Of a stretch of DNA of 64,000 nt, positions 1-64,000 are shown one piece after another. Position 1 is the stretch's first letter; each line of letters opens with the position of its first letter. Below the pieces are notes generated by a model. The model saw nothing but the letters and a program-made list of their open reading frames with translations, did not search any database and had not been told where the DNA came from. The DNA lies in assembly GCA_903938815.1 (NCBI GenBank), contig CAJAES010000027.1, positions 1,324-65,323 on the forward strand, read 5' to 3'. Made by a program: the position numbers and the translations under genes. Origin of the DNA: an uncultured beta proteobacterium. GTDB lineage: Bacteria > Pseudomonadota > Gammaproteobacteria > Burkholderiales > Burkholderiaceae_C.

Positions 1-476
1 AGTTCCTGCGACTGCCCGGCCAATGCCGCCCGCACCTCGGCCCGCAGTGCGCCGATGCGTGTTTCCATGGCGCGCTGCCGCGCCTGGTAGGCCTGGCGCC
101 AAGGCGTGGCTTCGCGCTCGAAAGCGGTTTTCGCTGAAAAGGCCGCGTCGCCGGTGATGGACCGTTGAAGGTCAGCGCGCACACGATGAAATGTTTCGGT
201 CGTGGCGTTCGCGGCAGCGCAGGCGCCCGAGGCACCCACGGTGTTTCCGGTATTCGCCGCCGTCTTCTGCGAATTGCCCGACGCATTGCCCGACGCATTG
301 CCGCCGGGTGCGGCCCCAAGTACGGTCGATAACGAGATGGCGTCCGTCCACCCCATCCATTGGCTCAATCGTTCCGCAAAGGTCTGTCTGGATTCGCCCG
401 ATTCGGCGATATTCAAGTCCGCGAGAAAACGAATGAGCCCGGAGCTGTTGAAACTCGTGCGCATTGACACTGGCAT
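1..476 (-). CDS. DUF3348-like protein, N-terminal part only (C-terminus lies beyond the window edge)
   Basis: Hand translation of the minus strand gives an open frame from ATG at 476 (MPVSMRTSFNSSGLIRFLADLNIAESGESRQTFAERLSQWMGWTDAISLS...) to position 1. An in-frame stop lies just upstream at 489-491. It is absent from the ORF track because it is truncated. The N-terminal motif resembles the DUF3348 family. Confidence 0.55.
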   Translation of the reverse strand, partial: MPVSMRTSFNSSGLIRFLADLNIAESGESRQTFAERLSQWMGWTDAISLSTVLGAAPGGNASGNASGNSQKTAANTGNTVGASGACAAANATTETFHRVRADLQRSITGDAAFSAKTAFEREATPWRQAYQARQRAMETRIGALRAEVRAALAGQSQE

Positions 477-701
477 TGCGCCTTCAATTTAATTCGAAGA
501 AAAACCAACGATTTTACTACACACGCTTTGGTGTGTTTGGGCTGGCTTGGGCGCGAGCCTCCGGGGCCGGTCTCACGCATACTGCCGGCGGCCAGAGCGA
601 ACGCCACCCGTGATGCTCCCGCCGCACACGCCTGTCCCGCCTGTCCCCGCCACTCCCGCAGTCCCGGCTGCCCGCACTTCGCCTTCCACCCGCACCCGCC
701 C

Positions 702-1622
702 ATGCAAGCCTTGCTGAACGCCATCGCCGAGATGGCCCTGCCCGCCGATGCCCAGCGCGTGTTCCATGGCCGCGGCGGCATGTTCCCGGGTTGCGAGCAC
801 TGGGCGCTCGACTTCTTCCCGCCCGTCTGGGTGCTCACCAGCTTCCAGCCGGTCGCGGAGGACGAACTGGCTTCGGTGCAGGCCGCGCTGGAAGGTCGCT
901 GGCGCCAATTGTCCGGCGACGCGCCGCTCAACTGGGTGCACCAGACCCGCCACGAGGGCCGCAGCCACACCCGTCTGATGGCGGGCGCCGTGCCCGACCC
1001 GCATATGGTGGGCGAAGACGGCGCGCGCTACCGCGTTCATGTGCTCCAGGGCCAGAACCACGGCCTGTTTCTCGACATGGCCGAGGGCCGGCGCTGGGTG
1101 CGGCGCCACATGGACGCCACGCCGGGGCTCAAGGTGCTGAACCTCTTCGCGTACACCTGCGCGTTCTCGGTGGTGGCGCTGCAGGCCGGCGCACGCCAGG
1201 TGGTGAACATGGACATGAGCCACGGCGCGCTGGCCATCGGGCAGCAGAACCATCGCCTCAACGGCATCGAGTCCGGGGCGAGCTTCATGGCCCACGACAT
1301 CTTCAACTCGTGGGGCAAGATCCGCCGCGTCGGCCCCTACGACCTGATCATCGCCGACCCGCCCAGCTACCAGAAGGGCAGCTTCGTGGCCGCCAAGGAC
1401 TACGCGCGCCTGATGCGCCGCCTGCCCGAGCTGCTGGCTCCGGGCGGCTACGCGCTGCTGTGCCTGAACGCGCCCGAACTGGGTGTCGAGTTCCTGCAGG
1501 ACGCGATGCAGGAAGCGGCGCCGTCCCTGGCCTTCGTGGAGCGCGTGCCCAACCCGCCGGCGTTCGTGGATGTGTCGGCGCAGCGCTCGCTCAAGGTGCT
1601 GGCCTACAAGGCGGCCGACTGA
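702..1622 (+). CDS. Class I SAM-dependent methyltransferase (RlmI/RlmK-like catalytic domain)
   Basis: Track ORF 528..1622. The homologous part starts at ATG 702 (MQALLNAIAEMALP). Motifs are VLNLFAYTCAFSVVA (SAM-binding strand) and LIIADPPSYQKG (DPPxY/F catalytic motif). Confidence 0.8.
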   Translation: MQALLNAIAEMALPADAQRVFHGRGGMFPGCEHWALDFFPPVWVLTSFQPVAEDELASVQAALEGRWRQLSGDAPLNWVHQTRHEGRSHTRLMAGAVPDPHMVGEDGARYRVHVLQGQNHGLFLDMAEGRRWVRRHMDATPGLKVLNLFAYTCAFSVVALQAGARQVVNMDMSHGALAIGQQNHRLNGIESGASFMAHDIFNSWGKIRRVGPYDLIIADPPSYQKGSFVAAKDYARLMRRLPELLAPGGYALLCLNAPELGVEFLQDAMQEAAPSLAFVERVPNPPAFVDVSAQRSLKVLAYKAAD

Positions 1623-1691
1623 GTTCGCGACTTCAACCGCCGTCACCGCCACGGACGTGACCGCAGCCGGGTGCAGGTCCACAACCACGCC

Positions 1692-1715
1692 CACGACCAC
1701 GACCACGACCACGAC
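1692..1715. repeat. (CACGAC)x4 hexanucleotide microsatellite inside a longer imperfect CCACGN tract (about 1678-1718)
   Basis: Direct reading: ccacgaccacgaccacgaccacgac, ending 13 nt before ATG 1729. Confidence 0.9.
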
Positions 1716-1728
1716 GACAATCGCTGTC

Positions 1729-2919
1729 ATGACCGATACCCCCGACGACCCCGCCCGCACGCGCTTCCTGGCCCTGCTGGCCGAGCCGTGGCAGCGCCTC
1801 GTGCTGGCCCGGCCGCAGGGCGCGGAGCCGGGCCTGCAGCGCGTCACGGTGCGCCCGCTCACGCTGAAGGGCCAGCCCTGCCTGAGCTTCGTCTTCAGCC
1901 ACGCCACGCGCGACGTCACGAAGAACCTGCCCGTGCAAGAGGGCCTGGCGCAGGTCGCAACGCTGCTCGGCAGCCAGTTTCGCAACGCCCACCTCTTCAC
2001 GCCCACCCAGGAGGTTCAGCTGAAGTTCGGCAAGAAGGGCACCGGCCATGTCAGCACCCAGGCCATGGCTGCCCCGGCGGTCGAAGACGAGGCCGAGGGC
2101 GCCACGCATGACCGCGAGAAGCAGCGCTGGATCGACATCGACCGGCCCTTCCTGACCGCGCTGGGCGTCACCAATGCACAGCACCAGCTGGTGCCTGCGA
2201 TGGCACGCAAATGGAAGCAGATCAACAAGTTCGTCGAGGTCTTCGCGCATGCCGTCGCCCGTTCGCCGCTGGCCGATGCGCCGACGCTGCGCGTGGTCGA
2301 CTTCGGTGCGGGCAAGGCCTACCTGAGCTTCGCCGTCCACGACTGGCTGCGCCACACGCAGGGGCGCAAGGCGGAGGTGGTCGGTGTGGAACTGCGCACC
2401 GACCTCGTGGCACAGGGCAGGCGCACGGTCGAGCAGCTGGGCCTGGAGGGCATGCACATCGAGCAGGGCGACGTGCGCGAGTGGAAGGCCGGCCCGATGA
2501 ACGTGATGATCGCGCTGCATGCCTGCGACACCGCCACGGACCACGCGATCCATCTGGGCATCCAGGCCGGCGCGGAGATCATCCTGTGCTCGCCCTGCTG
2601 CCACAAGCAGCTGCGGCCGCAGCTCCTGAGCCCGCACCCGCTGCGCAGCGTCTTCCAGCACGGCATCCATGCCGAGCAGCAGGCCGAGATGGTGACCGAC
2701 AGCCTGCGCGCGCTGCTGCTGGAATCCCGGGGCTACGACACCCAGGTCTTCGAATTCGTCGCGCTCGAGCACACGCGCAAGAACAAGATGATCCTGGCCG
2801 TCAAGCGCCCCGGCCATCGGCCGCCCGAGAGCGCACTGGCCCAGGTGGAGGAACTCAAGCGCTTCTTCGGCGTGCGGGAACAGGCGCTGGAGACGCTACT
2901 GCAGGCTGACCCGGCCTGA
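1729..2919 (+). CDS. SAM-dependent methyltransferase (Methyltransf_32-like)
   Basis: Track ORF 1483..2919, with an in-frame ATG at 1729 ([17 protein letters not shown]). It has a glycine-rich SAM motif ([13 protein letters not shown]) and [11 protein letters not shown]. The start is uncertain because no clear SD is present. Confidence 0.75.
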
Positions 2920-2960
2920 GGAGCACGGGCGCCGCGCAGAGTCCCCGGCCCTGCGTTCGC

Positions 2961-3773
2961 TCAGCCCGATGCGGCCAGCACCACGGCCGACTCTTCGATG
3001 CCGGCCATCGCCGGCTGCCCGGGCTTGAGCGCATGCCCCGCTTCGGCGAAGCCGACCAGGCTGATGTCGTCCCCCAGGCGCAAGGACACCTCGCCGCCCA
3101 GCGCGGAGCGCGAGGCCCGGGTCACCGTTCCGACGACGAGGTTCCGGGCCGCCGCAGGCTCGATCCCGGCTGCCACGCGCACAGCGGTGGCCTTGCACAG
3201 CGCCAGCACCTGCCGGCCTCGGGCCAGCTGCAGCAACTGGGCGCTCTCCCGGGTGACGCGGGAGAACAGGCGCTCACCGCCCGGCAAGGTCAGTCCGACG
3301 CGCACGAGGCCGCCCGTGGCGCGCAGGCTCGCCACCTCGCAGGGGAACTGATTGCGCATGCTGGTGCGCAGGGCCATGGCGGCCAGGCCCGGGCCGATCC
3401 GCTTGCCGGCCCGGCCGTGCTGCCCGCCGTGGCCGTCCAGGCTGTCCTGAGCGTCCTGGCCGCTAGCCAACATGGCCAGCACATCGGCGCGGGCCTTGTC
3501 GAGCATCGCTGCAGCCTCCAGCACACGGTGGCCGGATGCCGTCAGGACGGCGCCGCCGCCACCGCTGCCACCCACCGCCTTGGCCACCATCGGCGTCCCG
3601 GCGAGGTTGCCGAGCGTCTCGATGGCCTGCCAAGCGGCCTTGTAGCTGACCCCGGCGCGGCGCGCGGCCTCGGAGATGGAGCCACCCTCGCCGATGCGGC
3701 GCAGGATGTCGATGCGCTTGTCGGTGGACTCGTGGCCCAGGACACCGGCCAGGTCGGGCTTGAACGTCGGCAT
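2961..3773 (-). CDS. modE: Molybdate-dependent transcriptional regulator ModE
   Basis: Track ORF 2961..4001 with internal ATG at 3773 ([54 protein letters not shown]). It has an N-terminal HTH plus two Mop/TOBE-like repeats and is divergent from modABC. Confidence 0.85.
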
Positions 3774-3823
3774 GCACCGATGGTATCGACGGACGGCCTG
3801 GCCCGACGCCTCATCTACACTCG

Positions 3824-4601
<778 letters not shown>

Positions 4602-4602
<1 letters not shown>

Positions 4603-5291
4603 TGGCCTTCCCGCTCGGCGACGACGCATGGCAGGCCATCGGCCTGACCCTGAAGCTTGCCACGTCGACCACGTTGGTGCTGATCGTGATCGCCACGCCG
4701 CTGGCCTGGTGGCTTGCCACCACGCACTCGCGCTGGCGCGCGCCTGTCAGCGCGCTCGTCACGCTGCCGCTGGTTCTGCCGCCGACCGTGCTGGGGTTCT
4801 ATCTGCTCGTGCTGATGGGCCCGGACGGCATGCTGGGCCGCCTGAGCACCGCGCTGGGGGTCGGCACCTTGTCGTTCACCTTCACCGGGCTGCTCATCGG
4901 CTCCATCGTCTTTTCCCTGCCGTTCGCCGTGCAGCCGGTGCAGCATGCCTTCGAGGCGCACGGCAGGCGGCCGATGGAGGTGGCCGCCACCTTGCGGGCC
5001 AGCCCCCTGGATGCGTTCTTCAGCGTCGCGCTCCCGCTGGCGCGGACGGGCCTGGTCACCGCGGCCATCCTCAGCTTTGCCCACACGGTGGGGGAGTTCG
5101 GGGTCGTGCTGATGATCGGCGGCAACATTCCCGGGCAGACCCGCGTGGTCTCGACGCAGATCTACGGGCACGTCGAGGCCATGGAATACGCACAGGCGCA
5201 CTGGCTGGCCGGCGGGATGGTGCTGCTGTCGTTTGGCGTGCTGCTGGCCTTGTCGCTGATGAAGCGCCGGCTCGGGCGGGTGATGCCATGA
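4602..5291 (+). CDS. modB: Molybdate ABC transporter permease ModB
   Basis: The ATG at 4602 overlaps the modA TGA. It is the last 229 aa of track ORF 3033..5291 ([20 protein letters not shown]...). It is multi-TM with an EAA-like loop ([20 protein letters not shown]). Confidence 0.9.
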
Positions 5292-6376
5292 CGGCCGGCG
5301 AAGCCAGCCGTGTCCGCCTGCAGCTGTCGAGGCCGGGCTTCGAACTGGACATCGATGTCGCGCTGCCGGCAACGGGCATCACGGTGCTGTTCGGCGCCTC
5401 GGGCTCGGGCAAGACGACGGTGCTGCGCTGCGTGGCTGGCCTTGAGCGGGCACGCAGCGGCCTGGTCCGGGTCGGCACGGAAGTCTGGCAGGACGATGCC
5501 ACCGGTCTCTTCCTGCCCGCCTGGAAGCGGCCCCAGGGCTACGTCTTTCAGGAAGCGTCGCTGTTCGAGCACCTGGATGTCCGCGCGAACATCGAATACG
5601 GCTTGAAGCGGGCTGGCTCGCGCGATGCGATGCACGCCCTGGATTCGGCCATCGACCTGCTCGGCATCCGGCACCTGCTGGGGCGCATGCCGCAACAACT
5701 GTCGGGCGGTGAGCGCCAGCGTGTGGCCATCGCGCGCGCGCTGGCCACCCAGCCCCGTGTGCTGCTGCTGGACGAACCGCTCGCCGCGCTCGATGCCGCT
5801 CGCAAGCAGGAGATCCTGCCCTGGCTGGAGCGGATGCGGGACGAACTGCGCATGCCGATGCTGTACGTCACCCACTCGGCCGAGGAGTTGTCGCGGCTCG
5901 CGGACCATCTGGTGGTGCTCGACAACGGGCGGGTCCAGGCCGAAGGCCCGCCGGCCGGGCTGCTGTCGTCGATCGACACCCCGGTGCTGACGGGTGACGA
6001 TGCCGGCGCGCTGCTGGCAGGGAAGGTGGCCGAACGCGACACCCGCTGGCACCTGAGCCGCGTGGATTTCGACGGCGGCAGCCTGTGGCTGCGCGACAGC
6101 GGCCTGCCGGTGGGGCAGCCCGTGCGCCTGCGGGTGCTGGCCCGCGATGTCAGCATCGCCACCGACGAGCCGCACGACACCAGCATCCAGAACCACCTTC
6201 CCTGCACGATCGAGTCGTCGGCGCCCGACGCGCACCCGTCGCAGGTGCTCGTTCGAGTGCGGGTGGGCCCGTCGGTGCTGCTGGCCCGCATCACCGCCCG
6301 GGCGTTCGATGCCTTGTCGCTGCAGCCCGGGTCGCGTGCCTGGCTGCAGGTGAAGTCGGTGGCGCTGCTGCGCTGA
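5288..6376 (+). CDS. modC: Molybdate ABC transporter ATP-binding protein ModC with C-terminal TOBE domain
   Basis: ATGA overlap with modB. Walker [10 protein letters not shown], signature LSGGERQRV, Walker B LLLDEP. The C-terminal TOBE-like tail is typical of ModC. Confidence 0.9.
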
Positions 6377-6462
6377 GTCGCAATCGGGGGGCAGGCGCGT
6401 CCCGTGCCCCGTGCCCACCGCTTCTCTGTCTGTGTGACCGGCCGAGCGATGTCGGGTTCCGC

Positions 6463-6924
6463 TCAGTGCTTGTGCGGCGACGTATGCAGTCCGGAGGAGT
6501 TCATGCGCAGCAGTCCGTCGAAAGTCGAGAACCTGGCGCGGTGTGCCACGGGTAGCGAGGCTTCGGCGGCAGCAAGGCCCCGTGCCAGCGCCCCGGCTGT
6601 CGCCGGCTTGATGCCGGCATCGCGCAGCACTCTTTCGTCTTTGAGGCCGTCACCACCGCACATCGCGATTTGCCATCGCGTGCCGTGGCGCAGCAGAAGA
6701 GCCCGTCCGCCGCGCTCGCCCTGTGCCCACCCCGCCAGCGCAGCATCGCCCACGACCACGACGGGCTCGACCTGCAGGCGTGCCTCCGGCTTGTCGAACT
6801 CCGCCATCAGGACGTGACGCACGGCGGCTTGGTCGGCCGTGGCGCCGCCCGCGATGGCACACAGGCTGGTCAACGCGATTGCGGCCGACAACACATGCCT
6901 AAGATTGAATTGGATGACAGTCAT
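6463..6924 (-). CDS. Putative copper uptake system-associated periplasmic protein
   Basis: 153 aa with a signal peptide. The motif GWAQGERGGRALLLRHGTRWQIAMCGGDGL and the His-containing C-terminus match my memory of the accessory protein found downstream of copper-type TonB receptors. It lies 15 nt after the receptor stop. Confidence 0.55.
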   Translation of the reverse strand: MTVIQFNLRHVLSAAIALTSLCAIAGGATADQAAVRHVLMAEFDKPEARLQVEPVVVVGDAALAGWAQGERGGRALLLRHGTRWQIAMCGGDGLKDERVLRDAGIKPATAGALARGLAAAEASLPVAHRARFSTFDGLLRMNSSGLHTSPHKH

Positions 6925-6939
6925 ATCGAGTTTCCGAGG

Positions 6940-8847
6940 TCAGAGGCTGAGGTTGAGTCCGACCTGCGCCGAGCGACCGGGCATCGGGTAGCCGGGACGA
7001 TAGGCATAGTGTCGGTTCGCGAGGTTTTCGAAGGCGGCGAAGATCTCTCCCCGAGGGCCCAGCAACGGAAGTGCATAGGCGGCGCGGAGGTTGAACACGG
7101 CGAAGCCGCCGACTTCGGCGGTGTTCGTTGCTGCGTCGGCGCGGGCCTTGTTCAAGACGAACATCGCGCTCTGGAACTGCGCGTCAGCGCTGACTCTCCA
7201 CGGGCCTTCGCGCCATGTGACTCCCGCCGCCAGCGCGTGCCTGGGTGCATAGGGCAGATCTGCCAGACTGCTGTCCAGCAAGGTCAGGCCGGCAAAGCTG
7301 CTCCAGTCCATGCGCCACTGCTGCGACCAGGTGGCCTCCATCCCGCGCACACTGTAATTCCCCAGGTTGGTGAAGCTCGGCAGCGTCACTGCTGGCGGGA
7401 AGGCGAAGACATAGCGGTCCTTCAGGCTGTCGTGGAACATCGAGACATCAAGGCTTGTGCCGCGTGCCGGCGCCCAGCGCATGCCGAGTTCAACGTGATC
7501 CATTCGCTCCGGCCCGAGGTCGCGCCAGCTGTCCGGCGCGCCAGCGAGGGGGGGCACGATGGCGTTCAGCAACGCCGCATCCAGCCCGGGGTGATTGATG
7601 CCACGCGATGCGGACAGGCGCAGTGCGAACGCATCGCCCAGGGCCAATGTCAGCCCGGCGTGCGGTGCGCTGCTGCTGCCATGGATGTTGTGTCGGTACA
7701 CGCGTACGCCTGCGGACGGCGTCAGCGCCCAGCCATCGTTCAGACTGACGGTGTGTGCCAGAGCGACGTAGGGCGAAACCAGGCGCAGCGAGACACCGTC
7801 GAATGCCGTGAACCCGTTGAATGCCACGCTGCCCTGCATGCGGTCGACGTCGAGCCCCACCACGAGCTCACCGCCGGACCAGGGTTGCGCAACTTCACGC
7901 CAGCGAACGCCGGACAAGTGGAACTCGCTCTCGACCACGGCTGCCGTGGGGTTGTCCCAGAGCCCGGTGCCGTGGTTGTCGTAGACCTGCAGGCGGCCCT
8001 TCCAGTTGCCGTGTTCGTGCCACAGTGACACCGAACCCAGCGTTCCACGCGTCTCGAATGTCCCGGTACGGGCAGCGGGGTCGCCTTGCGGTCCGGGATC
8101 GCTCACCCGGTTGTCGGCGCTCAGTACCAGCGCACCTGCGCGCCATTGCGGGCTCAGTCGAAAGGAACCGCTGGCCATCAGGTTGTCGAGCTTGCCGTCA
8201 GCATCGTCGCGATGCCCGTTGGAGCGCGCGTGGCCCTGTGCCACCGCAAGCTCGCCGTTTCCCGAGCGCACGCTGACATCGACCTGTTCGATCAGCGTCG
8301 AGAAACTGCCAGCCGCCAGCCTCAGGTTTCCACTGACGCCGTCCTGGCCCGGTTGGCGAGGTGTCAGATCGATCGCGGCAAACGTGTTGCCGAATGTCTG
8401 GGGCTGCGGCCCCTTGTAGACCGTGATGCGCTGCATCCCGCCTACCGGCAACAGGTCGAGCAATGCATGGTTCCAAACACCCATGTAGAACGGAATGCCG
8501 TCGACGTAGGTCTTGATCTCGCTTCCCGGGCGGCTGGCCCCCAGGCCGCGAACGTGCACGGCGCCGCCTTCGTCGCCGCCGAACGACCCGACGGGGTTGA
8601 ATCTGGATACCGTGACGCCGGGTGTGCGCCTGAGCGCGCTCGACAGATCCGTGGCGTTGAGGTCACGCAACTGGCCTTCGCCGACTTCTGTGGCCAGGCT
8701 TGCGAATGCGTCAGTCCGATTGCTTTCGATGATCGGGCTGCCAATGACTTCGACGCGCTGCAGCGTTGAAGTCTGCGCGGCGGCGTCGATCGTCAGGGCC
8801 ATGACTCCGAGCATCAGGAGTCGCTTGCCAGGGGTTGGGGTTGTCAT
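6940..8847 (-). CDS. TonB-dependent outer-membrane receptor (copper-type by context)
   Basis: Track ORF 6940..9012. Start chosen at ATG 8847 (MTTPTPGKRLLMLGVMALT..., AGGAA SD 7 nt upstream). It has a plug domain, a beta-barrel and a terminal aromatic (GLNLSL). Flanked by DUF2946 and accessory genes. Confidence 0.85.
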   Translation of the reverse strand: MTTPTPGKRLLMLGVMALTIDAAAQTSTLQRVEVIGSPIIESNRTDAFASLATEVGEGQLRDLNATDLSSALRRTPGVTVSRFNPVGSFGGDEGGAVHVRGLGASRPGSEIKTYVDGIPFYMGVWNHALLDLLPVGGMQRITVYKGPQPQTFGNTFAAIDLTPRQPGQDGVSGNLRLAAGSFSTLIEQVDVSVRSGNGELAVAQGHARSNGHRDDADGKLDNLMASGSFRLSPQWRAGALVLSADNRVSDPGPQGDPAARTGTFETRGTLGSVSLWHEHGNWKGRLQVYDNHGTGLWDNPTAAVVESEFHLSGVRWREVAQPWSGGELVVGLDVDRMQGSVAFNGFTAFDGVSLRLVSPYVALAHTVSLNDGWALTPSAGVRVYRHNIHGSSSAPHAGLTLALGDAFALRLSASRGINHPGLDAALLNAIVPPLAGAPDSWRDLGPERMDHVELGMRWAPARGTSLDVSMFHDSLKDRYVFAFPPAVTLPSFTNLGNYSVRGMEATWSQQWRMDWSSFAGLTLLDSSLADLPYAPRHALAAGVTWREGPWRVSADAQFQSAMFVLNKARADAATNTAEVGGFAVFNLRAAYALPLLGPRGEIFAAFENLANRHYAYRPGYPMPGRSAQVGLNLSL

Positions 8848-9194
8848 CTCAGTTTCCTGTGTCTTGTCGAACATGATTCGGCTTGGGGCGTTGGTCGAAG
8901 TCGTCCGACCGCCAGCCACACCGATGAACGTGCCGCCCCGGGCACGGGTCACGAATTCGCGCCAGGCGGGACGGACCAATCCGGTCGAAACCGCGCCCGG
9001 CGTCCAGGCCAACTGGTGACCGCCGCACCTGAGCTGCCACGCCGTGCGGCGGGGTTCAGGACGGCGGCCGCCCGCTGGATGCGGTCGGTGAGGTACGCGG
9101 CGCTCTCCGCAACGCCGGAGCCGATGCGGATTCCAGTGGTGACGTCAGCGCATCACACGCACGACCGGAGCCGGCTGCGATGGCGCGTCAGGGT

Positions 9195-9587
9195 TCAGGA
9201 GCCTGAGGGCGGCGCTCGCGGCTGCGCGGCAATCCATGCGTGCTGCGTGCGTGGCGCCGACAGAAAGAGGCGGGGAACCTCGAAAAGGACAGCGACGAGG
9301 CCAACGATGGCCGGTGCCGGAGGCATGCCGATGACCGCCGGGTACAGGTGGCAGAACGGACAGTGCTCGAACATGCGAGCTTCCGCCGGCTGCGGATCGG
9401 GCGTCACGCCAACGGAGCTTCCGTCGGCATCGATCCACTTCGATCCCTGTGCAGTGCAGACCTCGATCCAGGCTGTTGACGCCTGGCTGTGCAGGGCATG
9501 CGAGATGGCAGGGGCCAGCGTCACCACAAGCATGGCGAGTGCCGCCATCCATGCTGAAACCCGCCCGTGAAACCGCATCCGTTGCAT
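9195..9587 (-). CDS. DUF2946 family protein
   Basis: 130 aa with an N-terminal TM/signal and the conserved EHCPFCH motif. It sits upstream of the TonB receptor, as is typical for DUF2946. Confidence 0.7.
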   Translation of the reverse strand: MQRMRFHGRVSAWMAALAMLVVTLAPAISHALHSQASTAWIEVCTAQGSKWIDADGSSVGVTPDPQPAEARMFEHCPFCHLYPAVIGMPPAPAIVGLVAVLFEVPRLFLSAPRTQHAWIAAQPRAPPSGS

Positions 9588-9919
9588 CCCCTGATTCTAC
9601 GGGGCACCCGTGGTTTACACCACGCTTCAAGGGCTCGGGCCCCTCAAGCGGGCCTGCCGATGCACTGAAGTTCCGGCGCGTTCGAGCGCGCCAATCCGTT
9701 CGAGAACGAACCGACCGCCCCTCGGCTCCCCGCTACGGTGCCTGGGTCACGACGGTTCGTTCCGAACCTGCCGTGCGCAGGAGCGCTTGTGTTTCGAGCG
9801 ACGCAGCCAGTTATCAGTCATGGGCCTCACCGATGCCGGCAACAAGTCGAACCCGTCGCTCATCCGCTCGCGGTGACGCGCTCAAGCGCGCGATGCCACC
9901 ACGCCGGCCGCGGCGCGGC

Positions 9920-10660
9920 ATGACGGCCGCCCGCTGGCTGCGCCTGCCCGTGCTCTGCCTGCTGTGCCCCTTGCTATGGCTGCAGGCCCGGCACGTGCGG
10001 CGCGTCACGCCGCGCATGCCCGAGCCGCCGGGCAGCCGTGCCGGAACCGACGGCTGCGGCCCGCTGGTGCGTCTGCTGGTGGCCGGTGATTCGGGCGCCG
10101 CTGGCGTGGGCGCCCCGACACAGGAGCAGGCGCTGTGCGGCCAGCTCGTGCGGCTTCTGGGTCGGCATCACACCGTGCAGTGGCGGGTGCTGGCCGTGAA
10201 CGGGCTGGACTCGCTGGGGCTGCTCAAGCTGCTGCAGGACGCGCCGTGCGCGCAGTTCGACGTGGTCGTGCTGTCGATGGGGGCGAATGACGCCACCGGC
10301 CTGTGCGCGCCGCTGCGGTGGGCCGCTTGGCAGGGCCGTCTGGCGGAACTCATCGAACAGCGTTTCGCGCCGGCCCTGCTGGTGCACAGCGCGGTGCCGC
10401 CCATGCATGCCTGTCTGGCGCTGCCGCAACCCCTGCGCTGGTTCATGGGCCACTGGGCCCGGCAGATGAACCAGAGCCTGTCGAGGCTGCTGTGCGAGAA
10501 GGCGGGCCGCACCATGCACTGGCATCCGGATGCGACGGCCACGGCGGGCATGGCGGAAGACGGGATCCACCCGAGTACCGGGTTCTATGCCGCCTGGGCC
10601 GACGGCTTGAGCCAGCGGATCCTCGGCGCCCGGGCGACGGGCGCCGTGGCGGCAGGCTGA
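9920..10660 (+). CDS. SGNH/GDSL hydrolase family protein
   Basis: C-terminal part of track ORF 9449..10660, with ATG at 9920 (an alternative ATG is at 9893). Block I LLVAGDSGAAGVG, block III SMGANDA, block V DGIHPS. Confidence 0.7.
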   Translation: MTAARWLRLPVLCLLCPLLWLQARHVRRVTPRMPEPPGSRAGTDGCGPLVRLLVAGDSGAAGVGAPTQEQALCGQLVRLLGRHHTVQWRVLAVNGLDSLGLLKLLQDAPCAQFDVVVLSMGANDATGLCAPLRWAAWQGRLAELIEQRFAPALLVHSAVPPMHACLALPQPLRWFMGHWARQMNQSLSRLLCEKAGRTMHWHPDATATAGMAEDGIHPSTGFYAAWADGLSQRILGARATGAVAAG

Positions 10661-10712
10661 ACCCGGCAGGGCAGGGGGCAAGGCGCCGCGCGCCACCTCC
10701 TGCTGCGACCGC

Positions 10713-11747
10713 TCACTCGTGGGCCAGTTGAATGATCAGCTTGCCGAAGTTACCGCCCTTCAGCAAGCCGATGAAGGCCTCGGGTGCGTTCTCCAGACCG
10801 AAGACGATGTCCTCCCGGACCTTGACCCTGCCTTCCTGCACCCACGCGCCCATGGCGCCGGCGAACTCGCTCCAGCGCGGCCCGTAGTCGTCGAAGACGA
10901 TGAATCCCTGCATCCGGATGCGCTTGCGCAGCAGGGTGCCCGCCAGCAGGCCCAGCCGGTCCGGCCCCGGGGGCAAGGCGCTTGCGTTGTAGCCCGAGAT
11001 CAGCCCGCACACCGGAATGCGGGCCTGGGTGTTGAGCAGCGGAAGCACGGCGTCGAAGACCGGCCCGCCCACATTCTCGAAGTACACGTCGATGCCTTTC
11101 GGGCATGCGGCCGCCAGGCGGCCGGGCAGGTCGTCGGCGTGATGGTCGACACAGAAGTCGAAACCCAGTTCCTCGACCACGTAGCCGCACTTGTCCACGC
11201 CGCCGGCGATGCCCACCACCGTGCAGCCCTTGATCTTTGCGACCTGGCCCACCACCGAGCCCACCGCGCCGCTGGCCGCTGCGACGACGACGGTCTCTCC
11301 GGCCACCGGGCGCCCGATGTCCAGCAGCCCCATGTAGGCCGTGAAGCCCGGCATGCCCAGAACGCCGAGCGCGCGCGAGGGGTGCGGCTCGTCCGGATAC
11401 AGCGCCGTGAGGCCCGTGCCATCGGACAGCGCGTAGTCCTGCCATCCGGCGTAGCCGGCCACGAGCGCGCCGACCTTGAAGTCTGCGTGCCGTGACGCCT
11501 GCACGCGGGACACCGTGCCGCCCACCATCACGTCGCCGATGGCCACCGGCGCCGCATACGAGGGGCCGTCGCTCATCCGCCCGCGCATGTAGGGGTCCAG
11601 CGACAGGTACAGGGTCCGCAGCAGCACCTGTCCGTCCTCGGGCCGCGGCACCGGCACATGCTCCAGGCGGAAATCCCCGGAGGTCGGCGCGCCGTGGGGC
11701 CGGCCGTTCAGGACGATCCTGCGATTGATGGTGGTGTTCTGCGACAT
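10713..11747 (-). CDS. NADP-dependent oxidoreductase, MDR family (YncB/CurA/alkenal reductase-like)
   Basis: ATG at 11747 (MSQNTTINRRIVLNGRPHGAPTSGDFRLEHVPVP). Rossmann motif AAASGAVGSVVGQVAK. C-terminal NFGKLIIQ. Confidence 0.85.
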   Translation of the reverse strand: MSQNTTINRRIVLNGRPHGAPTSGDFRLEHVPVPRPEDGQVLLRTLYLSLDPYMRGRMSDGPSYAAPVAIGDVMVGGTVSRVQASRHADFKVGALVAGYAGWQDYALSDGTGLTALYPDEPHPSRALGVLGMPGFTAYMGLLDIGRPVAGETVVVAAASGAVGSVVGQVAKIKGCTVVGIAGGVDKCGYVVEELGFDFCVDHHADDLPGRLAAACPKGIDVYFENVGGPVFDAVLPLLNTQARIPVCGLISGYNASALPPGPDRLGLLAGTLLRKRIRMQGFIVFDDYGPRWSEFAGAMGAWVQEGRVKVREDIVFGLENAPEAFIGLLKGGNFGKLIIQLAHE

Positions 11748-12074
11748 GGACGAGTCTCTTCCGGGTTGAACAAGCAGCTTCGGGGCCCTGACCTGCGGGT
11801 CGAACCGGGAATGTGCCGTGCTGCGGCCGCGACTGCTTCGCCTGCAGGGCTGCTTTACACGCTTGCGGTCGGGCCGGGTCAAGGGCTGTCGCCAGCCTAG
11901 GCCAGGCGCGTCCGGGCATCGGTGCGGTAGACGACACCCAGGATTCGGCTGCGTGCGCCTTCGAACAGACCCACCCGAACCCGACGCGCAGGCTGCACCT
12001 CACTGCTACCCCAGGCCCGCCCGCCGCGTGACTCCGCGCTGCGGGCGGGCTGCCCGTTCCAAGGAGTCCACCCG

Positions 12075-13151
12075 ATGCTCTTCGACCGCTTTTCCGCCCG
12101 CTCCCTTCAACTCGCCAACCGCACCGTGATGGCGCCCCTCACGCGCAGCCGGGCCACGCCCGGGCACATGCCGAATGCGTTGATGGCCACCTACTACGGG
12201 CAACGCGCCACCGCCGGCCTGATCATCACCGAGGGCACTTCGCCCAGCCCCAACGGCCTGGGCTACCCACGCATTCCCGGGCTCTTCGACGCGGCGCAGG
12301 CCGAGGCCTGGAAAGCCACCACCGCGGCCGTGCACGCGCAGGGCGGCAAGATCTTCGTGCAGCTGATGCACTGCGGCCGTGTCGCGAACGTCGGCAACCT
12401 GCCGGCCGGCGCCGAAGTGCTTGGGCCCAGCCCGTCCGTCTGCCCGGGCGAGATGTACACCGACGCGCAGGGCATGCAACCCCACAGCCCGCCGCGCGAG
12501 ATGACCGAGGCCGACATCGCGCAAGCGGTCGCGGAGCACGTTGCCGCAGCCAGGCTGGCATTGGACGCGGGCTTCGACGGCGTCGAACTGCACGCCGCCA
12601 ACGGCTACCTGATGGAGCAGTTCCTGAACCCGCTAATCAACCAGCGCACCGATCTTCACGGCGGGAGCATCGAAGGCCGCAACCTGCTGGCGCTGGAGAT
12701 CGCCAAGGCCACCGTCACCGCCATCGGGCGCGACCGGGTCGGCATGCGTGTCTCGCCCTACGGCGTCTTCAACGGCACCGGCGAATTCCCCGAGGTTCAG
12801 GTGCAGTACCTGACGCTGGCCCGATCGCTCTCGGCGCTAGGACTGCTTTACCTCCACCTGGTCGATCACTCGTCCATGGGCGCGCCGCCTCTTCCCGCGG
12901 ACTTCAAGCCCCAGCTGCGGACGGCCTTCGACGGCCTGTTCATCCTGTCCGGGGGCTTCGACCACGCCAGCGCCGAACAGGCCCTGCAAGACAGGCGAGG
13001 TGACCTGATCGCATTCGGGCGGCCCTTCCTGGCCAACCCCGACCTCGTCGCCCGCATGCGGCAGGACGCGTCGCTCAATGCCCCGGACATGGCGACCTTC
13101 TACACACCGGGCGCCAAGGGCTACACCGACTATCCCGCGCTGGCCGCCTGA
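12075..13151 (+). CDS. Old Yellow Enzyme family alkene reductase (NemA-like FMN oxidoreductase)
   Basis: AAGGAG SD. MLFDRFSARSLQLANRTVMAPLTRSRA...ATYYGQRATAGLIITEGT...QLMHCGRV...HAANGYLMEQFL are canonical OYE motifs. Confidence 0.9.
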   Translation: MLFDRFSARSLQLANRTVMAPLTRSRATPGHMPNALMATYYGQRATAGLIITEGTSPSPNGLGYPRIPGLFDAAQAEAWKATTAAVHAQGGKIFVQLMHCGRVANVGNLPAGAEVLGPSPSVCPGEMYTDAQGMQPHSPPREMTEADIAQAVAEHVAAARLALDAGFDGVELHAANGYLMEQFLNPLINQRTDLHGGSIEGRNLLALEIAKATVTAIGRDRVGMRVSPYGVFNGTGEFPEVQVQYLTLARSLSALGLLYLHLVDHSSMGAPPLPADFKPQLRTAFDGLFILSGGFDHASAEQALQDRRGDLIAFGRPFLANPDLVARMRQDASLNAPDMATFYTPGAKGYTDYPALAA

Positions 13152-13181
13152 TCCACGAATCCCCGAAGGACTTCTCCCCCC

Positions 13182-14564
13182 ATGGCCTACCAAAGCGTCA
13201 ACCCCAACGACGGCAAGCTGCTCGCGAGCTTCGAGCACATGAGCGACGCGCAACTCGAACACGCGCTGGCAACGGCCGACGAGTGCTTCCAGACCTGGAA
13301 ACACAAGAGCTACGCCGAGCGCGCGGCCGTCCTGGACAAGGCCGCAGCACTGCTCCACACCCATGTCGATGACTTCGCGAAGCTGGCGACACTGGAGATG
13401 GGCAAGCGCATCGCCGAGTCGCGCAGCGAGGTGAGTTTCAGCGGCGACATCCTGGGCTACTACGCCCGGCACGCCGAGTCGTTTCTCGCACCCGAGAAGC
13501 TGAACCCCCAGGTGGTTGGCGCCCACATGGAGAGCTCGCCCACCGGCGTGCTGTTCTGTGTGGAGCCCTGGAACTTTCCCTACTACCAGCTCGCCCGCGT
13601 GGTCGGCGCGCAGTTGATGGCGGGCAATGTGCTGGTGGTCAAGCACGCCGGCTGCGTGCCGCAATGCGCCATCGCCTTCGAGAAGCTGCTGCTCGACGCC
13701 GGCGCGCCGGCCGGGCTCTACACGAACCTGCTCATCTCCTACGAGCAGTCCGACCGCGTGATCGACGACCCGCGCGTCAGGGGCGTTGCCCTGACGGGCG
13801 GTGTCGCAGCCGGCCGCCGGGTGGCCGCGCGCGCCGGCCAGAACCTGAAGAAGTCCACCATGGAACTCGGCGGCACGGACGCCTTCATCGTGCTCGACGA
13901 CGCTGACCTCGCCCAGGCGATTCCGTGGGCCGTGTGGGGCCGCATGTTCAACGCCGGCCAGACCTGCTGCGCCGCCAAGCGCTTCATCGTCATGGATGCC
14001 ATCGCGGACCGGTTCCTGGCCGAGTTCACGGCGGCGCTCAAGGCCTTGAAGCCTGGCGACCCGATGGACGAGGCCACCACGCTCGGCCCGCTCTCGACCG
14101 AAGGCGCTCTGGTGCAGTTGCTGGCGCAGGTCGACGCCGCCGTCGAGGGCGGCGCCACGTTGCTGATGGGCGGCAGGCGCATGGACCGCCCCGGTGCACT
14201 CATGGAGGCGACGATCCTCGCAGACATCGCACCGGGAAACCCCGCGTTCCGCGACGAGTTCTTCGGCCCGGTGGTGTCCTTCTACCGCGTCAAGAACGAG
14301 GACGAAGCCATCGCGCTGGCCAACGATTCCGATTTCGGCCTGGGCGGGTCGGTGTGGACCCAGGACGAGGCGCGTGGCCTTCGCGTGGCGCGCCGCGTCG
14401 ATGCCGGGATGCTGTTCGTCAACAACCTCGACTGGGTCGATCCCGAACTCCCGTTCGGCGGCATCAAGTACTCCGGCTACGGCCGCGAGCTGGGCCGCAT
14501 GGGCATCCAGGAATTCGTCAACAAGAAGCTCGTTCGCACCGGGCACATCGCCGCGCCCGGCTGA
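13182..14564 (+). CDS. NAD(P)-dependent aldehyde dehydrogenase (succinate-semialdehyde dehydrogenase-like)
   Basis: 460 aa. Catalytic MELGGTDAF (Glu) and FNAGQTCCAAKR (Cys) motifs. The C-terminal GGIKYSGYGRE is typical of ALDH. Confidence 0.9.
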   Translation: MAYQSVNPNDGKLLASFEHMSDAQLEHALATADECFQTWKHKSYAERAAVLDKAAALLHTHVDDFAKLATLEMGKRIAESRSEVSFSGDILGYYARHAESFLAPEKLNPQVVGAHMESSPTGVLFCVEPWNFPYYQLARVVGAQLMAGNVLVVKHAGCVPQCAIAFEKLLLDAGAPAGLYTNLLISYEQSDRVIDDPRVRGVALTGGVAAGRRVAARAGQNLKKSTMELGGTDAFIVLDDADLAQAIPWAVWGRMFNAGQTCCAAKRFIVMDAIADRFLAEFTAALKALKPGDPMDEATTLGPLSTEGALVQLLAQVDAAVEGGATLLMGGRRMDRPGALMEATILADIAPGNPAFRDEFFGPVVSFYRVKNEDEAIALANDSDFGLGGSVWTQDEARGLRVARRVDAGMLFVNNLDWVDPELPFGGIKYSGYGRELGRMGIQEFVNKKLVRTGHIAAPG

Positions 14565-14773
14565 CTCCACAGTCGATGAACGCCCTGCAGCGCGTGTAAG
14601 GTCTTGGAGGCATCGAAGCCTGGCAGAAGTGTCGGCGCATCAACCCTCGGTGCGGCGAGTTCATTTCACCCGCAATGTGCCGCCGATCGGCTTCGGCCAG
14701 CTGCACCCCGGCCAAGCCTGATCGAGTACTCGACCTGATGACATCTTGATACAACTCATGGTCAGATCCGGTC

Positions 14774-15910
<1,137 letters not shown>

Positions 15911-16401
15911 ACTTCCGGGATCTTGAATCAGATGGACGCGGGCAAGGGTCGGCGGGCCGGCGCCAGGTTTTCAGTGGCTCATGCGGATGCAGCAGTCAAG
16001 CGGCCCGCCCGAAGCCGACGCGACAGGCCACTCCCACATCCACAGACCCAGCAGACCGACCGCTCGCCGGTGACCGCGAGCGGGCGGTTCAGCGGCACAG
16101 TCGGCTGAGGCGTGACCAAGGGCTCAAGGATCGAGGGCCAATGGGGCAGCGCCGGGCTCGGGAACTACGGCAGCCATCACGCCACGCGCAACTTCTCGAT
16201 CACGCGAACGTAGCTGGCGGGTGCGCGCGAGGGCATCTTCCCGGTCATTGGCCGAAGCCTGACAGCCGACAGAGACGCGGGTGTGCAGATGTTCGCCAAC
16301 ATGGGCTGCCACTTGGCGTGCGGACAGGAGACCCGCAGGAGCAACTGCAACGGTGCTCGTCGACCTGGCAATCCACCGGGCGGTCTTCCTGAGTTGCGCG
16401 C

Positions 16402-17688
16402 CTAGGGTACGAAGCCGTCGGTCAGCGTGCGCAGGAAGGCTGTCAGGTCCTGCACGTCCTGCGCGCTCAGCCGCGGTGCCTGGCCGGGCTGCAGGCCGAA
16501 TGGCGGCTGCTGGTTGACGTTGCCACGATAGGCCACGGGCAGGTCGTTGAACTTGTCGACCGCGCCGTCCACCACCGGGTACCAGCGCGCGGGGTCGATG
16601 TCGCGCGTGGCATAGAAGGACACCGCGTCCTGCAGCGTCGCCACCGCACCGTTGTGAAAGTAGGGTGCGGTCAGCGCCACGTTGCGCAGCGTCGGCACCT
16701 TGAACTGTCCGCACAGGTCCGTCCGGTTGGATAGGTCCGTGCGCACCGGGCCGCATAGGCCCATGTCCATGAACAGCGGGTCGGCGGTCGCCGAACTGCT
16801 GTTGCGCGGAACACCCAGCGCGAAGTAGCCGAAGTTGGTGAACAGCGCACGCGTCTGCCCGGCCGGCGGCGTGCTGCTGTGGCAGCTGGCGCAGTTGCCT
16901 CGTTGCGGGCTGTTGAACAGGCTCAGGCCGCGAGCTTCCTGTGCGGTGAAGCTGGCGCGGCCGTCCTGCACGGCGTCGAACTTGCTGGTAAAGAGCTGGT
17001 AGTCCTGATCGCCGGCCTGGTAGGACTGCAGCGCCCCCTGCAGCGCCTCCAGCACCTGTGCATCGCTGGCCGCGGCATCCAGGCCCGAGGCGGACAGCAG
17101 TTGCGCCAGGTAGGGCAGCGAGCGCACGCGGGCCACCACGGCGGCGCTGCTGGCGTGGGCCATTTCATTGGCGGCCAGGAGCGGGCCCAGGGCCTGGGCC
17201 GCGCGGCTGTCGGCCCGGCCGTCCCAGGTGAATCCGCCTGCGGGGCGGCCCTGGTTGTCGAAAGCGAAGCCGCGGTTGTCGTTCAGGTAGTCGAGCGTTG
17301 GCGAGCTGCGCAGGCCTTGCTGGTCGAGCGCCGGGCCGCCGAGCGGCAGGAACACGCCATCGGCGTCGGCATGGCCACGTGTCTGCACATGGCAGCTGGC
17401 GCAGGCCAGGTTGCCGCCAGCCGACAGGCGTGTGTCGTGGAACAGGAGGTCTCCCACGGCCACGCGAGCGGCCTCGGTAGCGGCGGAGCTGCCGTCCTGG
17501 ACGATCGTGGTGGGGTCCGTGGGGCCCGTGGTGTCGGTGGAGTCGGCCGGGCTGCCGTCGCCGCAGGCAGCCAGCAGGGCGGCAAGAAGCGAGGCCAGCA
17601 GGGCGGAACGACCGGTGGAATGAAGGGTGGCAAGCAGGCTTGGCGCGGCCGGGGTCGTGGACGGGCGAGTGCTTCTCTGGGTGTTCAT
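16402..17688 (-). CDS. Di-haem cytochrome c peroxidase family lipoprotein
   Basis: ATG at 17688 (MNTQRSTRPS...LLAALLAACGDG lipobox). Two CxxCH motifs (CASCH twice). CCP/MauG-family signature PTLRNVALTAPYFHNG. Confidence 0.85.
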   Translation of the reverse strand: MNTQRSTRPSTTPAAPSLLATLHSTGRSALLASLLAALLAACGDGSPADSTDTTGPTDPTTIVQDGSSAATEAARVAVGDLLFHDTRLSAGGNLACASCHVQTRGHADADGVFLPLGGPALDQQGLRSSPTLDYLNDNRGFAFDNQGRPAGGFTWDGRADSRAAQALGPLLAANEMAHASSAAVVARVRSLPYLAQLLSASGLDAAASDAQVLEALQGALQSYQAGDQDYQLFTSKFDAVQDGRASFTAQEARGLSLFNSPQRGNCASCHSSTPPAGQTRALFTNFGYFALGVPRNSSSATADPLFMDMGLCGPVRTDLSNRTDLCGQFKVPTLRNVALTAPYFHNGAVATLQDAVSFYATRDIDPARWYPVVDGAVDKFNDLPVAYRGNVNQQPPFGLQPGQAPRLSAQDVQDLTAFLRTLTDGFVP

Positions 17689-17810
17689 GGACGGGTGCCT
17701 GGGGTGCTGCAATGGCGCCACGATGGCAGCTGAACACGCAGCCATCGTGGAGACACTGTGGAGGGAGCCTCCGCAATTGCCGGCAGGCCGGCGGCTACGA
17801 TCGCGATGAG

Positions 17811-19304
17811 ATGCCACCTGCCGAACCGCACCGCCTGCGACTGTCGCTCGTCTTCCAGCTGGGTTTGCTGCTGGTCGGCGCGGTGCTGCTGGCCGTGACG
17901 GTACTGGGCGCTGCGGTGGCCCTGAACCTGCGCGCCGGATTCAGCGACTACCTTCGCGCTCAGGACGAGCATTGGCTGGACCGTTTCGCCGAGGTGGCCG
18001 CTGCTGCCGTGACCGAACGCGGCTTGGCCGCCTTGACGGGTTCGCCGGGAGCCCTGCGGCCGCTTTTCGAGGCCGTGGCACCCGCGGACGGCTCGGCGCC
18101 GCACCCCGGCCCCGGTGGTCCGAGTGGGTTGGCCGGGCCGGGCGGACCGGGCGGGCCCCCACACCTTCCCGGTCCTGGTGGCCGGCCACCCCCGGGCGCC
18201 CTGCGCACGCCCGAGCGGCTGAGCCTGGTCGACCCTGGGGGCCGGCCCCTGTCGGGGCGCCCGCTGGCGCCGCAGGACGTCTCTGCCGAGCGGCCCATCG
18301 TCGTGGGTGGCCACACGGTGGCTCAGGCCCGGCTGGCGCGCGTGGCCTTTGCAACGGCGGATGTGGACGCGGCCTTCCTGGCGCGCCAGTATCGCGGCAT
18401 CGTGCAGACGGCGCTGCTGCTGACGCTGCTGGCAACGGTCGGCGCGGTGTGGGTCGGCCGGCGCTGGCTGCGGCCCGTGCGCGACGTGCAGCACGCAGCG
18501 CGCCGCGTGGCGCAGGGCGCTTTCGATGTGCGCCTCGCGCCGCATGGCAACGACGAGTTGGCCGACCTGTCACGCGACATCAACGCCATGGCCACTTCGC
18601 TGCAGCAGCTGGAAGCCAGCCGCCGGCGCTGGATGGCCGAGTTGTCCCACGAAATGCGCACACCGCTGGCGGTGCTGCGCGGCGAGGTGGAGGCGCTGGT
18701 GGACGGCATGCGCCCGCTGACCGCGGCGGCCATGCTGTCGCTGCAGGAAGAGGCGTCACGCGTGACGCGGCTGGTGGAGGACTTCCACCAGCTGGCGCTT
18801 TCCGACCTGCGCGCCCTGCCTTGCAGCTTCGCCCCCGTGCAGCCGGCCGCCCTGCTGCGTGACGCGCTGGCGCGGGTGCAGCCGCGCGCGGCGTCAGCGG
18901 GCTTGCACCTGGATCTGGACGAAGCTGGCGCGCCGCCGCTCGCGCACTGGGACCCCCAGCGCATCGGGCAGCTGCTGTCCAACCTGCTGGAAAACAGCCT
19001 GCGCTATACCGACGCGCCGGGCCGTGTCGTGGTGCAACTGCGGCTCGACGGCGCGGGCAGGGCGGTCCTGTGCGTTGACGACAGTGCGCCTGGCGTGCCC
19101 GCCGGCGACCATGCGCGCCTGTTCGAGCCGCTGTACCGCGTGGACGCCTCGCGCAGCCGGCGCCTGGGTGGCAGCGGTCTGGGTCTTGCCATCTGCCGCG
19201 CGATAGTGCGCAGCCATGGCGGGCACATCGAGGCCGGCGCTTCACCGCTGGGCGGCGTGCGCGTGGTGGTCACGCTACCGCTGCAGCCTGAGGGTGGCGC
19301 ATGA
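17811..19304 (+). CDS. Sensor histidine kinase (BaeS/CpxA-like architecture)
   Basis: ATG at 17811. Two TM segments flank a periplasmic region. H-box ELSHEMRTPLAVL, N-box NLLENSLRYT, G-boxes DDSAPGV and GGSGLGLAI. Confidence 0.85.
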   Translation: MPPAEPHRLRLSLVFQLGLLLVGAVLLAVTVLGAAVALNLRAGFSDYLRAQDEHWLDRFAEVAAAAVTERGLAALTGSPGALRPLFEAVAPADGSAPHPGPGGPSGLAGPGGPGGPPHLPGPGGRPPPGALRTPERLSLVDPGGRPLSGRPLAPQDVSAERPIVVGGHTVAQARLARVAFATADVDAAFLARQYRGIVQTALLLTLLATVGAVWVGRRWLRPVRDVQHAARRVAQGAFDVRLAPHGNDELADLSRDINAMATSLQQLEASRRRWMAELSHEMRTPLAVLRGEVEALVDGMRPLTAAAMLSLQEEASRVTRLVEDFHQLALSDLRALPCSFAPVQPAALLRDALARVQPRAASAGLHLDLDEAGAPPLAHWDPQRIGQLLSNLLENSLRYTDAPGRVVVQLRLDGAGRAVLCVDDSAPGVPAGDHARLFEPLYRVDASRSRRLGGSGLGLAICRAIVRSHGGHIEAGASPLGGVRVVVTLPLQPEGGA

Positions 19305-20029
19305 ATGTCGGGCCTCGGGTGCTGGTGGTCGAAGACGAGGTCAAGCTGGCGGCGCTGCTGTGCGAGTACCTGCGCGCCGCGGGCTACGAACCCCGCGTGG
19401 CGGAGGACGGCCCCTCGGCGCTTCAGTCCGTTGCAGCCGAGCCCCCCGCGGCCGTGCTGCTCGACCTGAACCTGCCCGGCCTGGACGGCATGGAGGTGTG
19501 CCGCCGGATCCGCCGTGACTCGGCCGTGCCCATCCTGATGCTGACGGCCCGGGCCGACGAAATCGACCGCATCCTGGGCCTGGAGATCGGCGCCGACGAC
19601 TACCTCTGCAAGCCGTACAGCCCGCGCGAGGTGGTGGCCCGCGTGCGTGCCTTGCTGCGGCGTTCCCAGGGCCGGATGACGGGAGTTGCCGCCGCGCCGG
19701 GCCCGGAGCTGGGCGGTTTTGCCGTGGACGATGCTGGCCAGCGTGCCTGGTGGCGCGGTCGGGTGCTGCCGCTCACGCCGATCGAATGGCGCCTGCTGCG
19801 CACGCTGATGCAGCAGCCTGGGCGCGTGTATTCCCGTGCGCAATTGCTGGACGCCATCCACGCCGACTTTCGCGATGTGAGCGACCGCGCGGTGGACAGC
19901 CACGTGAAGAACCTGCGCCGCAAGCTGCAGGCAGCGGTGCCGGGGGGCGATTGCATTGCAAGCGTGTATGGCGTGGGTTACCGCCTGGACCTCCCGGCCG
20001 ACGAAGGCAGCGCCACAAGCGGCCTGTAG
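19301..20029 (+). CDS. OmpR-family response regulator (BaeR-like)
   Basis: ATGA overlap with the kinase gene. Receiver (VLVVEDE...LLDLNLPGLDG...ADDYLCKPYS) plus a winged-helix C-terminus (YGVGYRL). Confidence 0.9.
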   Translation: MNVGPRVLVVEDEVKLAALLCEYLRAAGYEPRVAEDGPSALQSVAAEPPAAVLLDLNLPGLDGMEVCRRIRRDSAVPILMLTARADEIDRILGLEIGADDYLCKPYSPREVVARVRALLRRSQGRMTGVAAAPGPELGGFAVDDAGQRAWWRGRVLPLTPIEWRLLRTLMQQPGRVYSRAQLLDAIHADFRDVSDRAVDSHVKNLRRKLQAAVPGGDCIASVYGVGYRLDLPADEGSATSGL

Positions 20030-20153
20030 TTCTTCATGCATTTCTGCAGGCCACACCTGGCCGCCAGATGTCACACCCGGGTGCCGGGCGAAGACTCCTG
20101 TGCGGGTTCCACGGGGGGTTGGCGCAGATCCCCCGGCGTGCCCACAGGAGAAC

Positions 20154-20241
20154 TGGCGGAAGCGGTGAGATTCGAACTCACGGGCCCTTGCGAGCCGCCG
20201 GTTTTCAAGACCGGTGCAATCGACCACTCTGCCACGCTTCC
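20154..20241 (-). tRNA. tRNA-Ser (anticodon UGA), class II with long variable arm, encoded CCA
   Basis: Minus strand reads GGAAGCGTGGCAGAGTGGTCGATTGCACCGGTCTTGAAAACCGGCGGCTCGCAAGGGCCCGTGAGTTCGAATCTCACCGCTTCCGCCA. It has a 7-bp acceptor stem, anticodon loop CTTGAAA and a T-loop GTTCGAATC. Confidence 0.9.
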
Positions 20242-20281
20242 GATGCAGAGCCGATTCTAGAGGCCGTGCAGCTGCCGCGCA

Positions 20282-20397
20282 CGCTTCACCGTTTGCCGTG
20301 CCGCAGCGCACGCTTCACCGTTTGCCGGGCCGCAGCGCCCGCTTCACCGTTTGCCGGGCCGCAGCGCCCGCTTCATCGCTTGCCGGGCCGCTGCGCC
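20282..20397. repeat. Four tandem copies of a 29-bp unit (CGCTTCACCGTTTGCCGGGCCGCAGCGCC), with a degenerate partial copy before it
   Basis: Units start at 20282, 20311, 20340 and 20369. Copies 2 and 3 are identical, and copy 4 is diverged and contains the apaH stop codon. Confidence 0.9.
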
Positions 20398-21209
20398 TGT
20401 TCGCAGGGCACCTGATGCAGCTCACGCCTGCCGCCGTCCACGCGCACCGCGGTGAGGGCGCCGCCCCAGAGGCAGCCGGTGTCGATGGCCAGCAGGTCGG
20501 GGCGGGCGATGAGGCCGAGCGTGCTCCAGTGGCCGAAAGCCATCGGCACGCCCGCCGTGCGGCGCGCCGGCTGCGCGAACCAGGGAGCGAAGCCCGGGGG
20601 CGCCGCGTCGGCGCCTTCCTTGGCGGCGAATTCAAGCTCGTTGTCGGCCGTGCAGAACCGGATGCGGGTCAGCACGTTGATCACGAAACGCCAGCGGTCC
20701 GCACCCGTCAGGCCCTCGTCCCAGGTGTCGGGCTGGTTGCCGTACATCACCTGCAGGAAGGCCGGCAGGTCGGGGCTGGCGAGCATGGCGCCCACCTCGG
20801 CGGCCAGCGCCAGGGTCTGCCCGGCGTCCCAGGCCGGCACGACGCCCGCGTGCACGCACAGCCAGCCTGCGCGCTGCAGCGCCAGCGGGCGGGTTCGCAC
20901 CCAGTCCAGCCATTCGGCGCGGTCCGGCGCCGACAGGATGTCGTCCAGCGTGTCGCTGCGATGCGCGCGCCGCACGCCGTGTGCCACCGCCAGCAGATGC
21001 AGGTCGTGGTTGCCCAGCAGGCAGCTGGCCGAATCGCCCAGCCCGCGCAGCCGGCGCAGCACCGCCAGGGACTCCGGGCCGCGGTTCACCAGGTCGCCCA
21101 GCAACACGATGTGGTCGCGCGAAGGCGAGTAACCGATGTCAGCCAGCAGCCTCCCCAACGCCGCGTCGCAGCCTTGTACATCCCCGATCAGGTAATCCAT
21201 GACGCGCAT
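20373..21209 (-). CDS. apaH: Symmetrical bis(5'-nucleosyl)-tetraphosphatase ApaH
   Basis: C-terminal 278 aa of track ORF 20373..21980 (MRVMDYLIGDVQGCDAALGRLL...LLGDLVNRGPESL...GNHDLHLL). These are metallophosphatase motifs typical of ApaH. The start is 21209 or 21200. Confidence 0.9.
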   Translation of the reverse strand: MRVMDYLIGDVQGCDAALGRLLADIGYSPSRDHIVLLGDLVNRGPESLAVLRRLRGLGDSASCLLGNHDLHLLAVAHGVRRAHRSDTLDDILSAPDRAEWLDWVRTRPLALQRAGWLCVHAGVVPAWDAGQTLALAAEVGAMLASPDLPAFLQVMYGNQPDTWDEGLTGADRWRFVINVLTRIRFCTADNELEFAAKEGADAAPPGFAPWFAQPARRTAGVPMAFGHWSTLGLIARPDLLAIDTGCLWGGALTAVRVDGGRRELHQVPCEQAQRPGKR

Positions 21210-21285
21210 TCTGAGGGCTCGATGGTGACCGTCTGTTAACCTGCGCGTCCCGCAACAGCGCCCGGCATTTCGAGCCGGGGCCCCG

Positions 21286-22593
21286 ATGGACGTCGCATTA
21301 CTGGTCTTTCTCATCTTCCTGAACGGCGCTTTCGCCATGGCGGAGATGGGGTTGACGGCATCGCGCAAGGCGCGACTCCAGGTGATGGTGGAAACAGGCG
21401 ATCGCGGCGCGAAGGCGGCGCTCGACCTGCACGAGGTTCCGACCCGCTGGCTGTCGACGGTGCAGATCGGCATCACGTCCATCGGCCTGCTGAACGGTAT
21501 CGTCGGCGAGGCGGCCTTTGCCGGCCCGCTGGGCGATTGGCTGGAAGCTACCTTCACCCTGGCCGAGCGCCCCGCCGACATCGCGGCCACCGCAGGCGTT
21601 GTGATCCTGATCACCTTCTGCACCATCGTCTTCGGCGAACTGGTGCCCAAGCGCATTGGGCAGATGCACCCGGAAGCCGTGGCACGGGTGGTCGCGCGGC
21701 CCATGAACCTGATTTCCACGGCCACCAAACCCTTCGTCTGGATGCTGTCCGCGTCCACGCAGGCGGTGCTGAAGCTCTTCGGGCTGGACGGCCGCGCCCC
21801 GGGTGCGAGCGTCACGGAAGAAGAGATAGCCGCGCAGCTGGAGGAAGGCCTGGACGCCGGCGTCATCGAGGCGCAGGAGCACCAGATGGTGCGCAACGTG
21901 TTCCGGCTCGACGACCGGCAGATCGGCTCGATGATGATTCCGCGCGCGGAACTGGTCTGGCTGGATGCCAACGAACCCATCGAGAAGGTGCTGGCCCAGA
22001 TGGTGGAGCACGGGCACTCGCGCTACCCGGTCTGCCGCGACGGCCTGGACGATGTCATCGGCGTCGTGGGCGCGAGCGACCTGCTGGCGCCGCTGTCGCG
22101 CGGCGAGCAGCCCTCGCTGACAGAGCTGTTGCGACCGCCCGTGTTCGTGCCTGAAACGCTCAACGGCATGGAGCTGGTGGATCACTTCCGCCGCAACGAC
22201 GTCGACTTCGTCTTCGTCGTCGACGAGTACGGCGCCGTCCAGGGCCTCATCAGCGAGCGCGACCTGCTCGAGGCGATCGCCGGCGAGCTGGGCGAATCCT
22301 CCGCCGAGGATTCCTGGGCTACGCAGCGCACGGACGGCAGCTGGCTGATGGACGGCCTCATTCCCGTGCCCGAGCTGAAGGACCGTCTGGACATCAAGGA
22401 ACTGCCCGAGGAAGACCGCGGGCGCTACAACACACTGGCCGGCATGATCATGCTGCTGCTCGGGCGCCTGCCTGCCATCACCGACGCGGTGGATTGGGGC
22501 GGCTGGCGCTTCGAGGTCGTCGACCTCGACGGCAAGCGGGTCGACAAGGTGCTGGCCAGCCGCATCGACGAACCCCCAATGGAGACGCCATGA
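21286..22593 (+). CDS. CNNM/TlyC-family membrane protein (DUF21 + CBS pair + CorC_HlyC)
   Basis: 435 aa. N-terminal DUF21 TM region (LIFLNGAFAMAEMGLTASRKARL), CBS pair and a C-terminal CorC/HlyC transporter-associated domain. Confidence 0.85.
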   Translation: MDVALLVFLIFLNGAFAMAEMGLTASRKARLQVMVETGDRGAKAALDLHEVPTRWLSTVQIGITSIGLLNGIVGEAAFAGPLGDWLEATFTLAERPADIAATAGVVILITFCTIVFGELVPKRIGQMHPEAVARVVARPMNLISTATKPFVWMLSASTQAVLKLFGLDGRAPGASVTEEEIAAQLEEGLDAGVIEAQEHQMVRNVFRLDDRQIGSMMIPRAELVWLDANEPIEKVLAQMVEHGHSRYPVCRDGLDDVIGVVGASDLLAPLSRGEQPSLTELLRPPVFVPETLNGMELVDHFRRNDVDFVFVVDEYGAVQGLISERDLLEAIAGELGESSAEDSWATQRTDGSWLMDGLIPVPELKDRLDIKELPEEDRGRYNTLAGMIMLLLGRLPAITDAVDWGGWRFEVVDLDGKRVDKVLASRIDEPPMETP

Positions 22594-23345
22594 TGACCCC
22601 GATACTGCACCGCCAGCCGGTGCCTCTCGACAAGGAAAAGCACCGCCAGACATCGGTGAGCTTTCCGTACGACGACTGGTCGCACCTGTCCGGCATGAAT
22701 GCGCTGTTCCTCACGGCTGCCGAATGCCTGAACGCCGCGGCCGACTACCCGGTGTTCTTCGTGAAGGCCGGGGAGGACGAGCAGGGCAACGTGGACTACG
22801 CCCCGATCGCTGTCCTGGGCCTCAGCCAGGGCGAGAACCTGTACCTGGAAGGCTCGCGCTGGCGCGGCACGCAGTTCCCGGCCCTGATGGCGACGTATCC
22901 GTTCTGCATCGCGCGCACGGCCAACGAGCAGCTGGCCGTCTGCATGGACGCGGCGGCTTCCAACGTCCACACCGATGGCCAGGGCCAGCGGCTGTTCGAC
23001 GATCTCGGCAACCTGACCGAGTTCACGACCAAGGTCCAGGGCGAGCTCGAGCGCCTGGAAGCCCAGATCGCCACCACACGCCAGGTCACGCGCCGCCTGG
23101 TGGCGCTCGACCTGCTGCGCGAGCGCCGCTTCGACGCCACCCTGCCCGACGGCCGCCAGATCAGCGTCGACGGCTTCTTCACTGTGGACGAGGAGCGCGT
23201 GCGCGCCTTGCCCGACGCAACCGTGCTGGAACTGCACCGTGACGGCGTGCTGACCATGATCGATGCCCACTGGGTGTCGATGGCACAGATGCGGCGCCTG
23301 CTGCAGTGGCGAATCGAGCGCGAGGCCGCCAAGACTACGGGTTAA
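22590..23345 (+). CDS. SapC family protein
   Basis: The ATG at 22590 overlaps the previous TGA (ATGATGA). The sequence YPVFFVKAGEDE...PIAVLGL...YLEGSRWRGTQFPALMATYPF matches the SapC family pattern. Confidence 0.75.
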   Translation: MMTPILHRQPVPLDKEKHRQTSVSFPYDDWSHLSGMNALFLTAAECLNAAADYPVFFVKAGEDEQGNVDYAPIAVLGLSQGENLYLEGSRWRGTQFPALMATYPFCIARTANEQLAVCMDAAASNVHTDGQGQRLFDDLGNLTEFTTKVQGELERLEAQIATTRQVTRRLVALDLLRERRFDATLPDGRQISVDGFFTVDEERVRALPDATVLELHRDGVLTMIDAHWVSMAQMRRLLQWRIEREAAKTTG

Positions 23346-23375
23346 CCCGAGATCGGGCGGCCGCGCCTGGCCAGT

Positions 23376-23403
23376 ATCCTGTCTGTATACATACGGACAG
23401 GAT
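23376..23403. promoter_or_regulatory. Candidate operator or 5' hairpin upstream of the oxygenase gene
   Basis: ATCCTGTC-tgtatacatacg-GACAGGAT has 8-bp perfect arms with an internal TGTATACA palindrome. It overlaps the AGGA SD and ends 8 nt before ATG 23412. Confidence 0.45.
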
Positions 23404-23411
23404 GCCAGCCC

Positions 23412-24503
23412 ATGACCACGCACCCGCTCAACGCCTGGTACGCCGCCGCCTACGACGTGGAGGTGGGCCGCGAACTGCGCTCCCGCATGGTGTGCAACCA
23501 GAAGATGGTGCTGTTCCGCAAGCTGGACGGCGCCCTGGCTGCACTCGAGGACGCCTGCTGGCACCGCCTGCTGCCGCTATCGATGGGGCGCCTGGAGGGT
23601 GACGAGCTGGTGTGCGGCTACCACGGATTGGTATACAACGCCCAGGGACAGTGCACGCACATGCCGTCGCAGGAGACGCTGAACCCGTCGGCTTGCGTGC
23701 GCTCCTATCCGGTGGCCGAGAAGCACCGCTTCATCTGGGTGTGGCCCGGAGACCCGCTGAAGGCCGATGTCTCGCTGATCCCCGACCTGCACTGGAACCA
23801 CGACCCGCTGTGGGCCGCCGACGGCAAGCTGATCGACGTCGCGTGCGACTACCGGCTGGTGCTCGACAACCTGATGGACCTGACGCACGAGACCTTCGTG
23901 CACGGTTCGTCGATCGGCAACCGCGAGGTCGCCGAGGCGCCGTTCGTCACCACCCACGGCGACCGGTTCGCCACCGTGACGCGCTGGATGGAGAACATCG
24001 AGCCGCCGCCGTTCTGGGCGAACCAGCTCTTCCAGGCGCGCGGCTACCGCGGCAAGGTCGACCGCTGGCAGATCATCCGCTTCGAGGCGCCATGCACCGT
24101 GACCATCGATGTCGGCGTGGCGCCGGCCGGCAGCGGCGCCGTGCCGCGCGGCGACAACCCCGGCGACCGCAGCCAGGGCGTGAACGGCTTCGTGCTGAAC
24201 ACCATCACGCCGGAGACCGACGGCACCTGCCACTACTTCTGGGCGTTCGCGCGCAATTACAGCCTGACGGAGCAGCGGCTGACGCACCAGCTGCGCGAAG
24301 GCGTTGCCTCGATCTTCCGCGAGGACGAGGCTGTGCTCGAAGCACAGCAGCAGGCCATCGACGCACGACCCGGCCACCGCTTCTACAACCTCAACATCGA
24401 CGCCGGCGCGATGTGGGCGCGCAAGCTGATCGACCGCATGGTGGCCGCCGAGACCCCGGACGACCCGGGCCGGCGCGTCATTCCGCTGCGGAGCGCGGCA
24501 TGA
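23412..24503 (+). CDS. Rieske [2Fe-2S] aromatic O-demethylase/oxygenase, VanA-like
   Basis: Rieske motif CWHRLLPLS...CGYHGLVY. Non-haem iron region NLMDLTHETFVH. The N-terminus NAWYAAAY is typical of the VanA/phthalate-family class IA oxygenases. Confidence 0.8.
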   Translation: MTTHPLNAWYAAAYDVEVGRELRSRMVCNQKMVLFRKLDGALAALEDACWHRLLPLSMGRLEGDELVCGYHGLVYNAQGQCTHMPSQETLNPSACVRSYPVAEKHRFIWVWPGDPLKADVSLIPDLHWNHDPLWAADGKLIDVACDYRLVLDNLMDLTHETFVHGSSIGNREVAEAPFVTTHGDRFATVTRWMENIEPPPFWANQLFQARGYRGKVDRWQIIRFEAPCTVTIDVGVAPAGSGAVPRGDNPGDRSQGVNGFVLNTITPETDGTCHYFWAFARNYSLTEQRLTHQLREGVASIFREDEAVLEAQQQAIDARPGHRFYNLNIDAGAMWARKLIDRMVAAETPDDPGRRVIPLRSAA

Positions 24504-25282
24504 TTTCCGAGGTCCGCAGGGCCGCCGACGGGGGCGGGGGCGGGGAGGGCGACGGCTCCGCCACGGTGAAGGCGCAGCTCCGCCTGCGCGCGCTCATCGT
24601 CAGCGGCGAGCTGCCGCCGGGCGAGCGGCTGGCCGAGCTGGTGCTCGTGGAGCGGCTGGGCGTGTCGCGCACACCCGTGCGCGCCGCCCTGCTCAAGCTG
24701 CAGGACGAAGGCCTGCTCGACCCCATTCCGGGCGGCGGTTTCGCCGTGCGGGCCTTCAGCGAATCCGACATCCGCGACGCCATCGAGGTGCGCGGCACGC
24801 TGGAAGGCCTGGCGGCTCGGCTCGCGGCCGAGCGCGGCGTGGCGGCTTCGCTGCTGTCCGAGGCCCGGCGTTGCCTGGACGCCATCGACGCCGTGCTGCA
24901 GGGCCCGGCCCTGGACGATGCCGCCTTCGGCATCTATGCCGAGGAGAACGCGCGCTTTCACACGCTGCTGGCCGACATGTCGGGCAGCCGGGTGGTTCAG
25001 CGCCAGATCGAGCGCGCCGCGGGCCAGCCCTTCGCTTCGCCAAACGGGTTCGTGATGGTGCTCAACGGCGGGCCTCAGGGGCGTGACAACCTCGTCATCG
25101 CCCAGCACCAGCACCGCGCCGTGCTGCAGGCGATAGAGCAGCGCGAGAGCGCCCGCGCCGAGACCCTGATGCGCGAGCACGCCCGCCTGGCGCATGGCAA
25201 CCTGGCGCAGGCCCTGGCCAGCCGCGAGAGCCTGGCGCGCGTGCCAGGCGGTGCGCTGATCCAGCGCTTCGGCACCCGTTGA
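24500..25282 (+). CDS. GntR-family transcriptional regulator (FadR/FCD subfamily)
   Basis: ATGA overlap with the oxygenase gene. wHTH LAELVLVERLGVSRTPVRAALLKLQDEGLL followed by an FCD-like helical domain. Confidence 0.85.
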   Translation: MISEVRRAADGGGGGEGDGSATVKAQLRLRALIVSGELPPGERLAELVLVERLGVSRTPVRAALLKLQDEGLLDPIPGGGFAVRAFSESDIRDAIEVRGTLEGLAARLAAERGVAASLLSEARRCLDAIDAVLQGPALDDAAFGIYAEENARFHTLLADMSGSRVVQRQIERAAGQPFASPNGFVMVLNGGPQGRDNLVIAQHQHRAVLQAIEQRESARAETLMREHARLAHGNLAQALASRESLARVPGGALIQRFGTR

Positions 25283-25295
25283 CGAGGACACCCGC

Positions 25296-26294
25296 ATGAA
25301 GATCGACGACCACTGGGCCGAGGCCCGGATCGAAGCCACCCGCGACCTGAGCGCGACGGTGCGCGAATTCACGCTGCGCCCGGTGGGCGTGAATGTCGCG
25401 CCGTGGACGGTGGGCAGCCACCTTCGCGTCACGCTGTCCGACGAAGGCCGCACGCTGCTGCGCTCGTATTCTCTGGTGGGGTTGCCGCAGGACAGCGCGC
25501 GAGAAGGCGTCTATCGCATCGCCGTCAAGCGCGTCGACCCGAGCCGCGGCGGCTCACGCTGCCTGTGGCGCCTGGGTTCGGGCGCCGTGATCCGCATCGC
25601 GGGGCCCGACAACCACTTCGAGCTGCCGCTGGGGGCGCCCTTCGCGCTGCTGATCGCCGGCGGCATCGGCATCACGCCGATGCTCGGCATGGCGCTGACG
25701 CTGGCGGCGCGCGGCACCCCGATGCGGATGCTCTACGCGGCCCGCAGCCCGGAAGAGCTGGTCTACGCCGACCGGCTGCGCGCCGCGCTGGGCGACCGCC
25801 TCGTCACCTTCTGCGACAGCGCCGGGGAGCGCATGGACCTGGCCGCCGAATTCGGCGCACTGCCACCCGAGGCGCAGGCGCTCGTGTGCGGCCCGGCGCC
25901 GCTGCTGCAGGGCGCGCAGGCCGCCTGGAAGGGTGCGGGCCGCGCGCCGGCCGGCCTGCGCTTCGAGACCTTCGGCTCCGGCGGCCTGCAAGGGGCCGAG
26001 CCGTTCTGGGTCCAGGTGTCTGGCCCGCGCGCGCAGCGCATCGAGGTGCCGGCCGATGCCTCCCTGCTGCAGACGCTGTCCGCGCATGGCGTGGACGTCA
26101 TGGCCGACTGCGAGCGCGGCGAGTGCGGCCTGTGCACGCTGGAGGTGCTGGAGCTGCACGGCGAGATCGACCACCGTGACGTGTTCCTGAGTGCCGCCGA
26201 GAAGTCCGAGAATCACCGCCTGTGCGCGTGCGTGTCGCGCGTCCGGGGCGGCGGGATCGTGGTCGACACCGGATACCGCGCTGACCCGACCTGA
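25296..26294 (+). CDS. PDR/VanB-family oxidoreductase (FMN/NAD-binding plus plant-type 2Fe-2S)
   Basis: GAGGA SD. RSYSL flavin motif, GGIGITPM NAD motif and C-terminal CERGECGLC...C ferredoxin cluster. Confidence 0.8.
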   Translation: MKIDDHWAEARIEATRDLSATVREFTLRPVGVNVAPWTVGSHLRVTLSDEGRTLLRSYSLVGLPQDSAREGVYRIAVKRVDPSRGGSRCLWRLGSGAVIRIAGPDNHFELPLGAPFALLIAGGIGITPMLGMALTLAARGTPMRMLYAARSPEELVYADRLRAALGDRLVTFCDSAGERMDLAAEFGALPPEAQALVCGPAPLLQGAQAAWKGAGRAPAGLRFETFGSGGLQGAEPFWVQVSGPRAQRIEVPADASLLQTLSAHGVDVMADCERGECGLCTLEVLELHGEIDHRDVFLSAAEKSENHRLCACVSRVRGGGIVVDTGYRADPT

Positions 26295-26432
26295 CCCCCT
26301 CCAGGCGCGGCGGGCCGAACCAGCCATGCCGTGCCGACATATCAGCTAGTCTCGAATACCCGGCTGCGAATGAGAAGGGCCCCGCTCGCAGCACCCACAA
26401 TCCAGCCCGCCTTGCCCACAGGAGACCCCACC

Positions 26433-27593
26433 ATGTTCAATCGTCGCCAACACCTCACCGCCATCGCGCTCGCCGTGCTGGGCACCGGCCTGGCCCAGGC
26501 CCAGGACACCGTGAAGATCGGCGTGATCCTGCCGATGACCGGGCAGCAGGCCTCCACCGGCCGCCAGATCGACGCCGCCATCAAGCTGTGGGTGGCCCAG
26601 AACGGCAAGAAGGTCGCGGGCAAGACCATCGAGGTCATCGTCAAGGACGACGGCAGCATCCCCGACGCCACGCGCCGCCTGGCGCAGGAACTGGTCGTGA
26701 ACGACAAGGTCGTGGCACTGGCCGGTTTCGGCATCACGCCCTCGGCCATGGCCACGGCGCCCATCGCCACGCAGAGCAAGACGCCCATGGTCGTGATGGC
26801 GGCCGCCACGTCCAGCATCACGGAAGCCTCGCCCTACATCGTCCGCACCAGCTTCACGCTGCCGCAGGCCGCCGTGGCGCTGGCCGAGTGGTCGAACAAG
26901 AACGGCATCAAGAAGGTCGTCTCGCTCGTGGCCGACTACGGCCCGGGCTTCGACGCCGAGAAGTTCTTCACCAACCAGGTGCTGCTCAACAGCGGGCAGG
27001 TGATGGACAAGCTGCGCACCCCGCTGCGCGCGCCCGATTTCGCGCCGGTGCTGCAGAAGGTCCGTGACCTGAAGCCCGATGCGCTGTTTGTCTTCCTGCC
27101 CTCGGGCCAGGGTGCTGCCTTCATGAAGCAGTTCGGCGAGCGCGGCCTCGACAAGGCCGGCATCCGCCTGATCGCCACCGGCGACGTGACCGACGACGAC
27201 CAGCTCAACGACATCGGCGACGTGGCGCTCGGCGTGGTCAACGCACACCACTACTCGGCAGCCCACCCGAGCGCGATGAACAAGAAATTCGTCGCCGATT
27301 TCCAGGCCGCCAACAAGTTCCGCCCCAACTTCATGGCGGTCAGCGGCTACGACGGCATGCGCGTGATCTACAAGGCTCTGGAGGCCAGCAAGGGCCAGGG
27401 CGGCGACGCCCTGCTCGCCGGCATGAAGGGCCAGATCTTCGAGAGCCCGCGCGGCATGGTCCTGATCGACGCGCAGACGCGCGACGTGGTGCACGACATG
27501 TACATCCGCAAGGTCGAGCGCAAGGACGGGCAGCTCTGGAACATCGAGTTCGACGCCGTCAAGGGCATGAAGGACCCGGGCAAGGCGAAGTAA
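26433..27593 (+). CDS. ABC transporter substrate-binding protein, LivK/branched-chain amino acid (type I PBP) family
   Basis: AGGAGA SD. Signal peptide MFNRRQHLTAIALAVLGTGLAQA, then DTVKIGVILPMTGQQASTG, typical of Leu/Ile/Val-BP-like proteins. Confidence 0.85.
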   Translation: MFNRRQHLTAIALAVLGTGLAQAQDTVKIGVILPMTGQQASTGRQIDAAIKLWVAQNGKKVAGKTIEVIVKDDGSIPDATRRLAQELVVNDKVVALAGFGITPSAMATAPIATQSKTPMVVMAAATSSITEASPYIVRTSFTLPQAAVALAEWSNKNGIKKVVSLVADYGPGFDAEKFFTNQVLLNSGQVMDKLRTPLRAPDFAPVLQKVRDLKPDALFVFLPSGQGAAFMKQFGERGLDKAGIRLIATGDVTDDDQLNDIGDVALGVVNAHHYSAAHPSAMNKKFVADFQAANKFRPNFMAVSGYDGMRVIYKALEASKGQGGDALLAGMKGQIFESPRGMVLIDAQTRDVVHDMYIRKVERKDGQLWNIEFDAVKGMKDPGKAK

Positions 27594-27605
27594 GAGGCAT
27601 CCGCC

Positions 27606-28481
27606 GTGCTCACGCTGCTGTTCGACGGCATCGCCTACGGCATGCTGCTGTTCGTGCTGTCGCTCGGGCTGGCCGTGACGATGGGGCTGATGAACTTCAT
27701 CAACCTCGCGCACGGCGCCTTCGCGATGGCCGGCGGCTACGTCCTGGTGATCCTGATGCAGTCGCATGGCTGGCCGTTCCTGGCCTGTCTGCCGGCGGCC
27801 TTCGTGATCACGGCATTGCTGGGCGCGCTGTTCGAGCGCACGCTGTACCGGCCCATGTACAGCAAGCCGCACCTGGACCAGGTGCTGTTCTCCATCGGCC
27901 TGACCTTCATGGCCGTCGCGACGGTGGACTATTTCGTCGGCTCGCAGCAGGTGAACGTTCAGACCCCCGAGTGGCTCAAGGGCCGCTGGGAATTCTTCAC
28001 CGGCACGCCGTTCGAGCTGGGCATGGGCCACTACCGGGTGTTCATCGTCGCGGTCTGCGTGGGCCTGGCCCTGGCGCTGCAGGCGGTGCTGGGCCGCACG
28101 CGCTTCGGCAGCCGGCTGCGCGCTGCGGTGGATGACCCGCGCGTCGCGGCCGGCCTGGGCATCCCGGTGGACCGGGTGTTCCTGCTCACGTTCGCCTTCG
28201 GTTCCGGGCTGGCGGGGCTGGGCGGTGCGCTGGGTGTGGACATCCTCGGCCTGGACCCGAGCTTCCCGTTCAAGTTCATGGTGTATTTCCTGATCGTCTG
28301 CGCGGTGGGCGGCACGAGTTCCATCACCGGCCCGCTGGTGGCGGCGCTCCTGCTGGGTATCGCTGATGTCTTCGGCAAGTACTACGTGCCCAAGCTCGGC
28401 GGCTTCGTCGTGTACCTGCTGATGATCGCCATCCTGCTGTGGCGCCCGCAGGGGCTGTTCACGCGCGAGGGGAAAGCTTGA
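27606..28481 (+). CDS. Branched-chain amino acid-type ABC permease (LivH-like)
   Basis: GTG start. 291 aa, multi-TM. Motifs LGLAVTMGLMNFINLAHGAF and GGTSSITGPLVAALLLG. Confidence 0.85.
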   Translation: MLTLLFDGIAYGMLLFVLSLGLAVTMGLMNFINLAHGAFAMAGGYVLVILMQSHGWPFLACLPAAFVITALLGALFERTLYRPMYSKPHLDQVLFSIGLTFMAVATVDYFVGSQQVNVQTPEWLKGRWEFFTGTPFELGMGHYRVFIVAVCVGLALALQAVLGRTRFGSRLRAAVDDPRVAAGLGIPVDRVFLLTFAFGSGLAGLGGALGVDILGLDPSFPFKFMVYFLIVCAVGGTSSITGPLVAALLLGIADVFGKYYVPKLGGFVVYLLMIAILLWRPQGLFTREGKA

Positions 28482-29455
28482 GCACCCCGAGCCTCGGCTC
28501 TCCTGACACCGCCGCCCGGCTGCGCGCACCGGCGCGCTGGCGCGCCTGGGAAGTGGTGCTGTGGGTCGCCATCTGGATCGTGCCCTTCGCGCTGCCCTCG
28601 CACGCGGCCCTGGTCAACGAGATCGCCATCGTCGCGCTGTTCGCGCTGTCGCTGGACCTGATCCTCGGCTACGCGGGCATCGTCTCGCTCGGGCACGCGG
28701 CCTTCTTCGGGGTTGGCGCCTACGGTGCTGCTCTTTTCGCCAAGCACGTGATGCCCGACCCGCTGGTGGGGCTGGCGGTGGGCACCGCCATCGGCGGCCT
28801 GCTGGGCATCCTCACCAGCCCGATGATCGTGCGCGGCACCGACCTCACGCGGCTGATGGTGACCATGGGCGTGGCCTTGGTGCTGCAGGAACTGGCCAAC
28901 CGCTTCGACAACATCACGGGCGGCGCCGACGGCCTGCAGGGCGTGGTCATGGGCCCCTTGCTGGGGCAGTTCGAGTTCGACCTCGCCGCGCGCACGGCCT
29001 CGTTCTATTCGCTGGCCGTGCTGTTCGTGGCTTTCCTGGTGGTGCGGCGCGTCGTGCACTCGCCGTTCGGGCTGTCGCTGCAGGCGCTGCGCGACAACCG
29101 CCTGCGCGTCAGTGCCATCGGCCTGTCCGTCGGCGGGCGGCTGGCAGCCGTGTACACGCTGGCGGGGGCCCTGGCCGGCGCCGCAGGCGCGCTGCGGGCC
29201 CAGACCACCGGCTTCGCATCGCTGGACGTGCTGGATTTCCATGTCAGCGCCGACGTGATGCTGGCGCTCGTGATCGGCGGCGCGGGCTGGCTGTGGGGCG
29301 GGCTGATCGGCGCGGTGGCCTTCAAGGTCATGCACGACCTGATCTCGTCCATCACGCCGCAGTACTGGACCTTCTGGATCGGGCTGTTCCTGGTGGTGCT
29401 GATGCTCGCCGGCCGCGAGAAGCTGCTGCGGCCCTGGACATGGTGGCGCCGATGA
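28478..29455 (+). CDS. Branched-chain amino acid-type ABC permease (LivM-like)
   Basis: In track ORF 28439..29455. Probable TTG start at 28478 overlapping the upstream TGA. Motif LDLILGYAGIVSLGHAAFFGVGAY. Confidence 0.8.
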   Translation: MSTPSLGSPDTAARLRAPARWRAWEVVLWVAIWIVPFALPSHAALVNEIAIVALFALSLDLILGYAGIVSLGHAAFFGVGAYGAALFAKHVMPDPLVGLAVGTAIGGLLGILTSPMIVRGTDLTRLMVTMGVALVLQELANRFDNITGGADGLQGVVMGPLLGQFEFDLAARTASFYSLAVLFVAFLVVRRVVHSPFGLSLQALRDNRLRVSAIGLSVGGRLAAVYTLAGALAGAAGALRAQTTGFASLDVLDFHVSADVMLALVIGGAGWLWGGLIGAVAFKVMHDLISSITPQYWTFWIGLFLVVLMLAGREKLLRPWTWWRR

Positions 29456-30213
29456 GCGATGTCGTGCTGCGCACCCACGGGCTGGTGAAGCGCTTCGGCG
29501 GCTTCGTCGCCACCGACAACGTGTCGCTGAACATCGAGCGCGGCGCGCGCCACGCGCTGATCGGCCCGAACGGCGCCGGCAAGACGACACTCGTGAACCT
29601 GCTCACGGGCACGCTGCCGGCCAGCGAAGGGCGGGTGGAACTGCTGGGCCAGGACATCTCCTCGCTCAGCGCCAACCAGCGTGTCGAACGGGGCCTCGTG
29701 CGCACCTTCCAGATCAACCAGCTGTTCCCGACGCTGACGCCGCTGCAGAGCCTGGCCATCGCCGTGGCCAGCCGGCATGATGCCGCGCGCCGCTGGTGGA
29801 TGCCCATGGGCCACGACACCGCCATCGCCGCCGAGGCCGAGGCGCTGCTGTCGCAGTTCCGCCTGCAGGAGCACGCCGACCGCCTCACCAAGGAGTTGCC
29901 GTACGGCAAGCGCAGGCTGCTGGAGATCGCACTCGCCGTGGCGCTGAAGCCGCGCGTGCTGCTGCTCGACGAGCCCGCCGCCGGCGTGCCGGCCGGCGAA
30001 CGCCAGGAGATCCTCGCCACCGTGGCGGCGCTGCCGTCCGATGTGTCGGTGCTGCTCATCGAGCACGACATGGACCTGGTCTTCAGCTTCGCCACGCGCA
30101 TCACGGTGCTGGTCAGTGGCGCAGTGCTCACCGAAGGCACGCCCGAAGCCATCGCGAACGACCCGCAGGTGCGGGCCGTCTACCTGGGCAGCACGGAGCT
30201 GGCCCATGGCTGA
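29452..30213 (+). CDS. ABC transporter ATP-binding protein (LivG-like)
   Basis: ATGA overlap. Walker A GPNGAGKTT, signature LPYGKRRLLEIA, Walker B LLLDEPAAG. Confidence 0.9.
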   Translation: MSDVVLRTHGLVKRFGGFVATDNVSLNIERGARHALIGPNGAGKTTLVNLLTGTLPASEGRVELLGQDISSLSANQRVERGLVRTFQINQLFPTLTPLQSLAIAVASRHDAARRWWMPMGHDTAIAAEAEALLSQFRLQEHADRLTKELPYGKRRLLEIALAVALKPRVLLLDEPAAGVPAGERQEILATVAALPSDVSVLLIEHDMDLVFSFATRITVLVSGAVLTEGTPEAIANDPQVRAVYLGSTELAHG

Positions 30214-30928
30214 GATGCTGCTCGAGGTTCAGGGCATCACCTGCGGCCACGGCGAGGCCGTGGTTCTGAGCGACGTGAGCTTTTCCCTCCCCGAGGGCCG
30301 CTCGCTGGCGCTGCTGGGCCGCAACGGCACCGGCAAGACCACGCTGATCGACACGCTGGTGGGCGTGACGCGCCTGCACGCCGGGCGCATCTCGCTGGAC
30401 GGGCGCGAGATCCAGTCGCTGCCCGTGCACCAGCGCGCCGGCGGCGCAGACTGGGCCGGCCTGGGCTGGGTGCCGCAGGAGCGCAACATCTTCCGCTCGC
30501 TCACGGTGGCGGAAAACCTCAGCGCCGTGGCGCGCAAGGGCCCCTGGACGGAGGCTCGCGTGTTCGACCTGTTTCCGCGCCTCGCCGAGCGACGCCGCAA
30601 TCTCGGCAGCCAGCTCTCGGGTGGCGAGCAGCAGATGCTGGCCTTCGCCCGCGCGCTGGTGCTGAACCCGCGCCTGCTTCTGCTCGACGAGCCGCTCGAG
30701 GGCCTGGCGCCCATCATCGTGGAAGAGCTGCTGCGCGCGATCCGCCGCGTCGCGCGCGAGGAAGGGCTGTCCTCCATCGTCGTGGAGCAGCACCCGCACA
30801 TGGTCCTGGGCGTCACCGACGACGCCATCGTTCTCGACCGTGGTGGAATCGCCTACCGCGCCGCCAGCGAAGCGCTGCTGGCCGACCCATCCCCGCTGGA
30901 CACCTGGCTTGGTGTCTCGGCCCGCTGA
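30206..30928 (+). CDS. ABC transporter ATP-binding protein (LivF-like)
   Basis: 8-nt overlap with the previous gene. Walker A GRNGTGKTT, signature LSGGEQQMLA, Walker B LLLDEPLEG. Confidence 0.9.
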   Translation: MAEMLLEVQGITCGHGEAVVLSDVSFSLPEGRSLALLGRNGTGKTTLIDTLVGVTRLHAGRISLDGREIQSLPVHQRAGGADWAGLGWVPQERNIFRSLTVAENLSAVARKGPWTEARVFDLFPRLAERRRNLGSQLSGGEQQMLAFARALVLNPRLLLLDEPLEGLAPIIVEELLRAIRRVAREEGLSSIVVEQHPHMVLGVTDDAIVLDRGGIAYRAASEALLADPSPLDTWLGVSAR

Positions 30929-30961
30929 ACCCCTGAACCGCAAGACCCGAGGAGACACGAC

Positions 30962-32080
30962 ATGACAGCCCGCACGACACCACCCTTCCGCGCCGACCAC
31001 GTCGGCAGCTTCCTGCGCCCGAAGTACCTGCTCGACGCCCGTGAGCAGTTCTTCGTGAAGAAGGAAATCACCGCCGAGCAGCTGCGCGCGGTGGAAGACA
31101 AGGCCATCGCAGAGATCGTGAAGTTCCAGCAGGACGTGGGCCTGCAGAGCATCACCGACGGCGAGTTCCGCCGCACCTACTTCCACATCGACTTCCTGGC
31201 CCAGCTGGGCGGCGTCAAGACCGACATCCCGGTCACGGTGCTGCGCCCGGACGGCACCGAAGAGCTCGCTCCGCCGGTCATCCGCGTCATCGACAAGGTG
31301 CGCCACGTCAAGGACATCCAGCGCGCCGACTTCGAGTACCTGAAGTCGCAGGTCGCTGCCGGCCTGACGCCCAAGGTCACGATCCCGTCGCCCACGATGC
31401 TGCACTTCCGCGGCGGCCGCGCCGGCATCAGCCGCGAGGCCTACCCCGAGCTCGACCCGGTCTTCTACGACGACGTCGCCAAGGCCTACGGCGAGGAGCT
31501 GCAGTCGCTCTTCGACGCCGGCTGCCGCTATGTGCAGATGGACGACACCAACCTCGCGTACCTGTGCGACGAGAAGATGCGCGAAGCCGCCCGCCTGCGC
31601 GGCGACGACCCCAACGAACTGCCGCACCGCTACGCCGCCTTCATCAACAAGGTCGTCGCCCACAAGCCGGCCGGCATGACGCTGGCCATGCACCTGTGTC
31701 GCGGCAACTTCAAGAGCACGCACGCCGCCGCCGGCAACTACGAGCCCGTGGCCGAGGCGCTGCTGTCGGAGATGAACCTCGACGCCTTCTTCCTGGAGTA
31801 CGACGACGAGCGCTCCGGCGACTTCCGGCCGCTGCGCTACCTGTCCAAGGGCAAGATCGTCGTGCTGGGCCTCGTGACCACGAAGTTCGGCGAGATGGAG
31901 AGCAAGGACGCCCTCAAGCGCCGCATCGAGGAAGCCGCCAAGTACGCGCCGCTCGACCAGCTCTGCCTGTCCCCGCAGTGCGGCTTCAGCAGCACCGTGC
32001 ACGGCAACAACATCGCCGTCGAAGCGCAGCGCTCCAAGCTGCGCCTGGTGGTGGAGACGGCCCAGGAAGTCTGGGGCTGA
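30962..32080 (+). CDS. Cobalamin-independent methionine synthase family protein (single MetE C-terminal-like domain, YxjG/YxjH type)
   Basis: GAGGAG SD. 372 aa. PPFRADHVGSFLRP...ITDGEFRR...LSPQCGF motifs of the Meth_synt_2 fold. Confidence 0.8.
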   Translation: MTARTTPPFRADHVGSFLRPKYLLDAREQFFVKKEITAEQLRAVEDKAIAEIVKFQQDVGLQSITDGEFRRTYFHIDFLAQLGGVKTDIPVTVLRPDGTEELAPPVIRVIDKVRHVKDIQRADFEYLKSQVAAGLTPKVTIPSPTMLHFRGGRAGISREAYPELDPVFYDDVAKAYGEELQSLFDAGCRYVQMDDTNLAYLCDEKMREAARLRGDDPNELPHRYAAFINKVVAHKPAGMTLAMHLCRGNFKSTHAAAGNYEPVAEALLSEMNLDAFFLEYDDERSGDFRPLRYLSKGKIVVLGLVTTKFGEMESKDALKRRIEEAAKYAPLDQLCLSPQCGFSSTVHGNNIAVEAQRSKLRLVVETAQEVWG

Positions 32081-32143
32081 TCCCCAGGCTGGACGCCTGA
32101 GGGCAGGGCAGGCCCGGCGCGCAGTGCGGGCCAAGCCGTGCCT

Positions 32144-33109
32144 TCAGGCTGTGGCCGCCTCGGCCTGCAGCATGGCCGTCTCGGCCTGCAACATGGCCGC
32201 CACCAGCTCGGGCTCGTTCACGGTGCGCATGCGCTCGAACAGCGCCTGCGCTTCGGGGAAGCGGCGGCGCAGCAGGTTGAGCCACTGCTTCAGGCGCCCC
32301 GCGCGGTGGCGTGCCACCACATGCCCGGCGATGCGGTGCCAGAAGTGCTGCAGCAGCGGCGGCATGGCGCTCCAGTCGGGCGCGCTGACGCCGCGCACGG
32401 CCAGCGCCAGGCCCGGGTCGGCCACCATGCCGCGTCCCAGCATCAACGCGTCGCACCCGCTTTCGGCCAGGCAGCGCTCTGCGTCGGCCACGTTCCAGAC
32501 CTCGCCGTTCGCCACCACCGGGATGCCCACGGATTCACGGATCAACGCGATGCGGTCCCAGTAGGCCGGCGGCCGGTAGCCGTGCACCTTGGTGCGCCCG
32601 TGTACCACCAGCTCCGATGCGCCCGCAGCGGCTATGCCGCGCGCGTTGTCGAGCATCAGCGCGTCGTCGCGGTGCCCGAGCCGCATCTTGGCCGATACCG
32701 GCATGTTCATCGGCACCGCGCGCCGCACGGCGGCCACGATGGCGTGCACCAGCTCGGGTTCGTCGAGCAGGACGGCGCCGCCGCGATGCCGGTTCACCGT
32801 GGGGGCAGGGCAGCCGAAGTTGAGGTCGATGCCGGCCGGTCCCAGCGATGCCAGCCGCGCCGCGTTCTCGGCGAGGCAGGCCGGGTCGCTGCCCAGCAGC
32901 TGGGCGCGGACCGGCGTGCCCGCACCGGTGCGGCCACCGGTGAGCAGTTCGGGCACCACGCGGGTGAACACGCGCGGCGGCAGCAACTGGTCGGTGACAC
33001 GGATGAACTCCGAAACGCACAGGTCCACGCCGCCGATGCGGGTGAGCGTGTCGCGCAGGCTGTGGTCGAGCAGGCCCTCCATCGGGGCCAGGAGAATTCT
33101 GAGGGGCAT
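32144..33109 (-). CDS. dusC: tRNA-dihydrouridine(16) synthase DusC
   Basis: C-terminal 321 aa of track ORF 32144..34276. MPLRILLAPMEGLLDHSLRDTLT...DLNFGCPAPTVNRHRGGAVLL...VHGRTK aligns closely with E. coli DusC as I remember it. Confidence 0.85.
   Translation of the reverse strand: MPLRILLAPMEGLLDHSLRDTLTRIGGVDLCVSEFIRVTDQLLPPRVFTRVVPELLTGGRTGAGTPVRAQLLGSDPACLAENAARLASLGPAGIDLNFGCPAPTVNRHRGGAVLLDEPELVHAIVAAVRRAVPMNMPVSAKMRLGHRDDALMLDNARGIAAAGASELVVHGRTKVHGYRPPAYWDRIALIRESVGIPVVANGEVWNVADAERCLAESGCDALMLGRGMVADPGLALAVRGVSAPDWSAMPPLLQHFWHRIAGHVVARHRAGRLKQWLNLLRRRFPEAQALFERMRTVNEPELVAAMLQAETAMLQAEAATA
32159..32200. repeat. 2 x 21-bp in-frame tandem duplication at the dusC 3' end
   Basis: ctcggcctgcagcatggccgt / ctcggcctgcaacatggccgc are 19/21 identical. 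They encode (A/T)AMLQAE twice just before the stop. Confidence 0.85.
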
Positions 33110-33238
33110 GTCGGCATTGTCCTTGCCCGCCCGTGCGAGCGCGGGATGCGTTGAGAAAGCGCAAGGTGCCGACGTTCCGTCCGCGCACAAATCGGCGTTC
33201 TGGCCGTTTTCGGCCGCTGTCCGCTGGAAGGAACCTGC

Positions 33239-35233
33239 ATGGACCGGATCGCCATTCGAGCACGGGTCGCCGGTGCGTTGGCCGCAACTCTGGGCGCCGC
33301 GATGCTGCTCGCATCGTGCGGTGGCGGGGGCAGCGACGACGAGCCCGGCCCGGCCCCGTTCGCACAGACGGCGCAGGCCTACTGGGTTTCGGGCACGGGC
33401 TCGCGGTGGGTCTATCAGCGCACCGATGCGCGAACGGGCTCGAACGCCGGCCCCGTGCTGAAGACCGTGACGGACGAAGGCGAGCAAACCGTCGCGGGCC
33501 AGGCCGTGCGGCGCTTCAGGCACACCTGGTCCCTGTATGGCGACACGCCGGAGGTCGAGTTGCGACGCTTCGATGGCAGCGCCATCCTGAACGTCATCGA
33601 CCTTGGCGCCGCGTTCGGCGTACCGGCCCCGATGCAGGCGTATGCCGAGGTGCCGGCGCCGCTGGTTGACGGCGCGACCGTGCCGATCGCGGATTCCACC
33701 CAAAGCGCCGACTTCAACGGCGACAGCAAGATGGACAGCCTGCGAATCGAGGTCCGCGCGACCATCGGCCGGGAAGCCGTGCTCAGCACGCCGGCTGGTG
33801 ACTTCCGCGATGTGCTGCGCGTGCGGCAGACCGTGGTCGGAACGGTCGCCGACGGCGCCAGCGGCCAGAGCGCCAGCGCCACGGTGATCCAGACGAGCTG
33901 GTACGCGGCCGGCGTGGGCGTCGTGAAGCGCGTGTTCGAGGATCCTTCCTTCAGCGCGCCGGGCAACACCGTGACCGAGGTGCTCGTGGGTCTGGACGCC
34001 GGTGGCCGGCGCGCCGGGCTGCTGCCGGGCGTGAGCCTGCTCGACGACATCGGGGCGGGCGGTGATTCGCGCACGCCGGGCGCCGTGGGCGTGGCGGTGG
34101 GCGCCGACCGCACGATGACCGTGGCCACGCGGGCCGGCAGCGTCGAAGGGGCGGTCCGCACGACGGACGGCGGCCTGGTCTGGCGCGGGCAGGTGCTGCA
34201 GGCGCCGGAGGGCCACGAGTTCGGCCCGCTGTCGATCACCTTCGACGGCAGCGACTTCCGCGTCGTGGCGGCGCATCGCAAGCCCTTCGATTCGCCGGCG
34301 CAGACCACCGTCCGCGCCCAGCGGGTCGGGGTTGGCGGGGCTCTGCGCGACGGCGCCGCGGGCATGGTGCTGGACACGGGCATCCTGGACACCACGCAGA
34401 CCGTTGGCGCGCTGCGCACGGCCGCGCAGGCTGGGCGCCTTCTCGTTGCCTGGGGGCGTTACGACACCACCTACGTGCCGGTGGCGCCGGGCCTGGTCAC
34501 GCAGCGCGGCTATGTGGTCGAGGGCCGCCTGTACGGGGCCGACAACGCGCCGCTGGCGCCGGCGTTCGCGTTGAGCGAAGGCCTGCCCGCTGCGGTCGGC
34601 GTGCGCGACGACCAGTTCATCGTGGTGCCGACGCAGCAGGTCATCAGTGCCGCGGTGCTGCGCAGCTGGGCGGTTTCGGCCGTCGACGGTGTGCCGGTCG
34701 ATCCGGCGGGCACGGTGATCGACGAGCGCCTGCTGGCCCGCAACGCGCCCACGCTGCAGCGCGTGGGCGACGAGTTGTGGGTCAGCTATGGCAGCTACCC
34801 GGAGGACACCCTCGGCCAGCCCAGCCCGACCATCACGCTGGCGCGCCTGGGGCGGAACGGCGTGCTGCTAGACGGCACCCCGGCCGCGCCCGGCCGCGCC
34901 CTGGTGGGCCCGGACGCCGCGCGCGGATGGGGTGTGGCCGGGCTGGGTGGCGCGTCGAACGTGCTGACCTGGGTGGAGGGCTGGAACACGGTGAAGGGAA
35001 CGTTCTTCGACGCCAGTGTCCTGGCAGGAACCACCGGGCTGCCCTCGACGAGTTCGACCCTGACCGTCGGCGACCCCTTGCAGGCCAGTGGCGGGCCGTC
35101 GCGCTCGATGCTCTGGGCCGGGCCTGCAGGCGCCGGGACGATGGTGGTGTGGCTCGACAACGAACAGTCCGCCGAGACGCCTTCGGACCGCGTGTCGGCC
35201 ACGCTGATCCTGCCGCGCCTGCCGGCTCCGTGA
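33239..35233 (+). CDS. Large lipoprotein of unknown function
   Basis: 664 aa. Signal peptide with lipobox LLASC followed by GGGGSDDE. GC3 is high throughout. I recognise no family. Divergent from dusC. Confidence 0.7.
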   Translation: MDRIAIRARVAGALAATLGAAMLLASCGGGGSDDEPGPAPFAQTAQAYWVSGTGSRWVYQRTDARTGSNAGPVLKTVTDEGEQTVAGQAVRRFRHTWSLYGDTPEVELRRFDGSAILNVIDLGAAFGVPAPMQAYAEVPAPLVDGATVPIADSTQSADFNGDSKMDSLRIEVRATIGREAVLSTPAGDFRDVLRVRQTVVGTVADGASGQSASATVIQTSWYAAGVGVVKRVFEDPSFSAPGNTVTEVLVGLDAGGRRAGLLPGVSLLDDIGAGGDSRTPGAVGVAVGADRTMTVATRAGSVEGAVRTTDGGLVWRGQVLQAPEGHEFGPLSITFDGSDFRVVAAHRKPFDSPAQTTVRAQRVGVGGALRDGAAGMVLDTGILDTTQTVGALRTAAQAGRLLVAWGRYDTTYVPVAPGLVTQRGYVVEGRLYGADNAPLAPAFALSEGLPAAVGVRDDQFIVVPTQQVISAAVLRSWAVSAVDGVPVDPAGTVIDERLLARNAPTLQRVGDELWVSYGSYPEDTLGQPSPTITLARLGRNGVLLDGTPAAPGRALVGPDAARGWGVAGLGGASNVLTWVEGWNTVKGTFFDASVLAGTTGLPSTSSTLTVGDPLQASGGPSRSMLWAGPAGAGTMVVWLDNEQSAETPSDRVSATLILPRLPAP

Positions 35234-35272
35234 CCACCGGGGCAGGGCGGGCGATCCATCTCGACCAGATCC

Positions 35273-36240
35273 TCACGGCCCGCTGTGGCGCCGGGCCGTG
35301 ACCGGCTGCAGCACGATGCCCAGCAGGGTGATGGCTGCGAAGCCGGCCCCGACCATGAACGTGACCGAAGACCCGCAAAGTTCCCACAGCAGGCCCGCCA
35401 CCACGCTGGACACCAGCATCGCGATGCCGCTCATCAGGTTGAAGAAGCCGAAGGCCGTGCCGCGCAGGTCTTCCGGCGCGGTGTCGGCCACCATCGCCGC
35501 CAGCAGGCCCTGCGTCATGCCCATGTGAACGCCCCAGAGCGCCACGCCCAGGCCCAGCATCCACCAGTACGGCCGCCCGAGCCGGGCCAGCGCTGCGCGG
35601 CGCATGGGGTTGACGGCGCCCCGTTCGCGGCGCTGCTCCGGTTCGCGGATGCCCACGAGCAACAGCAGCACGGCCAGCACCCCCGGGATCACGGCGACCC
35701 AGAAGACGGCGCGGAAGTCGTTGGCCCAGGCCAGCATCAGGCCCGTGGCCAGCAGCGGGCCGGTGAACGCGCCCACGGTGTCGAGCACTGCCGCAGCCCG
35801 AAGGCAGCGCCGCGGATGGCGGGTGACGTGATGTCCGCGAGCAGGGCATCGCGCGGAGCGCCGCGTATGCCCTTGCCCACGCGGTCGATGAAGCGCGCGG
35901 CCACCACCATGCCCACGCCGCTGGCCATCGCGAAGACCGGCTTGGTCAGCGCGCCCATCGCATAGCCCAGCTCGGCCAGGCCCTTGCGGCGCCCGAGGTA
36001 GTCGCTGAGCGCGCCGGAGAAGACCATGGAGATCAGCGCGGTGGACTCCGCCAGCCCTTCGATGATGCCGACCGCCAGCACGCTGACACCCAGCGTGCCC
36101 ACCAGGAACAGCGGCAGCAGGCTGTGGATCATTTCGGAGGAGATGTCCATCAGCATGCTCACGAAACCGAGCACCCAGACGCCTGCGGGAATGCGTGGCG
36201 GTGTGTGCGGGCTCACTGGACTAACCTCCATGCTGCGCAT
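35273..36240 (-). pseudogene. MFS transporter pseudogene (1-nt frameshift plus apparent internal deletion)
   Basis: The N-terminal part is in the frame of track ORF 35737..36612 (from MRSMEVSPV...GAAFGLRQ). The C-terminal part is in the frame of ORF 35273..35788 (LDTVGAFTGPLLA...). The frames join at about 35788-35790, and only about 9 TM segments can be counted. Confidence 0.7.
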
Positions 36241-36352
36241 TCCGGAATTCGCCTTGGGACGGCCCGGCGGGCTCATGCCCGATTGTCGGCTGCGCGGGGC
36301 AGGGGCCCCGGAACTCGCAGCACAATGCGCGTTTTGCCCGGAAGCCCGCCCG

Positions 36353-37735
36353 ATGACTGTCCTGCTGAAGAAACCCGCGGCCGCCGCGACCCCCATCCAC
36401 GCCGTCGACCGCGCCAGCTTTGACACCCACCTCAGGACCGCTCCCGCCACCACGCGGCGCTGGCTGCAGGCCACCGGTTTTCGCGGCGAGGCCGACCGCC
36501 ACGTGCTGGTGCCGGCGGCCGACGGCAGCCTGCTGGAAGTCTGGGCCGGCATCGAGGGCGCGGCCTCGCCCTGGGCGCTGGCGGCACTGCCGCGCGCACT
36601 GCCAGCGGGCACCTACCGCATCGCGGACGACGGCCTGGACATCGACACCACGGCTGCAGCCATGTCCTGGGAGCTGGGCGGCTACCAGTTCGATGTCTAC
36701 AAGGCCACCACGCGCGAGCCGGCCACGCTGATGCTGGAACCCGGCCTGGCCGCCGAGCGCGGGCTGCTGCTGGCCACGGCCATGGCATCGGTGCGCGACC
36801 TGGTGAACACCCCGGCCGAGCACATGGGCCCGGAACAGCTGGCCGAGGCTGTGCGCCTGGTGGCCAGGCAGCACGGCGCCAAGTTCAAGCAGACCGTCGG
36901 CGATGCGCTGCTGAAGGCCGGATTCCCCGCCGTTCACGCGGTGGGCCGGGCAGCCGATGCCGCGCGTGCGCCGCGTCTCATCGAGCTGAAGTGGGGCTCG
37001 TCCAAGCACCCGCTGCTCAGCATCGTCGGCAAGGGCGTGTGCTTCGACACCGGCGGTCTGAACATCAAGGGCAGCGAGGGCATGCGCCAGATGAAGAAGG
37101 ACATGGGCGGCGCCGCCAATGCCCTGGGCCTGGCGCAGATGATCATGGCGCTGAAGCTGCCGGTGCAACTGCAACTGCTGATTCCGGCGGTGGAGAACGC
37201 CATCGCCGGCAACGCCTATCGCCCGGGTGATGTGTTCCGCACGCGCGCCGGCCTGCACATCGAGATCGGCAACACCGATGCCGAGGGCCGGGTCATCCTC
37301 TGCGATGCCATCGCCTACGCCGCCGAGTCGAAGCCGGCGCTGCTGCTGGACCTGGCAACCCTGACCGGCGCGGCCCGCGTGGCGCTGGGCGCACAGCTTC
37401 CGGCGCTGTTCTGCCGCGACATGGCGCTGGCGCGCGAGCTGGTGGACGACGGCCTCGCGCTGCAGGACCCGCTGTGGCACCTGCCGCTCTGGCGCGGCTA
37501 CCACGCCGGCATCGAAAGCAGCGTGGCCGACATCGTCAACACCGGCCGCAACGCCATGGGCGGCGCCATCAACGCAGCGCTGTTCCTGGAGGATTTCGTG
37601 CCCGCCGATCAGCCCTGGCTGCACATCGACCTCTTCGCCTGGAACGACCAGGCCCGCCCGGGCCGGCCCGTGGGCGGCGAGGCGCAGACCCTGCGCACGC
37701 TGCTGCACTACCTGGAGCGGCGTTTCGGCGGCTGA
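36353..37735 (+). CDS. M17 family leucyl aminopeptidase-like protein
   Basis: ATG 36353 in track ORF 36026..37735. Motifs VGKGVCFDTGGLNIK, MKKDMGGAA and NTDAEGRVILCDA are the M17 signature. Confidence 0.85.
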   Translation: MTVLLKKPAAAATPIHAVDRASFDTHLRTAPATTRRWLQATGFRGEADRHVLVPAADGSLLEVWAGIEGAASPWALAALPRALPAGTYRIADDGLDIDTTAAAMSWELGGYQFDVYKATTREPATLMLEPGLAAERGLLLATAMASVRDLVNTPAEHMGPEQLAEAVRLVARQHGAKFKQTVGDALLKAGFPAVHAVGRAADAARAPRLIELKWGSSKHPLLSIVGKGVCFDTGGLNIKGSEGMRQMKKDMGGAANALGLAQMIMALKLPVQLQLLIPAVENAIAGNAYRPGDVFRTRAGLHIEIGNTDAEGRVILCDAIAYAAESKPALLLDLATLTGAARVALGAQLPALFCRDMALARELVDDGLALQDPLWHLPLWRGYHAGIESSVADIVNTGRNAMGGAINAALFLEDFVPADQPWLHIDLFAWNDQARPGRPVGGEAQTLRTLLHYLERRFGG

Positions 37736-39099
37736 GCCGCGGCCGTCCCGCAGCGCACGATGCGCTGCAGCTTGCCGCTGCGCCCCCGGGGCAACCGGGG
37801 CAAAGTGCCCACGCGCACCTCGACCGGCAATGCGCCCTGGCCCTCGGCGTGGCGCTGCAGGGCCAGCACGGCGGCGCCGGCCGACCGCCCGGCGGTCAGC
37901 CACAGTTGAAGCGTCGACGGGCCTGTCTGTTCGAGGCGGAAATCGAACAGCCCGGCTTCTTCCTCCAGGACCGTGCTGAGCGCCAGCGGCAGCAGCCGCA
38001 CCGTGCGCCCGTGCGGGCCCGCAAGCGCCAGCAGGTCGTCGCATCGGCCCTGCACCTCGATCACCGGCAGCGGTGAGCCGCAACTGCACCGTGCCGCATG
38101 CAGCAGGATCCGATCCCCGATGTCGTACCGGATCAGCGGCTGCACGCGGTTGGCCAGGTTCGTCAGCAGCGTCGTGTGCGACAGCGTGCCCGGCGGCACC
38201 GGACGCCACCGCTCGTCCACCGGCTCGAGGATCACCCAGTCGGCATTCAGGTGCAGCGCGCCAACGCTGCACTCCGCCGCGATGGGCAGGAATTCGCTGG
38301 CGCCGTAGCTGTTGCGCAGAGGGCAGCCGAAGACCGACTCGATGCGGCCGCGCTGCGCCGTGCCGAGCGTCTCGCCGCCTGTCCAGACCTCGCTCAGCCT
38401 CAGGTCCAGGCGACCGTCAGCGGATGCCTCGGCCAGCATCGATGCGGCTGTCGGGTAGGTGGTCAGGATGGTCGGCGCGAAATCCTGCAGCGACTGCAGC
38501 AGCGCCGGGAGCGGTTGCAGGATGGACATGCCGGCCCAGCGGTCCGCCAGCCACGGCGCCATGCGGCGCAGCCTCTGCAGGCTCGCCTGGCTGGCGAAGT
38601 GGCCGTCGGTCGCCCCGACGAAGGCCACGCGCTCGGTCAGCCAGAACGGGTCCAGCAGGCGCTGCAAGGGCCGCAGCGGTGCGGGCCTTTGCCGTTCGAG
38701 TGCGTCGTAGACCGCCAGCGCCTGCGGGTCTTGCAGGAAGATGCCCGGCTCGCCCCGGCTGCCCGAACTCTCCCAGACCGCGTACCGGCCCAGGAACAGG
38801 TCGCCGATGCGGGTGGGGTCGGCGGCGAAGGCCTTCACTGCGGGCAGGCGCACCTCGGGGTCGGTGACCCACTCGTCGAACCGGCGCATCAGCGCGGCCT
38901 TGCGCACCACGGGCAGGCCGGCGAGCGGCGTCCGTTCGACGTCGATGCCGCGCAGGCTGTCCCGGTAGAACGCCGAAGCCGCCACGGCGTGCCGGAGCAG
39001 GCCGACCAGCCGTTCGCGCTGAAGCGCCGCCAGCGCCCCGGGCGCCAGCCATCGCGCACGCGCCACCGCAGCCGCCGGATCCATGTCCCAGGCATTCAT
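37708..39099 (-). CDS. Phenylacetate-CoA ligase family (PaaK/F390 synthetase-like adenylate-forming enzyme)
   Basis: Track ORF 37708..39135. Probable start at ATG 39099 (MNAWDMDPAAA). Motifs SSGSRGEP (P-loop-like), YGASE and a C-terminal GRSGKLQR. The 3' end overlaps the aminopeptidase gene by 28 nt. Confidence 0.75.
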   Translation of the reverse strand: MNAWDMDPAAAVARARWLAPGALAALQRERLVGLLRHAVAASAFYRDSLRGIDVERTPLAGLPVVRKAALMRRFDEWVTDPEVRLPAVKAFAADPTRIGDLFLGRYAVWESSGSRGEPGIFLQDPQALAVYDALERQRPAPLRPLQRLLDPFWLTERVAFVGATDGHFASQASLQRLRRMAPWLADRWAGMSILQPLPALLQSLQDFAPTILTTYPTAASMLAEASADGRLDLRLSEVWTGGETLGTAQRGRIESVFGCPLRNSYGASEFLPIAAECSVGALHLNADWVILEPVDERWRPVPPGTLSHTTLLTNLANRVQPLIRYDIGDRILLHAARCSCGSPLPVIEVQGRCDDLLALAGPHGRTVRLLPLALSTVLEEEAGLFDFRLEQTGPSTLQLWLTAGRSAGAAVLALQRHAEGQGALPVEVRVGTLPRLPRGRSGKLQRIVRCGTAAAQPPKRRSR

Positions 39100-39212
39100 G
39101 GAATCCCGGGCGCCCCAGGAGTCCGAGGAAATCATCCGCGGAGGATAGGGCGGGGCAGGGGCGGGCGGGCTTGCGAATCATCAAGGCATCGTCCGGGCTC
39201 CGTCCAATCTTC

Positions 39213-39278
39213 GTGCCAACGCGGTGCCAAAGCGGTGCCAACGCGGTGCCACCGTGGCGCCACCGTGGCGCCACCGAT
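39213..39278. repeat. Six tandem 11-bp units (GTGCCAACGCG-like, drifting to GCGCCACCGTG)
   Basis: G[T/C]GCCA cores lie at 39213, 39224, 39235, 39246, 39257 and 39268, an exact 11-bp phase. The array is in the divergent spacer between the ligase and hydratase genes. The minus strand reads TGGC[A/G]C. Confidence 0.9.
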
Positions 39279-39331
39279 GGCCGGCCGCTGGCCCTTGCCG
39301 TAGCATCCGGCGCACTTCAGAAGGAAGCCGC

Positions 39332-40126
39332 ATGTCAGAACCCTCCGTCCTCGTTGCCACGCGCGGTGCGATCCGCCTGCTGACGCTCAATCGTCCCGCC
39401 GCGCTGAACAGCTTCACGGCCGAGATGCACTCGCTGCTGCTGCCGGCGCTGGAGGATGCGGCGGCCGATTCCACCGTGCGCGCGGTCGTGATCACGGGCG
39501 CCGGGCGCGGTTTCTGCGCGGGCCAGGATCTGAACGACCCGGGCATGGCCGCCCCCGCCGGCGCGGCGCCCGATGTCGGCGCCGTCATCGAGCGCTACTA
39601 CCGGCCACTGGCCCTGCGCATGCGCAGCATGCCGGTGCCCGTGATTGCCGCGGTCAATGGCGTGGCCGCCGGCGCAGGCGCGAACTTCGCCCTGCTGTCG
39701 GATTTCGTTCTGGCCGCGCGCGGCGCGAGCTTCATCCAGGCCTTCTCGAAGATCGGCCTCGTGCCGGACTGCGGCGGCACCTGGCTGCTGCCGCGCCTGG
39801 TGGGCCGCGCTCGCGCCATCGGACTGGCCATGACCGGCGAGAAGCTTCCGGCCGAGGAGGCCGAACGCATCGGCATGATCTGGCGCTGCGTGGACGATGC
39901 CGCACTGATGGACAGCGCCTTCGCGCTGGCCGAGCGCCTGGCCGCCATGCCCGTGCACGCGATGGCCGAGACCCGGCGCGTGCTCGACCAGTCGGGCAGC
40001 CTGTCACTCGAGGAAGCACTGCGGCTCGAGGCCGACACCCAGCGCGAACTGGGCCTGGCGCATGACTTCTCCGAAGGCGTGGCTGCATTCCTGGCCAAGC
40101 GCGCGCCCGTGTTCACGGATCGTTGA
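39332..40126 (+). CDS. Enoyl-CoA hydratase/isomerase family protein (PaaG-like)
   Basis: AAGGAAG SD. RLLTLNRPAALNSF...ITGAGRGFCAGQDL...AAVNGVAAGAGANFAL crotonase motifs. Confidence 0.85.
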   Translation: MSEPSVLVATRGAIRLLTLNRPAALNSFTAEMHSLLLPALEDAAADSTVRAVVITGAGRGFCAGQDLNDPGMAAPAGAAPDVGAVIERYYRPLALRMRSMPVPVIAAVNGVAAGAGANFALLSDFVLAARGASFIQAFSKIGLVPDCGGTWLLPRLVGRARAIGLAMTGEKLPAEEAERIGMIWRCVDDAALMDSAFALAERLAAMPVHAMAETRRVLDQSGSLSLEEALRLEADTQRELGLAHDFSEGVAAFLAKRAPVFTDR

Positions 40127-40133
40127 GGCTGGC

Positions 40134-41492
40134 ATGCAATCGTTCCCCAGGGCGCTGACGCCCGTACACGTTCGTGCCGTCGCCCATGCGCGTCCGACAC
40201 CGCTTGCAACGGCGGTTTCAGCAGCGGTTTCAAAGGCCCTTTCGACAGCGCTCCACACAGCGCTCCAGACAGCACCCGCACTCGTTCTGGCCCTGGCCTT
40301 CGTCCTGACGTCTGGCGCGGCGTTGGCGCAGGGTGCGCCCGCCACCCTTCGACCCGAGATCGCGCCACCGCTGGTGGCGGCGCAGAAGGCGCTGGGCGAC
40401 AAGCAGTTCGATGAGGCGCTGGCGCAGTTGCGCGCGGCCGATGCCGTGGCGGGCAAGACTGCCTACGAGACCTACCTCGTCGAGCGCCTGCGTTTCGTGG
40501 CGGCAGCCGGCAAGCGCGATGCGCCGCTCGCGCTGCGGTCCATCGAGGCGGCACTCGCCACCGGGCAGGCCGAGCCCGAGCTGCGCGCCACCCTGATGGA
40601 CCAGGCCTCCAATACAGCCTACGGCCTGAAGGACTACGAGCGGACCGTGCAATGGGCGCGGCGCGCCATCGAGGCCGGCGCCACGGGCAGCGTCACCTCG
40701 CTGCGGCTGGCACAGGCGCTGTACTTCCAGGGCCAGCACCCCGCAGCAGGGCAGGCCCTGGACGCGCTGGCCACGCGGCAGCGCGCCGCCGGTGAGGCGC
40801 CGGGCGAGCCGCAGTTGCGCCTGCAGGCCAGCAACCTGCTCAAGATGAACGACGACGCGGGCTACGCAGGCGTCCTGGAAGACCTCCTGCTGGCCTACCC
40901 GAAGCCCGCCGTCTGGAGCGACCGGTTGGCCCGGCTGTCGCGCCAGAGCGGTTTCGACGATCGGCTGATGCTGGACCTGATGCGGCTGGGGCAGCGCGTG
41001 CAGGCCTGGGAAACACCGCAGGCGCAGGCCGAACTCGTGGAACTGGCGCTCCAGGCCGGCTTCGTCAACGAGGCCCGTGGCTACCTGGATGCGGCCTACG
41101 CCAAGGGCCTGCTCGGCCAGGGCCCCGATGCCGCAAGGCATCAGACCCTGCGCCAGCGCGTGCAGAGCCTGTCGGCCGCCGATCGCGCCGCGGGTGCGCC
41201 CGACGCCAGGGCCCTGGCCGCGCGTGATGCGGCCTTCGTGTTCTCGACCGGGTGGGACCAGTACACCGCCGGAAGGCAGCCCGAAGGCCTGGCGCTGATG
41301 CAGCAGGCGGTGCAGCGCGGCCTGTCGAAGAACCCCGACGACGCCCGCCTGAGGTTGGCCGGCGCCCTGGCGGCCAGCGGGCAGACGGAGCCTGCCCGCG
41401 CGATGCTGATCGCCGTGCGCGATGCCGGCCACCGCGACGGCTTGAGCGACCTGGCGCGCCTGTGGCTGCTTCAGGTGCCCGCGCCGCGCTGA
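40134..41492 (+). CDS. Secreted helical-repeat (TPR-like) protein, unknown function
   Basis: ATG 40134 in track ORF 40062..41492. Hydrophobic signal-like segment ending AALAQG near residue 60. Ala/Leu-rich repeats. The start is uncertain. Confidence 0.6.
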   Translation: MQSFPRALTPVHVRAVAHARPTPLATAVSAAVSKALSTALHTALQTAPALVLALAFVLTSGAALAQGAPATLRPEIAPPLVAAQKALGDKQFDEALAQLRAADAVAGKTAYETYLVERLRFVAAAGKRDAPLALRSIEAALATGQAEPELRATLMDQASNTAYGLKDYERTVQWARRAIEAGATGSVTSLRLAQALYFQGQHPAAGQALDALATRQRAAGEAPGEPQLRLQASNLLKMNDDAGYAGVLEDLLLAYPKPAVWSDRLARLSRQSGFDDRLMLDLMRLGQRVQAWETPQAQAELVELALQAGFVNEARGYLDAAYAKGLLGQGPDAARHQTLRQRVQSLSAADRAAGAPDARALAARDAAFVFSTGWDQYTAGRQPEGLALMQQAVQRGLSKNPDDARLRLAGALAASGQTEPARAMLIAVRDAGHRDGLSDLARLWLLQVPAPR

Positions 41493-41641
41493 GGCTTGAC
41501 GACCTGATCGACTGGCCGGCTGACGGGCCTGGATCGTTCGCCAAAGGGGCCACAGGGAAGGATCCCTGGCCGCTTGGTTCGTCAGCGAACGGACAGGCCG
41601 CATGCCTGCGGCCACCATGCGGCACGCATCCAGGAGTCGCA

Positions 41642-41863
41642 TTGAGTCAATCCGCACGCATCGTCGGCAAGGTCGAATACCGGGAAGGCGACGGCGCGAA
41701 CCTCGTCATCCGCCCAGGCCCCTGCGAGGTGGAACAGACCCCGCTGGACGCCACCATCAGCTGGACCGACGGCGCCAGCAAAGGCGTGGCCGCGATGCCG
41801 CTTCCGGACTTCCAGCGCTATGTCGCCAGCCACGCCATCCGGTTCGACGATGCGCCGGCGTGA
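41642..41863 (+). CDS. Small hypothetical protein (73 aa, TTG start)
   Basis: AGGAG lies 5 nt upstream of TTG 41642. The frame matches the tail of track ORF 41252..41863. Its stop overlaps the GTG of the next gene (GTGA). Confidence 0.45.
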   Translation: MSQSARIVGKVEYREGDGANLVIRPGPCEVEQTPLDATISWTDGASKGVAAMPLPDFQRYVASHAIRFDDAPA

Positions 41864-42600
41864 GAGGGCAGGCGCCGCCGCTCGCCCGGTGGGCCGGAAC
41901 CACGGTGCTGGCCCTTGCCTGCCTTGGCTGCAGCGTCGGGAACTTGCAGCGCGCCGCTGAACTGGCGCGCCTGAGCGAGCCCTGGCAGCAGAGCCCGCCG
42001 CAGGCCGTCCTGCGACTGCTCATCGTGGGCGACAGCACCGCCGTGGGAACGGGTGCGACCGACGGCGCCAACAGCCTGGCCGGCCTGATCGGTCAGGCCT
42101 ACCCGCAGCTCTTCATCGAGAACCGGGCACGCGACGGTGCGACATTCGCCGATATCGCCGCGCAGTTCCAGACCGGCGAGCGCTTCGACATGGTGCTGGT
42201 GCAGGGGGGCGGCAACGACGTGATCCGACTGCGCGCATGGTCAGGGGTACAGCCGGCCCTCGCACAGGTGGCTGCCTTGGCCGGCGCGCAGTCAGATCTC
42301 GTCGTCCTGATGCCCGCGGGCAATGTGGGCAACGCGCCGTTCTTCCTCGCACCGGTGTCGTGGCTGATGACCTGGCGTTCGCGCCGCCTGCACGCGGTGG
42401 TGAAGCAGGTTGCCGCAAGCAACGCCGCCGTGGTGGTGGACCTGTTCCAGGAGCGCGCGGATGACCCGTTCGTCCGGCACCCGGGCCTCTACGCGGGTGA
42501 CGGACTGCACCCCAGCGATGCCGGCTACCGCGTGTGGTTCGCCGAGCTCGAGGCACAGGCCAGCCTGTCGCACCACCTGGCTGCAGCACGAGGTCTGTAG
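41860..42600 (+). CDS. SGNH/GDSL hydrolase family protein
   Basis: GTG 41860 in track ORF 41602..42600. N-terminal signal (TTVLALACLGCS). Blocks LLIVGDSTAVGTG, QGGGNDV and DGLHPS. Confidence 0.7.
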   Translation: MRGQAPPLARWAGTTVLALACLGCSVGNLQRAAELARLSEPWQQSPPQAVLRLLIVGDSTAVGTGATDGANSLAGLIGQAYPQLFIENRARDGATFADIAAQFQTGERFDMVLVQGGGNDVIRLRAWSGVQPALAQVAALAGAQSDLVVLMPAGNVGNAPFFLAPVSWLMTWRSRRLHAVVKQVAASNAAVVVDLFQERADDPFVRHPGLYAGDGLHPSDAGYRVWFAELEAQASLSHHLAAARGL

Positions 42601-42729
42601 GGCCCCTGTGCGGGGCCCGGGTGCAGCGCAGGGTTCGGCAACGCACCGACAGCCGACCACGCAGTGCCGATCATCGAGCCTGTCGCGCTGCGTCCGCAGC
42701 GCAATTCCAATGCAAGGGAACACCACCTC

Positions 42730-42987
42730 ATGAACTTCCTCACCTGGCTCATCGTCGGCGGCCTCATCGGCTGGCTGGCCAGCATCCTGATGAACACCAA
42801 CCACCAGCAGGGCATCTTCCTGAACGTGATCGTCGGCATCATCGGCGCCATGCTGGCGGGCTGGTTCGTCACGCCGCTGGTCGGCGTCGGCACGATCAAT
42901 CAGGACAACTTCAGCCTGGCGGGCCTGCTGGTCTCCCTGGTGGGCGCGGTGCTCCTGCTGGCGCTTCTGAAGCTCGTTCGCCGCTGA
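42730..42987 (+). CDS. GlsB/YeaQ/YmgE family stress-response membrane protein
   Basis: MNFLTWLIVGGLIGWLASILM...GIIGAMLAGWF is the classic transglycosylase-associated/YmgE pattern. 85 aa. Confidence 0.85.
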   Translation: MNFLTWLIVGGLIGWLASILMNTNHQQGIFLNVIVGIIGAMLAGWFVTPLVGVGTINQDNFSLAGLLVSLVGAVLLLALLKLVRR

Positions 42988-43008
42988 CAGCGCGCCAACG
43001 TTGGCGCA

Positions 43009-44016
43009 TTGAAGCTCTTTCGTCCCATCCGGCGGCGGGCCTTCGGCACCGCCTTGCTCAACCGCAGCCTGACGCTGCTGGCGCGGCAGGCGCGTGCCTT
43101 CAAGCGTGCGCTGAAGCCTGCAGTGTCCCGGCCGCATCGGTCCCCGGCTGTGGCCGGCAAGGGCTGGACCCAGGGCGTAGCCTCGGGCGCGGCCGGTTCG
43201 CGTCGCTACTGGCTGTACTGCCCTCCGGGCGTGGCCGCGCAAGAGCGCCTGCCGCTGATGGTGATGCTGCACGGTTGCCGCCAGGATGCCGCCGCGTTCG
43301 CGGCGAGCACGGGCATGAATCGCGTCGCCCTGCGCGAACGCTTCCTGGTGCTCTACCCCGAGCAGGATCTCTCCGCCAATGCACAGGGCTGCTGGAACTG
43401 GTTCGAGACCGACTCGGGCCGCGGCTTCGGCGAGGCTGAACTGATCCTGGGCGCCATCGATCAGGTGTGCGCCAGACAACCCGTCGACCCACAGCGCGTG
43501 GCGATCTCCGGCCTCTCGGCAGGCGCCAGCATGGCTGCATTGCTGGTCACGCGGCACCCGGCCCGATTCCAGGCGCTGGTGATGCACTCGGGCATCCCGC
43601 CCGGAACGGCGCACTCCACGATGTCGGCCCTGGGCGCCATGCAGCACCACCATGCCACGCGTCCGCTGGCCGTGACATCGGCCGTCATGGCGGCAAGCTG
43701 GCCGGCCCTGCTGGTCATTCACGGGCAGGCCGACCGGGTGGTGTCCCCCCGTTACGGGCAGGCCTCGGCCGACCTGTGGGCTGCGGCAGCAGGGGCCAGC
43801 CCGGCCGCGGCTCGCAGGCTGCAGCGGGGCCGGCGCCACGCGATGTCCATCACGGATTTCAAGCATGTCGGGCGCACGGTCGCCACGCTCGTGGCCGTTG
43901 ACAAGCTGGGCCACGCCTGGAGCGGTGGCGCCGACCGGCAGCCCTTCGCCGATGCGGCGGGCCCCGATGCATCGCGCATGGCATGGTCCTTTGCCGCGAA
44001 ACAGTTTCTGCCGTGA
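43009..44016 (+). CDS. PHB depolymerase family esterase
   Basis: TTG start. Motifs LPLMVMLHGCRQDA, CWNWF and nucleophile elbow GLSAGASMA are typical of the esterase/PHB depolymerase family. Confidence 0.8.
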   Translation: MKLFRPIRRRAFGTALLNRSLTLLARQARAFKRALKPAVSRPHRSPAVAGKGWTQGVASGAAGSRRYWLYCPPGVAAQERLPLMVMLHGCRQDAAAFAASTGMNRVALRERFLVLYPEQDLSANAQGCWNWFETDSGRGFGEAELILGAIDQVCARQPVDPQRVAISGLSAGASMAALLVTRHPARFQALVMHSGIPPGTAHSTMSALGAMQHHHATRPLAVTSAVMAASWPALLVIHGQADRVVSPRYGQASADLWAAAAGASPAAARRLQRGRRHAMSITDFKHVGRTVATLVAVDKLGHAWSGGADRQPFADAAGPDASRMAWSFAAKQFLP

Positions 44017-44783
44017 CAGCCGATCCAACCATCCCGACCGCTCCGACCGCTCCGACCGCATGCAGCGCATGCCCGTTGCGCAGCCTGCCGCTGTTCCTGG
44101 ACCACACCGACGAGGAACTGGAACTGGTGCAGTCGCTCAAGCGCGGCGTGCAGAGTCTGGGCCCGCTGGAGACCCTGATCCATGAGGGACAGACCGATGC
44201 ACCGCTGTACACGCTGCTCGAGGGCTGGGCGTTCCGCTACAAGACCCTGAGCGACGGCCGGCGCCAGATCCTGAGCTTCCTGCTGGCCGGCGACTTCATC
44301 GGTGTGCAGCAGAAGATGGGCGACGCCGCGGCACATGGCGTCGACACGCTGACGCCGGCGGTGTTCTGCATGTTCCAGCGCAACGCGCTGTGGGAACTGC
44401 ATCGCCGCTCTCCGACCATGGGCTTCAACGTGACCTGGCTCACCGCGCACGAGGAGTCGATGGTGGACGACACGCTGCTCTCGGTCGGCCGCCGCAGCGC
44501 CGAGGAACGCATCGCGATGATGCTGATCCTGCTGTTCAAGCGCGCTGCGGCGCTGCAGGCCGATGCAGGCGCGGGCGGCGTTCCGTTCCCGCTCACGCAG
44601 CAGCACATCGCCGACGGCCTGGGGCTGTCGCTCGTCCACACCAACAAGACCTTGCGCAAGCTGGAGCGGCGCGGCCTGCACCAGATATCGCAGGGCCGCC
44701 TGCATATGCGCGACGTGAAGGCGCTCGCGCGCCTGGCGGACCTGTGGGGCGACGGTCGGCCGCCGCAGCGCCCCCTGGTGTAG
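44013..44783 (+). CDS. Crp/Fnr family transcriptional regulator
   Basis: Track ORF 43983..44783. GTG 44013 overlaps the upstream TGA. It has a cNMP-binding-like barrel and the HTH QQHIADGLGLSLVHTNKTLRKLERRGL. The N-terminus carries CSAC. Confidence 0.8.
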   Translation: MTADPTIPTAPTAPTACSACPLRSLPLFLDHTDEELELVQSLKRGVQSLGPLETLIHEGQTDAPLYTLLEGWAFRYKTLSDGRRQILSFLLAGDFIGVQQKMGDAAAHGVDTLTPAVFCMFQRNALWELHRRSPTMGFNVTWLTAHEESMVDDTLLSVGRRSAEERIAMMLILLFKRAAALQADAGAGGVPFPLTQQHIADGLGLSLVHTNKTLRKLERRGLHQISQGRLHMRDVKALARLADLWGDGRPPQRPLV

Positions 44784-44844
44784 CGCTGCAACGGGATGTC
44801 TTTGTACACAGGGGCCGGCATCCCGCGCTCCTACATTGCGGCCG

Positions 44845-45552
44845 ATGCCCGCAATCCATGCACTTGAAATCCGCCTCGAAGGCAACCGCCTTCTGTCCGC
44901 ATTGCCGGATGCCGACTGGTCACGCCTGCTGCCCGACCTGGAGTGGGTGCAACTGACGCACGGCGAGACCCTCTACGAGGCTGGCGCCCCACTGCGCCAG
45001 GTGCACTTCCCGGTGACCGCGAATGTCTCGCTGGTGTCGTCGATGCGCGACGGCTCCTCCGCCGAGGTGGCGGTGGTGGGTCGCGAGGGCGTGGTCGGGT
45101 TGAGCGCCTGCCTGGGCGCCGGCATCGCGCACACCAGCGCCGTGGGGCAAGGGGCCGGCCATGCCTGGCGCATGGGGGTTGGCGCCATGAACCGGCACGT
45201 CGGGCAATCAATGCCTCTGCTCCAGGGCGTGCTCGGCTACACGCAGGCACTGCTCGCGCACATGGCGCAGACCTCCGCCTGCAATCGCCATCACGGACTC
45301 GACCAGCAACTCTGCCGATGGCTGCTGCTGCACCTCGACAGGCAATCGCACAACGAGATGCACGCGACGCAGGAGCGCATTGCGCGGTTGCTCGGCGTGC
45401 GCCGCGAAGGGGTCACGGGCGGTGCGGCGCGGCTGCGAGATGCAGGCCTGATCCGCTATGCCCGGGGCCGGATCTCGATCCTCGACCGGCAGGGCCTCGA
45501 AGCGCGCAGCTGCGAGTGCTATGCCGTCGTGCGCGACGCCCACATGGCCTGA
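44845..45552 (+). CDS. Crp-like transcriptional regulator (paralogue of 51316..52026)
   Basis: ATG 44845 (track TTG 44836). NRLLSALPDADW...VSLVSSMRDGSSAEVAVVGREGVVG...CNRHHGLDQQLCRWLL...LGVRREGVT... Confidence 0.8.
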   Translation: MPAIHALEIRLEGNRLLSALPDADWSRLLPDLEWVQLTHGETLYEAGAPLRQVHFPVTANVSLVSSMRDGSSAEVAVVGREGVVGLSACLGAGIAHTSAVGQGAGHAWRMGVGAMNRHVGQSMPLLQGVLGYTQALLAHMAQTSACNRHHGLDQQLCRWLLLHLDRQSHNEMHATQERIARLLGVRREGVTGGAARLRDAGLIRYARGRISILDRQGLEARSCECYAVVRDAHMA

Positions 45553-45732
45553 AGCGTGCTCAGCCTGCGCTGCACGGGCGCTTGCGGCGCACCGCGCAGG
45601 TGGACTGTGCACTGGCGGTGTGCGAGCGCAATGGTTCCCAGTCGTACGCTGCCGAACAGACCTCCCACCCCGCCGGGCCGCATCCTCGGGGATACCGGTT
45701 TCCCCGTCCCATCACTGCCAGAAAGTCTCCCC

Positions 45733-46167
45733 ATGAACTACGAAGAACGCGATCCTCACGGCATGTACAAGTCCGCCGATGCAGGCCCCGATGTGCGCCG
45801 CGGCCCCGGCCCGCACCTCATGGGCGCCGACACGCTTCTCGGCAACGACGTCTACAACAGGCAGTCGGAAGACCTCGGCGACATCAGTGAGATCATGCTC
45901 GACATGCGCAGCGGGCGCGTCAGCTATGCGGTGCTGTCCTTCGGTGGGTTCCTGGGCATGGGCGACAAGCTCTTCGCCGTGCCGTGGGCTGCGCTGAAGC
46001 TCGACACCGAGAACAAGCGCTTCGTCCTCGATGTCACGAAGGAGCGTCTCGAAACGGCGCCCGGCTTCGACAAGAACCATTGGCCCGACATGGCCGATGC
46101 CGTCTGGCAGAAGGACATCCACGCCTACTACGGCACGAAACCTGAACTCGATACGCCCCGCCTTTGA
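45733..46167 (+). CDS. PRC-barrel domain protein
   Basis: ATG 45733 in track ORF 45556..46167. LLGNDVYNRQSEDLGDISEIMLDMRSGRVSYAVLSFGGFLGMGDKLFAVPW is a typical PRC-barrel core. Confidence 0.8.
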   Translation: MNYEERDPHGMYKSADAGPDVRRGPGPHLMGADTLLGNDVYNRQSEDLGDISEIMLDMRSGRVSYAVLSFGGFLGMGDKLFAVPWAALKLDTENKRFVLDVTKERLETAPGFDKNHWPDMADAVWQKDIHAYYGTKPELDTPRL

Positions 46168-46187
46168 GCCTGGGCAGAAAGAACGGC

Positions 46188-47000
46188 ATGCTGATTCGCG
46201 TCGGTTTTGAAATGGTCTACCAGTGTCCGGCTCCCACGCCGATGATCCTGGCGCTCAACATCCACTACTCGCGCGCTTCAGACCTCGTGCGTCCGGACCA
46301 TCTGGTCACGATCCCGGCGGTGCCCGTCACGGCCTACCGGGATCTCTTCGGCAACTGGTGCAGCCGGATCGTGGCGCCCCAGGGTCGCTTCGTGATCAGC
46401 ACTGACGCCGTCGTGCAGGATTCCGGGCTCACCGACGTCATTGCCACCTACGCCGAAGAGGTTCCGGTGGAGCAGTTGCCCGAGTCGACGCTGGTCTATC
46501 TGCTCGGCAGCCGCTACTGCGAGACCGACCTGCTGTCGGACGTGGCCTGGCAACAGTTCGGCAACGGCCCCAGGGGCTGGGCGCGCGTGCAGGCCATCTG
46601 CGATTTCGTGCACCAGCGCATCCGCTTCAATTACGCGCACGCGCGGCGCACCCGTACCGCGTGGGAGGCCTTCAACGAAGGGCAGGGCGTGTGCCGCGAC
46701 TATGCGCATCTCGCCATCGCGCTGTGCCGCTGCATGAACATTCCCGCCCGCTACTGCACCGGCTATCTCGGTGACATGGGCACCGAGCCGCCCTACGGCC
46801 CGATGGATTTCGCCGCGTGGTTCGAAGTCTGGCTGGGCGACCGCTGGTATGCCTTCGATGCGCGCAACAACACGCCGCGCATCGGCCGCGTCCTGCTCGC
46901 GCGCGGCCGCGACGCCTGCGACGTCGCGCTGGCCAGCACCTTCGGCCCCAACACGCTGGAATCGTTCAAGGTCTGGACGGACGAAGTGATGTCCGCATGA
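46188..47000 (+). CDS. Transglutaminase-like family protein (Bact_transglu_N plus Cys-protease-fold core)
   Basis: MLIRVGFEMVYQC N-domain. Catalytic region GQGVCRDYAHLAIALCR...FAAWFEVWLGDRWYAFDARNN (Cys/His/Asp). Confidence 0.85.
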   Translation: MLIRVGFEMVYQCPAPTPMILALNIHYSRASDLVRPDHLVTIPAVPVTAYRDLFGNWCSRIVAPQGRFVISTDAVVQDSGLTDVIATYAEEVPVEQLPESTLVYLLGSRYCETDLLSDVAWQQFGNGPRGWARVQAICDFVHQRIRFNYAHARRTRTAWEAFNEGQGVCRDYAHLAIALCRCMNIPARYCTGYLGDMGTEPPYGPMDFAAWFEVWLGDRWYAFDARNNTPRIGRVLLARGRDACDVALASTFGPNTLESFKVWTDEVMSA

Positions 47001-47719
47001 CCTATTGCGTGGGTGTCAAGCTGGACGAAGGCCTCATCTTCGCCAGTGATTCGCGCACGCACGCGGGCGTCGACAACTACGCCAAGTTCCGCAAGATGAC
47101 GGTCTTCGAACGCAGCGGCGACCGCGTCATCGTGCTGCTGAGTTCAGGCGGCCTGGCCGCAACGCAGGCGGTCATCAACGTGCTGAGCCGGCGTGCGGAA
47201 GCCGAGGGCCCGAACCTGTGGAGCGTGGGTTCGATGTTCGACGTCGCCATCCTGGTGTCGGACGCCCTGCGCGACATAGAACGCCGCGACGGCCCGTTCA
47301 TGGAATCGGGCGGGCTGAAGTTCAACGCCTCTTTCATTCTCGGCGGGCAGATCGCCGGCGAAGGCATGCGCCTGTTCCGGCTCTACGCAGAGGGCAACTT
47401 CATCGAGGCCGGCATCGACACGCCATTCCTGCAGACGGGCGAGGCCAAGTACGGCAAGCCCATCCTCGACCTCGCCGTGAGCGCCACCGCCACGCTGGAA
47501 GACGCCACCAAGTGCGTGCTGGTGTCCTTCGACTCCACGATGATCAGCAACCTATCCGTGGGCATGCCGATCGACCTGCTCTGCTACGCGCGCGACACCA
47601 TGCAAGTGACGATGCAGCGCCGCTTCGACCAGGGCGACGACTACTTCGAGGCGCTCACCCGGCAATGGCTCGAAGGCACGCGGCGTGTGTTCCATGACCT
47701 GCCTGCGCTGACTTGGTGA
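46997..47719 (+). CDS. Proteasome-type peptidase Anbu (ancestral beta subunit family)
   Basis: ATGA overlap with the transglutaminase gene. N-terminus MTYCVGVKLDEGLIFASDSRTHAG, with Thr2 as the Ntn nucleophile. About 240 aa, typical of Anbu. Confidence 0.8.
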   Translation: MTYCVGVKLDEGLIFASDSRTHAGVDNYAKFRKMTVFERSGDRVIVLLSSGGLAATQAVINVLSRRAEAEGPNLWSVGSMFDVAILVSDALRDIERRDGPFMESGGLKFNASFILGGQIAGEGMRLFRLYAEGNFIEAGIDTPFLQTGEAKYGKPILDLAVSATATLEDATKCVLVSFDSTMISNLSVGMPIDLLCYARDTMQVTMQRRFDQGDDYFEALTRQWLEGTRRVFHDLPALTW

Positions 47720-47738
47720 GATGTTCGCCGGACAGCGT

Positions 47739-47752
47739 TTGTTCCAGATCAA
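47739..47752. promoter_or_regulatory. FNR/CRP-type dyad, 9/10 match to TTGAT-N4-ATCAA
   Basis: TTGTT-ccag-ATCAA lies in the AT-rich spacer about 145 nt upstream of ATG 47897. TATAGT (47831-47836) and TACTAT (47860-47865) are possible -10 boxes downstream. Confidence 0.3.
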
Positions 47753-47896
47753 TACAAGCACATATTCCTTTGAAGATGTCTTGTGCTGCGACTGTTCGGT
47801 GACGCACATACGCCCCCTGCTGCGCCGCAATATAGTGCTCTCAAATGCGTACCGAGGCGTACTATCGAAACCTCCGATCCCCCTGGTCAGCGCGAT

Positions 47897-48331
47897 ATGC
47901 CTGTTGCTTGGCAAGACATCAGCCGCTGGCCCTTGCTGCTGAACCTCCGCTTGCCGAACGGGGCGAGCGTCGAGCAGATTGCCGACGCCGTCACCGACAT
48001 CTGGATTGAGATCGACCGGGTCTTGCATCCGATCGTCGGGCACCGCGGTGTGGCCGCCCTGTACCACCGCAGCCTGAAGGTATCGGCTGCAGGTCACCCC
48101 TGGCTGAGCCCGGCGAACCCCGGCCTGCTCGCCGAAATCAATCGTGATGCGCTGCGTGCTGCGCTTGTCGGTCAGACCCCGGACGACGCAAGAGCGGGTG
48201 CGCTCGATCAACTCGAAGCCTTTTGCACTCTGCTGGCCAGCCTGGTCGGCGCTTCACTCACGGCCCGGCTGCTTGCGCCGGTGTGGGCACCATCCGAGGG
48301 CGAGCCGCCCGCGCAGGAAGTTTTTTCATGA
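47897..48331 (+). CDS. Hypothetical 144-aa protein, first gene of the KaiC-like module
   Basis: ATG 47897 in track ORF 47783..48331. GC3 rises sharply only after this ATG. Its stop overlaps the next start (ATGA). No family recognised, and no TM or signal peptide. Confidence 0.55.
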   Translation: MPVAWQDISRWPLLLNLRLPNGASVEQIADAVTDIWIEIDRVLHPIVGHRGVAALYHRSLKVSAAGHPWLSPANPGLLAEINRDALRAALVGQTPDDARAGALDQLEAFCTLLASLVGASLTARLLAPVWAPSEGEPPAQEVFS

Positions 48332-49797
48332 CGAGCAAAGCCACCATCAACCTCCTGGCCACCAAGGTGCCAGGCTTGGATGAGGTGCTCGGCGGCGGCC
48401 TGCCCGAGTTTTCGTTCAACCTCATCGCCGGCCAGCCAGGCTGCGGCAAGACCACGCTGTCGCACCAGATCATGTTCGCGCTGGCCACGCCGGAGCGCCC
48501 TGCGATCTACTTCACGGTGCTGGGCGAGCCGCCGCTGAAGATGCTGCGCTATCAGCAGCAGTTCGATTTCTTTGATACCGAAGCCCTGCAAAGGCGCGTG
48601 CGCTTCGTCAGCTTGTCCGAGGACGCCATGACCGGCGACCTGGAGCGCGTGCTCCAGCGCATCGCGGCAGAAGTGGCCGAACACAGCCCCGGCCTGGTGT
48701 TCGTGGACTCCTTCCGTTCAGTGGTCTTTGCCAGCGAAGGCGGCAGCGCGCACGCGCGGCTGCAACTCTTCGTCCAGCAGCTCGGCATGCTCATGACCAG
48801 CTGGCAGGCCACCACCTTTCTCATCGGCGAGTACTTCGACGAGACCGACACCAACCCGGTGTTCACCGTCGCCGATGGTCTGATCTGGCTGCGCCAGAGC
48901 GTTCAGCGCAACTCCATGGTGCGCAAGCTCGAAATCATGAAGATGCGCGGTCAGGCCACATTGCCGGGCCTGCACACCTTCCGCATCGACCGGTCGGGCG
49001 TGCGTGTCTTCGCGCCGGCGACTGCAGTGGCCGTGGCTGCGCACCACGCGACGAACACGGCGGCACCGTCGGTCGACCGTGCGAATCTCGGCGTGCCTGA
49101 ACTCGACGCGATGCTGGGTGGCGGGCTGCCGCGCGGCTACTCGCTGCTGCTGGCCGGGCCTTCGGGCTCTGGCAAGAGCATCCTGGCGGCCAGCTTCCTG
49201 GCAGAAGGAAACCGACGCGGCGAGATCGGTGTGCTGGCTGCGTTCGAGCAGCACCCCGACGTCGCGCGCAACCCCTTGCTCGCCGCTCTGATCGAGAACG
49301 GTGCGGTCAGCGTGATCGACAGCCACGAGGCGGATCTCTCCATCGACGAGATCGTGCTGCTGATCCTGACCGAGGTGGCGCGGCGAAACGCCACCCGCGT
49401 GGTGATCGACTCGCTCAGCGGATTCGAGCTGGCGCTGGCGCCCACCTTCCGCGCAGACTTCCGCGAATCCCTGCTCGGCCTGGTGACCGCCTTGTCGCGC
49501 TCCGGCGTCACGGTGGTGATGACTTCGGAGCTCGAGGACCGCTACACCGATCTTCGCTTCAGCCCCTACGGCGCCGCCTTTCTCACCGACGCGATCATCG
49601 TGCAGCGCTACATCGAGGTCGACAGCCGGCTCCTGCGCGTGATGGCGGTCGTGAAGGTCAGGGCCAGTGCGCATTCCGACGAACTGCGCCTGTACAGCAT
49701 CGACGACAAGGGAGTGCGAATGGGCGAGCGCCTGCAGGGCCAGGAAGGACTCCTCGGCGGCAGCCCGAAGCGCGTGCGGCCCCGAGACCCGATGTGA
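48328..49797 (+). CDS. KaiC-family double RecA-fold ATPase (489 aa)
   Basis: Two domains, each with Walker A (GQPGCGKTT, GPSGSGKS) and Walker B (LVFVDSF, RVVIDSL). The C-terminal segment LTDAIIVQRYIEVDSRLLRVMAVVKVRASAHSDELRLYSIDDKG aligns without gaps with S. elongatus KaiC ITDTIILLQYVEIRGEMSRAINVFKMRGSWHDKAIREFMISDKG. Confidence 0.85.
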   Translation: MTSKATINLLATKVPGLDEVLGGGLPEFSFNLIAGQPGCGKTTLSHQIMFALATPERPAIYFTVLGEPPLKMLRYQQQFDFFDTEALQRRVRFVSLSEDAMTGDLERVLQRIAAEVAEHSPGLVFVDSFRSVVFASEGGSAHARLQLFVQQLGMLMTSWQATTFLIGEYFDETDTNPVFTVADGLIWLRQSVQRNSMVRKLEIMKMRGQATLPGLHTFRIDRSGVRVFAPATAVAVAAHHATNTAAPSVDRANLGVPELDAMLGGGLPRGYSLLLAGPSGSGKSILAASFLAEGNRRGEIGVLAAFEQHPDVARNPLLAALIENGAVSVIDSHEADLSIDEIVLLILTEVARRNATRVVIDSLSGFELALAPTFRADFRESLLGLVTALSRSGVTVVMTSELEDRYTDLRFSPYGAAFLTDAIIVQRYIEVDSRLLRVMAVVKVRASAHSDELRLYSIDDKGVRMGERLQGQEGLLGGSPKRVRPRDPM

Positions 49798-51323
49798 TGT
49801 CCGAGAAGCCCGGATCCGAAGGCAGCAAGGCCCTCGACCCCAGCGCCGAAGCTGCTGCGCTGGGCATCCAGATCGAGGCCATGCGGGCCTCTCTGGTGCG
49901 CCTGCTGCAAGAGGTGGTGACAGCCGAGGCCAGGGTGGTCACGAGCAATTCCGCCGCCCAGATGGCGGAAGTCAACGGCGTGCTGGTCGAGCGGGCTCTG
50001 GCACTTCAGGAAAGCGCTCAGGCCGGTGGCCTGGACGTGCTGACCCGGTTGCCGAATCGCCTGACCCTGCGCGACCGCTTCGGCCAGGCCGTGGCCCAGT
50101 CGCGGCGAAACGGTGATCGTCTGGCGCTGCTGTTCATCGATCTCGATGACTTCAAGCCGCTGAACGATCTTCACGGCCACCCGTTCGGCGACCGCGTGCT
50201 GCAGTTGGTGGCGCAGCGTCTGCTGACCGCTGTACGCGAGGTCGATACCGTCAGCCGCCACGGCGGCGACGAGTTCCTGATCCTGCTGGTGGGCCTGAAC
50301 CAGCCACAGGATGCACAGGCGGTGGCCGACAAGCTGGCCGCCGCAGTTGCCGAGCCGGCCAGCATCGACGGCCACGCGCTTTCGCTCTCGGTGAGCGTGG
50401 GCATTGCCGTTCATCCGGACGACGGCGAGGAACTCGATGCCCTGGTCGCACGGGCTGACGCTGCCATGTACGCGGCCAAGTACCGGCGCGGGCGCCACGG
50501 CGCTGGCGTTCCCGACTCCCTGCGCACGCAGGCTCAGTTGCGCGAGGCCAACGAGCGCCTGATCGTCGCTGCACTCAGCGCCCAGGAACTGCTGGAGGCT
50601 GCCGAGAAGGCGCGCAAGCGGCAGGAGGTGCTCATGGCTGCCGTGGCCGAGGAACTGCGCAACCCGACCGCGCCCGTCAGCATCGCCAGCACGATGGTCG
50701 GCCACCTGCCAGGCGACGAACCGCTTCTGCCGCGCGTGCAGGCGGTGGTGGAAAAGCGCCTGACGCATCTCTCGCGCTTGATCGGCAATCTGGTGGAAAC
50801 CTCGTCGGCATCTGTCGCGCCGCTGGAGCTCGCACACGAGTGGGTGGACATGGCGCCCATCATCGACGGCGCCGCTGCCGCCTACCGCCCGGTGCTCGAC
50901 CAGCGCGGCCAGCGGTTCGAGCTGCGCCGGCCCGCCGGGCCGCTGGGCGTCAGCGGCGACGCAGACCGGCTCGGGCAGATCGTCACGAACCTCCTCGACA
51001 ACGCCAGCCAGCACACGCACGACGGCGGCCGCATCAGCCTGGTGGTTGCCGTGGAAGGCGAGAGCCTCCAGATGACCGTGGCCGACGACGGCTACGGCAT
51101 CGGCCCGCAGACCTTGCCCTACATCTTCGAGCCTTTCGTGCAGGACATCCATGCCCTGGGGGCCGGCGGCCCCGTTCCCGGCATCGGGCTCACGGTGGTG
51201 CGGGCACTGGTGCGCGCCCATGGCGGCAACCTGAGCGCGCACAGCCCCGGCCTGCGCCGCGGCAGCCAGTTTCTCGTGACACTCCCGCTCGTCGGCAAAC
51301 CCGACGCTCGTCAAGATGACTGA
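49797..51323 (+). CDS. Cytoplasmic GGDEF diguanylate cyclase fused to a histidine-kinase-like DHp/HATPase_c core with a degenerate H-box
   Basis: The ATG at 49797 overlaps the KaiC-like TGA. Coiled-coil N-terminus. GGDEF domain (RHGGDEF, I-site REVD). H-box position reads VAEELRNPTAPV. N-box NLLDNASQHT, G1 DDGYGI, G2 GIGLTV. Confidence 0.85.
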   Translation: MSEKPGSEGSKALDPSAEAAALGIQIEAMRASLVRLLQEVVTAEARVVTSNSAAQMAEVNGVLVERALALQESAQAGGLDVLTRLPNRLTLRDRFGQAVAQSRRNGDRLALLFIDLDDFKPLNDLHGHPFGDRVLQLVAQRLLTAVREVDTVSRHGGDEFLILLVGLNQPQDAQAVADKLAAAVAEPASIDGHALSLSVSVGIAVHPDDGEELDALVARADAAMYAAKYRRGRHGAGVPDSLRTQAQLREANERLIVAALSAQELLEAAEKARKRQEVLMAAVAEELRNPTAPVSIASTMVGHLPGDEPLLPRVQAVVEKRLTHLSRLIGNLVETSSASVAPLELAHEWVDMAPIIDGAAAAYRPVLDQRGQRFELRRPAGPLGVSGDADRLGQIVTNLLDNASQHTHDGGRISLVVAVEGESLQMTVADDGYGIGPQTLPYIFEPFVQDIHALGAGGPVPGIGLTVVRALVRAHGGNLSAHSPGLRRGSQFLVTLPLVGKPDARQDD

Positions 51324-52026
51324 CGCGCTGCGCAATGGCCTGCTTGCGGCGTTGCCGGATTCCGACTGGGTACGCTGGGAGCCTCTGCTGGAGCCGATGG
51401 CGCTGCCGCTCGGGCACGTGCTGTACGAGTCCGGCGTGCAACTGGCCTATGCCTGCTTTCCCACCACGGCGATCGTCTCCCTGATGTACGTCACCGAGAA
51501 CGGCGACTCTTCAGGCATCGCTCTGGTGGGCCGCGAAGGCATGGTGGGCGTGCCGCTCATCATGGGCGGCGGCTCCACCCCGGGCCGCGCCGTCGTGCAG
51601 AGCGCGGGGCAGGGCTACAGAATCTCGGCATCTGCGTTGCGCCAGGAATTCGCACGGGGCGGGCCGGTGATGCAGCTGCTGCTGCGCTACACGCAGGCGC
51701 TGATCGCGCAGATGGCGCAGATCGCGGTGTGCAACCGCCACCATTCCGTGGACCAGCAGCTGTGCCGCTGGTTGCTGCTCAACCTGGACCGGTTGCCTGG
51801 CGACGACATCGTGGCCACCCAGGAACTCATCGCGCACATGCTGGGCGTGCGCCGCGAGGGCGTGACCGAAGCAGCGCTGTCGCTGCAGCGCTCCGGCCTC
51901 ATCAGCTATCGGCGCGGCCATGTCCAGGTGCTGGACAGGCAGGGGCTGGAACGTCGCAGCTGCGAGTGCCATGCCGTCATCAAGGACGAATACGACCGGC
52001 TGTTGCCGCAGCCCGTGCCGGTGTGA
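51316..52026 (+). CDS. Crp-like transcriptional regulator (paralogue of 44845..45552)
   Basis: 8-nt overlap with the upstream gene. NGLLAALPDSDW...VSLMYVTENGDSSGIALVGREGMVG...CNRHHSVDQQLCRWLL...LGVRREGVT... Confidence 0.85.
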   Translation: MTDALRNGLLAALPDSDWVRWEPLLEPMALPLGHVLYESGVQLAYACFPTTAIVSLMYVTENGDSSGIALVGREGMVGVPLIMGGGSTPGRAVVQSAGQGYRISASALRQEFARGGPVMQLLLRYTQALIAQMAQIAVCNRHHSVDQQLCRWLLLNLDRLPGDDIVATQELIAHMLGVRREGVTEAALSLQRSGLISYRRGHVQVLDRQGLERRSCECHAVIKDEYDRLLPQPVPV

Positions 52027-52037
52027 GCCGGCACGGG
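52012..52037. terminator. 10-bp perfect hairpin at a convergent gene junction (possible bidirectional terminator, no U-tract)
   Basis: CCCGTGCCGG-tgtgag-CCGGCACGGG spans the stop codon of the Crp-like gene, 9 nt from the csbD-like stop. Confidence 0.4.
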
Positions 52038-52045
52038 CGGGTCGA

Positions 52046-52279
52046 TCACTTCTGCTTGTCGGACTTCTCGAGCCAGGTGTCGCTGGCGCTGCGTTCCCAC
52101 GAGGCCAGCTGCTTCTCGGCCTCTTCCTTGGCGACGCCGTAGCGCTCCTGGATCTTGCCGGCCAGCTGGTCGCGGCGGCCCGCGACCACGTCGAGGTCAT
52201 CGTCCGTCAGCTTGCCCCATTGCTCACGGGCCTTGCCTTGCACCTGTTTCCAGTTGCCTTGGATCTGTTCCCAGTTCAT
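52046..52279 (-). CDS. CsbD family stress protein
   Basis: MNWEQIQGNWKQVQGKAREQWGKLTDDDLDVVAGRRDQLAGKIQERYG is the canonical CsbD motif. Confidence 0.9.
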   Translation of the reverse strand: MNWEQIQGNWKQVQGKAREQWGKLTDDDLDVVAGRRDQLAGKIQERYGVAKEEAEKQLASWERSASDTWLEKSDKQK

Positions 52280-52298
52280 GTGATCTCCTTGCGGTCGC

Positions 52299-52613
52299 TC
52301 AGGGCCGGATTGCGATTTCGTTCTTGACCTGCTTCACGCCCTTGACCTTCCAGGTCAGGGTTTCGGCGGTGGCCTTCTCGGTCGAGCCCTTGGCAAAGCC
52401 GGAGAGCATCACGGTGCCGTTGAGCGTCTCGACGCTGATCGCGGCAGCATCGACCATCTTGTTCTCGACGAAGCTGCCCTTGACGGCCGTGGTGATGGCT
52501 GCGTCATCGACGTACGCGCCCACGGTTTCCTGGCCGCGCATGACGGCGCAGCCCGCGGTGGTGGCGAGGACGAGCGCGGCGAAGACCGGCAGCATTGCTT
52601 TTCTGATGTTCAT
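52299..52613 (-). CDS. BON domain lipoprotein (OsmY-like)
   Basis: ATG 52613 with AGGAG SD. Lipobox TTAGC. BON core DDAAITTAVKGSF...ISVETLNGTVMLSGFA. Confidence 0.85.
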   Translation of the reverse strand: MNIRKAMLPVFAALVLATTAGCAVMRGQETVGAYVDDAAITTAVKGSFVENKMVDAAAISVETLNGTVMLSGFAKGSTEKATAETLTWKVKGVKQVKNEIAIRP

Positions 52614-52760
52614 GGAGTGGCTCCTTGGTGTTGACAGCCTCACTCTAGGCAGCGGGCCGTGCGCTGTCCGTGCGCCGGCGCACCCATCGGGGTGCACACT
52701 GCTCACACGGGTGTCGGCCCGTGTTCAGGCGGTGCGTACCGTCGGAGCCAGCCACGCACC

Positions 52761-55700
52761 TCAGCGGCGCTCGGCAGGCACGCGCACCGTGAAGTGGCTG
52801 TCCGGGCCCAGCACGGTCCAGTCCAGCGCCTCGCCGACGGCCAGCGGGCGGCTGTCGGGTGCGTCCATCGCGTCGCCCGTGCCATCGCCCTGCACGAAGC
52901 AGAAGTGCATTCGGCGGCCATCGCGCCTGAGGGTCAGTTCGGCGCGCGGCCAGTGCGTCGGAAGGCAGGGCTCGAAGTGCAGGCTGCGCACCGACAGCTT
53001 CAGGCCGAAGACCGACTCCACCGCCGCACGGTGCAGCCAGCCCGCCGCGCCCGTGTACCAGCTCCAGCCGCCACGGCCGACATGGGGCGCCTGTGTGCAG
53101 ATGTCGCCTGCCATCACGTAGGGCTCCAGCCCGTAGACCCTGCCATGCACCGGGTGCGCCGTGCGATGGGCCGGGCTCAGGAAGCCGAACCAGCGGTAGA
53201 CGGCGTCCCGATCGCCCGGTTTCGCGTGCGGCCCGGCGGCCAGGCGTGCCCGCGCCATCAGCGCCCAGACGGCGGCGTGGGCGTACTGGCCGCCGTTCTC
53301 GCGCACGCCGGCGGGGTAGGCCTGGATGTAACCCGCGGCAGGTTCGGCTCGGTTCAGCGGTGGGTCCAGGAGGCGCAGCAGGCCCCCCGTGGGGTCCACC
53401 AGCAGCGCTTCCGCGGCCTGCATGGCCGCGCGCTGGCGCGCCGGCGGCGCCACATCCGACAGAACCGACCAGGCCTGGGCGATGAGGTCGATGCGAGCCT
53501 CCGTCGATGCCCGTGAGCCGAGTGCCGTGCCGTCGTCGAAGAAGGCGCGCCGGTACCACTGGCCGTCCCAGCCCTCGGACTCCAGCGCGGCACGCCAGCC
53601 GACGGCCGAGGCCTCCCAGCGGTCGGCCCTGTCCGCGTCGCCGCGCGCGCGGGCCAGGGGTGCGAACGCGGCCACCACGCTGCACAGGAACCACCCCAGC
53701 CACACGGATTCGCCGCGGCCTTCATGGCCCACCCGGTTCATGCCGTCGTTCCAGTCGCCGCTGCCCATCAGCGGCAGGCCGTGCTGGCCGACGCGCAGGC
53801 TGTGATCGATGGCCCGCGCCGCGTGTTCGTAGACAGAGGCGACATCGGTGCCGGGCACAGGCGTCTCGTAGATGTCCTCTGCGCCGGCCGGCACCTCGGC
53901 GCCTTCCAGGAAGGGCACGCGTTCGTCGAGCAGAGAGGCGTCGCCCGTGGCCTCCTGGTGCTGTGCCACGGCGAGTGGAAGCCACAGCAGGTCGTCGCTC
54001 ACGTGGGTGCGCACCCCGGCCCCCTGAGGTGCATGCCACCAGTGCTGCACGTCGCCGGCCGCGAACTGTCGTGACGCGCACAGGACGATCTGCGCGCGCA
54101 GCATGGCCGGCGCCGCCCAGGCCAGCGACATCGTGTCCTGCAACTGGTCCCGGAAGCCCGTGGCGCCCCCGGCCTGGTAGAAGCCGGCCTTGGCCCACAG
54201 GCGGCAGGCCACGGCCTGGTAGAGCAGCCAGCGGTTGACGAGCACGTCGAACAGCGGGTCGGGTGTCTTCACGGTCGTGGCGCCCAGCAGGGCGTCCCAG
54301 CGCGCGCGTGCCGTGGCGGTGCGTTCGGCGGGTGGCAACGCCAGCGCCCGGGCGGCCAGCGCCAGGGCGTCGGCAGCGGTGTCGGCGTGCCCGAGCAGGA
54401 AGACACGGCGGGCGCTCGCCCCGGGCGCCAGCGACACGCGTGTCGCGATGGCGGCGCAGGGGTCCAGACCGCCGCCGAAGCGCCGCCCCAGGTGGTCGGG
54501 CAGCACCAGCCTGCCGCGGGTGTCGAAGAACTCCCTGCGGTCGGTGGTCCAGTCGTCGGCGGCCTCCGACAGCGCCAGGAATGCCGTGGCGCCGCCGAAG
54601 CCCGCGCCTCGCTCGTCCTGGGTTGCCATGAGTACCCGGGCGCGGCCTACCGCAGCCTGCGCCGTGCGAACGGTGGCACGGTCGCCGCGCCGCGTGCCCA
54701 TCATCCATTCGGCCATGCCGGCCAGCCGCAGCGACCGCGTCCGCGTGCCGTGGTTGACCATCTCCACGCTGACATGCTTGACGGCCGCATCGGCATCGAC
54801 GCACCAGGCCACGCGCACCGCCAGATCGCCATGGCGATGTTCGATGCTGCTCTCGCCCTGGCCGTGGCGCACCGTGTAGGTCGCGTCCGCATCGCCCCAG
54901 GCCGAGGGCGCGAGGCTCCAGGCATCACGTGTGCGCTCATCCTGCAGCAGAAACCATTCCGCCGGCGTGTCGGCAACAGGGTCGTTGGACCAGGCCGTGA
55001 TCTGGTGCATGCGGCTGTTGTGGGCCCAGCTCATGCCCGAGCCCGACTCAGACAGCAGCGCGCCGAAGCCCGGCTGCGCCAGCACATTGACCCAGGGGCG
55101 AGCCGGGCGCGTGCGCGCATCGACGGCGAACACGAAGTCGCCCGTCTCCGCATCGAACCGGCCGGCCGGGAGCGCCTGCCTGGCGTCGGGCGCGGGGCGT
55201 GTGCCGACCGGCGTGCCGGGGACATCCTGTCGCCTGTCGAACGCCGCATCGTGCGCCGACGCAAGATCCTGCACGTGCCGGGACAGAGGGCGCCCGTCGG
55301 CCATCAGGTGGACCCGGGCAAGCGCCTGCAGCGTGGCCGAATCCTCGAGGGTCAACTCGTCGGCACGCAGGCGGTACAGGCCGCCACCCGGGTCCGCCAT
55401 GCCAGCGAGAGCCTGCTGCAGCGGTGACTGGTAGGACGGAGGCTCCGCGTTCACGATGATCAGATCGCAGGCGACTCCGCCCCATGACCAGATCTGCAAT
55501 GCCTGCGAAAGCGTGCGCAGCAGGCCGGTGTCCTGGGTGACGCGCACCGTGACGAGCAGGATGGGCCTGTCCCCCGAGATTCCGAAGCGCCAAAGCAGGC
55601 GCCTGTCGCAGGCGCCTCGGGCTGAAAACGCCGGCGGCGCTGTTGAAACTGCAGCCGGGACTGCAACCTGAACGGCAACCGGAACGGCGTCCGCATCCTC

Positions 55701-58700
55701 CGGCGCCGCACCCGGCCGTACGAGCGTCTGCATCAGCAGCGTGCTGAGCGTCTGTACCGCCGCGAAGGTGTCGGGGCCGATGTGAAGGCCGCGCAGCCGG
55801 ATGTCGGCGAGGGTTGCCGACATCAGCGAGGCGCGCAGCACCGGGCCGGGCTGGCGGTACTTGTCGATCACGGCGGTGAGCACGGCGGCGTCGTCGGACG
55901 CCGCGGTCGCCCAGGTCAGGACAGCCTTGCCGCCGGGGGCCAGGCGCAGGGTGGCGGCCAGCGCGGACATCGGGTCCAGGCCCGTGTCCAGCACCACGCC
56001 GGAGGGGCCGTTGTGGACCGGAGGCTCGTCCAGTTCGGCCAGGGGGTGCTGCATGCCGCGATGGCGGCCGCGCCAGCGCGCGCGGTCGGTCTGGACGCGC
56101 ACGTCGGTCAGCGGCACGTCGCAGCCTGCAATGAAGTGCGCCGCCCACAGCGCGGGTTCACCCGCCAGCCGGGGCCGCCGCTCGAAGACCAGCGCGCGCG
56201 GCCCCTCGCGCCAGCGAGCCTGCAGGAACAGATTCGAGAAAGCCGGATGGGCTTCGTCGGCGCGGGCATCGGAAAGCGTGGGCTCGAAGGCCGAGACGAG
56301 CGTCAGCGTCAGCGGGTGGCTTCCGAGGTTGCGCAGCTCGACCTGCCGGAACTCGATGTCGTCCTCCGGGCTCACCCAGACGGTGAGCTGGGCGGCCAGA
56401 TCGGGCCAGCGGGCATCGAACGCCACGCGGTCGGCATGGAAGACGCTGGTGTAGGCCGCATTCGCGTCGGGCGCGGGATGCTGCGTCAGCGACACCAGCG
56501 GCGCCGACGCATGGCGGCGCATGAACACGAAGCTGCCGTGCTCGTCCCGCAGGGCATCGTCGCGCGAGCGGCTCAGGCCGCGACCGCGCCAGCGGCTCTC
56601 GCCGGCGCCGTTCGGGCGCAGCGTGAGGCTGTAGTGCCCGTTCGACAGCACGTGCGTGGGCGACAGCGCATGGGCGCCGGGCGACACCTCGCGGCGCAGC
56701 ACTGGTGTGCGAAGCGGCAGTGCCGATGCAGGTGGTTCGCCCCAGGAAGGTTGGCGCCGCGCGATCTGCCGCGGCGGGCGTTCGTGCAACAGCGGCAGCA
56801 AGGCCTCGATGGGTGCGGCGGTCATGCCCCAGCGGCGCGGCGCGCCGTCGAGCAGCACCTGTGCCAGCGCCACCAGGCTCATGCCCTGGTGGTGCGCCAT
56901 GAAGGTGCCGACGCGCGTCGAGCTCTGCCCAGGCGCCTGGCGCCCGGGCGAGTAGTCGATGGCCTCGATGAAGCCCAGCGTGCCGCGTGCGTCCAGTTTC
57001 TCCAGCTTCGCCAGGTTGGCCAGCACGGCAGCGGGGGCCAGTTCGATGGCCATGACCGTGGCGTAGGGCGCCACCACCAGTTCATCGGCCGGCGTGCGGC
57101 GCAGCGCCATGCCCGGCACCCCCTGCGGGCCGTACTGGTAGGCGAGGGTGTGGTCCCGCCCGGCGTGCGCCGACTCCGAGACACCCCAGGGCACGCCCTG
57201 CGCGGCGCCGAAAGCCTGCTGCTCCGCGACGGCCGCCCGGCAGGCCTGGTCGAGCACGCTGCCGGGGGGTTCGTCGATCACCAGTCCGGGCATCAGGTAC
57301 TCGAACATCGAGCCCGACCACGAGCGCAGGCCCGCTGTCGCGCCCACGGCCACTGATGGGCGTCCCAGCGCCGCCCAGTGGCGCACGGGCACGTCGCCCT
57401 TGGCGATGGCGATCAGGCTGGTCAGCCGGGATTCCGACGCCAGCAGGTCGTAGCAGGCCGTGTCCAGCGTCTGGTCGCCCAGGCGGTAGCCGATGTGCAG
57501 CAGGTGACGCCTGCGGTGGTACAGGAAGCCGAACTCCGGCGCCCAGGCCAGCGTCTCGCAACGCAGCGCCAGCGCGTGCAGGCGCTCCGTGGTGCCGGGG
57601 CTTTCGTCGACGCCCGTCTCGCGGCATGCCGCCGCCACAGCGAGCAGGTGCCCCGACAGGTTGCCGCTGTCGACCGTGGAGACATACATCGGCTGCAGCG
57701 GCTGCAGGGTCTGCGTGTCGTACCAGTTCAGGAAGTGCCCGCGGTGGCGGGCCAGCCTGTCCAGCGTGCCCAGCGTGGCTTCGAGCCGCGTGGCCAGCGC
57801 CTTGGGGCCGATCCAGCCGAACCGGCGGGCACAGGCCGCGGACAGCAGGTACATGCCGATGTTGGTGGGCGAGGTGCGGTGGGCGATGGCCTCGTGCGGC
57901 ATGAACTGCAGGTTGTCGGGGGGCAGGTGGTTGTCGTCGGCGCCTACGCAGCGATCGAACAGCCCCCAGGTGTCGTGCGCCAGGCGCTCCAGCCAGAGCC
58001 GGTCCGTCACGGACAGCGGCCGCTCGGCCGGCAGCGGCCGGCTCGCCCACCAGCTCCACAGCGGCGCGCTCGCCCACAGCAGGCCGAGCGCCACCACGAG
58101 CGCAGGCGCAGGCGTGCCGGTGGCCAGCAGGCCGACCGTCGCCAGCAGCGCGAGCAGCGGCGTGGTGGCCTGCCGGCGCAGCAGCGCCTGCAGCGGACTG
58201 CGTCCGCGCGCGCCCGCGGCGGCGGCCGTGGTCCAGGCCAGCAGGTGGCGCCGGCTCACCACGAGCCGGTACAGCGTGCGGCCGATGGCATCGACGGCGG
58301 CCAGCGCCTGGTGCCCGAGCATCGCGAGGTGCCACAGGCCGGTGCCCAGCGCACGTGACAGATCGATCAGCCCCTGGCGGTAGAAGTAGCGTGCCGCCAC
58401 GTCCAGCCGGTCGGGCAGCAGGCCGGCGAGCGCGCCCATCAGAGGCCCGGCCGCGTGCGCGCCCAGGACCAGCATCAGCATGGCCAGCGGCGAGCCGCCC
58501 AGACCCGCCAGCGCCACCAGCAGGAGCACCAGGGACGCGGGCGCCAGCAGTGAGCGGCGCAGGTTGTCGAGCATCTTCCAGCGGTCCAGACGTCGCAGGC
58601 CACGCCCGACCAGGAAGGGCAGCAGCTGCCAGTCGCCGCGCATCCAGCGGTGCGCGCGCGATGCCGCCACTTCGGCGTCGGCCGGGGCGTCTTCCATCAG

Positions 58701-60938
58701 CATCACGTCCGACACGGTGGCGCAGCGCAGCAGCGCGCCTTCCAGCAGATCATGGCTGAGAACCTGGCCTTCGGGCAGGCGGCCCGCCAGCACGTCGTGC
58801 ATCGCGGCCACGTCGATGAGGCCCTTGCCGCTGAAGCTGCCGGCGCCGAACAGATCCTGATAGACCTCCGAGCTGGCGGCGCTGTAGGGATCGATGCCAC
58901 CTTGCCCTGCGAAGAGCCAATGGAACGGCGTACGCCGTTCGCGGCCGGTGAGCGGCGTCGCGATGCGGGGCTGCAGGACGCCGTGGCCTGCGATGACGCG
59001 GCGGCCCGCTGCGTCGAGCCTAGGGCGGTGGCGCGGGTGCGCCGCGACGGCAACCAGCGAGCGCAGCTGGCCCGGGGGCAGCACCGTATCGGCGTCGAGC
59101 GTGAGCAGGTAGGTCGTTCCCGGCAGCGGGCGCGACAGCGGCCCGAGATCGGCGAACGCGTCCATCTCGCCGCTGACCAGCGCCTGCACGAGCTGTTCGA
59201 GTTTTCCGCGCTTTCGCTCCCAGCCGATCCAGCACTGTTCGGTCTCGCTGAAGCGTCGCGGGCGGTGCAGCAGCAGGAACCTCGGCGTTGCGCCGGCCAG
59301 GCCCGGTGCGGCGTTCAACGCGGACACCTCGGCCACGGCCAGGGCCAGCAAGGCGGCATCCCTGTCGGTGTGTTCGGTGGCAGCGTCGGGCAGGTCGGTC
59401 AGCAGCGCGAACTGCGCGTTCGGCTCGACGTTCGCCAGATGGTGCAACAGCAGCCGATGGGCCAGGCCCTTCACGGTGGCGGCATCGCTCAGCATCGACG
59501 GGATGACGACGAGCACGCGCTGCGCCGCCTCGATGCCCTGTGCCAGCGCCAGGCGGGGCAGCGGGCGCGGCCGCAGCGATTCGCCGATCAGCCGGTGCAT
59601 CACCGCCAGCGCCGCCTCGGACGCCGGAATCAGGGCCAGGACGACCAGCCACCAGGGCCCGTGCGCACCGATGGCCAGGAAGACCAGCCCGCCCGTGACC
59701 AGCAGAAGCAGGCCGAGGTAGGCCCCCAACGCCAGGCCGGCCAGGCCCTGCCGGGGAACGGACCCGGCACGCAGGCCGAGGCGGCGGCGCATGGCCGGGC
59801 GGCCACCCCCGTCCAGCCAGTGGCCGGCCGTGGTGGCTTCGGGCTTGACGGCCTCCTTCATGCATTGCAGCAGCACGGAGGCCACATGGAGTTCGCTGCG
59901 CCCGCTGCGCCGCGCCAGATGCTCGATCCCCTGCAGCGCCTGACCGCGCGTGAGCATGTGGTCGGCGGCGAAGGCCGGCGCCTGCATCATGCGGTGCATC
60001 AGTGCGCTTCCGCGCGAGACGATGTCGCTCCAGTCGGCGGCGTCGATCTCGCGCAGCGCAGTGACGGCGTTGCCGACGCTCAGGTTGTCCGCGCTCTGGT
60101 CGGCGCTGTCCTGGGCCTGTGCGGCTGCGGGGTTTGGCAGAGCACTGGCGAGCCAGGCGCGCGCGGCGGCCAGCGCCGGCGCTTCGCCCGCGAGGGGCAG
60201 GGGCGGCAGCTGCAGTGCCAGCTGCGTGAGGAACACCGTACCCACGCCGCGACGCGCCAGCGACTCGAGGATCGCATCCAGCATCTCGGGCGTATACGTG
60301 TGAAGGTTGTCGCCGCACAGGCGCGCAAGCTCGCGCGCGGCCTGTTGCGTGGCCAGCCGCTCGGCCAGGCGGCGCAGCGCCTCCACGAGCACGATGCGCA
60401 GCGTGGTGGGCAACGCCCACAGCTCGCCGAGCCCGAGATCTCGGGTCTGCTGATAGGCGCGCAGGTACGCGACCAGCAGGTCCTCGTCGAAGGCCCCGTC
60501 GGTGTGGGCCACGAATGCCCACGCGACGCCGTAGACGCGTGGCAGGCCTGCCAGCGGCGGCTCCTGCAGCAAGGGCAGGCTGCGGAAGTAGCGCTGCGGC
60601 AGGCCCTCGTGGATCTGCTGGAGCTGCGCCTCGATGAGGTGGAAGTTGTCCAGCAGCCATTCGCCGGCCGGGCTGGTGTCGCCGCCCTCGGCCATGGACG
60701 CGCCGATGCAGCGCTGCGCCTCGCGCAACGCGGCGATGTTGTCGTCGAGCCGGGTGCGGAAGGTCGGGGCGCGCCAGCCGCCGAGCTTCGCGCGATGCGT
60801 CGAGGCCAGGCTGCGGGCGTGCTGCTCGAAGCGTTCGGTGCCGAAGATCTCGGCTCGGATCGGCGCGGCCAGCAGGCCGCGGGCGGGGTTCAGCAAATCG
60901 GCCAGCGGCCTGGCGAGCGCCGCGGGTGCCGTCACCAC
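52761..60938 (-). CDS. ndvB: Cyclic beta-1,2-glucan synthase (NdvB/ChvB/Cgs family: GT84 plus GH94-like phosphorylase domains)
   Basis: 2725-aa ORF with a GTG start. N-terminus PIRAEIFGTERFEQHARSLA. Multi-TM region. GT motifs YLLTLDADT and HRWMRGDWQ. Long C-terminal glycoside-phosphorylase-like region. Confidence 0.9.
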   Translation of the reverse strand: MVTAPAALARPLADLLNPARGLLAAPIRAEIFGTERFEQHARSLASTHRAKLGGWRAPTFRTRLDDNIAALREAQRCIGASMAEGGDTSPAGEWLLDNFHLIEAQLQQIHEGLPQRYFRSLPLLQEPPLAGLPRVYGVAWAFVAHTDGAFDEDLLVAYLRAYQQTRDLGLGELWALPTTLRIVLVEALRRLAERLATQQAARELARLCGDNLHTYTPEMLDAILESLARRGVGTVFLTQLALQLPPLPLAGEAPALAAARAWLASALPNPAAAQAQDSADQSADNLSVGNAVTALREIDAADWSDIVSRGSALMHRMMQAPAFAADHMLTRGQALQGIEHLARRSGRSELHVASVLLQCMKEAVKPEATTAGHWLDGGGRPAMRRRLGLRAGSVPRQGLAGLALGAYLGLLLLVTGGLVFLAIGAHGPWWLVVLALIPASEAALAVMHRLIGESLRPRPLPRLALAQGIEAAQRVLVVIPSMLSDAATVKGLAHRLLLHHLANVEPNAQFALLTDLPDAATEHTDRDAALLALAVAEVSALNAAPGLAGATPRFLLLHRPRRFSETEQCWIGWERKRGKLEQLVQALVSGEMDAFADLGPLSRPLPGTTYLLTLDADTVLPPGQLRSLVAVAAHPRHRPRLDAAGRRVIAGHGVLQPRIATPLTGRERRTPFHWLFAGQGGIDPYSAASSEVYQDLFGAGSFSGKGLIDVAAMHDVLAGRLPEGQVLSHDLLEGALLRCATVSDVMLMEDAPADAEVAASRAHRWMRGDWQLLPFLVGRGLRRLDRWKMLDNLRRSLLAPASLVLLLVALAGLGGSPLAMLMLVLGAHAAGPLMGALAGLLPDRLDVAARYFYRQGLIDLSRALGTGLWHLAMLGHQALAAVDAIGRTLYRLVVSRRHLLAWTTAAAAGARGRSPLQALLRRQATTPLLALLATVGLLATGTPAPALVVALGLLWASAPLWSWWASRPLPAERPLSVTDRLWLERLAHDTWGLFDRCVGADDNHLPPDNLQFMPHEAIAHRTSPTNIGMYLLSAACARRFGWIGPKALATRLEATLGTLDRLARHRGHFLNWYDTQTLQPLQPMYVSTVDSGNLSGHLLAVAAACRETGVDESPGTTERLHALALRCETLAWAPEFGFLYHRRRHLLHIGYRLGDQTLDTACYDLLASESRLTSLIAIAKGDVPVRHWAALGRPSVAVGATAGLRSWSGSMFEYLMPGLVIDEPPGSVLDQACRAAVAEQQAFGAAQGVPWGVSESAHAGRDHTLAYQYGPQGVPGMALRRTPADELVVAPYATVMAIELAPAAVLANLAKLEKLDARGTLGFIEAIDYSPGRQAPGQSSTRVGTFMAHHQGMSLVALAQVLLDGAPRRWGMTAAPIEALLPLLHERPPRQIARRQPSWGEPPASALPLRTPVLRREVSPGAHALSPTHVLSNGHYSLTLRPNGAGESRWRGRGLSRSRDDALRDEHGSFVFMRRHASAPLVSLTQHPAPDANAAYTSVFHADRVAFDARWPDLAAQLTVWVSPEDDIEFRQVELRNLGSHPLTLTLVSAFEPTLSDARADEAHPAFSNLFLQARWREGPRALVFERRPRLAGEPALWAAHFIAGCDVPLTDVRVQTDRARWRGRHRGMQHPLAELDEPPVHNGPSGVVLDTGLDPMSALAATLRLAPGGKAVLTWATAASDDAAVLTAVIDKYRQPGPVLRASLMSATLADIRLRGLHIGPDTFAAVQTLSTLLMQTLVRPGAAPEDADAVPVAVQVAVPAAVSTAPPAFSARGACDRRLLWRFGISGDRPILLVTVRVTQDTGLLRTLSQALQIWSWGGVACDLIIVNAEPPSYQSPLQQALAGMADPGGGLYRLRADELTLEDSATLQALARVHLMADGRPLSRHVQDLASAHDAAFDRRQDVPGTPVGTRPAPDARQALPAGRFDAETGDFVFAVDARTRPARPWVNVLAQPGFGALLSESGSGMSWAHNSRMHQITAWSNDPVADTPAEWFLLQDERTRDAWSLAPSAWGDADATYTVRHGQGESSIEHRHGDLAVRVAWCVDADAAVKHVSVEMVNHGTRTRSLRLAGMAEWMMGTRRGDRATVRTAQAAVGRARVLMATQDERGAGFGGATAFLALSEAADDWTTDRREFFDTRGRLVLPDHLGRRFGGGLDPCAAIATRVSLAPGASARRVFLLGHADTAADALALAARALALPPAERTATARARWDALLGATTVKTPDPLFDVLVNRWLLYQAVACRLWAKAGFYQAGGATGFRDQLQDTMSLAWAAPAMLRAQIVLCASRQFAAGDVQHWWHAPQGAGVRTHVSDDLLWLPLAVAQHQEATGDASLLDERVPFLEGAEVPAGAEDIYETPVPGTDVASVYEHAARAIDHSLRVGQHGLPLMGSGDWNDGMNRVGHEGRGESVWLGWFLCSVVAAFAPLARARGDADRADRWEASAVGWRAALESEGWDGQWYRRAFFDDGTALGSRASTEARIDLIAQAWSVLSDVAPPARQRAAMQAAEALLVDPTGGLLRLLDPPLNRAEPAAGYIQAYPAGVRENGGQYAHAAVWALMARARLAAGPHAKPGDRDAVYRWFGFLSPAHRTAHPVHGRVYGLEPYVMAGDICTQAPHVGRGGWSWYTGAAGWLHRAAVESVFGLKLSVRSLHFEPCLPTHWPRAELTLRRDGRRMHFCFVQGDGTGDAMDAPDSRPLAVGEALDWTVLGPDSHFTVRVPAERR

Positions 60939-61165
60939 ACCTGCGCGGCGATACCGATCAGCAGCAGCAGGGCCAGCAGCACCGAGATCATGCGCGGCGC
61001 CAGGAATCGGTAGAGCACTTCACCGACGCACTGCAGGAAGAACATGCGCCCGGTCTCGGCCTGGCAGTGGCCCAGGTGTTCTCCCAGTTCGCGCAGTTCG
61101 GCGGGGCGTGTGTGTGCCTCGCGGCCGTGCGCGGATGTGGTCCAGGCGGGTCGTGCGTCGATCAT
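60932..61165 (-). CDS. Small hypothetical membrane protein (77 aa) overlapping the ndvB start
   Basis: ATG 61165 with GGGAGG SD 6 nt upstream. High GC3. C-terminal TM MISVLLALLLLIGIAAQVW. Its TGA overlaps the ndvB GTG (GTGGTGA). Confidence 0.45.
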   Translation of the reverse strand: MIDARPAWTTSAHGREAHTRPAELRELGEHLGHCQAETGRMFFLQCVGEVLYRFLAPRMISVLLALLLLIGIAAQVW

Positions 61166-61330
61166 GCGGACCTCCCGCAGACAAGGGCGATGGCGTGGCG
61201 GCTGGGATGTCGGATCTGCATGGCAACCTTCTGTCGGCGTGAGCCGCGGATGGAGGGGAATTGACGGCCGGATGGCATGCCGCTGTTGTAGGCCGCAGCC
61301 CTTGCCGCGGTCTGTGCGCTGCCGCCCGGT

Positions 61331-61370
61331 GCGCTCTTCTGAGCTCCACCTTGCTCCACCGTGCTCTGCC
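61331..61370. repeat. Four 10-bp phased units containing GCTC (gcgctcttct gagctccacc ttgctccacc gtgctctgcc)
   Basis: Direct reading. Located in the divergent spacer between the ndvB operon and the DUF3309 gene. Confidence 0.6.
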
Positions 61371-61473
61371 GTCCTGTGTGCGCCAGTGCACCGACCCCGG
61401 GAGACCGGTCCCTTAGGCTGACAAGGTCGTCGGCATTGGCCTGCGACAACCCCATTCGCCACCGGAGAAGACC

Positions 61474-61632
61474 ATGAGTCTCGGCACCATCCTGCTCATC
61501 ATCCTGATACTTGCCCTCATTGGCGCACTGCCTTCGTGGCCCCACAGCAGGAGCTGGGGTTTCGGCCCGTCGGGCGGGCTCGGCGTGATCGTCATCATCC
61601 TGCTGGTGCTGGTCCTGACCGGTCGCCTCTGA
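61474..61632 (+). CDS. DUF3309 family small membrane protein (52 aa)
   Basis: Below the ORF-track size cutoff. GGAGAAG SD. MSLGTILLIILILALIGALPSWPHSRSWGFGPSGGLGVIVIILLVLVLTGRL matches the DUF3309 pattern. Confidence 0.75.
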   Translation: MSLGTILLIILILALIGALPSWPHSRSWGFGPSGGLGVIVIILLVLVLTGRL

Positions 61633-61648
61633 GGCGCACGGAGACATC

Positions 61649-62131
61649 GTGAACGCACTCGGCCGCGCCACCATGATCCCGGACACCCGCCTGCTCCAGA
61701 CCTGGACAGCCACCGCGCTGGCGGGCGGGGCCCTGGATCTTCTGTGGCGCAGCCTGGTGTCCGTGCCGCCCCACGCCGGGGCTGACCCTTTGCTGACGCC
61801 TCTGTTCCACGGTGTGCTGGCCCTGGCACTGGTGGTCTTCGCCGTCGCGCCGTACGGCGAGCCGAATGCATGGCGCCGCGCCTTGCCCCTGGCGGCAGCG
61901 ATCGGTGCTGTCACCTATGCGGGGCTGGCGCTGCGGCAGCCTGCCGATGGCGAGATGCGCAGCGTCCTCATGGTGTCGATCGACATCGCCTGGGGCGCGC
62001 TGGCAGGCGCGCTGGGCGCGGCAGCGGGCAAGGCGTGGCTCGGCCGGCTGAGTGCCGCGGAGGTGTCAGCCTGGCGCCTGTCCGCGCCGAAGTCCTCTTC
62101 GGCCACGAACGGCCGGAAGCCCGGGCCGTGA
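61649..62131 (+). CDS. Hypothetical membrane protein
   Basis: GTG start with GGAGA 4 nt upstream, 17 nt after the DUF3309 stop. Several hydrophobic segments. No family recognised. Confidence 0.5.
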   Translation: MNALGRATMIPDTRLLQTWTATALAGGALDLLWRSLVSVPPHAGADPLLTPLFHGVLALALVVFAVAPYGEPNAWRRALPLAAAIGAVTYAGLALRQPADGEMRSVLMVSIDIAWGALAGALGAAAGKAWLGRLSAAEVSAWRLSAPKSSSATNGRKPGP

Positions 62132-62145
62132 GCGCCGCCTTGTCT

Positions 62146-62436
62146 TCAGGCCTGGCGGGCGGGTGTGAGATCCGATTCGCGCAGCAGCACCGGCTCGATG
62201 GAGCCGCGCGCGATGCGCGCCCTGACAGCCGCCTCGATGGTGCCGCGATGGGCGAGATAGGTCTCGACGGCATTTCCGCCATCGAACTCCCCGTGAAAGC
62301 AGAAGTGCAGGATCTCCTTTCGCACGATGGCGCCGACGTATTGACCGTCGGTGTCCAGAACCCAGAAGCGCACGGCTCCGGAGTCGTGGTGGAAGTAGGG
62401 GGCTGGCGGCGGGCCTGGATCGGTGATTGGAGTCAT
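62146..62436 (-). CDS. DUF1488 family protein
   Basis: ATG 62436 with GGAGGG SD. 96 aa. AVRFWVLDTDGQYVGAIVRKEILHFCFHGEF...AVETYLAHRGTIEAAVRARI fits DUF1488. Confidence 0.6.
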   Translation of the reverse strand: MTPITDPGPPPAPYFHHDSGAVRFWVLDTDGQYVGAIVRKEILHFCFHGEFDGGNAVETYLAHRGTIEAAVRARIARGSIEPVLLRESDLTPARQA

Positions 62437-62778
62437 CCCTCCAGCATCGGGCGCGACGCCGCTGGCGTCGGTGCGCCAGCCCACGCAGGACGGCTCGTCA
62501 TCACGCCACGGCATCTCGGCCTGGCGGCGGCAGTACTGAGCCTCGTCGCGCTTCTGGTGGCGTTCCAGCACGTGGTGCGGTTGTCGGCGCGTCAGGGCGA
62601 CATGCGCCGCGCTGCGGAGGTGGCACTGCAGGAGGCAGGGGTCCGGTGCGATGTCCTGAACACGCGAGCCGCTCGCTCGGAGTGCCGCTCCAGCCTGGTT
62701 CCCGTGCCCCGCGACAGTGCATCCCTCGAGCGCGCGGTCGCCGTGATCGAGCGCTAGCCGACCGCCCGCCAACAACAA

Positions 62779-63066
62779 CTATTGCGCGGGCGGGTCGCGA
62801 CGGGCCGAGAGGGCCCGCCAGGCCAGTTGCGACAGCAATCCGGTGGCGAAGGCGGGCCGGAAGGCCCAACGCCACGGACGAGTAGCCGCCAGAAGGCCTC
62901 CGGCGGCCGCTACAACGCTGACGAGCGCCCACGGGTGGTCGTGAGCCAGCACCGTCACCGTCGCCGCCAGGGGCGAGGGCGGTGGGTGCTGGCGCCGTGC
63001 CGCCAGGCGCTCGGCGATCACCGCGCGCGAGGCGGCCAGCCGTTCTTCGGTCGTCTGCGGGTTCAT
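62779..63066 (-). CDS. YqjK-like small protein
   Basis: The ATG at 63066 overlaps the upstream stop (ATGA). 95 aa. It is the third gene of a DUF883/holin-like/YqjK-type arrangement. Confidence 0.45.
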   Translation of the reverse strand: MNPQTTEERLAASRAVIAERLAARRQHPPPSPLAATVTVLAHDHPWALVSVVAAAGGLLAATRPWRWAFRPAFATGLLSQLAWRALSARRDPPAQ

Positions 63067-63458
63067 GAACGTTCTCCATCGATCCGGAACTCGCGCAGCG
63101 TGGCGCGGTCCAGCCCGGTCTGTGCCCGCAGGCGTGCGAAGGCCGGACTGGCGTGGTTCGGCCTGTTCAGTGCCAGGACACCACCGACCAGCGGCAGAAG
63201 CGGCACGATCACGGCCGCCCAGGGCCACCCTGCGGGCCAGGCGGGCAACGCCGCCCACAGCAGCACCGAAACGCCGGCGAGAGTGGCGGCCACGGCCAGG
63301 CACAGACCGCCTGCAAGCTGCCACGCCAGGCGTCGGCCCAGCGTGGACAGTGCGGCAGCGCCGTCATCGGCCGCCAGTGCGGCATAGGCCGCAGCGTGCT
63401 CGACCACGAGGTCGGGCTGCTGCAGCGCCAGCCGCCACAGGGGGTGCCAGGGGCGCAT
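63063..63458 (-). CDS. Phage holin family (YqjE-like) membrane protein
   Basis: ATG 63458. Two TM segments followed by a charged tail. Its position downstream of a DUF883 gene mirrors the yqjD-yqjE-yqjK order. Confidence 0.55.
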   Translation of the reverse strand: MRPWHPLWRLALQQPDLVVEHAAAYAALAADDGAAALSTLGRRLAWQLAGGLCLAVAATLAGVSVLLWAALPAWPAGWPWAAVIVPLLPLVGGVLALNRPNHASPAFARLRAQTGLDRATLREFRIDGERS

Positions 63459-63472
63459 CAGGAACGAAGCGT

Positions 63473-63778
63473 TCAGTGCGAACGACCGAGCGCGCGCACG
63501 AGCAGGCCGCCGAGCACCACCAGCAGCATGCCGGTGCCGGCCGCGATCAGCACGGCGGGCAGCGGGCGCTCCTGGATGTAGCGGGTCGTCGAGTCGCGGG
63601 CGTGGCGGGCACCTGCCTGCAGCGCGTGGGCGCCGTCCAGGGCCATGTTGCGTGCGTCGCGGCTCATGCCGTCCAGCGTGTCGGCTGCAGCGCGGCCGGC
63701 GGCGTGGAGAACCGGGTCGAGTGTCGAGGCGGCTTTGTCGAGGCTGGCGCTGGTGTTGGGGTAGGGCGTGTTCTGCAT
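63473..63778 (-). CDS. DUF883 family membrane-anchored protein (ElaB/YqjD/YgaM-like)
   Basis: ATG 63778. 101 aa. Helical N-terminal part and C-terminal anchor RYIQERPLPAVLIAAGTGMLLVVLGGLL. Confidence 0.75.
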   Translation of the reverse strand: MQNTPYPNTSASLDKAASTLDPVLHAAGRAAADTLDGMSRDARNMALDGAHALQAGARHARDSTTRYIQERPLPAVLIAAGTGMLLVVLGGLLVRALGRSH

Positions 63779-63846
63779 GGCTGACTTTCGTTGGAGGGGG
63801 ACAGGTCTGGAGCATGCGCGGCCGGGAGGTGCCTGTCGGTGCGCCA

Positions 63847-63882
63847 GCGAACGTGGCTGCGAACGTGGCGGCGAACGTGGCC
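63847..63882. repeat. 3 x 12-bp tandem repeat GCGAACGTGGCN
   Basis: gcgaacgtggct gcgaacgtggcg gcgaacgtggcc lies in the divergent spacer between the DUF883 gene and the next + strand gene. Confidence 0.9.
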
Positions 63883-63974
63883 GCGCCCACATGGCTGCGG
63901 CCCAAGGTGCGTTGGCAGACAGACGGGCCGGAGCCCGCTGCCCAGACTGCGCAGGTCGAAAAGAAGGAAATCCC

Positions 63975-64000
63975 ATGAAGAACCGCTGGTCCGTCCCTGC
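63975..64000 (+). CDS. Start of an unidentified gene (MKNRWSVP...), truncated by the window end
   Basis: AAGGAAA SD 5 nt upstream of ATG 63975. Only 8 codons are visible. Confidence 0.3.

Follow-up and report, generated by a model that had tools for sequence, protein, structure and literature searches.

A conserved four-gene operon in which a KaiC-like ATPase and a small helical protein appear to control a c-di-GMP-synthesising enzyme

Introduction

What does a KaiC-like ATPase control when its gene lies within an operon that also encodes a GGDEF protein and a transcriptional regulator? The question is raised by four genes (g1 to g4, + strand, 47897-52026) in a 64,000-nt stretch of DNA from an uncultured beta proteobacterium, referred to here as the window. 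A preliminary description, made from the sequence alone, had read them as a circuit leading from the state of the ATPase through c-di-GMP synthesis to transcription. No published description of the four-gene module was found in the literature, in line with the novelty claimed for it, although its general context has been known since De Luca et al. (2011), who describe kinases and GGDEF/EAL proteins encoded beside kaiC and a class poor in phosphosites that includes 'AF' (PMC3164672).

Results

Architecture and conservation of the operon

All four ORFs and their three junctions were found where they had been described (Table 1). An ATGA at 48328-48331 is shared by g1 and g2 (4-nt overlap), g2 and g3 meet in a TGATG at 49795-49799, with either ATG 49797 or GTG 49794 as the start of g3, and g3 and g4 overlap by 8 nt. 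The spacer upstream of g1 is the probable promoter region of the operon; it had been taken for the only clearly AT-rich spacer of the window, but it ranks second in low GC content, after positions 326-550 (GC 0.47). Of 65 dereplicated loci, 31 have the sequence TACYAT at one and the same position, compared to 1.2 expected from shuffles, and CGTACYAT occurs only once in the window, at the -10-like box of the spacer. A consensus scan gave no match to a canonical sigma-70 promoter, and no T-tract terminator was found either. The hairpin at the end of g4 is the probable terminator of the operon.

Table 1. Positions of the genes, domains, motifs and putative regulatory elements of the module in the window.
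Feature	Position	Strand	Remarks
Spacer 5' of g1	47720..47896	+	177 nt, GC about 0.53; between stop of proteasome-like gene (47719) and g1 ATG
-10-like box CGTACTAT	47858..47865	+	family consensus GTACCAT; about 32-39 nt 5' of g1 start codon
g1	47897..48331	+	144-aa all-helical protein, unannotated family
g2	48328..49797	+	489-aa KaiC-like double RecA-type ATPase
g2 Walker A motifs	48430-48453 and 49156-49179	+	both domains
g2 equivalents of KaiC S431/T432	49561-49581	+	Ala417/Phe418
g3	49797..51323	+	508 aa; coiled coil / GGDEF / His-less DHp / HATPase_c; diguanylate cyclase fused to pseudo-histidine-kinase core
g3 N-terminal coiled coil and first 'ANEQLVLAAL'-type linker helix	49860..50000	+	from alignments
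g3 GGDEF domain	50031..50486	+	aa 79-230; GGDEF motif 50262-50276
g3 RxxD I-site	50235-50246	+	REVD, inside GGDEF domain
g3 degenerate H-box	50646..50666	+	AEELRNP; Glu285 at phospho-acceptor His position
g3 HATPase_c domain	50955..51290	+	aa 387-498; N, G1, F, G2 boxes conserved
g4	51316..52026	+	236-aa CRP/FNR-family regulator
Perfect 11-bp inverted repeat, 6-nt loop	52011..52038	.	spans g4 stop codon; between convergent g4 and csbD; no T-tract

Conservation of the neighbourhood, for which a check had been proposed, was followed in 80 loci from other genomes and metagenomes. The order g1-g2 was found in 69 of 70 loci, g2-g3 in 24 of 24 and g3-g4 in 14 of 19, and the 4-nt overlap between g1 and g2 was kept in 70 of 71. 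The order of all four genes is maintained despite differing flanks (loci L004-6, L008-10 and L084), and a cultured organism, Quisquiliibacterium transsilvanicum, also carries the module. The synteny statistics exclude chance adjacency, the arrangement being far beyond chance. Judged from these sequences, the locus is therefore one operon, a conserved transcription and translation unit as first proposed, because the gene overlaps, the positionally conserved -10-like box, the 11-bp hairpin and the synteny in dozens of loci coincide.

The identities assigned to the stress and envelope neighbours (CsbD, BON and NdvB) were borne out, and the same neighbours recur in relatives. Their conservation bears on two readings, both highly improbable: an anti-phage defence or conflict system with the ATPase at its centre, and a simple set of adjacent genes with no functional link. 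KaiC-like ATPases are reported from conflict systems (PMC5512222), and g2 gave weak PADLOC matches, at P-loop level, to mad8 and IetA. However, these matches do not extend beyond the Walker A region, no match was obtained for g1, g3 or g4, and the neighbours are housekeeping genes conserved across genomes, with no signs of mobile elements around the module; an absence of any link is countered by the synteny statistics.

The ATPase and its helical partner

No match to g1 was found in Pfam or NCBIfam, or in the PDB by either fold or sequence; its AF2 model reached a pLDDT of 79.5 and a pTM of 0.74. The protein is not the orphan that it had been called, as its family comprises 3,291 clusters at 50% identity. 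Throughout the relatives its gene is adjacent to, and seemingly translationally coupled with, the KaiC-like gene (order in 69/70, overlap in 70/71), and g1 would thus be the obligate upstream partner of that gene.

The assignment of g2 as a KaiC-family double ATPase holds: two KaiC domains were detected (PF06745, 215 bits), its best relatives in the PDB are KaiC, and Walker A is conserved in both domains. Its scores lie far below the cut-offs of the KaiC equivalogs (209.7 against 408 and 130.6 against 546), and the equivalents of S431/T432 are Ala/Phe without exception in 30 family sequences. Therefore, g2 lacks the phosphosites of KaiC and is not a phospho-oscillator. Neither kaiA nor kaiB is present in the window, as had been noted (kaiB by tblastn, best E 0.9).

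These properties make a KaiC-based hourglass or circadian timer, with c-di-GMP as its rhythmic output, a quite improbable reading of the module, even though g2 has the two domains and the structural relatives expected of one. A canonical kaiC-kaiB-kaiB-kinase cluster does lie directly upstream of the module in L010, and the Ramlibacter kaiC-kinase operon is co-transcribed and was proposed to act as an hourglass; the same source regards homologs devoid of both phosphosites as probably incapable of cyclic timing (PMC3164672).

The GGDEF/pseudo-kinase protein

The Pfam scores of g3 were 149 bits for GGDEF and 78 bits for HATPase_c, and the domain search detected no HisKA, TM, PAS, GAF or REC domain. 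The protein is thus the sensorless one initially described, combining an intact GGDEF motif with a kinase core devoid of the acceptor His. Alignment showed that its N-terminal coiled coil is common to every kinase-type partner encoded directly 3' of the KaiC-like gene, and this segment is a candidate docking region. Since this element is shared and the order g1-g2-g3 is invariant, the suggestion that g3 takes its input from a protein partner is plausible. The analogy with SasA drawn at the same time fails structurally, as no KaiB-like or thioredoxin-like domain stands at the N terminus of g3.

Without exception, members of the His-less clade keep the GGDEF motif and the DxD/FK/ND/GH residues upstream of it, which argues for retained catalysis in the putative cyclase. 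This conservation also makes it unlikely that g3 is mainly a c-di-GMP/ATP receptor or scaffold, whose I-site and ATP-binding domain would sense nucleotides, or a Ser/Thr kinase that, like anti-sigma-type kinases, phosphorylates g1 or g2. Such roles would agree with an RxxD I-site that persists beside a degenerate GGDEF motif (L001-3), with ATP-binding boxes conserved without an acceptor His, and with a weak match to HATPase_c_2 (E 0.0013), which is nevertheless under threshold.

The output protein varies among relatives. In L089 it is a plain 357-aa histidine kinase equivalent to g3 minus the GGDEF domain, and in L086 a hybrid kinase. GGDEF is combined with an intact acceptor His in L066, L067 and L076, whereas L001-3 carry GGHEF, GAHEF or GSHEF, also with the His; the acceptor His is likewise present in L089 and L086. 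In the clade of the window the GGDEF motif is intact, and the His is replaced by D, E, G, A or R. Myxococcus SgmT is reportedly a histidine kinase with a degenerate, c-di-GMP-binding GGDEF domain, and the Caenimonas/Ramlibacter variants (GGHEF, RxxD, intact His) resemble it; in them, by this comparison, the GGDEF domain is probably a receptor on a real kinase. The g3 of the window is reciprocal, with an active-looking GGDEF domain and a dead kinase, and differs from SgmT in domain order, its GGDEF domain being N-terminal to the kinase core.

The CRP/FNR-type regulator

The placement of g4 in the CRP/FNR family was confirmed by HTH_Crp_2 (50 bits), while cNMP_binding (23.5 bits) stayed below its cut-off of 27.5. 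The gene follows g3 in 14 of 14 His-less loci and in 0 of 5 His-bearing ones, an association seen in one clade only (g2 identity 76-82%) and probably reflecting a single evolutionary event. This perfect association fits the proposed circuit, and the fact that g4 never follows a His-bearing g3 points to a functional tie with a cyclase-only output. The tie is not strict, because the His-bearing module of L076 has a divergent g4-like gene on its upstream side. Divergent upstream g4-like genes also occur in L005 and L010.

A possible, if rather doubtful, alternative is that g4 is an input or an independent regulator, sensing redox state, metal or Fe-S through Cys/His residues and controlling the operon and the stress genes, while unlinked effectors respond to the c-di-GMP that g3 makes. 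Six residues (Cys139, His142, His143, Cys150, Cys216 and Cys218) show no variation across 20 sequences, stand-alone orthologs included, which suggests that this subfamily may have its own sensor site. Module orthologs of g4 are 63-77% identical, and in Variovorax and another genome orthologs of about 70% identity occur singly, with no module around them, beside BON, PRC, Usp and YflT genes as well as a second Crp gene. A paralog (52% identical) is encoded 6 kb upstream in the window, and the divergent g4-like genes and the subthreshold cNMP domain also favour independence. Against it, g4 is co-oriented with g3 and overlaps or closely follows it in every His-less locus, and the region upstream of g1 yielded no definable operator motif.

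The step from c-di-GMP to the Crp-like protein found no specific support, given the module-free orthologs and the invariant Cys/His set. Clp of Xanthomonas and Bcam1349 of Burkholderia cenocepacia are CRP/FNR-type c-di-GMP effectors (PMC10519070, ref. 39 there); they share a superfamily with g4, and Bcam1349, a protein from the same order, exerts c-di-GMP-responsive control of matrix/envelope genes. Comparisons of sequence and fold showed no particular similarity between g4 and Clp, and c-di-GMP binding by g4 is hypothetical. No Cys/His set of the g4 type is known in Clp or Bcam1349.

Discussion

Thus, the operon, the KaiC-like g2 and the sensorless g3 of the original interpretation stand, whereas the SasA analogy fails and the c-di-GMP-to-Crp step has no support. 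With about an even chance of being right, we regard the module as a variant, derived in one clade, of a widespread uncharacterised cassette (g1, KaiC-like ATPase without the clock phosphosites, coiled-coil kinase-type output protein); this variant would gate c-di-GMP synthesis and has a Crp gene appended. The output of the cassette looks rewired from phosphotransfer to c-di-GMP. We infer every coupling step from gene order and motifs. In the proposed mechanism, g1 and g2 would form a complex whose nucleotide or conformational state is read by the N-terminal coiled coil of a dimeric g3; this state would gate the diguanylate cyclase activity, so that the output would be c-di-GMP and not His-Asp phosphotransfer. 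The RxxD site would provide product feedback, and the ATP-binding domain, with no His left to phosphorylate, may have been retained for regulation or scaffolding. In response to c-di-GMP or through its own Cys/His site, g4 would set the expression of the surrounding BON, CsbD, PRC-barrel, transglutaminase/proteasome-like and NdvB genes.

One of the closest known systems is cyanobacterial KaiC-SasA-RpaA, in which a KaiC-type double-domain hexameric ATPase also acts through a dimeric kinase-type reader on transcription. Here, however, g2 has no phosphosites, KaiA and KaiB are absent, any docking of g3 would be by the coiled coil and/or g1 instead of a KaiB-like thioredoxin fold, the catalytic output of g3, which has no acceptor His, would be the GGDEF cyclase, and g4 is of CRP/FNR and not OmpR type. 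Archaeal KaiC-like ATPases are said to have been proposed as signal-transduction hubs by Makarova et al. in 2017. They are similar in their genomic links to varied signalling outputs and in being a switch and not a clock, but they are mostly single-domain, have other partners and show no g1-like, GGDEF or Crp component. The phrase 'KaiC-like ATPases' occurs with signal transduction in PMC5847659.

In Ramlibacter tataouinensis, Rta_04330/Rta_04340 are likewise a betaproteobacterial kaiC without kaiB and, downstream of it and co-transcribed, a dedicated signalling gene; in contrast to g2, Rta_04330 has two phosphorylatable residues, and the available part of the article mentions no g1 partner, GGDEF/His-less kinase fusion or Crp gene (PMC3164672). 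The function of that kaiC-kinase pair has only been hypothesised, and was so still in 2025 (PMC11847603). In the module described here, an enzyme for c-di-GMP synthesis seems to be under the control of the ATPase and g1, which gives a testable lead on the role of KaiC-like ATPases outside cyanobacteria.

Gene layout and boundaries of the operon

An ORF check of the window returned four overlapping plus-strand genes, g1 (small helical protein), g2 (KaiC-like double ATPase), g3 (coiled coil, GGDEF domain and His-less kinase core) and g4 (CRP/FNR regulator), with coordinates and junctions exactly as in the preliminary description, whose observation was confirmed and whose interpretation was partly supported. 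The 177-nt spacer before g1 was indeed low in GC (~0.53), but it was not the only such stretch, as had been claimed: others (GC 0.47-0.55, 150-nt windows) were located at 326-550, which is lower, and at 14650-14850.

Main features of the operon and its surroundings in the window
Feature	Coordinates	Strand	Remarks
tRNA gene	20157-20241	-	only Rfam match in the window
Crp-family gene	43983-44783	+	
g4 paralog	44836-45552	+	52% identical to g4
PRC-barrel gene	45556-46167	+	
Transglutaminase-like gene	46164-47000	+	
Proteasome-like protein gene	46817-47719	+	
-10-like element	47858-47865		CGTACTAT
g1	47897-48331	+	ATGA at 48328-48331 common to g1 and g2
g2	48328-49797	+	TGATG at 49795-49799, junction to g3
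g3	49797 (ATG) or 49794 (GTG) to 51323	+	
g4	51316-52026	+	8-nt overlap with g3
g4 motif VCNRHH	51727-51744		invariant in subfamily
g4 motif QQLCRW	51754-51771		invariant in subfamily
g4 motif CEC	51958-51972		invariant in subfamily
Inverted repeat, perfect 11 bp, 6-nt loop	52011-52021 and 52028-52038		spans g4 stop codon, between g4 and convergent csbD
CsbD gene	52046-52279	-	converges on operon
BON gene	52299-52706	-	converges on operon
NdvB-like GH94 cyclic-glucan synthase gene	52761-60938	-	2,725 aa; converges on operon

A -10-like hexamer, TACYAT (mostly GTACCAT), was found at one fixed position, ~32-39 nt upstream of the g1 ATG, in 31 of 65 dereplicated loci; shuffling predicts 1.2. Because of this positioned box, g1 would be the first gene of the unit, with a promoter-like element of its own. 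A consensus scan of 47400-52800 detected neither a sigma-70 promoter nor a convincing T-tract terminator, and no Crp-type palindromic operator was definable when the regions upstream of g1 were compared across loci, where TCGACA/GCAAAGCG-like strings recur at variable spacing. The inverted repeat at the end of g4 lacks a T-tract and seems to mark where the operon ends. Over the whole window, Rfam matched one tRNA alone and no c-di-GMP or other riboswitch.

Conservation of the gene unit

Loci carrying the module or its relatives were collected from species-representative genome scans, metagenome scans and exact look-ups, 80 of them for the synteny count and 10 added later; a word-indexed search gave 78 g1 clusters. 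A genome scan with a nine-sequence g1 alignment, in which the peptide pattern was strict, returned only three loci and overlooked Quisquiliibacterium, where the motif reads GVAALLNR.

When the window proteins were mapped by tblastn onto the first 80 loci, counting those with enough sequence, the gene order proposed for the module was kept: g1 was followed by g2 in 69 of 70 loci, g2 by g3 in all 24, and g3 by g4 in 14 of 19. The four genes are one conserved gene unit. The g1 stop and the g2 start share a 4-nt overlap in 70 of 71 loci, so that the predicted translational coupling of both genes is unusually strict. The sole exception to the g1-g2 order among the 70 loci, L081, is a short contig in which a weak g1-like ORF (35% identity) is directly followed by a g3-like GGDEF protein (412-1358), with no KaiC-like gene between them.

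Two cultured carriers were found, Quisquiliibacterium transsilvanicum (L084) with the full four-gene module and Caenimonas soli (L001, L003) with the three-gene core of g1, KaiC-like and g3-like genes. Strain S4 of the latter has this core twice, each time with a dead-GGDEF kinase, on different contigs and with unrelated flanks. In another genome (L010, GCA_022841915.1), the g1-g4 module is immediately preceded by a canonical kaiC-kaiB-kaiB-PAS/HisKA/HATPase/REC cluster (1-3732), from which a divergent g4-like Crp gene separates it.

The g1 family and its KaiC-like partner

The product of g1 had been regarded as an orphan, which did not hold: a profile HMM search of 1.84 billion representatives retrieved 3,291 clusters at E<=1e-3 and 382 at E<=1e-30, and the best 150 matches were all stand-alone proteins of ~117-240 aa. 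The AF2 model is confident and all-helical (pLDDT 79.5, pTM 0.74). No match to g1 was obtained among PDB folds by Foldseek (best E 2.4), in the PDB by sequence profile, or in Pfam, NCBIfam and PADLOC, and none of the family members had a convincing Pfam match. A KaiA-like or KaiB-like identity was rejected on these searches, since without a fold, profile or family match g1 appears to be neither of the two in fold.

Distant g1 relatives again have a KaiC-like gene downstream, with 70-72% full-length identity to g2 in L086 and L089; in L088 only the start of this gene is present, its first 65 residues being 80% identical to g2 before the contig ends. The g1/KaiC-like pair is obligate. After it, these distant loci encode an output protein of another type (L086, L087, L089).

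The assignment of g2 to the KaiC family as a double ATPase was upheld by two tandem KaiC/RecA-like domains (PF06745 twice, 215 bits), each with a Walker A motif (GQPGCGKT and GPSGSGKS) and a Walker B-like motif. Its closest PDB relatives are KaiC proteins (E 1e-50 to 1e-33), with scores below the KaiC equivalog cut-offs (NF006799/TIGR02655: 209.7 against 408 bits, 130.6 against 546 bits). In an alignment to KaiC structures, Ala417/Phe418 occupy the positions of the phosphosites S431/T432, and A/F is found there in 30 of 30 full-length family members; the first domain has LGE in place of the EE of KaiC and the second has FEQ. As described before, no kaiA or kaiB accompanies g2: two KaiB queries run by tblastn reached no better than E 0.9 in the window, and the ORFs scanned between 36026 and 63905 contained no KaiA or KaiB domain. 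Because of the sub-cut-off scores, the A/F phosphosites and the lack of kaiB in the window, g2 is classed by sequence as a KaiC-like ATPase and not as a strict member of the KaiC clock family.

A circadian-clock reading of the module was rejected on the same phosphosite positions. In De Luca et al. 2011 (PMC3164672), 'AF'-type kaiC homologs form a heterogeneous third group, argued there to be probably unable to sustain cyclic timing. An anti-phage defence role was likewise rejected, as PADLOC-DB 2.0 gave P-loop-length matches for g2 only and none for g1, g3 or g4.

Domain structure of g3 and the series of outputs

The view of g3 as a sensorless protein with an intact GGDEF domain and a kinase-like core was borne out. 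The GGDEF domain scores 149 bits, above the PF00990 gathering score, with an intact motif (aa 156-160), a DLDDFKPLNDLHGH stretch with conserved upstream metal-/GTP-binding residues, and an RxxD inhibitory site (REVD, aa 147-150) five residues before the GGDEF motif. The HATPase_c domain (78 bits) has N, G1, F and G2 boxes that are conserved in A3, the alignment of g3 relatives. In the H-box, AEELRNP, Glu285 stands where the phospho-acceptor His would be, and neither HisKA nor a sensor domain was matched in Pfam or NCBIfam. Relative to most relatives (~555-560 aa), the window g3 (508 aa) is ~45-50 residues shorter, being shortened in its first linker helix and in the linker that joins GGDEF to DHp (deletions in alignment A3); the database representative P0079 differs from the window translation by one residue, His for Leu in AALSAQ.

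Alignment of the g3 relatives and tabulation of their motifs separated four states, all of which retain the N, G1, F and G2 boxes for ATP binding.

States of the output protein among g3 relatives
State	Loci	GGDEF domain	H-box His
a	L089	none	present
b	L066, L067, L076	intact	present (AHELRNP)
c	Caenimonas soli (two copies), Ramlibacter MAG	degenerate (GGHEF/GAHEF/GSHEF), DxD lost, RxxD kept	present
d	window's clade	intact, with RxxD	replaced by D, E, G, A or R

The output of L089 is a 357-aa coiled-coil histidine kinase, equal to g3 without its GGDEF domain. Two 'ANEQLVLAAL'-type helices are adjacent in this kinase and flank the GGDEF domain in g3, so the domain seems to have been inserted into a coiled-coil kinase that was the ancestor. 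In L086/L087 (6922-10229), the gene after the g1/KaiC-like pair encodes a HisKA-HATPase-REC hybrid kinase, and a convergent adjoining gene encodes a GGDEF-HisKA-HATPase protein with GGDEF and His intact and without the first N-terminal helix. An output protein always follows the g1/KaiC-like pair and is modular. In the clade of the window, the cyclase active site is predicted to be intact with its feedback site, the phospho-acceptor is lost and a Crp gene is appended.

Reading of a KaiC-type ATPase by a kinase is established for the cyanobacterial KaiC-SasA pair, to which g3 had been compared. Residues 1-78 of g3 matched no KaiB or other Pfam domain and align among relatives as a conserved coiled-coil-like segment. 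As g3 has no KaiB-like (thioredoxin-like) N-terminal domain, the analogy would be functional at most. Every partner whose gene comes immediately after the KaiC-like gene has the N-terminal coiled-coil-like segment, which makes this segment the best candidate for a docking site for g1/g2.

The regulator g4

Membership of g4 in the CRP/FNR family was supported by its C-terminal HTH_Crp_2 domain (50.4 bits, cut-off 27). For the N-terminal cNMP_binding-type beta-roll, the match is sub-threshold (23.5 bits, cut-off 27.5) and the AF2 model is uncertain (pLDDT 65 overall, <50 for residues 52-93); the model as a whole still matches CRP/FNR structures at E ~1e-8. Orthologs within modules are 63-77% identical, being better conserved than g1 or g3.

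The gene follows g3 in 14 of 14 loci with a His-less g3 and in none of the five with a His-bearing g3, as expected if a transcription factor had replaced a response regulator as reader of the output. Because all loci without the His belong to a single clade (g2 identity 76-82%), this association probably reflects one evolutionary event.

Against this pattern, it is credible that g4 has its own sensor site and is not a dedicated reader of c-di-GMP. The g4 subfamily is very large, and orthologs with ~70% identity occur on their own in Variovorax saccharolyticus and in one 5-Mb genome. Each of the two has another Crp gene as neighbour, accompanied by receiver genes in Variovorax and by BON, PRC, Usp and YflT genes in the other. 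A g4-like gene is also placed divergently upstream of a His-bearing module (L076). No specific likeness of g4 to the c-di-GMP effector Clp was seen: the sole PDB sequence match at E<=0.01 was 3dv8, and Clp was not named among the best 50 fold matches. Moreover, Cys139, His142, His143, Cys150, Cys216 and Cys218 are invariant in the subfamily, stand-alone orthologs included. This invariance suggests that g4 may carry its own site for a metal, an Fe-S cluster or redox sensing, one that differs from the N-terminal cluster of FNR.

Regarding the proposed circuit from ATPase state to c-di-GMP and transcription, the putative ATPase-to-cyclase link has good comparative support, whereas the cyclase-to-Crp link is weak.

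Neighbouring genes

The described setting of stress and envelope genes was confirmed in the window, with CsbD, BON and NdvB-like genes that recur in relatives. The flanks vary by locus and the kinds of genes recur: PRC-barrel, transglutaminase-like, proteasome-like, second or third Crp paralogs, BON, CsbD, DUF3309 and NdvB. One locus, L009, is a nearly gene-for-gene match to the window, including the upstream block 43983-47719, parts of which flank the module in L005, L006, L008 and L049. NdvB adjoins the module in L008 and L009 too, and CsbD plus BON in L005, L009 and L061. As BON, PRC, CsbD and Usp-type genes accompany the g4 subfamily whether or not the module is there, it is plausible that this subfamily regulates a general-stress-like gene set.

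Discussion

The role of KaiC homologs outside cyanobacteria is a question of long standing, for which, to our knowledge, there are only gene-context hypotheses and a few phenotypes to go by. A full-text literature search found no paper joining KaiC-like proteins to c-di-GMP signalling outside cyanobacteria, no description of the four-gene module and no mention of the g1 partner, whose family has no name to search by. A 2011 catalogue lists the gene context in which a kaiB-less kaiC precedes a kinase or a GGDEF/EAL protein, and reports co-transcription for one Ramlibacter kaiC-kinase pair (PMC3164672). According to a 2025 article, the role of this KaiB-less context was still a hypothesis (PMC11847603). 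CRP/FNR proteins that bind c-di-GMP exist, such as Bcam1349 (PMC10519070).

In the mechanism proposed here, g1 and g2 would form a complex whose ATPase state is passed on through the coiled coil of g3, where it would gate the cyclase activity. The output would be c-di-GMP, and g4 would control the adjoining stress and envelope genes. A wider joint reading, which we consider unlikely as a whole, would make the g1 family the partner that KaiB-less KaiC homologs have been missing. With the phosphosite-less KaiC-like hexamer it would constitute a new ATP-driven switch or timer, and across thousands of proteobacterial lineages this would control kinase-type outputs by way of their common coiled coil. 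For the clade of the window, c-di-GMP synthesis would then have replaced His-Asp phosphotransfer, and the Cys/His-bearing CRP/FNR regulator would have been recruited as a dedicated reader of c-di-GMP (or c-di-GMP plus redox) for a stress/envelope regulon.

The locus adds an obligate, translationally coupled g1 partner without a PDB or Pfam match, and a link to stress and envelope genes, a cyclic-glucan synthase among them. It also adds a series of natural variants that link one and the same ATPase/g1 pair with a kinase, with both a kinase and a cyclase, or with just a cyclase, and from which clean biochemical predictions follow. As Quisquiliibacterium transsilvanicum and Caenimonas soli are cultured, the function of KaiB-less KaiC homologs is directly testable. 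The g1/KaiC-like pair may be the under-appreciated core, of broader interest than the four-gene version of the window.

Follow-up and report, generated by a model that had tools for sequence, protein, structure and literature searches.

Background

In Proteobacteria, KaiC homologues are almost always encoded next to a histidine kinase, which they physically bind (bioRxiv 10.1101/2022.01.26.477890; PMC3164672), and kaiC genes followed by histidine kinase or GGDEF/EAL genes have been noted there (PMC3164672). The binding was shown for pairs of P. putida and P. protegens, and in the P. putida pair the N-terminal PAS domain of the kinase is sufficient for it (bioRxiv 10.1101/2022.01.26.477890). 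The kinases which are encoded beside or with a kaiC homologue, such as SasA and CikA in cyanobacteria, PP_3835 in P. putida and Rta_04340 in Ramlibacter, keep the phospho-acceptor His, possess a KaiB-like, PAS or pseudo-receiver domain as input, and are associated with a KaiC bearing Ser/Thr phosphorylation sites.

Other proteins have the fold of a histidine kinase without its acceptor His. DivL of Caulobacter crescentus (4q20) is a HisKA-type DHp-CA protein with Tyr at the acceptor column and PAS domains at the N-terminus; it senses DivK~P and controls CckA, and its kinase core is a sensor which signals back to the N-terminal domains (PMC4211667). In PsmA of Streptomyces, the His of the H-box is replaced by Glu (S. 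venezuelae) or by Asp, Gln, Val or Tyr (orthologues); this hybrid kinase, equipped with a REC domain and a binder of DivIVA, no longer possesses the ATP-binding residues or the E/DxxT/N motif either (PMC12963549). Among diguanylate cyclases, the phytochrome-linked IsPadC (5llx) carries a GGDEF dimer, with competent GGDEF motif and I-site, on a dimeric helical stalk, and in such cyclases, controlled by helix register, the GGDEF domain is C-terminal to the sensor. Clp of Xanthomonas is a Crp/Fnr regulator responding to c-di-GMP. Bcam1349 of Burkholderia, of the same Crp/Fnr family, binds c-di-GMP (PMC3584217).

The gene reported here is a conserved, undescribed variant of these known signalling parts, and neither an error nor an oddity.

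A cassette built on a KaiC-like ATPase

The gene occupies positions 49797-51323 of the forward strand of the window (the whole 64-kb stretch of DNA that was analysed); it is a real open reading frame of 508 aa and the third gene of a cassette of four, all on the same strand. The first gene (47897-48331) encodes a protein of 144 aa with no Pfam match, no fold match in the PDB (best E 0.86) and only 78 homologues, all named "hypothetical"; its AF2 model is all helical (pLDDT 78.8). The stop codon of this orphan overlaps the start codon of the second gene (ATGA), which encodes a KaiC-like double-domain ATPase of 489 aa (48328-49797; Pfam KaiC E 1e-63 over two stretches) scoring under the NCBIfam cut-off for KaiC equivalogs. 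The ATG of the third gene overlaps the TGA of the second by 1 nt, while its last 8 nt overlap the start of the fourth gene (51316-52026), a Crp/Fnr-family regulator of 236 aa (HTH_Crp_2 E 2e-13, and a weak Pfam cNMP_binding match). The four genes are translationally coupled.

When metagenome loci were sampled with the 144-aa protein as seed, the KaiC-like gene followed the orphan gene in 74 of the 74 loci with enough sequence, and a gene of the GGDEF/histidine kinase family followed the KaiC-like gene in 24 of 24. Variants of the third gene reduced to the GGDEF domain or to the histidine kinase also adjoin orthologous KaiC-like genes, and the only N-terminal element which they have is the ANExLV helix described below. 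The invariant core is made of the 144-aa orphan protein and of the KaiC-like ATPase. The third gene was encoded with a KaiC homologue at every locus examined, and its product may depend on the KaiC-like protein.

This partner differs from the KaiC proteins of the systems mentioned above. Aligned to solved KaiC, it reads Ala-Phe at the equivalents of S431/T432, so that the canonical Ser/Thr phosphosites are absent; its orthologues beside His-less and His-bearing partners are 66-80% identical and all read "AF" there, with "LGE" in CI and "FEQ" in CII. KaiB is absent from the 64-kb window. Whereas the KaiC of the known KaiC-associated kinases retains Ser/Thr sites, the present cassette has neither such a KaiC nor a KaiB gene, and its third gene combines a GGDEF output with a kinase core deprived of His and of any KaiB-like or PAS domain.

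Orthologues of the Crp-like gene (63-75% identical) are found directly downstream at other loci: in 10 of 12 lineages lacking the acceptor His and in 1 of 6 lineages bearing it, kinship among lineages being ignored in these counts. Like Bcam1349 and Clp, the regulator is a Crp/Fnr protein; its own context is betaproteobacterial, and it is co-encoded with a cyclase. In its subfamily the C-terminus bears a SCEC[YH] motif, and it has no detectable sequence similarity to a solved c-di-GMP-binding Crp protein, its sole match in the PDB being a weak one in the HTH region.

At none of the loci examined does the cassette include a response regulator (REC-domain gene). The window contains a single one (19292-20026), 30 kb away and beside a kinase of its own. 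The cognate response regulator expected of a sensor kinase is thus missing at the loci examined, though an unlinked one may exist.

An apparently complete cyclase joined to a kinase core without acceptor His

According to Pfam and to the alignments, the domains of the 508-aa protein follow in the order GGDEF, HisKA-type DHp, HATPase_c. The N-terminal segment (residues 1-78, 49797-50030), predicted by AF2 to form helices 15-49 and 53-75, contains a first motif (E)(V/A)NExLV(L)AAL (residues 57-71, 49965-50009), conserved in 120 homologues. The GGDEF diguanylate cyclase domain (residues 79-230, 50031-50486; Pfam E 1.2e-43, 149 bits for a cut-off of 23.8) has its active-site motif GGDEF at residues 156-160 (50262-50276) and, five residues upstream, the RxxD motif of the inhibitory I-site (R147 to D150, 50235-50246). 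A long helix in the AF2 model (residues 240-287, 50514-50657) then runs from the GGDEF domain into alpha1 of the DHp; it bears a second copy of the motif, ANExLVLAAL (residues 248-265, 50538-50591), in which R249, N252, E253 and L255 are invariant. The DHp domain (residues 278-336, 50628-50804) is followed by the CA domain (HATPase_c, residues 387-498, 50955-51290; Pfam E 8e-22) with its N-box (50988-51017, including N398), G1 box (51084-51101, starting at residue 430), F-box (at residue 444) and G2 box (51180-51197, starting at residue 462). The preliminary description had placed the GGDEF, RxxD, N-box, G1 and G2 motifs at these same positions. Pfam gives only GGDEF, HisKA and HATPase_c for the protein, with neither a KaiB-like domain as in SasA nor a pseudo-receiver as in CikA, and the PAS domain which suffices for KaiC binding by the P. 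putida kinase is not there either. That description had seen no input domain; it had overlooked the conserved N-terminal helix and, upstream, the KaiC-like ATPase and the 144-aa protein, which with their overlapping stop and start codons are the likely input.

The match of the DHp to Pfam HisKA is weak (E 0.011, under the gathering score). PF00512 is present in most homologues, and phmmer aligns the protein with HisKA kinases of solved structure over both the DHp and the CA domain, at E 1e-22 to 1e-15 (E 1e-13 for DivL). Judged by its sequence, the C-terminal half has a DHp homologous to HisKA and a CA domain in which the N, G1, F and G2 boxes are present, as a histidine kinase should, and the N-terminal half what is required of a diguanylate cyclase: a GGDEF domain above threshold, an intact GG[DE]EF motif and RxxD.

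The exception is codon 285 (GAG, 50649-50651), which encodes Glu. We assign Glu285 to the phospho-acceptor column because phmmer places "vaEELRNP" on the His of solved kinases: "vsHDLRNP" (8u4x), "vsHELRTP" (SrrB) and "lsHDLRTP" (KdpD). Aligned to the family HMM, the His-bearing relatives read "AHELRNPLAPI" at the same column, and five independent alignments agree on the correspondence. The preliminary description had made this assignment and had proposed to consult the orthologues: a residue other than His is found in 120 of 120 close homologues and in all 136 members of the clade described below. It had also envisaged a genuine His in VGHLPG (H303) or in LTHLSR (H324). The column of H303 reads R66/G25/H13 and that of H324 reads Q58/H25/R17 in the 120 homologues; neither being conserved, we rejected both as acceptor, and no alternative conserved His was found in the DHp of these homologues.

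It could be argued that Glu285 is a sequencing error, that the gene is a decaying pseudogene or that H303 or H324 serves after all as acceptor, and the HisKA score under the gathering threshold would agree with such a reading. However, the identical protein (P0121) is found on 16 contigs from independent sources and every member of its 90% cluster has E285, on which grounds a sequencing error is rejected; two base changes would be required to pass from His to Glu. His is absent throughout the clade while every domain is under strong purifying selection, which argues against decay. The evidence from homologues, alignments, contigs and the 90% cluster refutes this reading, to which we give practically no credit.

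The loss of His is an old trait of a large clade

In a neighbour-joining tree of 200 full-length proteins (cluster representatives), His is found in none of the 136 members of one clade and in 57 of the 64 members of the other. Fitch parsimony puts His at the root and requires at least 5 changes. The missing His is a trait of a clade and was lost long ago, in the ancestor of a large, mainly Burkholderiales group, rather than being an error or a one-off. The order GGDEF-DHp-CA, previously held to be unusual, is no singleton, since the family counts at least 200 cluster representatives and includes a His-bearing clade. The members of this sister clade (P0215, P0221; loci L150, L165) have the same domain order and the two ANExLV helices, are at most 47% (40-47%) identical to the present protein and lie directly downstream of orthologous KaiC-like genes; unlike it, they keep AHELRNPLAPI, and rarely have the Crp-like gene directly downstream.

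The two output domains did not fare alike in the two clades. The GGDEF motif is intact in 136/136 proteins of the His-less clade (RxxD in 135/136) against 46/64 in the His clade, the motif being degenerate in 18 of the 57 His-bearing members. No member of the family lacks both His and an intact GGDEF motif (intact to degenerate, 143/0 without His against 39/18 with His; Fisher p = 1.7e-11, kinship ignored). In the CA domain, N398, D430, G432, G434, F447 and G462 are found in 120/120 homologues and G464 in 118/120, and the ATP boxes are also retained across the wider GGDEF-DHp-CA family. Both the ATP-binding boxes, said earlier to be intact, and the cyclase with its I-site, said to look competent, are thus borne out as far as motifs can tell. 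The remainder of the H-box (E286, L287, N289, P290, P293) is conserved, and within the His-less clade no segment of the protein is better conserved than the H-box helix (residues 283-302; 0.84, for 0.71 overall). Strong purifying selection bears on the GGDEF site, the I-site, the ATP boxes and what remains of the H-box: the module is not decaying. The protein answers to the definition of a histidine pseudokinase, having the fold of a histidine kinase and, conserved in orthologues, a residue other than His at the acceptor column (His in 0/136), but its ATP boxes give no sign of the loss of competence of the CA domain seen in PsmA.

The residue which took the place of His is Asp or Glu in about 82% of the 136 proteins (104 of the 120 close homologues), and otherwise Ala, Gln, Gly, Asn, Ser, Lys or Arg. 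Along the tree, changes among Asp, Glu and Ala recur, and the basal members have Gln, Gly or Asn. This bears on the suggestion, made in the preliminary description, that Glu285 could mimic a permanently phosphorylated DHp domain: the carboxylate would imitate a phospho-His and lock the DHp in the "phosphorylated" state, the cyclase or a partner being then constitutively on or off. The suggestion holds in that an acidic residue is preferred; that such a residue is needed does not agree with the other residues found in about 18% of the clade. The Asp and Gln codons are one base from those of His, and the bias towards Asp/Glu could be explained by mutational proximity at a solvent-exposed helical site. 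Sterically, too, a carboxylate resembles phospho-histidine poorly. The column is equally variable in PsmA, for which mimicry was not claimed (PMC12963549). Since the acidic residue is preferred and not required, little speaks for an obligate phosphomimic, and we hold the lock to be improbable.

Alternatively, the CA domain might use ATP to form an acyl phosphate on residue 285, or to phosphorylate the KaiC-like or the 144-aa partner on Ser/Thr, in the manner of the HK-fold Ser kinases SpoIIAB and RsbW. In favour of this, the ATP-binding boxes are invariant, as is the catalytic-base Glu286, and the KaiC-like partner has lost the sites of its own autophosphorylation. The acyl phosphate cannot be general because about 18% of the clade has no carboxylate at the column, where Ala, Gly, Gln, Arg, Lys, Asn and Ser are found; we know of no precedent for a HisKA DHp with Asp or Glu as acceptor, and no conserved Ser/Thr acceptor was identified. 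Such a transfer seems to us very improbable.

A third use of the kinase half would be that of a phosphatase only. The His-less DHp-CA would bind and dephosphorylate an unlinked response regulator under the control of the KaiC-like protein, as CikA does for RpaA, and the GGDEF domain would be a second output. EnvZ mutants at His243 in some cases retain phosphatase activity, and ADP or ATP serve as phosphatase cofactors. The conservation of the H-box helix and the retention of the nucleotide-binding boxes, as read from the alignments, would suit this function, as would the E/DxxT/N motif (E286 in 99% of the His-less clade, N289 in 88% for only 59% in the His clade), which is described as crucial for the phosphatase activity of HisKA proteins (PMC12963549). 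Against it, no examined cassette contains a response regulator and the only one in the window is paired elsewhere; the matching kinase being missing, another phosphodonor would be needed, and none was identified; finally, the alpha2 Asp, which 98% of the His clade retains, is less strictly kept where His is gone, which suggests a partial loss of the constraint linked to kinase or phosphotransfer activity. We regard this use as unlikely, though worth keeping in mind.

A proposed cyclase under the control of the KaiC-like protein

In the AF2 monomer model, the GGDEF domain is predicted with pLDDT >90 and superposes on solved GGDEF domains with an rmsd of 1.2-1.7 Å, while the DHp region has low confidence (pLDDT 50-65). 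For the kinase half, Foldseek ranks DivL (4q20) first; IsPadC, like which the present protein has a GGDEF and an I-site that look competent, is among the fold matches. Compared with DivL, the present family has a variable Asp/Glu instead of Tyr, a catalytic GGDEF domain upstream, a KaiC-like neighbour and no linked response regulator; compared with PsmA, its ATP boxes and E-x-x-N motif are almost invariant; compared with the cyclases controlled by helix register, it has helices on both sides of the GGDEF domain and the kinase core at the C-terminus.

The explanation that we prefer, and hold to be probable though well short of established, is that of a diguanylate cyclase controlled by the KaiC-like protein, whose pseudo-kinase half is a nucleotide-binding module of dimerisation and regulation rather than the kinase of a phosphorelay. 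The protein would be a soluble, dimeric cyclase; with a His-less DHp-CA half, His-Asp phosphorelay would be impossible and the output would be c-di-GMP. The input would come from the KaiC-like hexamer and the 144-aa protein, acting on the ANExLV helices which precede each output domain; that the KaiC-like ATPase contacts the third protein is suggested by gene order and by analogy with other KaiC/histidine kinase pairs. The four-helix bundle of the DHp would form the dimer uniting two GGDEF domains, and the nucleotide-bound CA domain may dock on the conserved H-box helix and so set the helix register, information passing from the kinase core to the GGDEF domain, in the reverse direction, as in DivL. 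The c-di-GMP would probably be sensed by the Crp/Fnr regulator of the cassette, or else by other effectors, acting on nearby stress and envelope genes.

Several observations count against the preferred reading: the protein lacks a PAS domain such as binds KaiC in the P. putida pair, the Crp-like regulator does not resemble a solved c-di-GMP-binding Crp protein, and the ATP site and the E-x-x-N motif are kept more strictly than a pure scaffold needs, so that a catalytic role is possible. In a bolder version, which we think distinctly improbable, a living kinase core gates c-di-GMP synthesis by a phosphoryl chemistry not involving His, on the Asp or Glu of column 285 or on the KaiC-like or 144-aa partner. 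We would then have a timer or energy sensor derived from a clock protein, with a second messenger as read-out and the Crp-like regulator as its sensor.

Significance

Outside cyanobacteria, the role of KaiC homologues and the way in which they transfer information are largely unknown, and the literature suggests a part for adjacent histidine kinases and a role in stress resistance. The present family offers a natural experiment, in which one and the same core, the KaiC-like ATPase plus the 144-aa protein, goes with partners of four kinds: a bifunctional GGDEF-kinase, a kinase alone, a cyclase alone, and a cyclase whose kinase core has no His. Kinase and cyclase outputs degenerate in complementary fashion. 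If the preferred explanation is true, it would establish a direct link from a KaiC-like ATPase to c-di-GMP, undescribed in the literature searched. It would also give a histidine pseudokinase which, unlike PsmA, retains its ATP site and its phosphatase motif, and which would be useful for studying the function left to a kinase core that no longer transfers phosphate.

A glutamate at the phospho-acceptor position

The longest ORF of its region, 49797-51323 on the forward strand, has a product of 508 aa in which Pfam recognizes a GGDEF domain (residues 79-230, E = 1.2e-43), a HATPase_c domain (residues 387-498, E = 8e-22) and, below threshold, a HisKA domain (residues 278-336, E = 0.011). In NCBIfam all matches are partial and below the cut-offs; they are to diguanylate cyclases for the first half and to histidine kinases for the second. 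We assigned the acceptor position with phmmer, using residues 244-508 as the query against all PDB sequences: the segment vaEELRNP of the window protein stands opposite vsHDLRNP in 8u4x, vsHELRTP in SrrB and lsHDLRTP in KdpD. The alignment to the family HMM agrees, the same column belonging to AHELRNPLAPI in remoter relatives, and codon 285 is GAG (50649-50651). The claim of the preliminary description that Glu285 occupies the column of the phospho-accepting His is thus confirmed, and the assignment is robust; every motif position given there was also correct. The two histidines which it had proposed as alternative acceptors, H303 and H324, were rejected, as neither is conserved.

The glutamate might also have been an artefact, that is, a sequencing error or the mark of a pseudogene. 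A protein identical to that of the window (P0121) is encoded on 16 contigs from several sources and E285 is present in every member of its 90% cluster; we therefore regard this explanation as refuted and leave it hardly any probability at all. We note that the deposited sequence of a CpxA structure, PDB 4biz, reads iSEELRTP, with a Glu where the other CpxA entries align a His. This is presumably an engineered variant, and it could provide a structural reference for Glu at the acceptor position.

Loss of the histidine and conservation of the kinase half

In the best 120 homologues (50-60% identity, with identical architecture in all), the acceptor column holds D 63 times, E 41, A 10, N 2, S 2 and G 1. 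The question whether orthologues have His is thus answered: none of the 120 does. Next to this column E286, L287, N289, P290 and P293 are nearly invariant, GGDEF is kept in 120/120, the I-site residues R147 and D150 in 120 and 119 respectively, and the residues of the N, G1, F and G2 boxes in 118-120. The named relatives are Rubrivivax, Ramlibacter, Caenimonas and Chromatiaceae MAGs. When 1.84 billion cluster representatives were searched exhaustively with HMMER, many proteins with a normal His-bearing H-box appeared at about 47% identity or less, their length and domain order being unchanged. A simple neighbour-joining tree of 200 full-length members (cluster representatives) separates a His clade (64 members, with the His present in 57 and its losses sporadic) from a His-less clade of 136 members, none of which has it. 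Gln, Gly or Asn are found at the base of the His-less clade, Asp and Glu dominate its crown, and flips between Asp, Glu and Ala are repeated. Fitch parsimony requires at least 5 His/non-His changes and reconstructs the root as His. The absence of His is a clade trait.

Since the acceptor His is absent, a conventional His-Asp relay is not to be expected. An acidic residue in its place could be thought to lock the protein by mimicking the phosphorylated state, yet about 18% of the members are non-acidic at this position, and PsmA, a known histidine pseudokinase, is equally variable there (PMC12963549); we find such a lock quite improbable. Phosphotransfer that does without His seems to us very unlikely.

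The kinase module of the His-less clade is not decaying. Its best conserved segment is formed by residues 283-302, which comprise the H-box and the rest of alpha1: mean column conservation there is 0.84, even with the variable acceptor column included, for 0.77 in the CA domain, 0.75 in the GGDEF domain and 0.71 over the whole protein. The Glu at H+1 is 99% conserved in this clade and the Asn at H+4 reaches 88%, against 59% in the His clade, whereas one Asp of alpha2, conserved at 98% in the His clade, is relaxed. Taken together, the data show selection on the cyclase site and the I-site as well as on the ATP site and the H-box.

Degeneration of the two outputs is complementary: all 136 members of the His-less clade have an intact GGDEF, against 46/64 of the His clade. 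When the 200 proteins are sorted by the residue itself, it is intact in 143 non-His proteins and degenerate in 0, and intact in 39 His proteins and degenerate in 18 (Fisher p = 1.7e-11, without phylogenetic correction). This is most simply read as subfunctionalisation from an ancestor that was both cyclase and kinase, the cyclase being the indispensable output in the clade of the window protein.

A cassette with a KaiC-like ATPase

On the forward strand the gene stands third in a compact series of four, the others encoding a 144-aa protein (47897-48331, the first), a KaiC-like ATPase (48328-49797, the second) and a Crp/Fnr regulator (51316-52026, the fourth); the overlaps at the successive junctions are ATGA, TGATG and 8 nt. 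The protein had been described as having no input domain, but the KaiC-like ATPase and the 144-aa protein encoded upstream are a putative input. Gene context was taken from the contigs encoding homologues and from a scan of metagenomes in which the small protein served as seed; the loci are mostly metagenomic. All four genes are also found around the homologues P0050, P0048 (Rubrivivax MAG), P0092, P0042 and P0121. The KaiC-like gene is directly upstream of the His-bearing P0221 and P0215 too, a Crp-like gene is downstream of the His-bearing P0219, and beside the Gln variant P0210 lie the small-protein and KaiC-like genes, Crp being absent. The seed of the scan was the small-protein motif GVAALYxRSL, chosen so that sampling would not favour the finding: a KaiC-like ORF comes next after the small protein in 74/74 loci having more than 88 nt of downstream sequence, and a GGDEF/HK-family ORF comes next after the KaiC-like one in 24/24 loci with enough sequence. 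This shows an obligate linkage of the GGDEF/pseudo-kinase gene to a KaiC-like ATPase devoid of phosphosites and to a small helical protein.

The retention of the E-x-x-N motif and of the ATP site would also suit a kinase which has become a phosphatase only, its target being an unlinked regulator. The absence of any linked regulator speaks against this: there is no response regulator near the cassette, the sole one in the window lying 30 kb away beside its own kinase. We consider this explanation rather unlikely.

A 177-nt intergenic stretch (47720-47896), AT-richer in a window of 70% G+C, lies 5' of the cassette. It has no sigma-70-like promoter, and comparison with its counterparts at four other loci gave no common motif. 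The aligned intergenic regions upstream of the cassette at five loci contain no conserved operator or Crp-type palindrome, and the scan of 47500-52400 gave no promoter-like site and terminator-like sites at chance level. A known defence system was rejected as well, the PADLOC matches being only P-loop-level and to the KaiC-like protein.

The KaiC-like proteins beside both clades are orthologous (66-80% identity) and better conserved than their partner. Since the S431/T432 phosphosite positions are Ala-Phe in all of them (window and loci L081-L091), LGE replaces the Glu-Glu pair of CI and CII has FEQ, this subfamily, judging from its sequence, cannot be a phosphorylation oscillator. There is no KaiB gene in the window. 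At one sampled locus, L083, the KaiB-less cassette is preceded, at a distance of about 1.4 kb, by a canonical kaiC-kaiB-kaiB-PAS/HisKA/HATPase/REC cluster (1-2732), and hence two different KaiC systems are adjacent in one genome.

The AF2 model of the 144-aa protein is all helical (pLDDT 78.8, pTM 0.74), and we rejected a KaiB-like role for this reason. The protein has no Pfam match, and the fold search gave no match in the PDB and none to KaiA. It has only 78 homologues, none of them named, with the invariant motifs GVAALYxRSL and LLxSLVGxxLTxRLL; its gene is immediately upstream of the KaiC-like subfamily in 74/74 loci. A role as a modulator of KaiA/KaiB type, with a new fold, is conceivable.

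Forms of the partner protein

The partner may be GGDEF, His-less DHp (E, D, K or R) and CA, or GGDEF, His-bearing DHp and CA, as at loci L150, L159, L160 and L165. Other forms lie beside an orthologous KaiC-like gene: at L153 (2104-3411) a helix with HisKA (His) and HATPase_c, GGDEF being absent, and at L156 (2237-3082) and L163 (4032-4901) a helix with GGDEF only. The L145 partner (7366-8499) breaks off within DHp alpha2, and no HATPase_c is encoded by the ORF that follows; this may be a frameshift or truncation, and we left it out of the designed variants as an unexplained truncation. Common to all forms is an N-terminal helix with the motif (E)(V/A)NExLV(L)AAL, more fully (E)(V/A)NExLV(L)AAL.(A/S)Q. 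The window protein has one copy before the GGDEF domain (residues 57-71, 49965-50009) and one before the DHp (residues 248-265, 50538-50591), and the GGDEF-less L153 protein has both in tandem. This ANExLV helix may be the signal-receiving element, and the window architecture looks like two KaiC-linked effectors fused, with one receiving helix each.

Crp/Fnr regulators and neighbourhood

After collapsing loci at 85% identity, we found a Crp-like gene directly downstream in 10/12 His-less against 1/6 His-bearing lineages (Fisher p = 0.013, uncorrected and ignoring shared ancestry). The Crp-like proteins of the cassettes are orthologous (63-75% identity) and have a C-terminal SCEC[YH] motif in common. 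Against the PDB the regulator gives only a weak match at the level of the HTH, hence there is no homology argument for its binding c-di-GMP. Three Crp/Fnr-family regulators are encoded within 8 kb (43983-44783, 44836-45552 and 51316-52026, +), the last two being 52% identical paralogues, both with the SCEC[YH] motif; two or three such paralogues also flank the cassette in L081, L082, L083 and L085.

Just upstream, at 45733-47719 (+), lie genes for a PRC-barrel protein, for a protein resembling transglutaminases (46164-47000, +) and for a proteasome-subunit-like protein of 240 aa (46997-47719, +; Pfam Proteasome E = 2e-4), in an order also found in L085 and L086; they may belong to a set of Anbu-type peptidase genes. 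Convergent with the cassette, 52046-60938 (-) encodes a CsbD-like protein, a protein with a BON domain and, in 2725 aa, a GH94/glycoamylase-type cyclic glucan synthase-like protein; L085 and L086 keep all three genes, which are candidate targets of the cassette. The surroundings have the look of an island for osmotic or envelope stress. In L091, the Gln-variant cassette is followed (7862-13584) by cellulase, GH8 (BcsZ-like), WecG-type glycosyltransferase and sugar-transferase genes, and there is no Crp-like gene; in this lineage c-di-GMP may therefore control exopolysaccharide.

Proposed mechanism and relation to known systems

The AF2 monomer of the window protein (mean pLDDT 77.8) has two N-terminal helices, a canonical GGDEF fold, within 1.2-1.7 Å rmsd of solved GGDEF domains, a helix of 48 residues (240-287) that leads out of the GGDEF domain and continues as DHp alpha1, and a normal CA domain. 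The pLDDT exceeds 90 in the GGDEF and CA domains and is 50-68 in the helices, as expected because an obligate dimer was modelled alone. The top structural match in the PDB is the pseudokinase DivL (4q20).

Our functional statements are all drawn from sequence, conservation and gene order. The KaiC-like hexamer and the small protein would act as a sensor or timer on the ANExLV helices; the DHp bundle would supply the dimer needed for GGDEF catalysis; docking of the CA domain with its nucleotide on the conserved H-box helix would set the register of the long helix between GGDEF and DHp. In this way the kinase core would serve the cyclase as an input module, signalling in reverse as described for DivL (PMC4211667). 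The c-di-GMP would be read by the co-encoded Crp/Fnr regulator, for which Bcam1349 is a precedent (PMC3584217), or by other effectors. We lean towards this mechanism as a whole, with no great assurance. Published work supports its general logic: proteobacterial KaiC homologues almost always have an adjacent histidine kinase, which they bind, and affect stress resistance (bioRxiv 10.1101/2022.01.26.477890), and the Ramlibacter genome paper notes an 'AF' class of KaiC as well as kaiC genes with HK or GGDEF/EAL genes after them (PMC3164672).

Histidine pseudokinases and KaiC-kinase gene pairs are already known. DivL has Tyr at the acceptor position; PsmA, with Glu, Asp, Gln, Val or Tyr (PMC12963549), is a direct precedent for Glu, but unlike PsmA the clade of the window protein keeps the ATP site and the phosphatase motif. 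In the literature searched we found no description of a GGDEF-DHp-CA family tied to KaiC-like ATPases, of a His-less clade keeping ATP site and phosphatase motif, of the complementary loss of cyclase and kinase outputs, or of the 144-aa partner; the nearest published remark concerns a diguanylate cyclase beside kaiCBB in Thiodictyon (PMC5944118). The surprise is chiefly for specialists of two-component systems, c-di-GMP and Kai proteins; the signalling route of bacterial KaiC homologues becomes a directly testable question.
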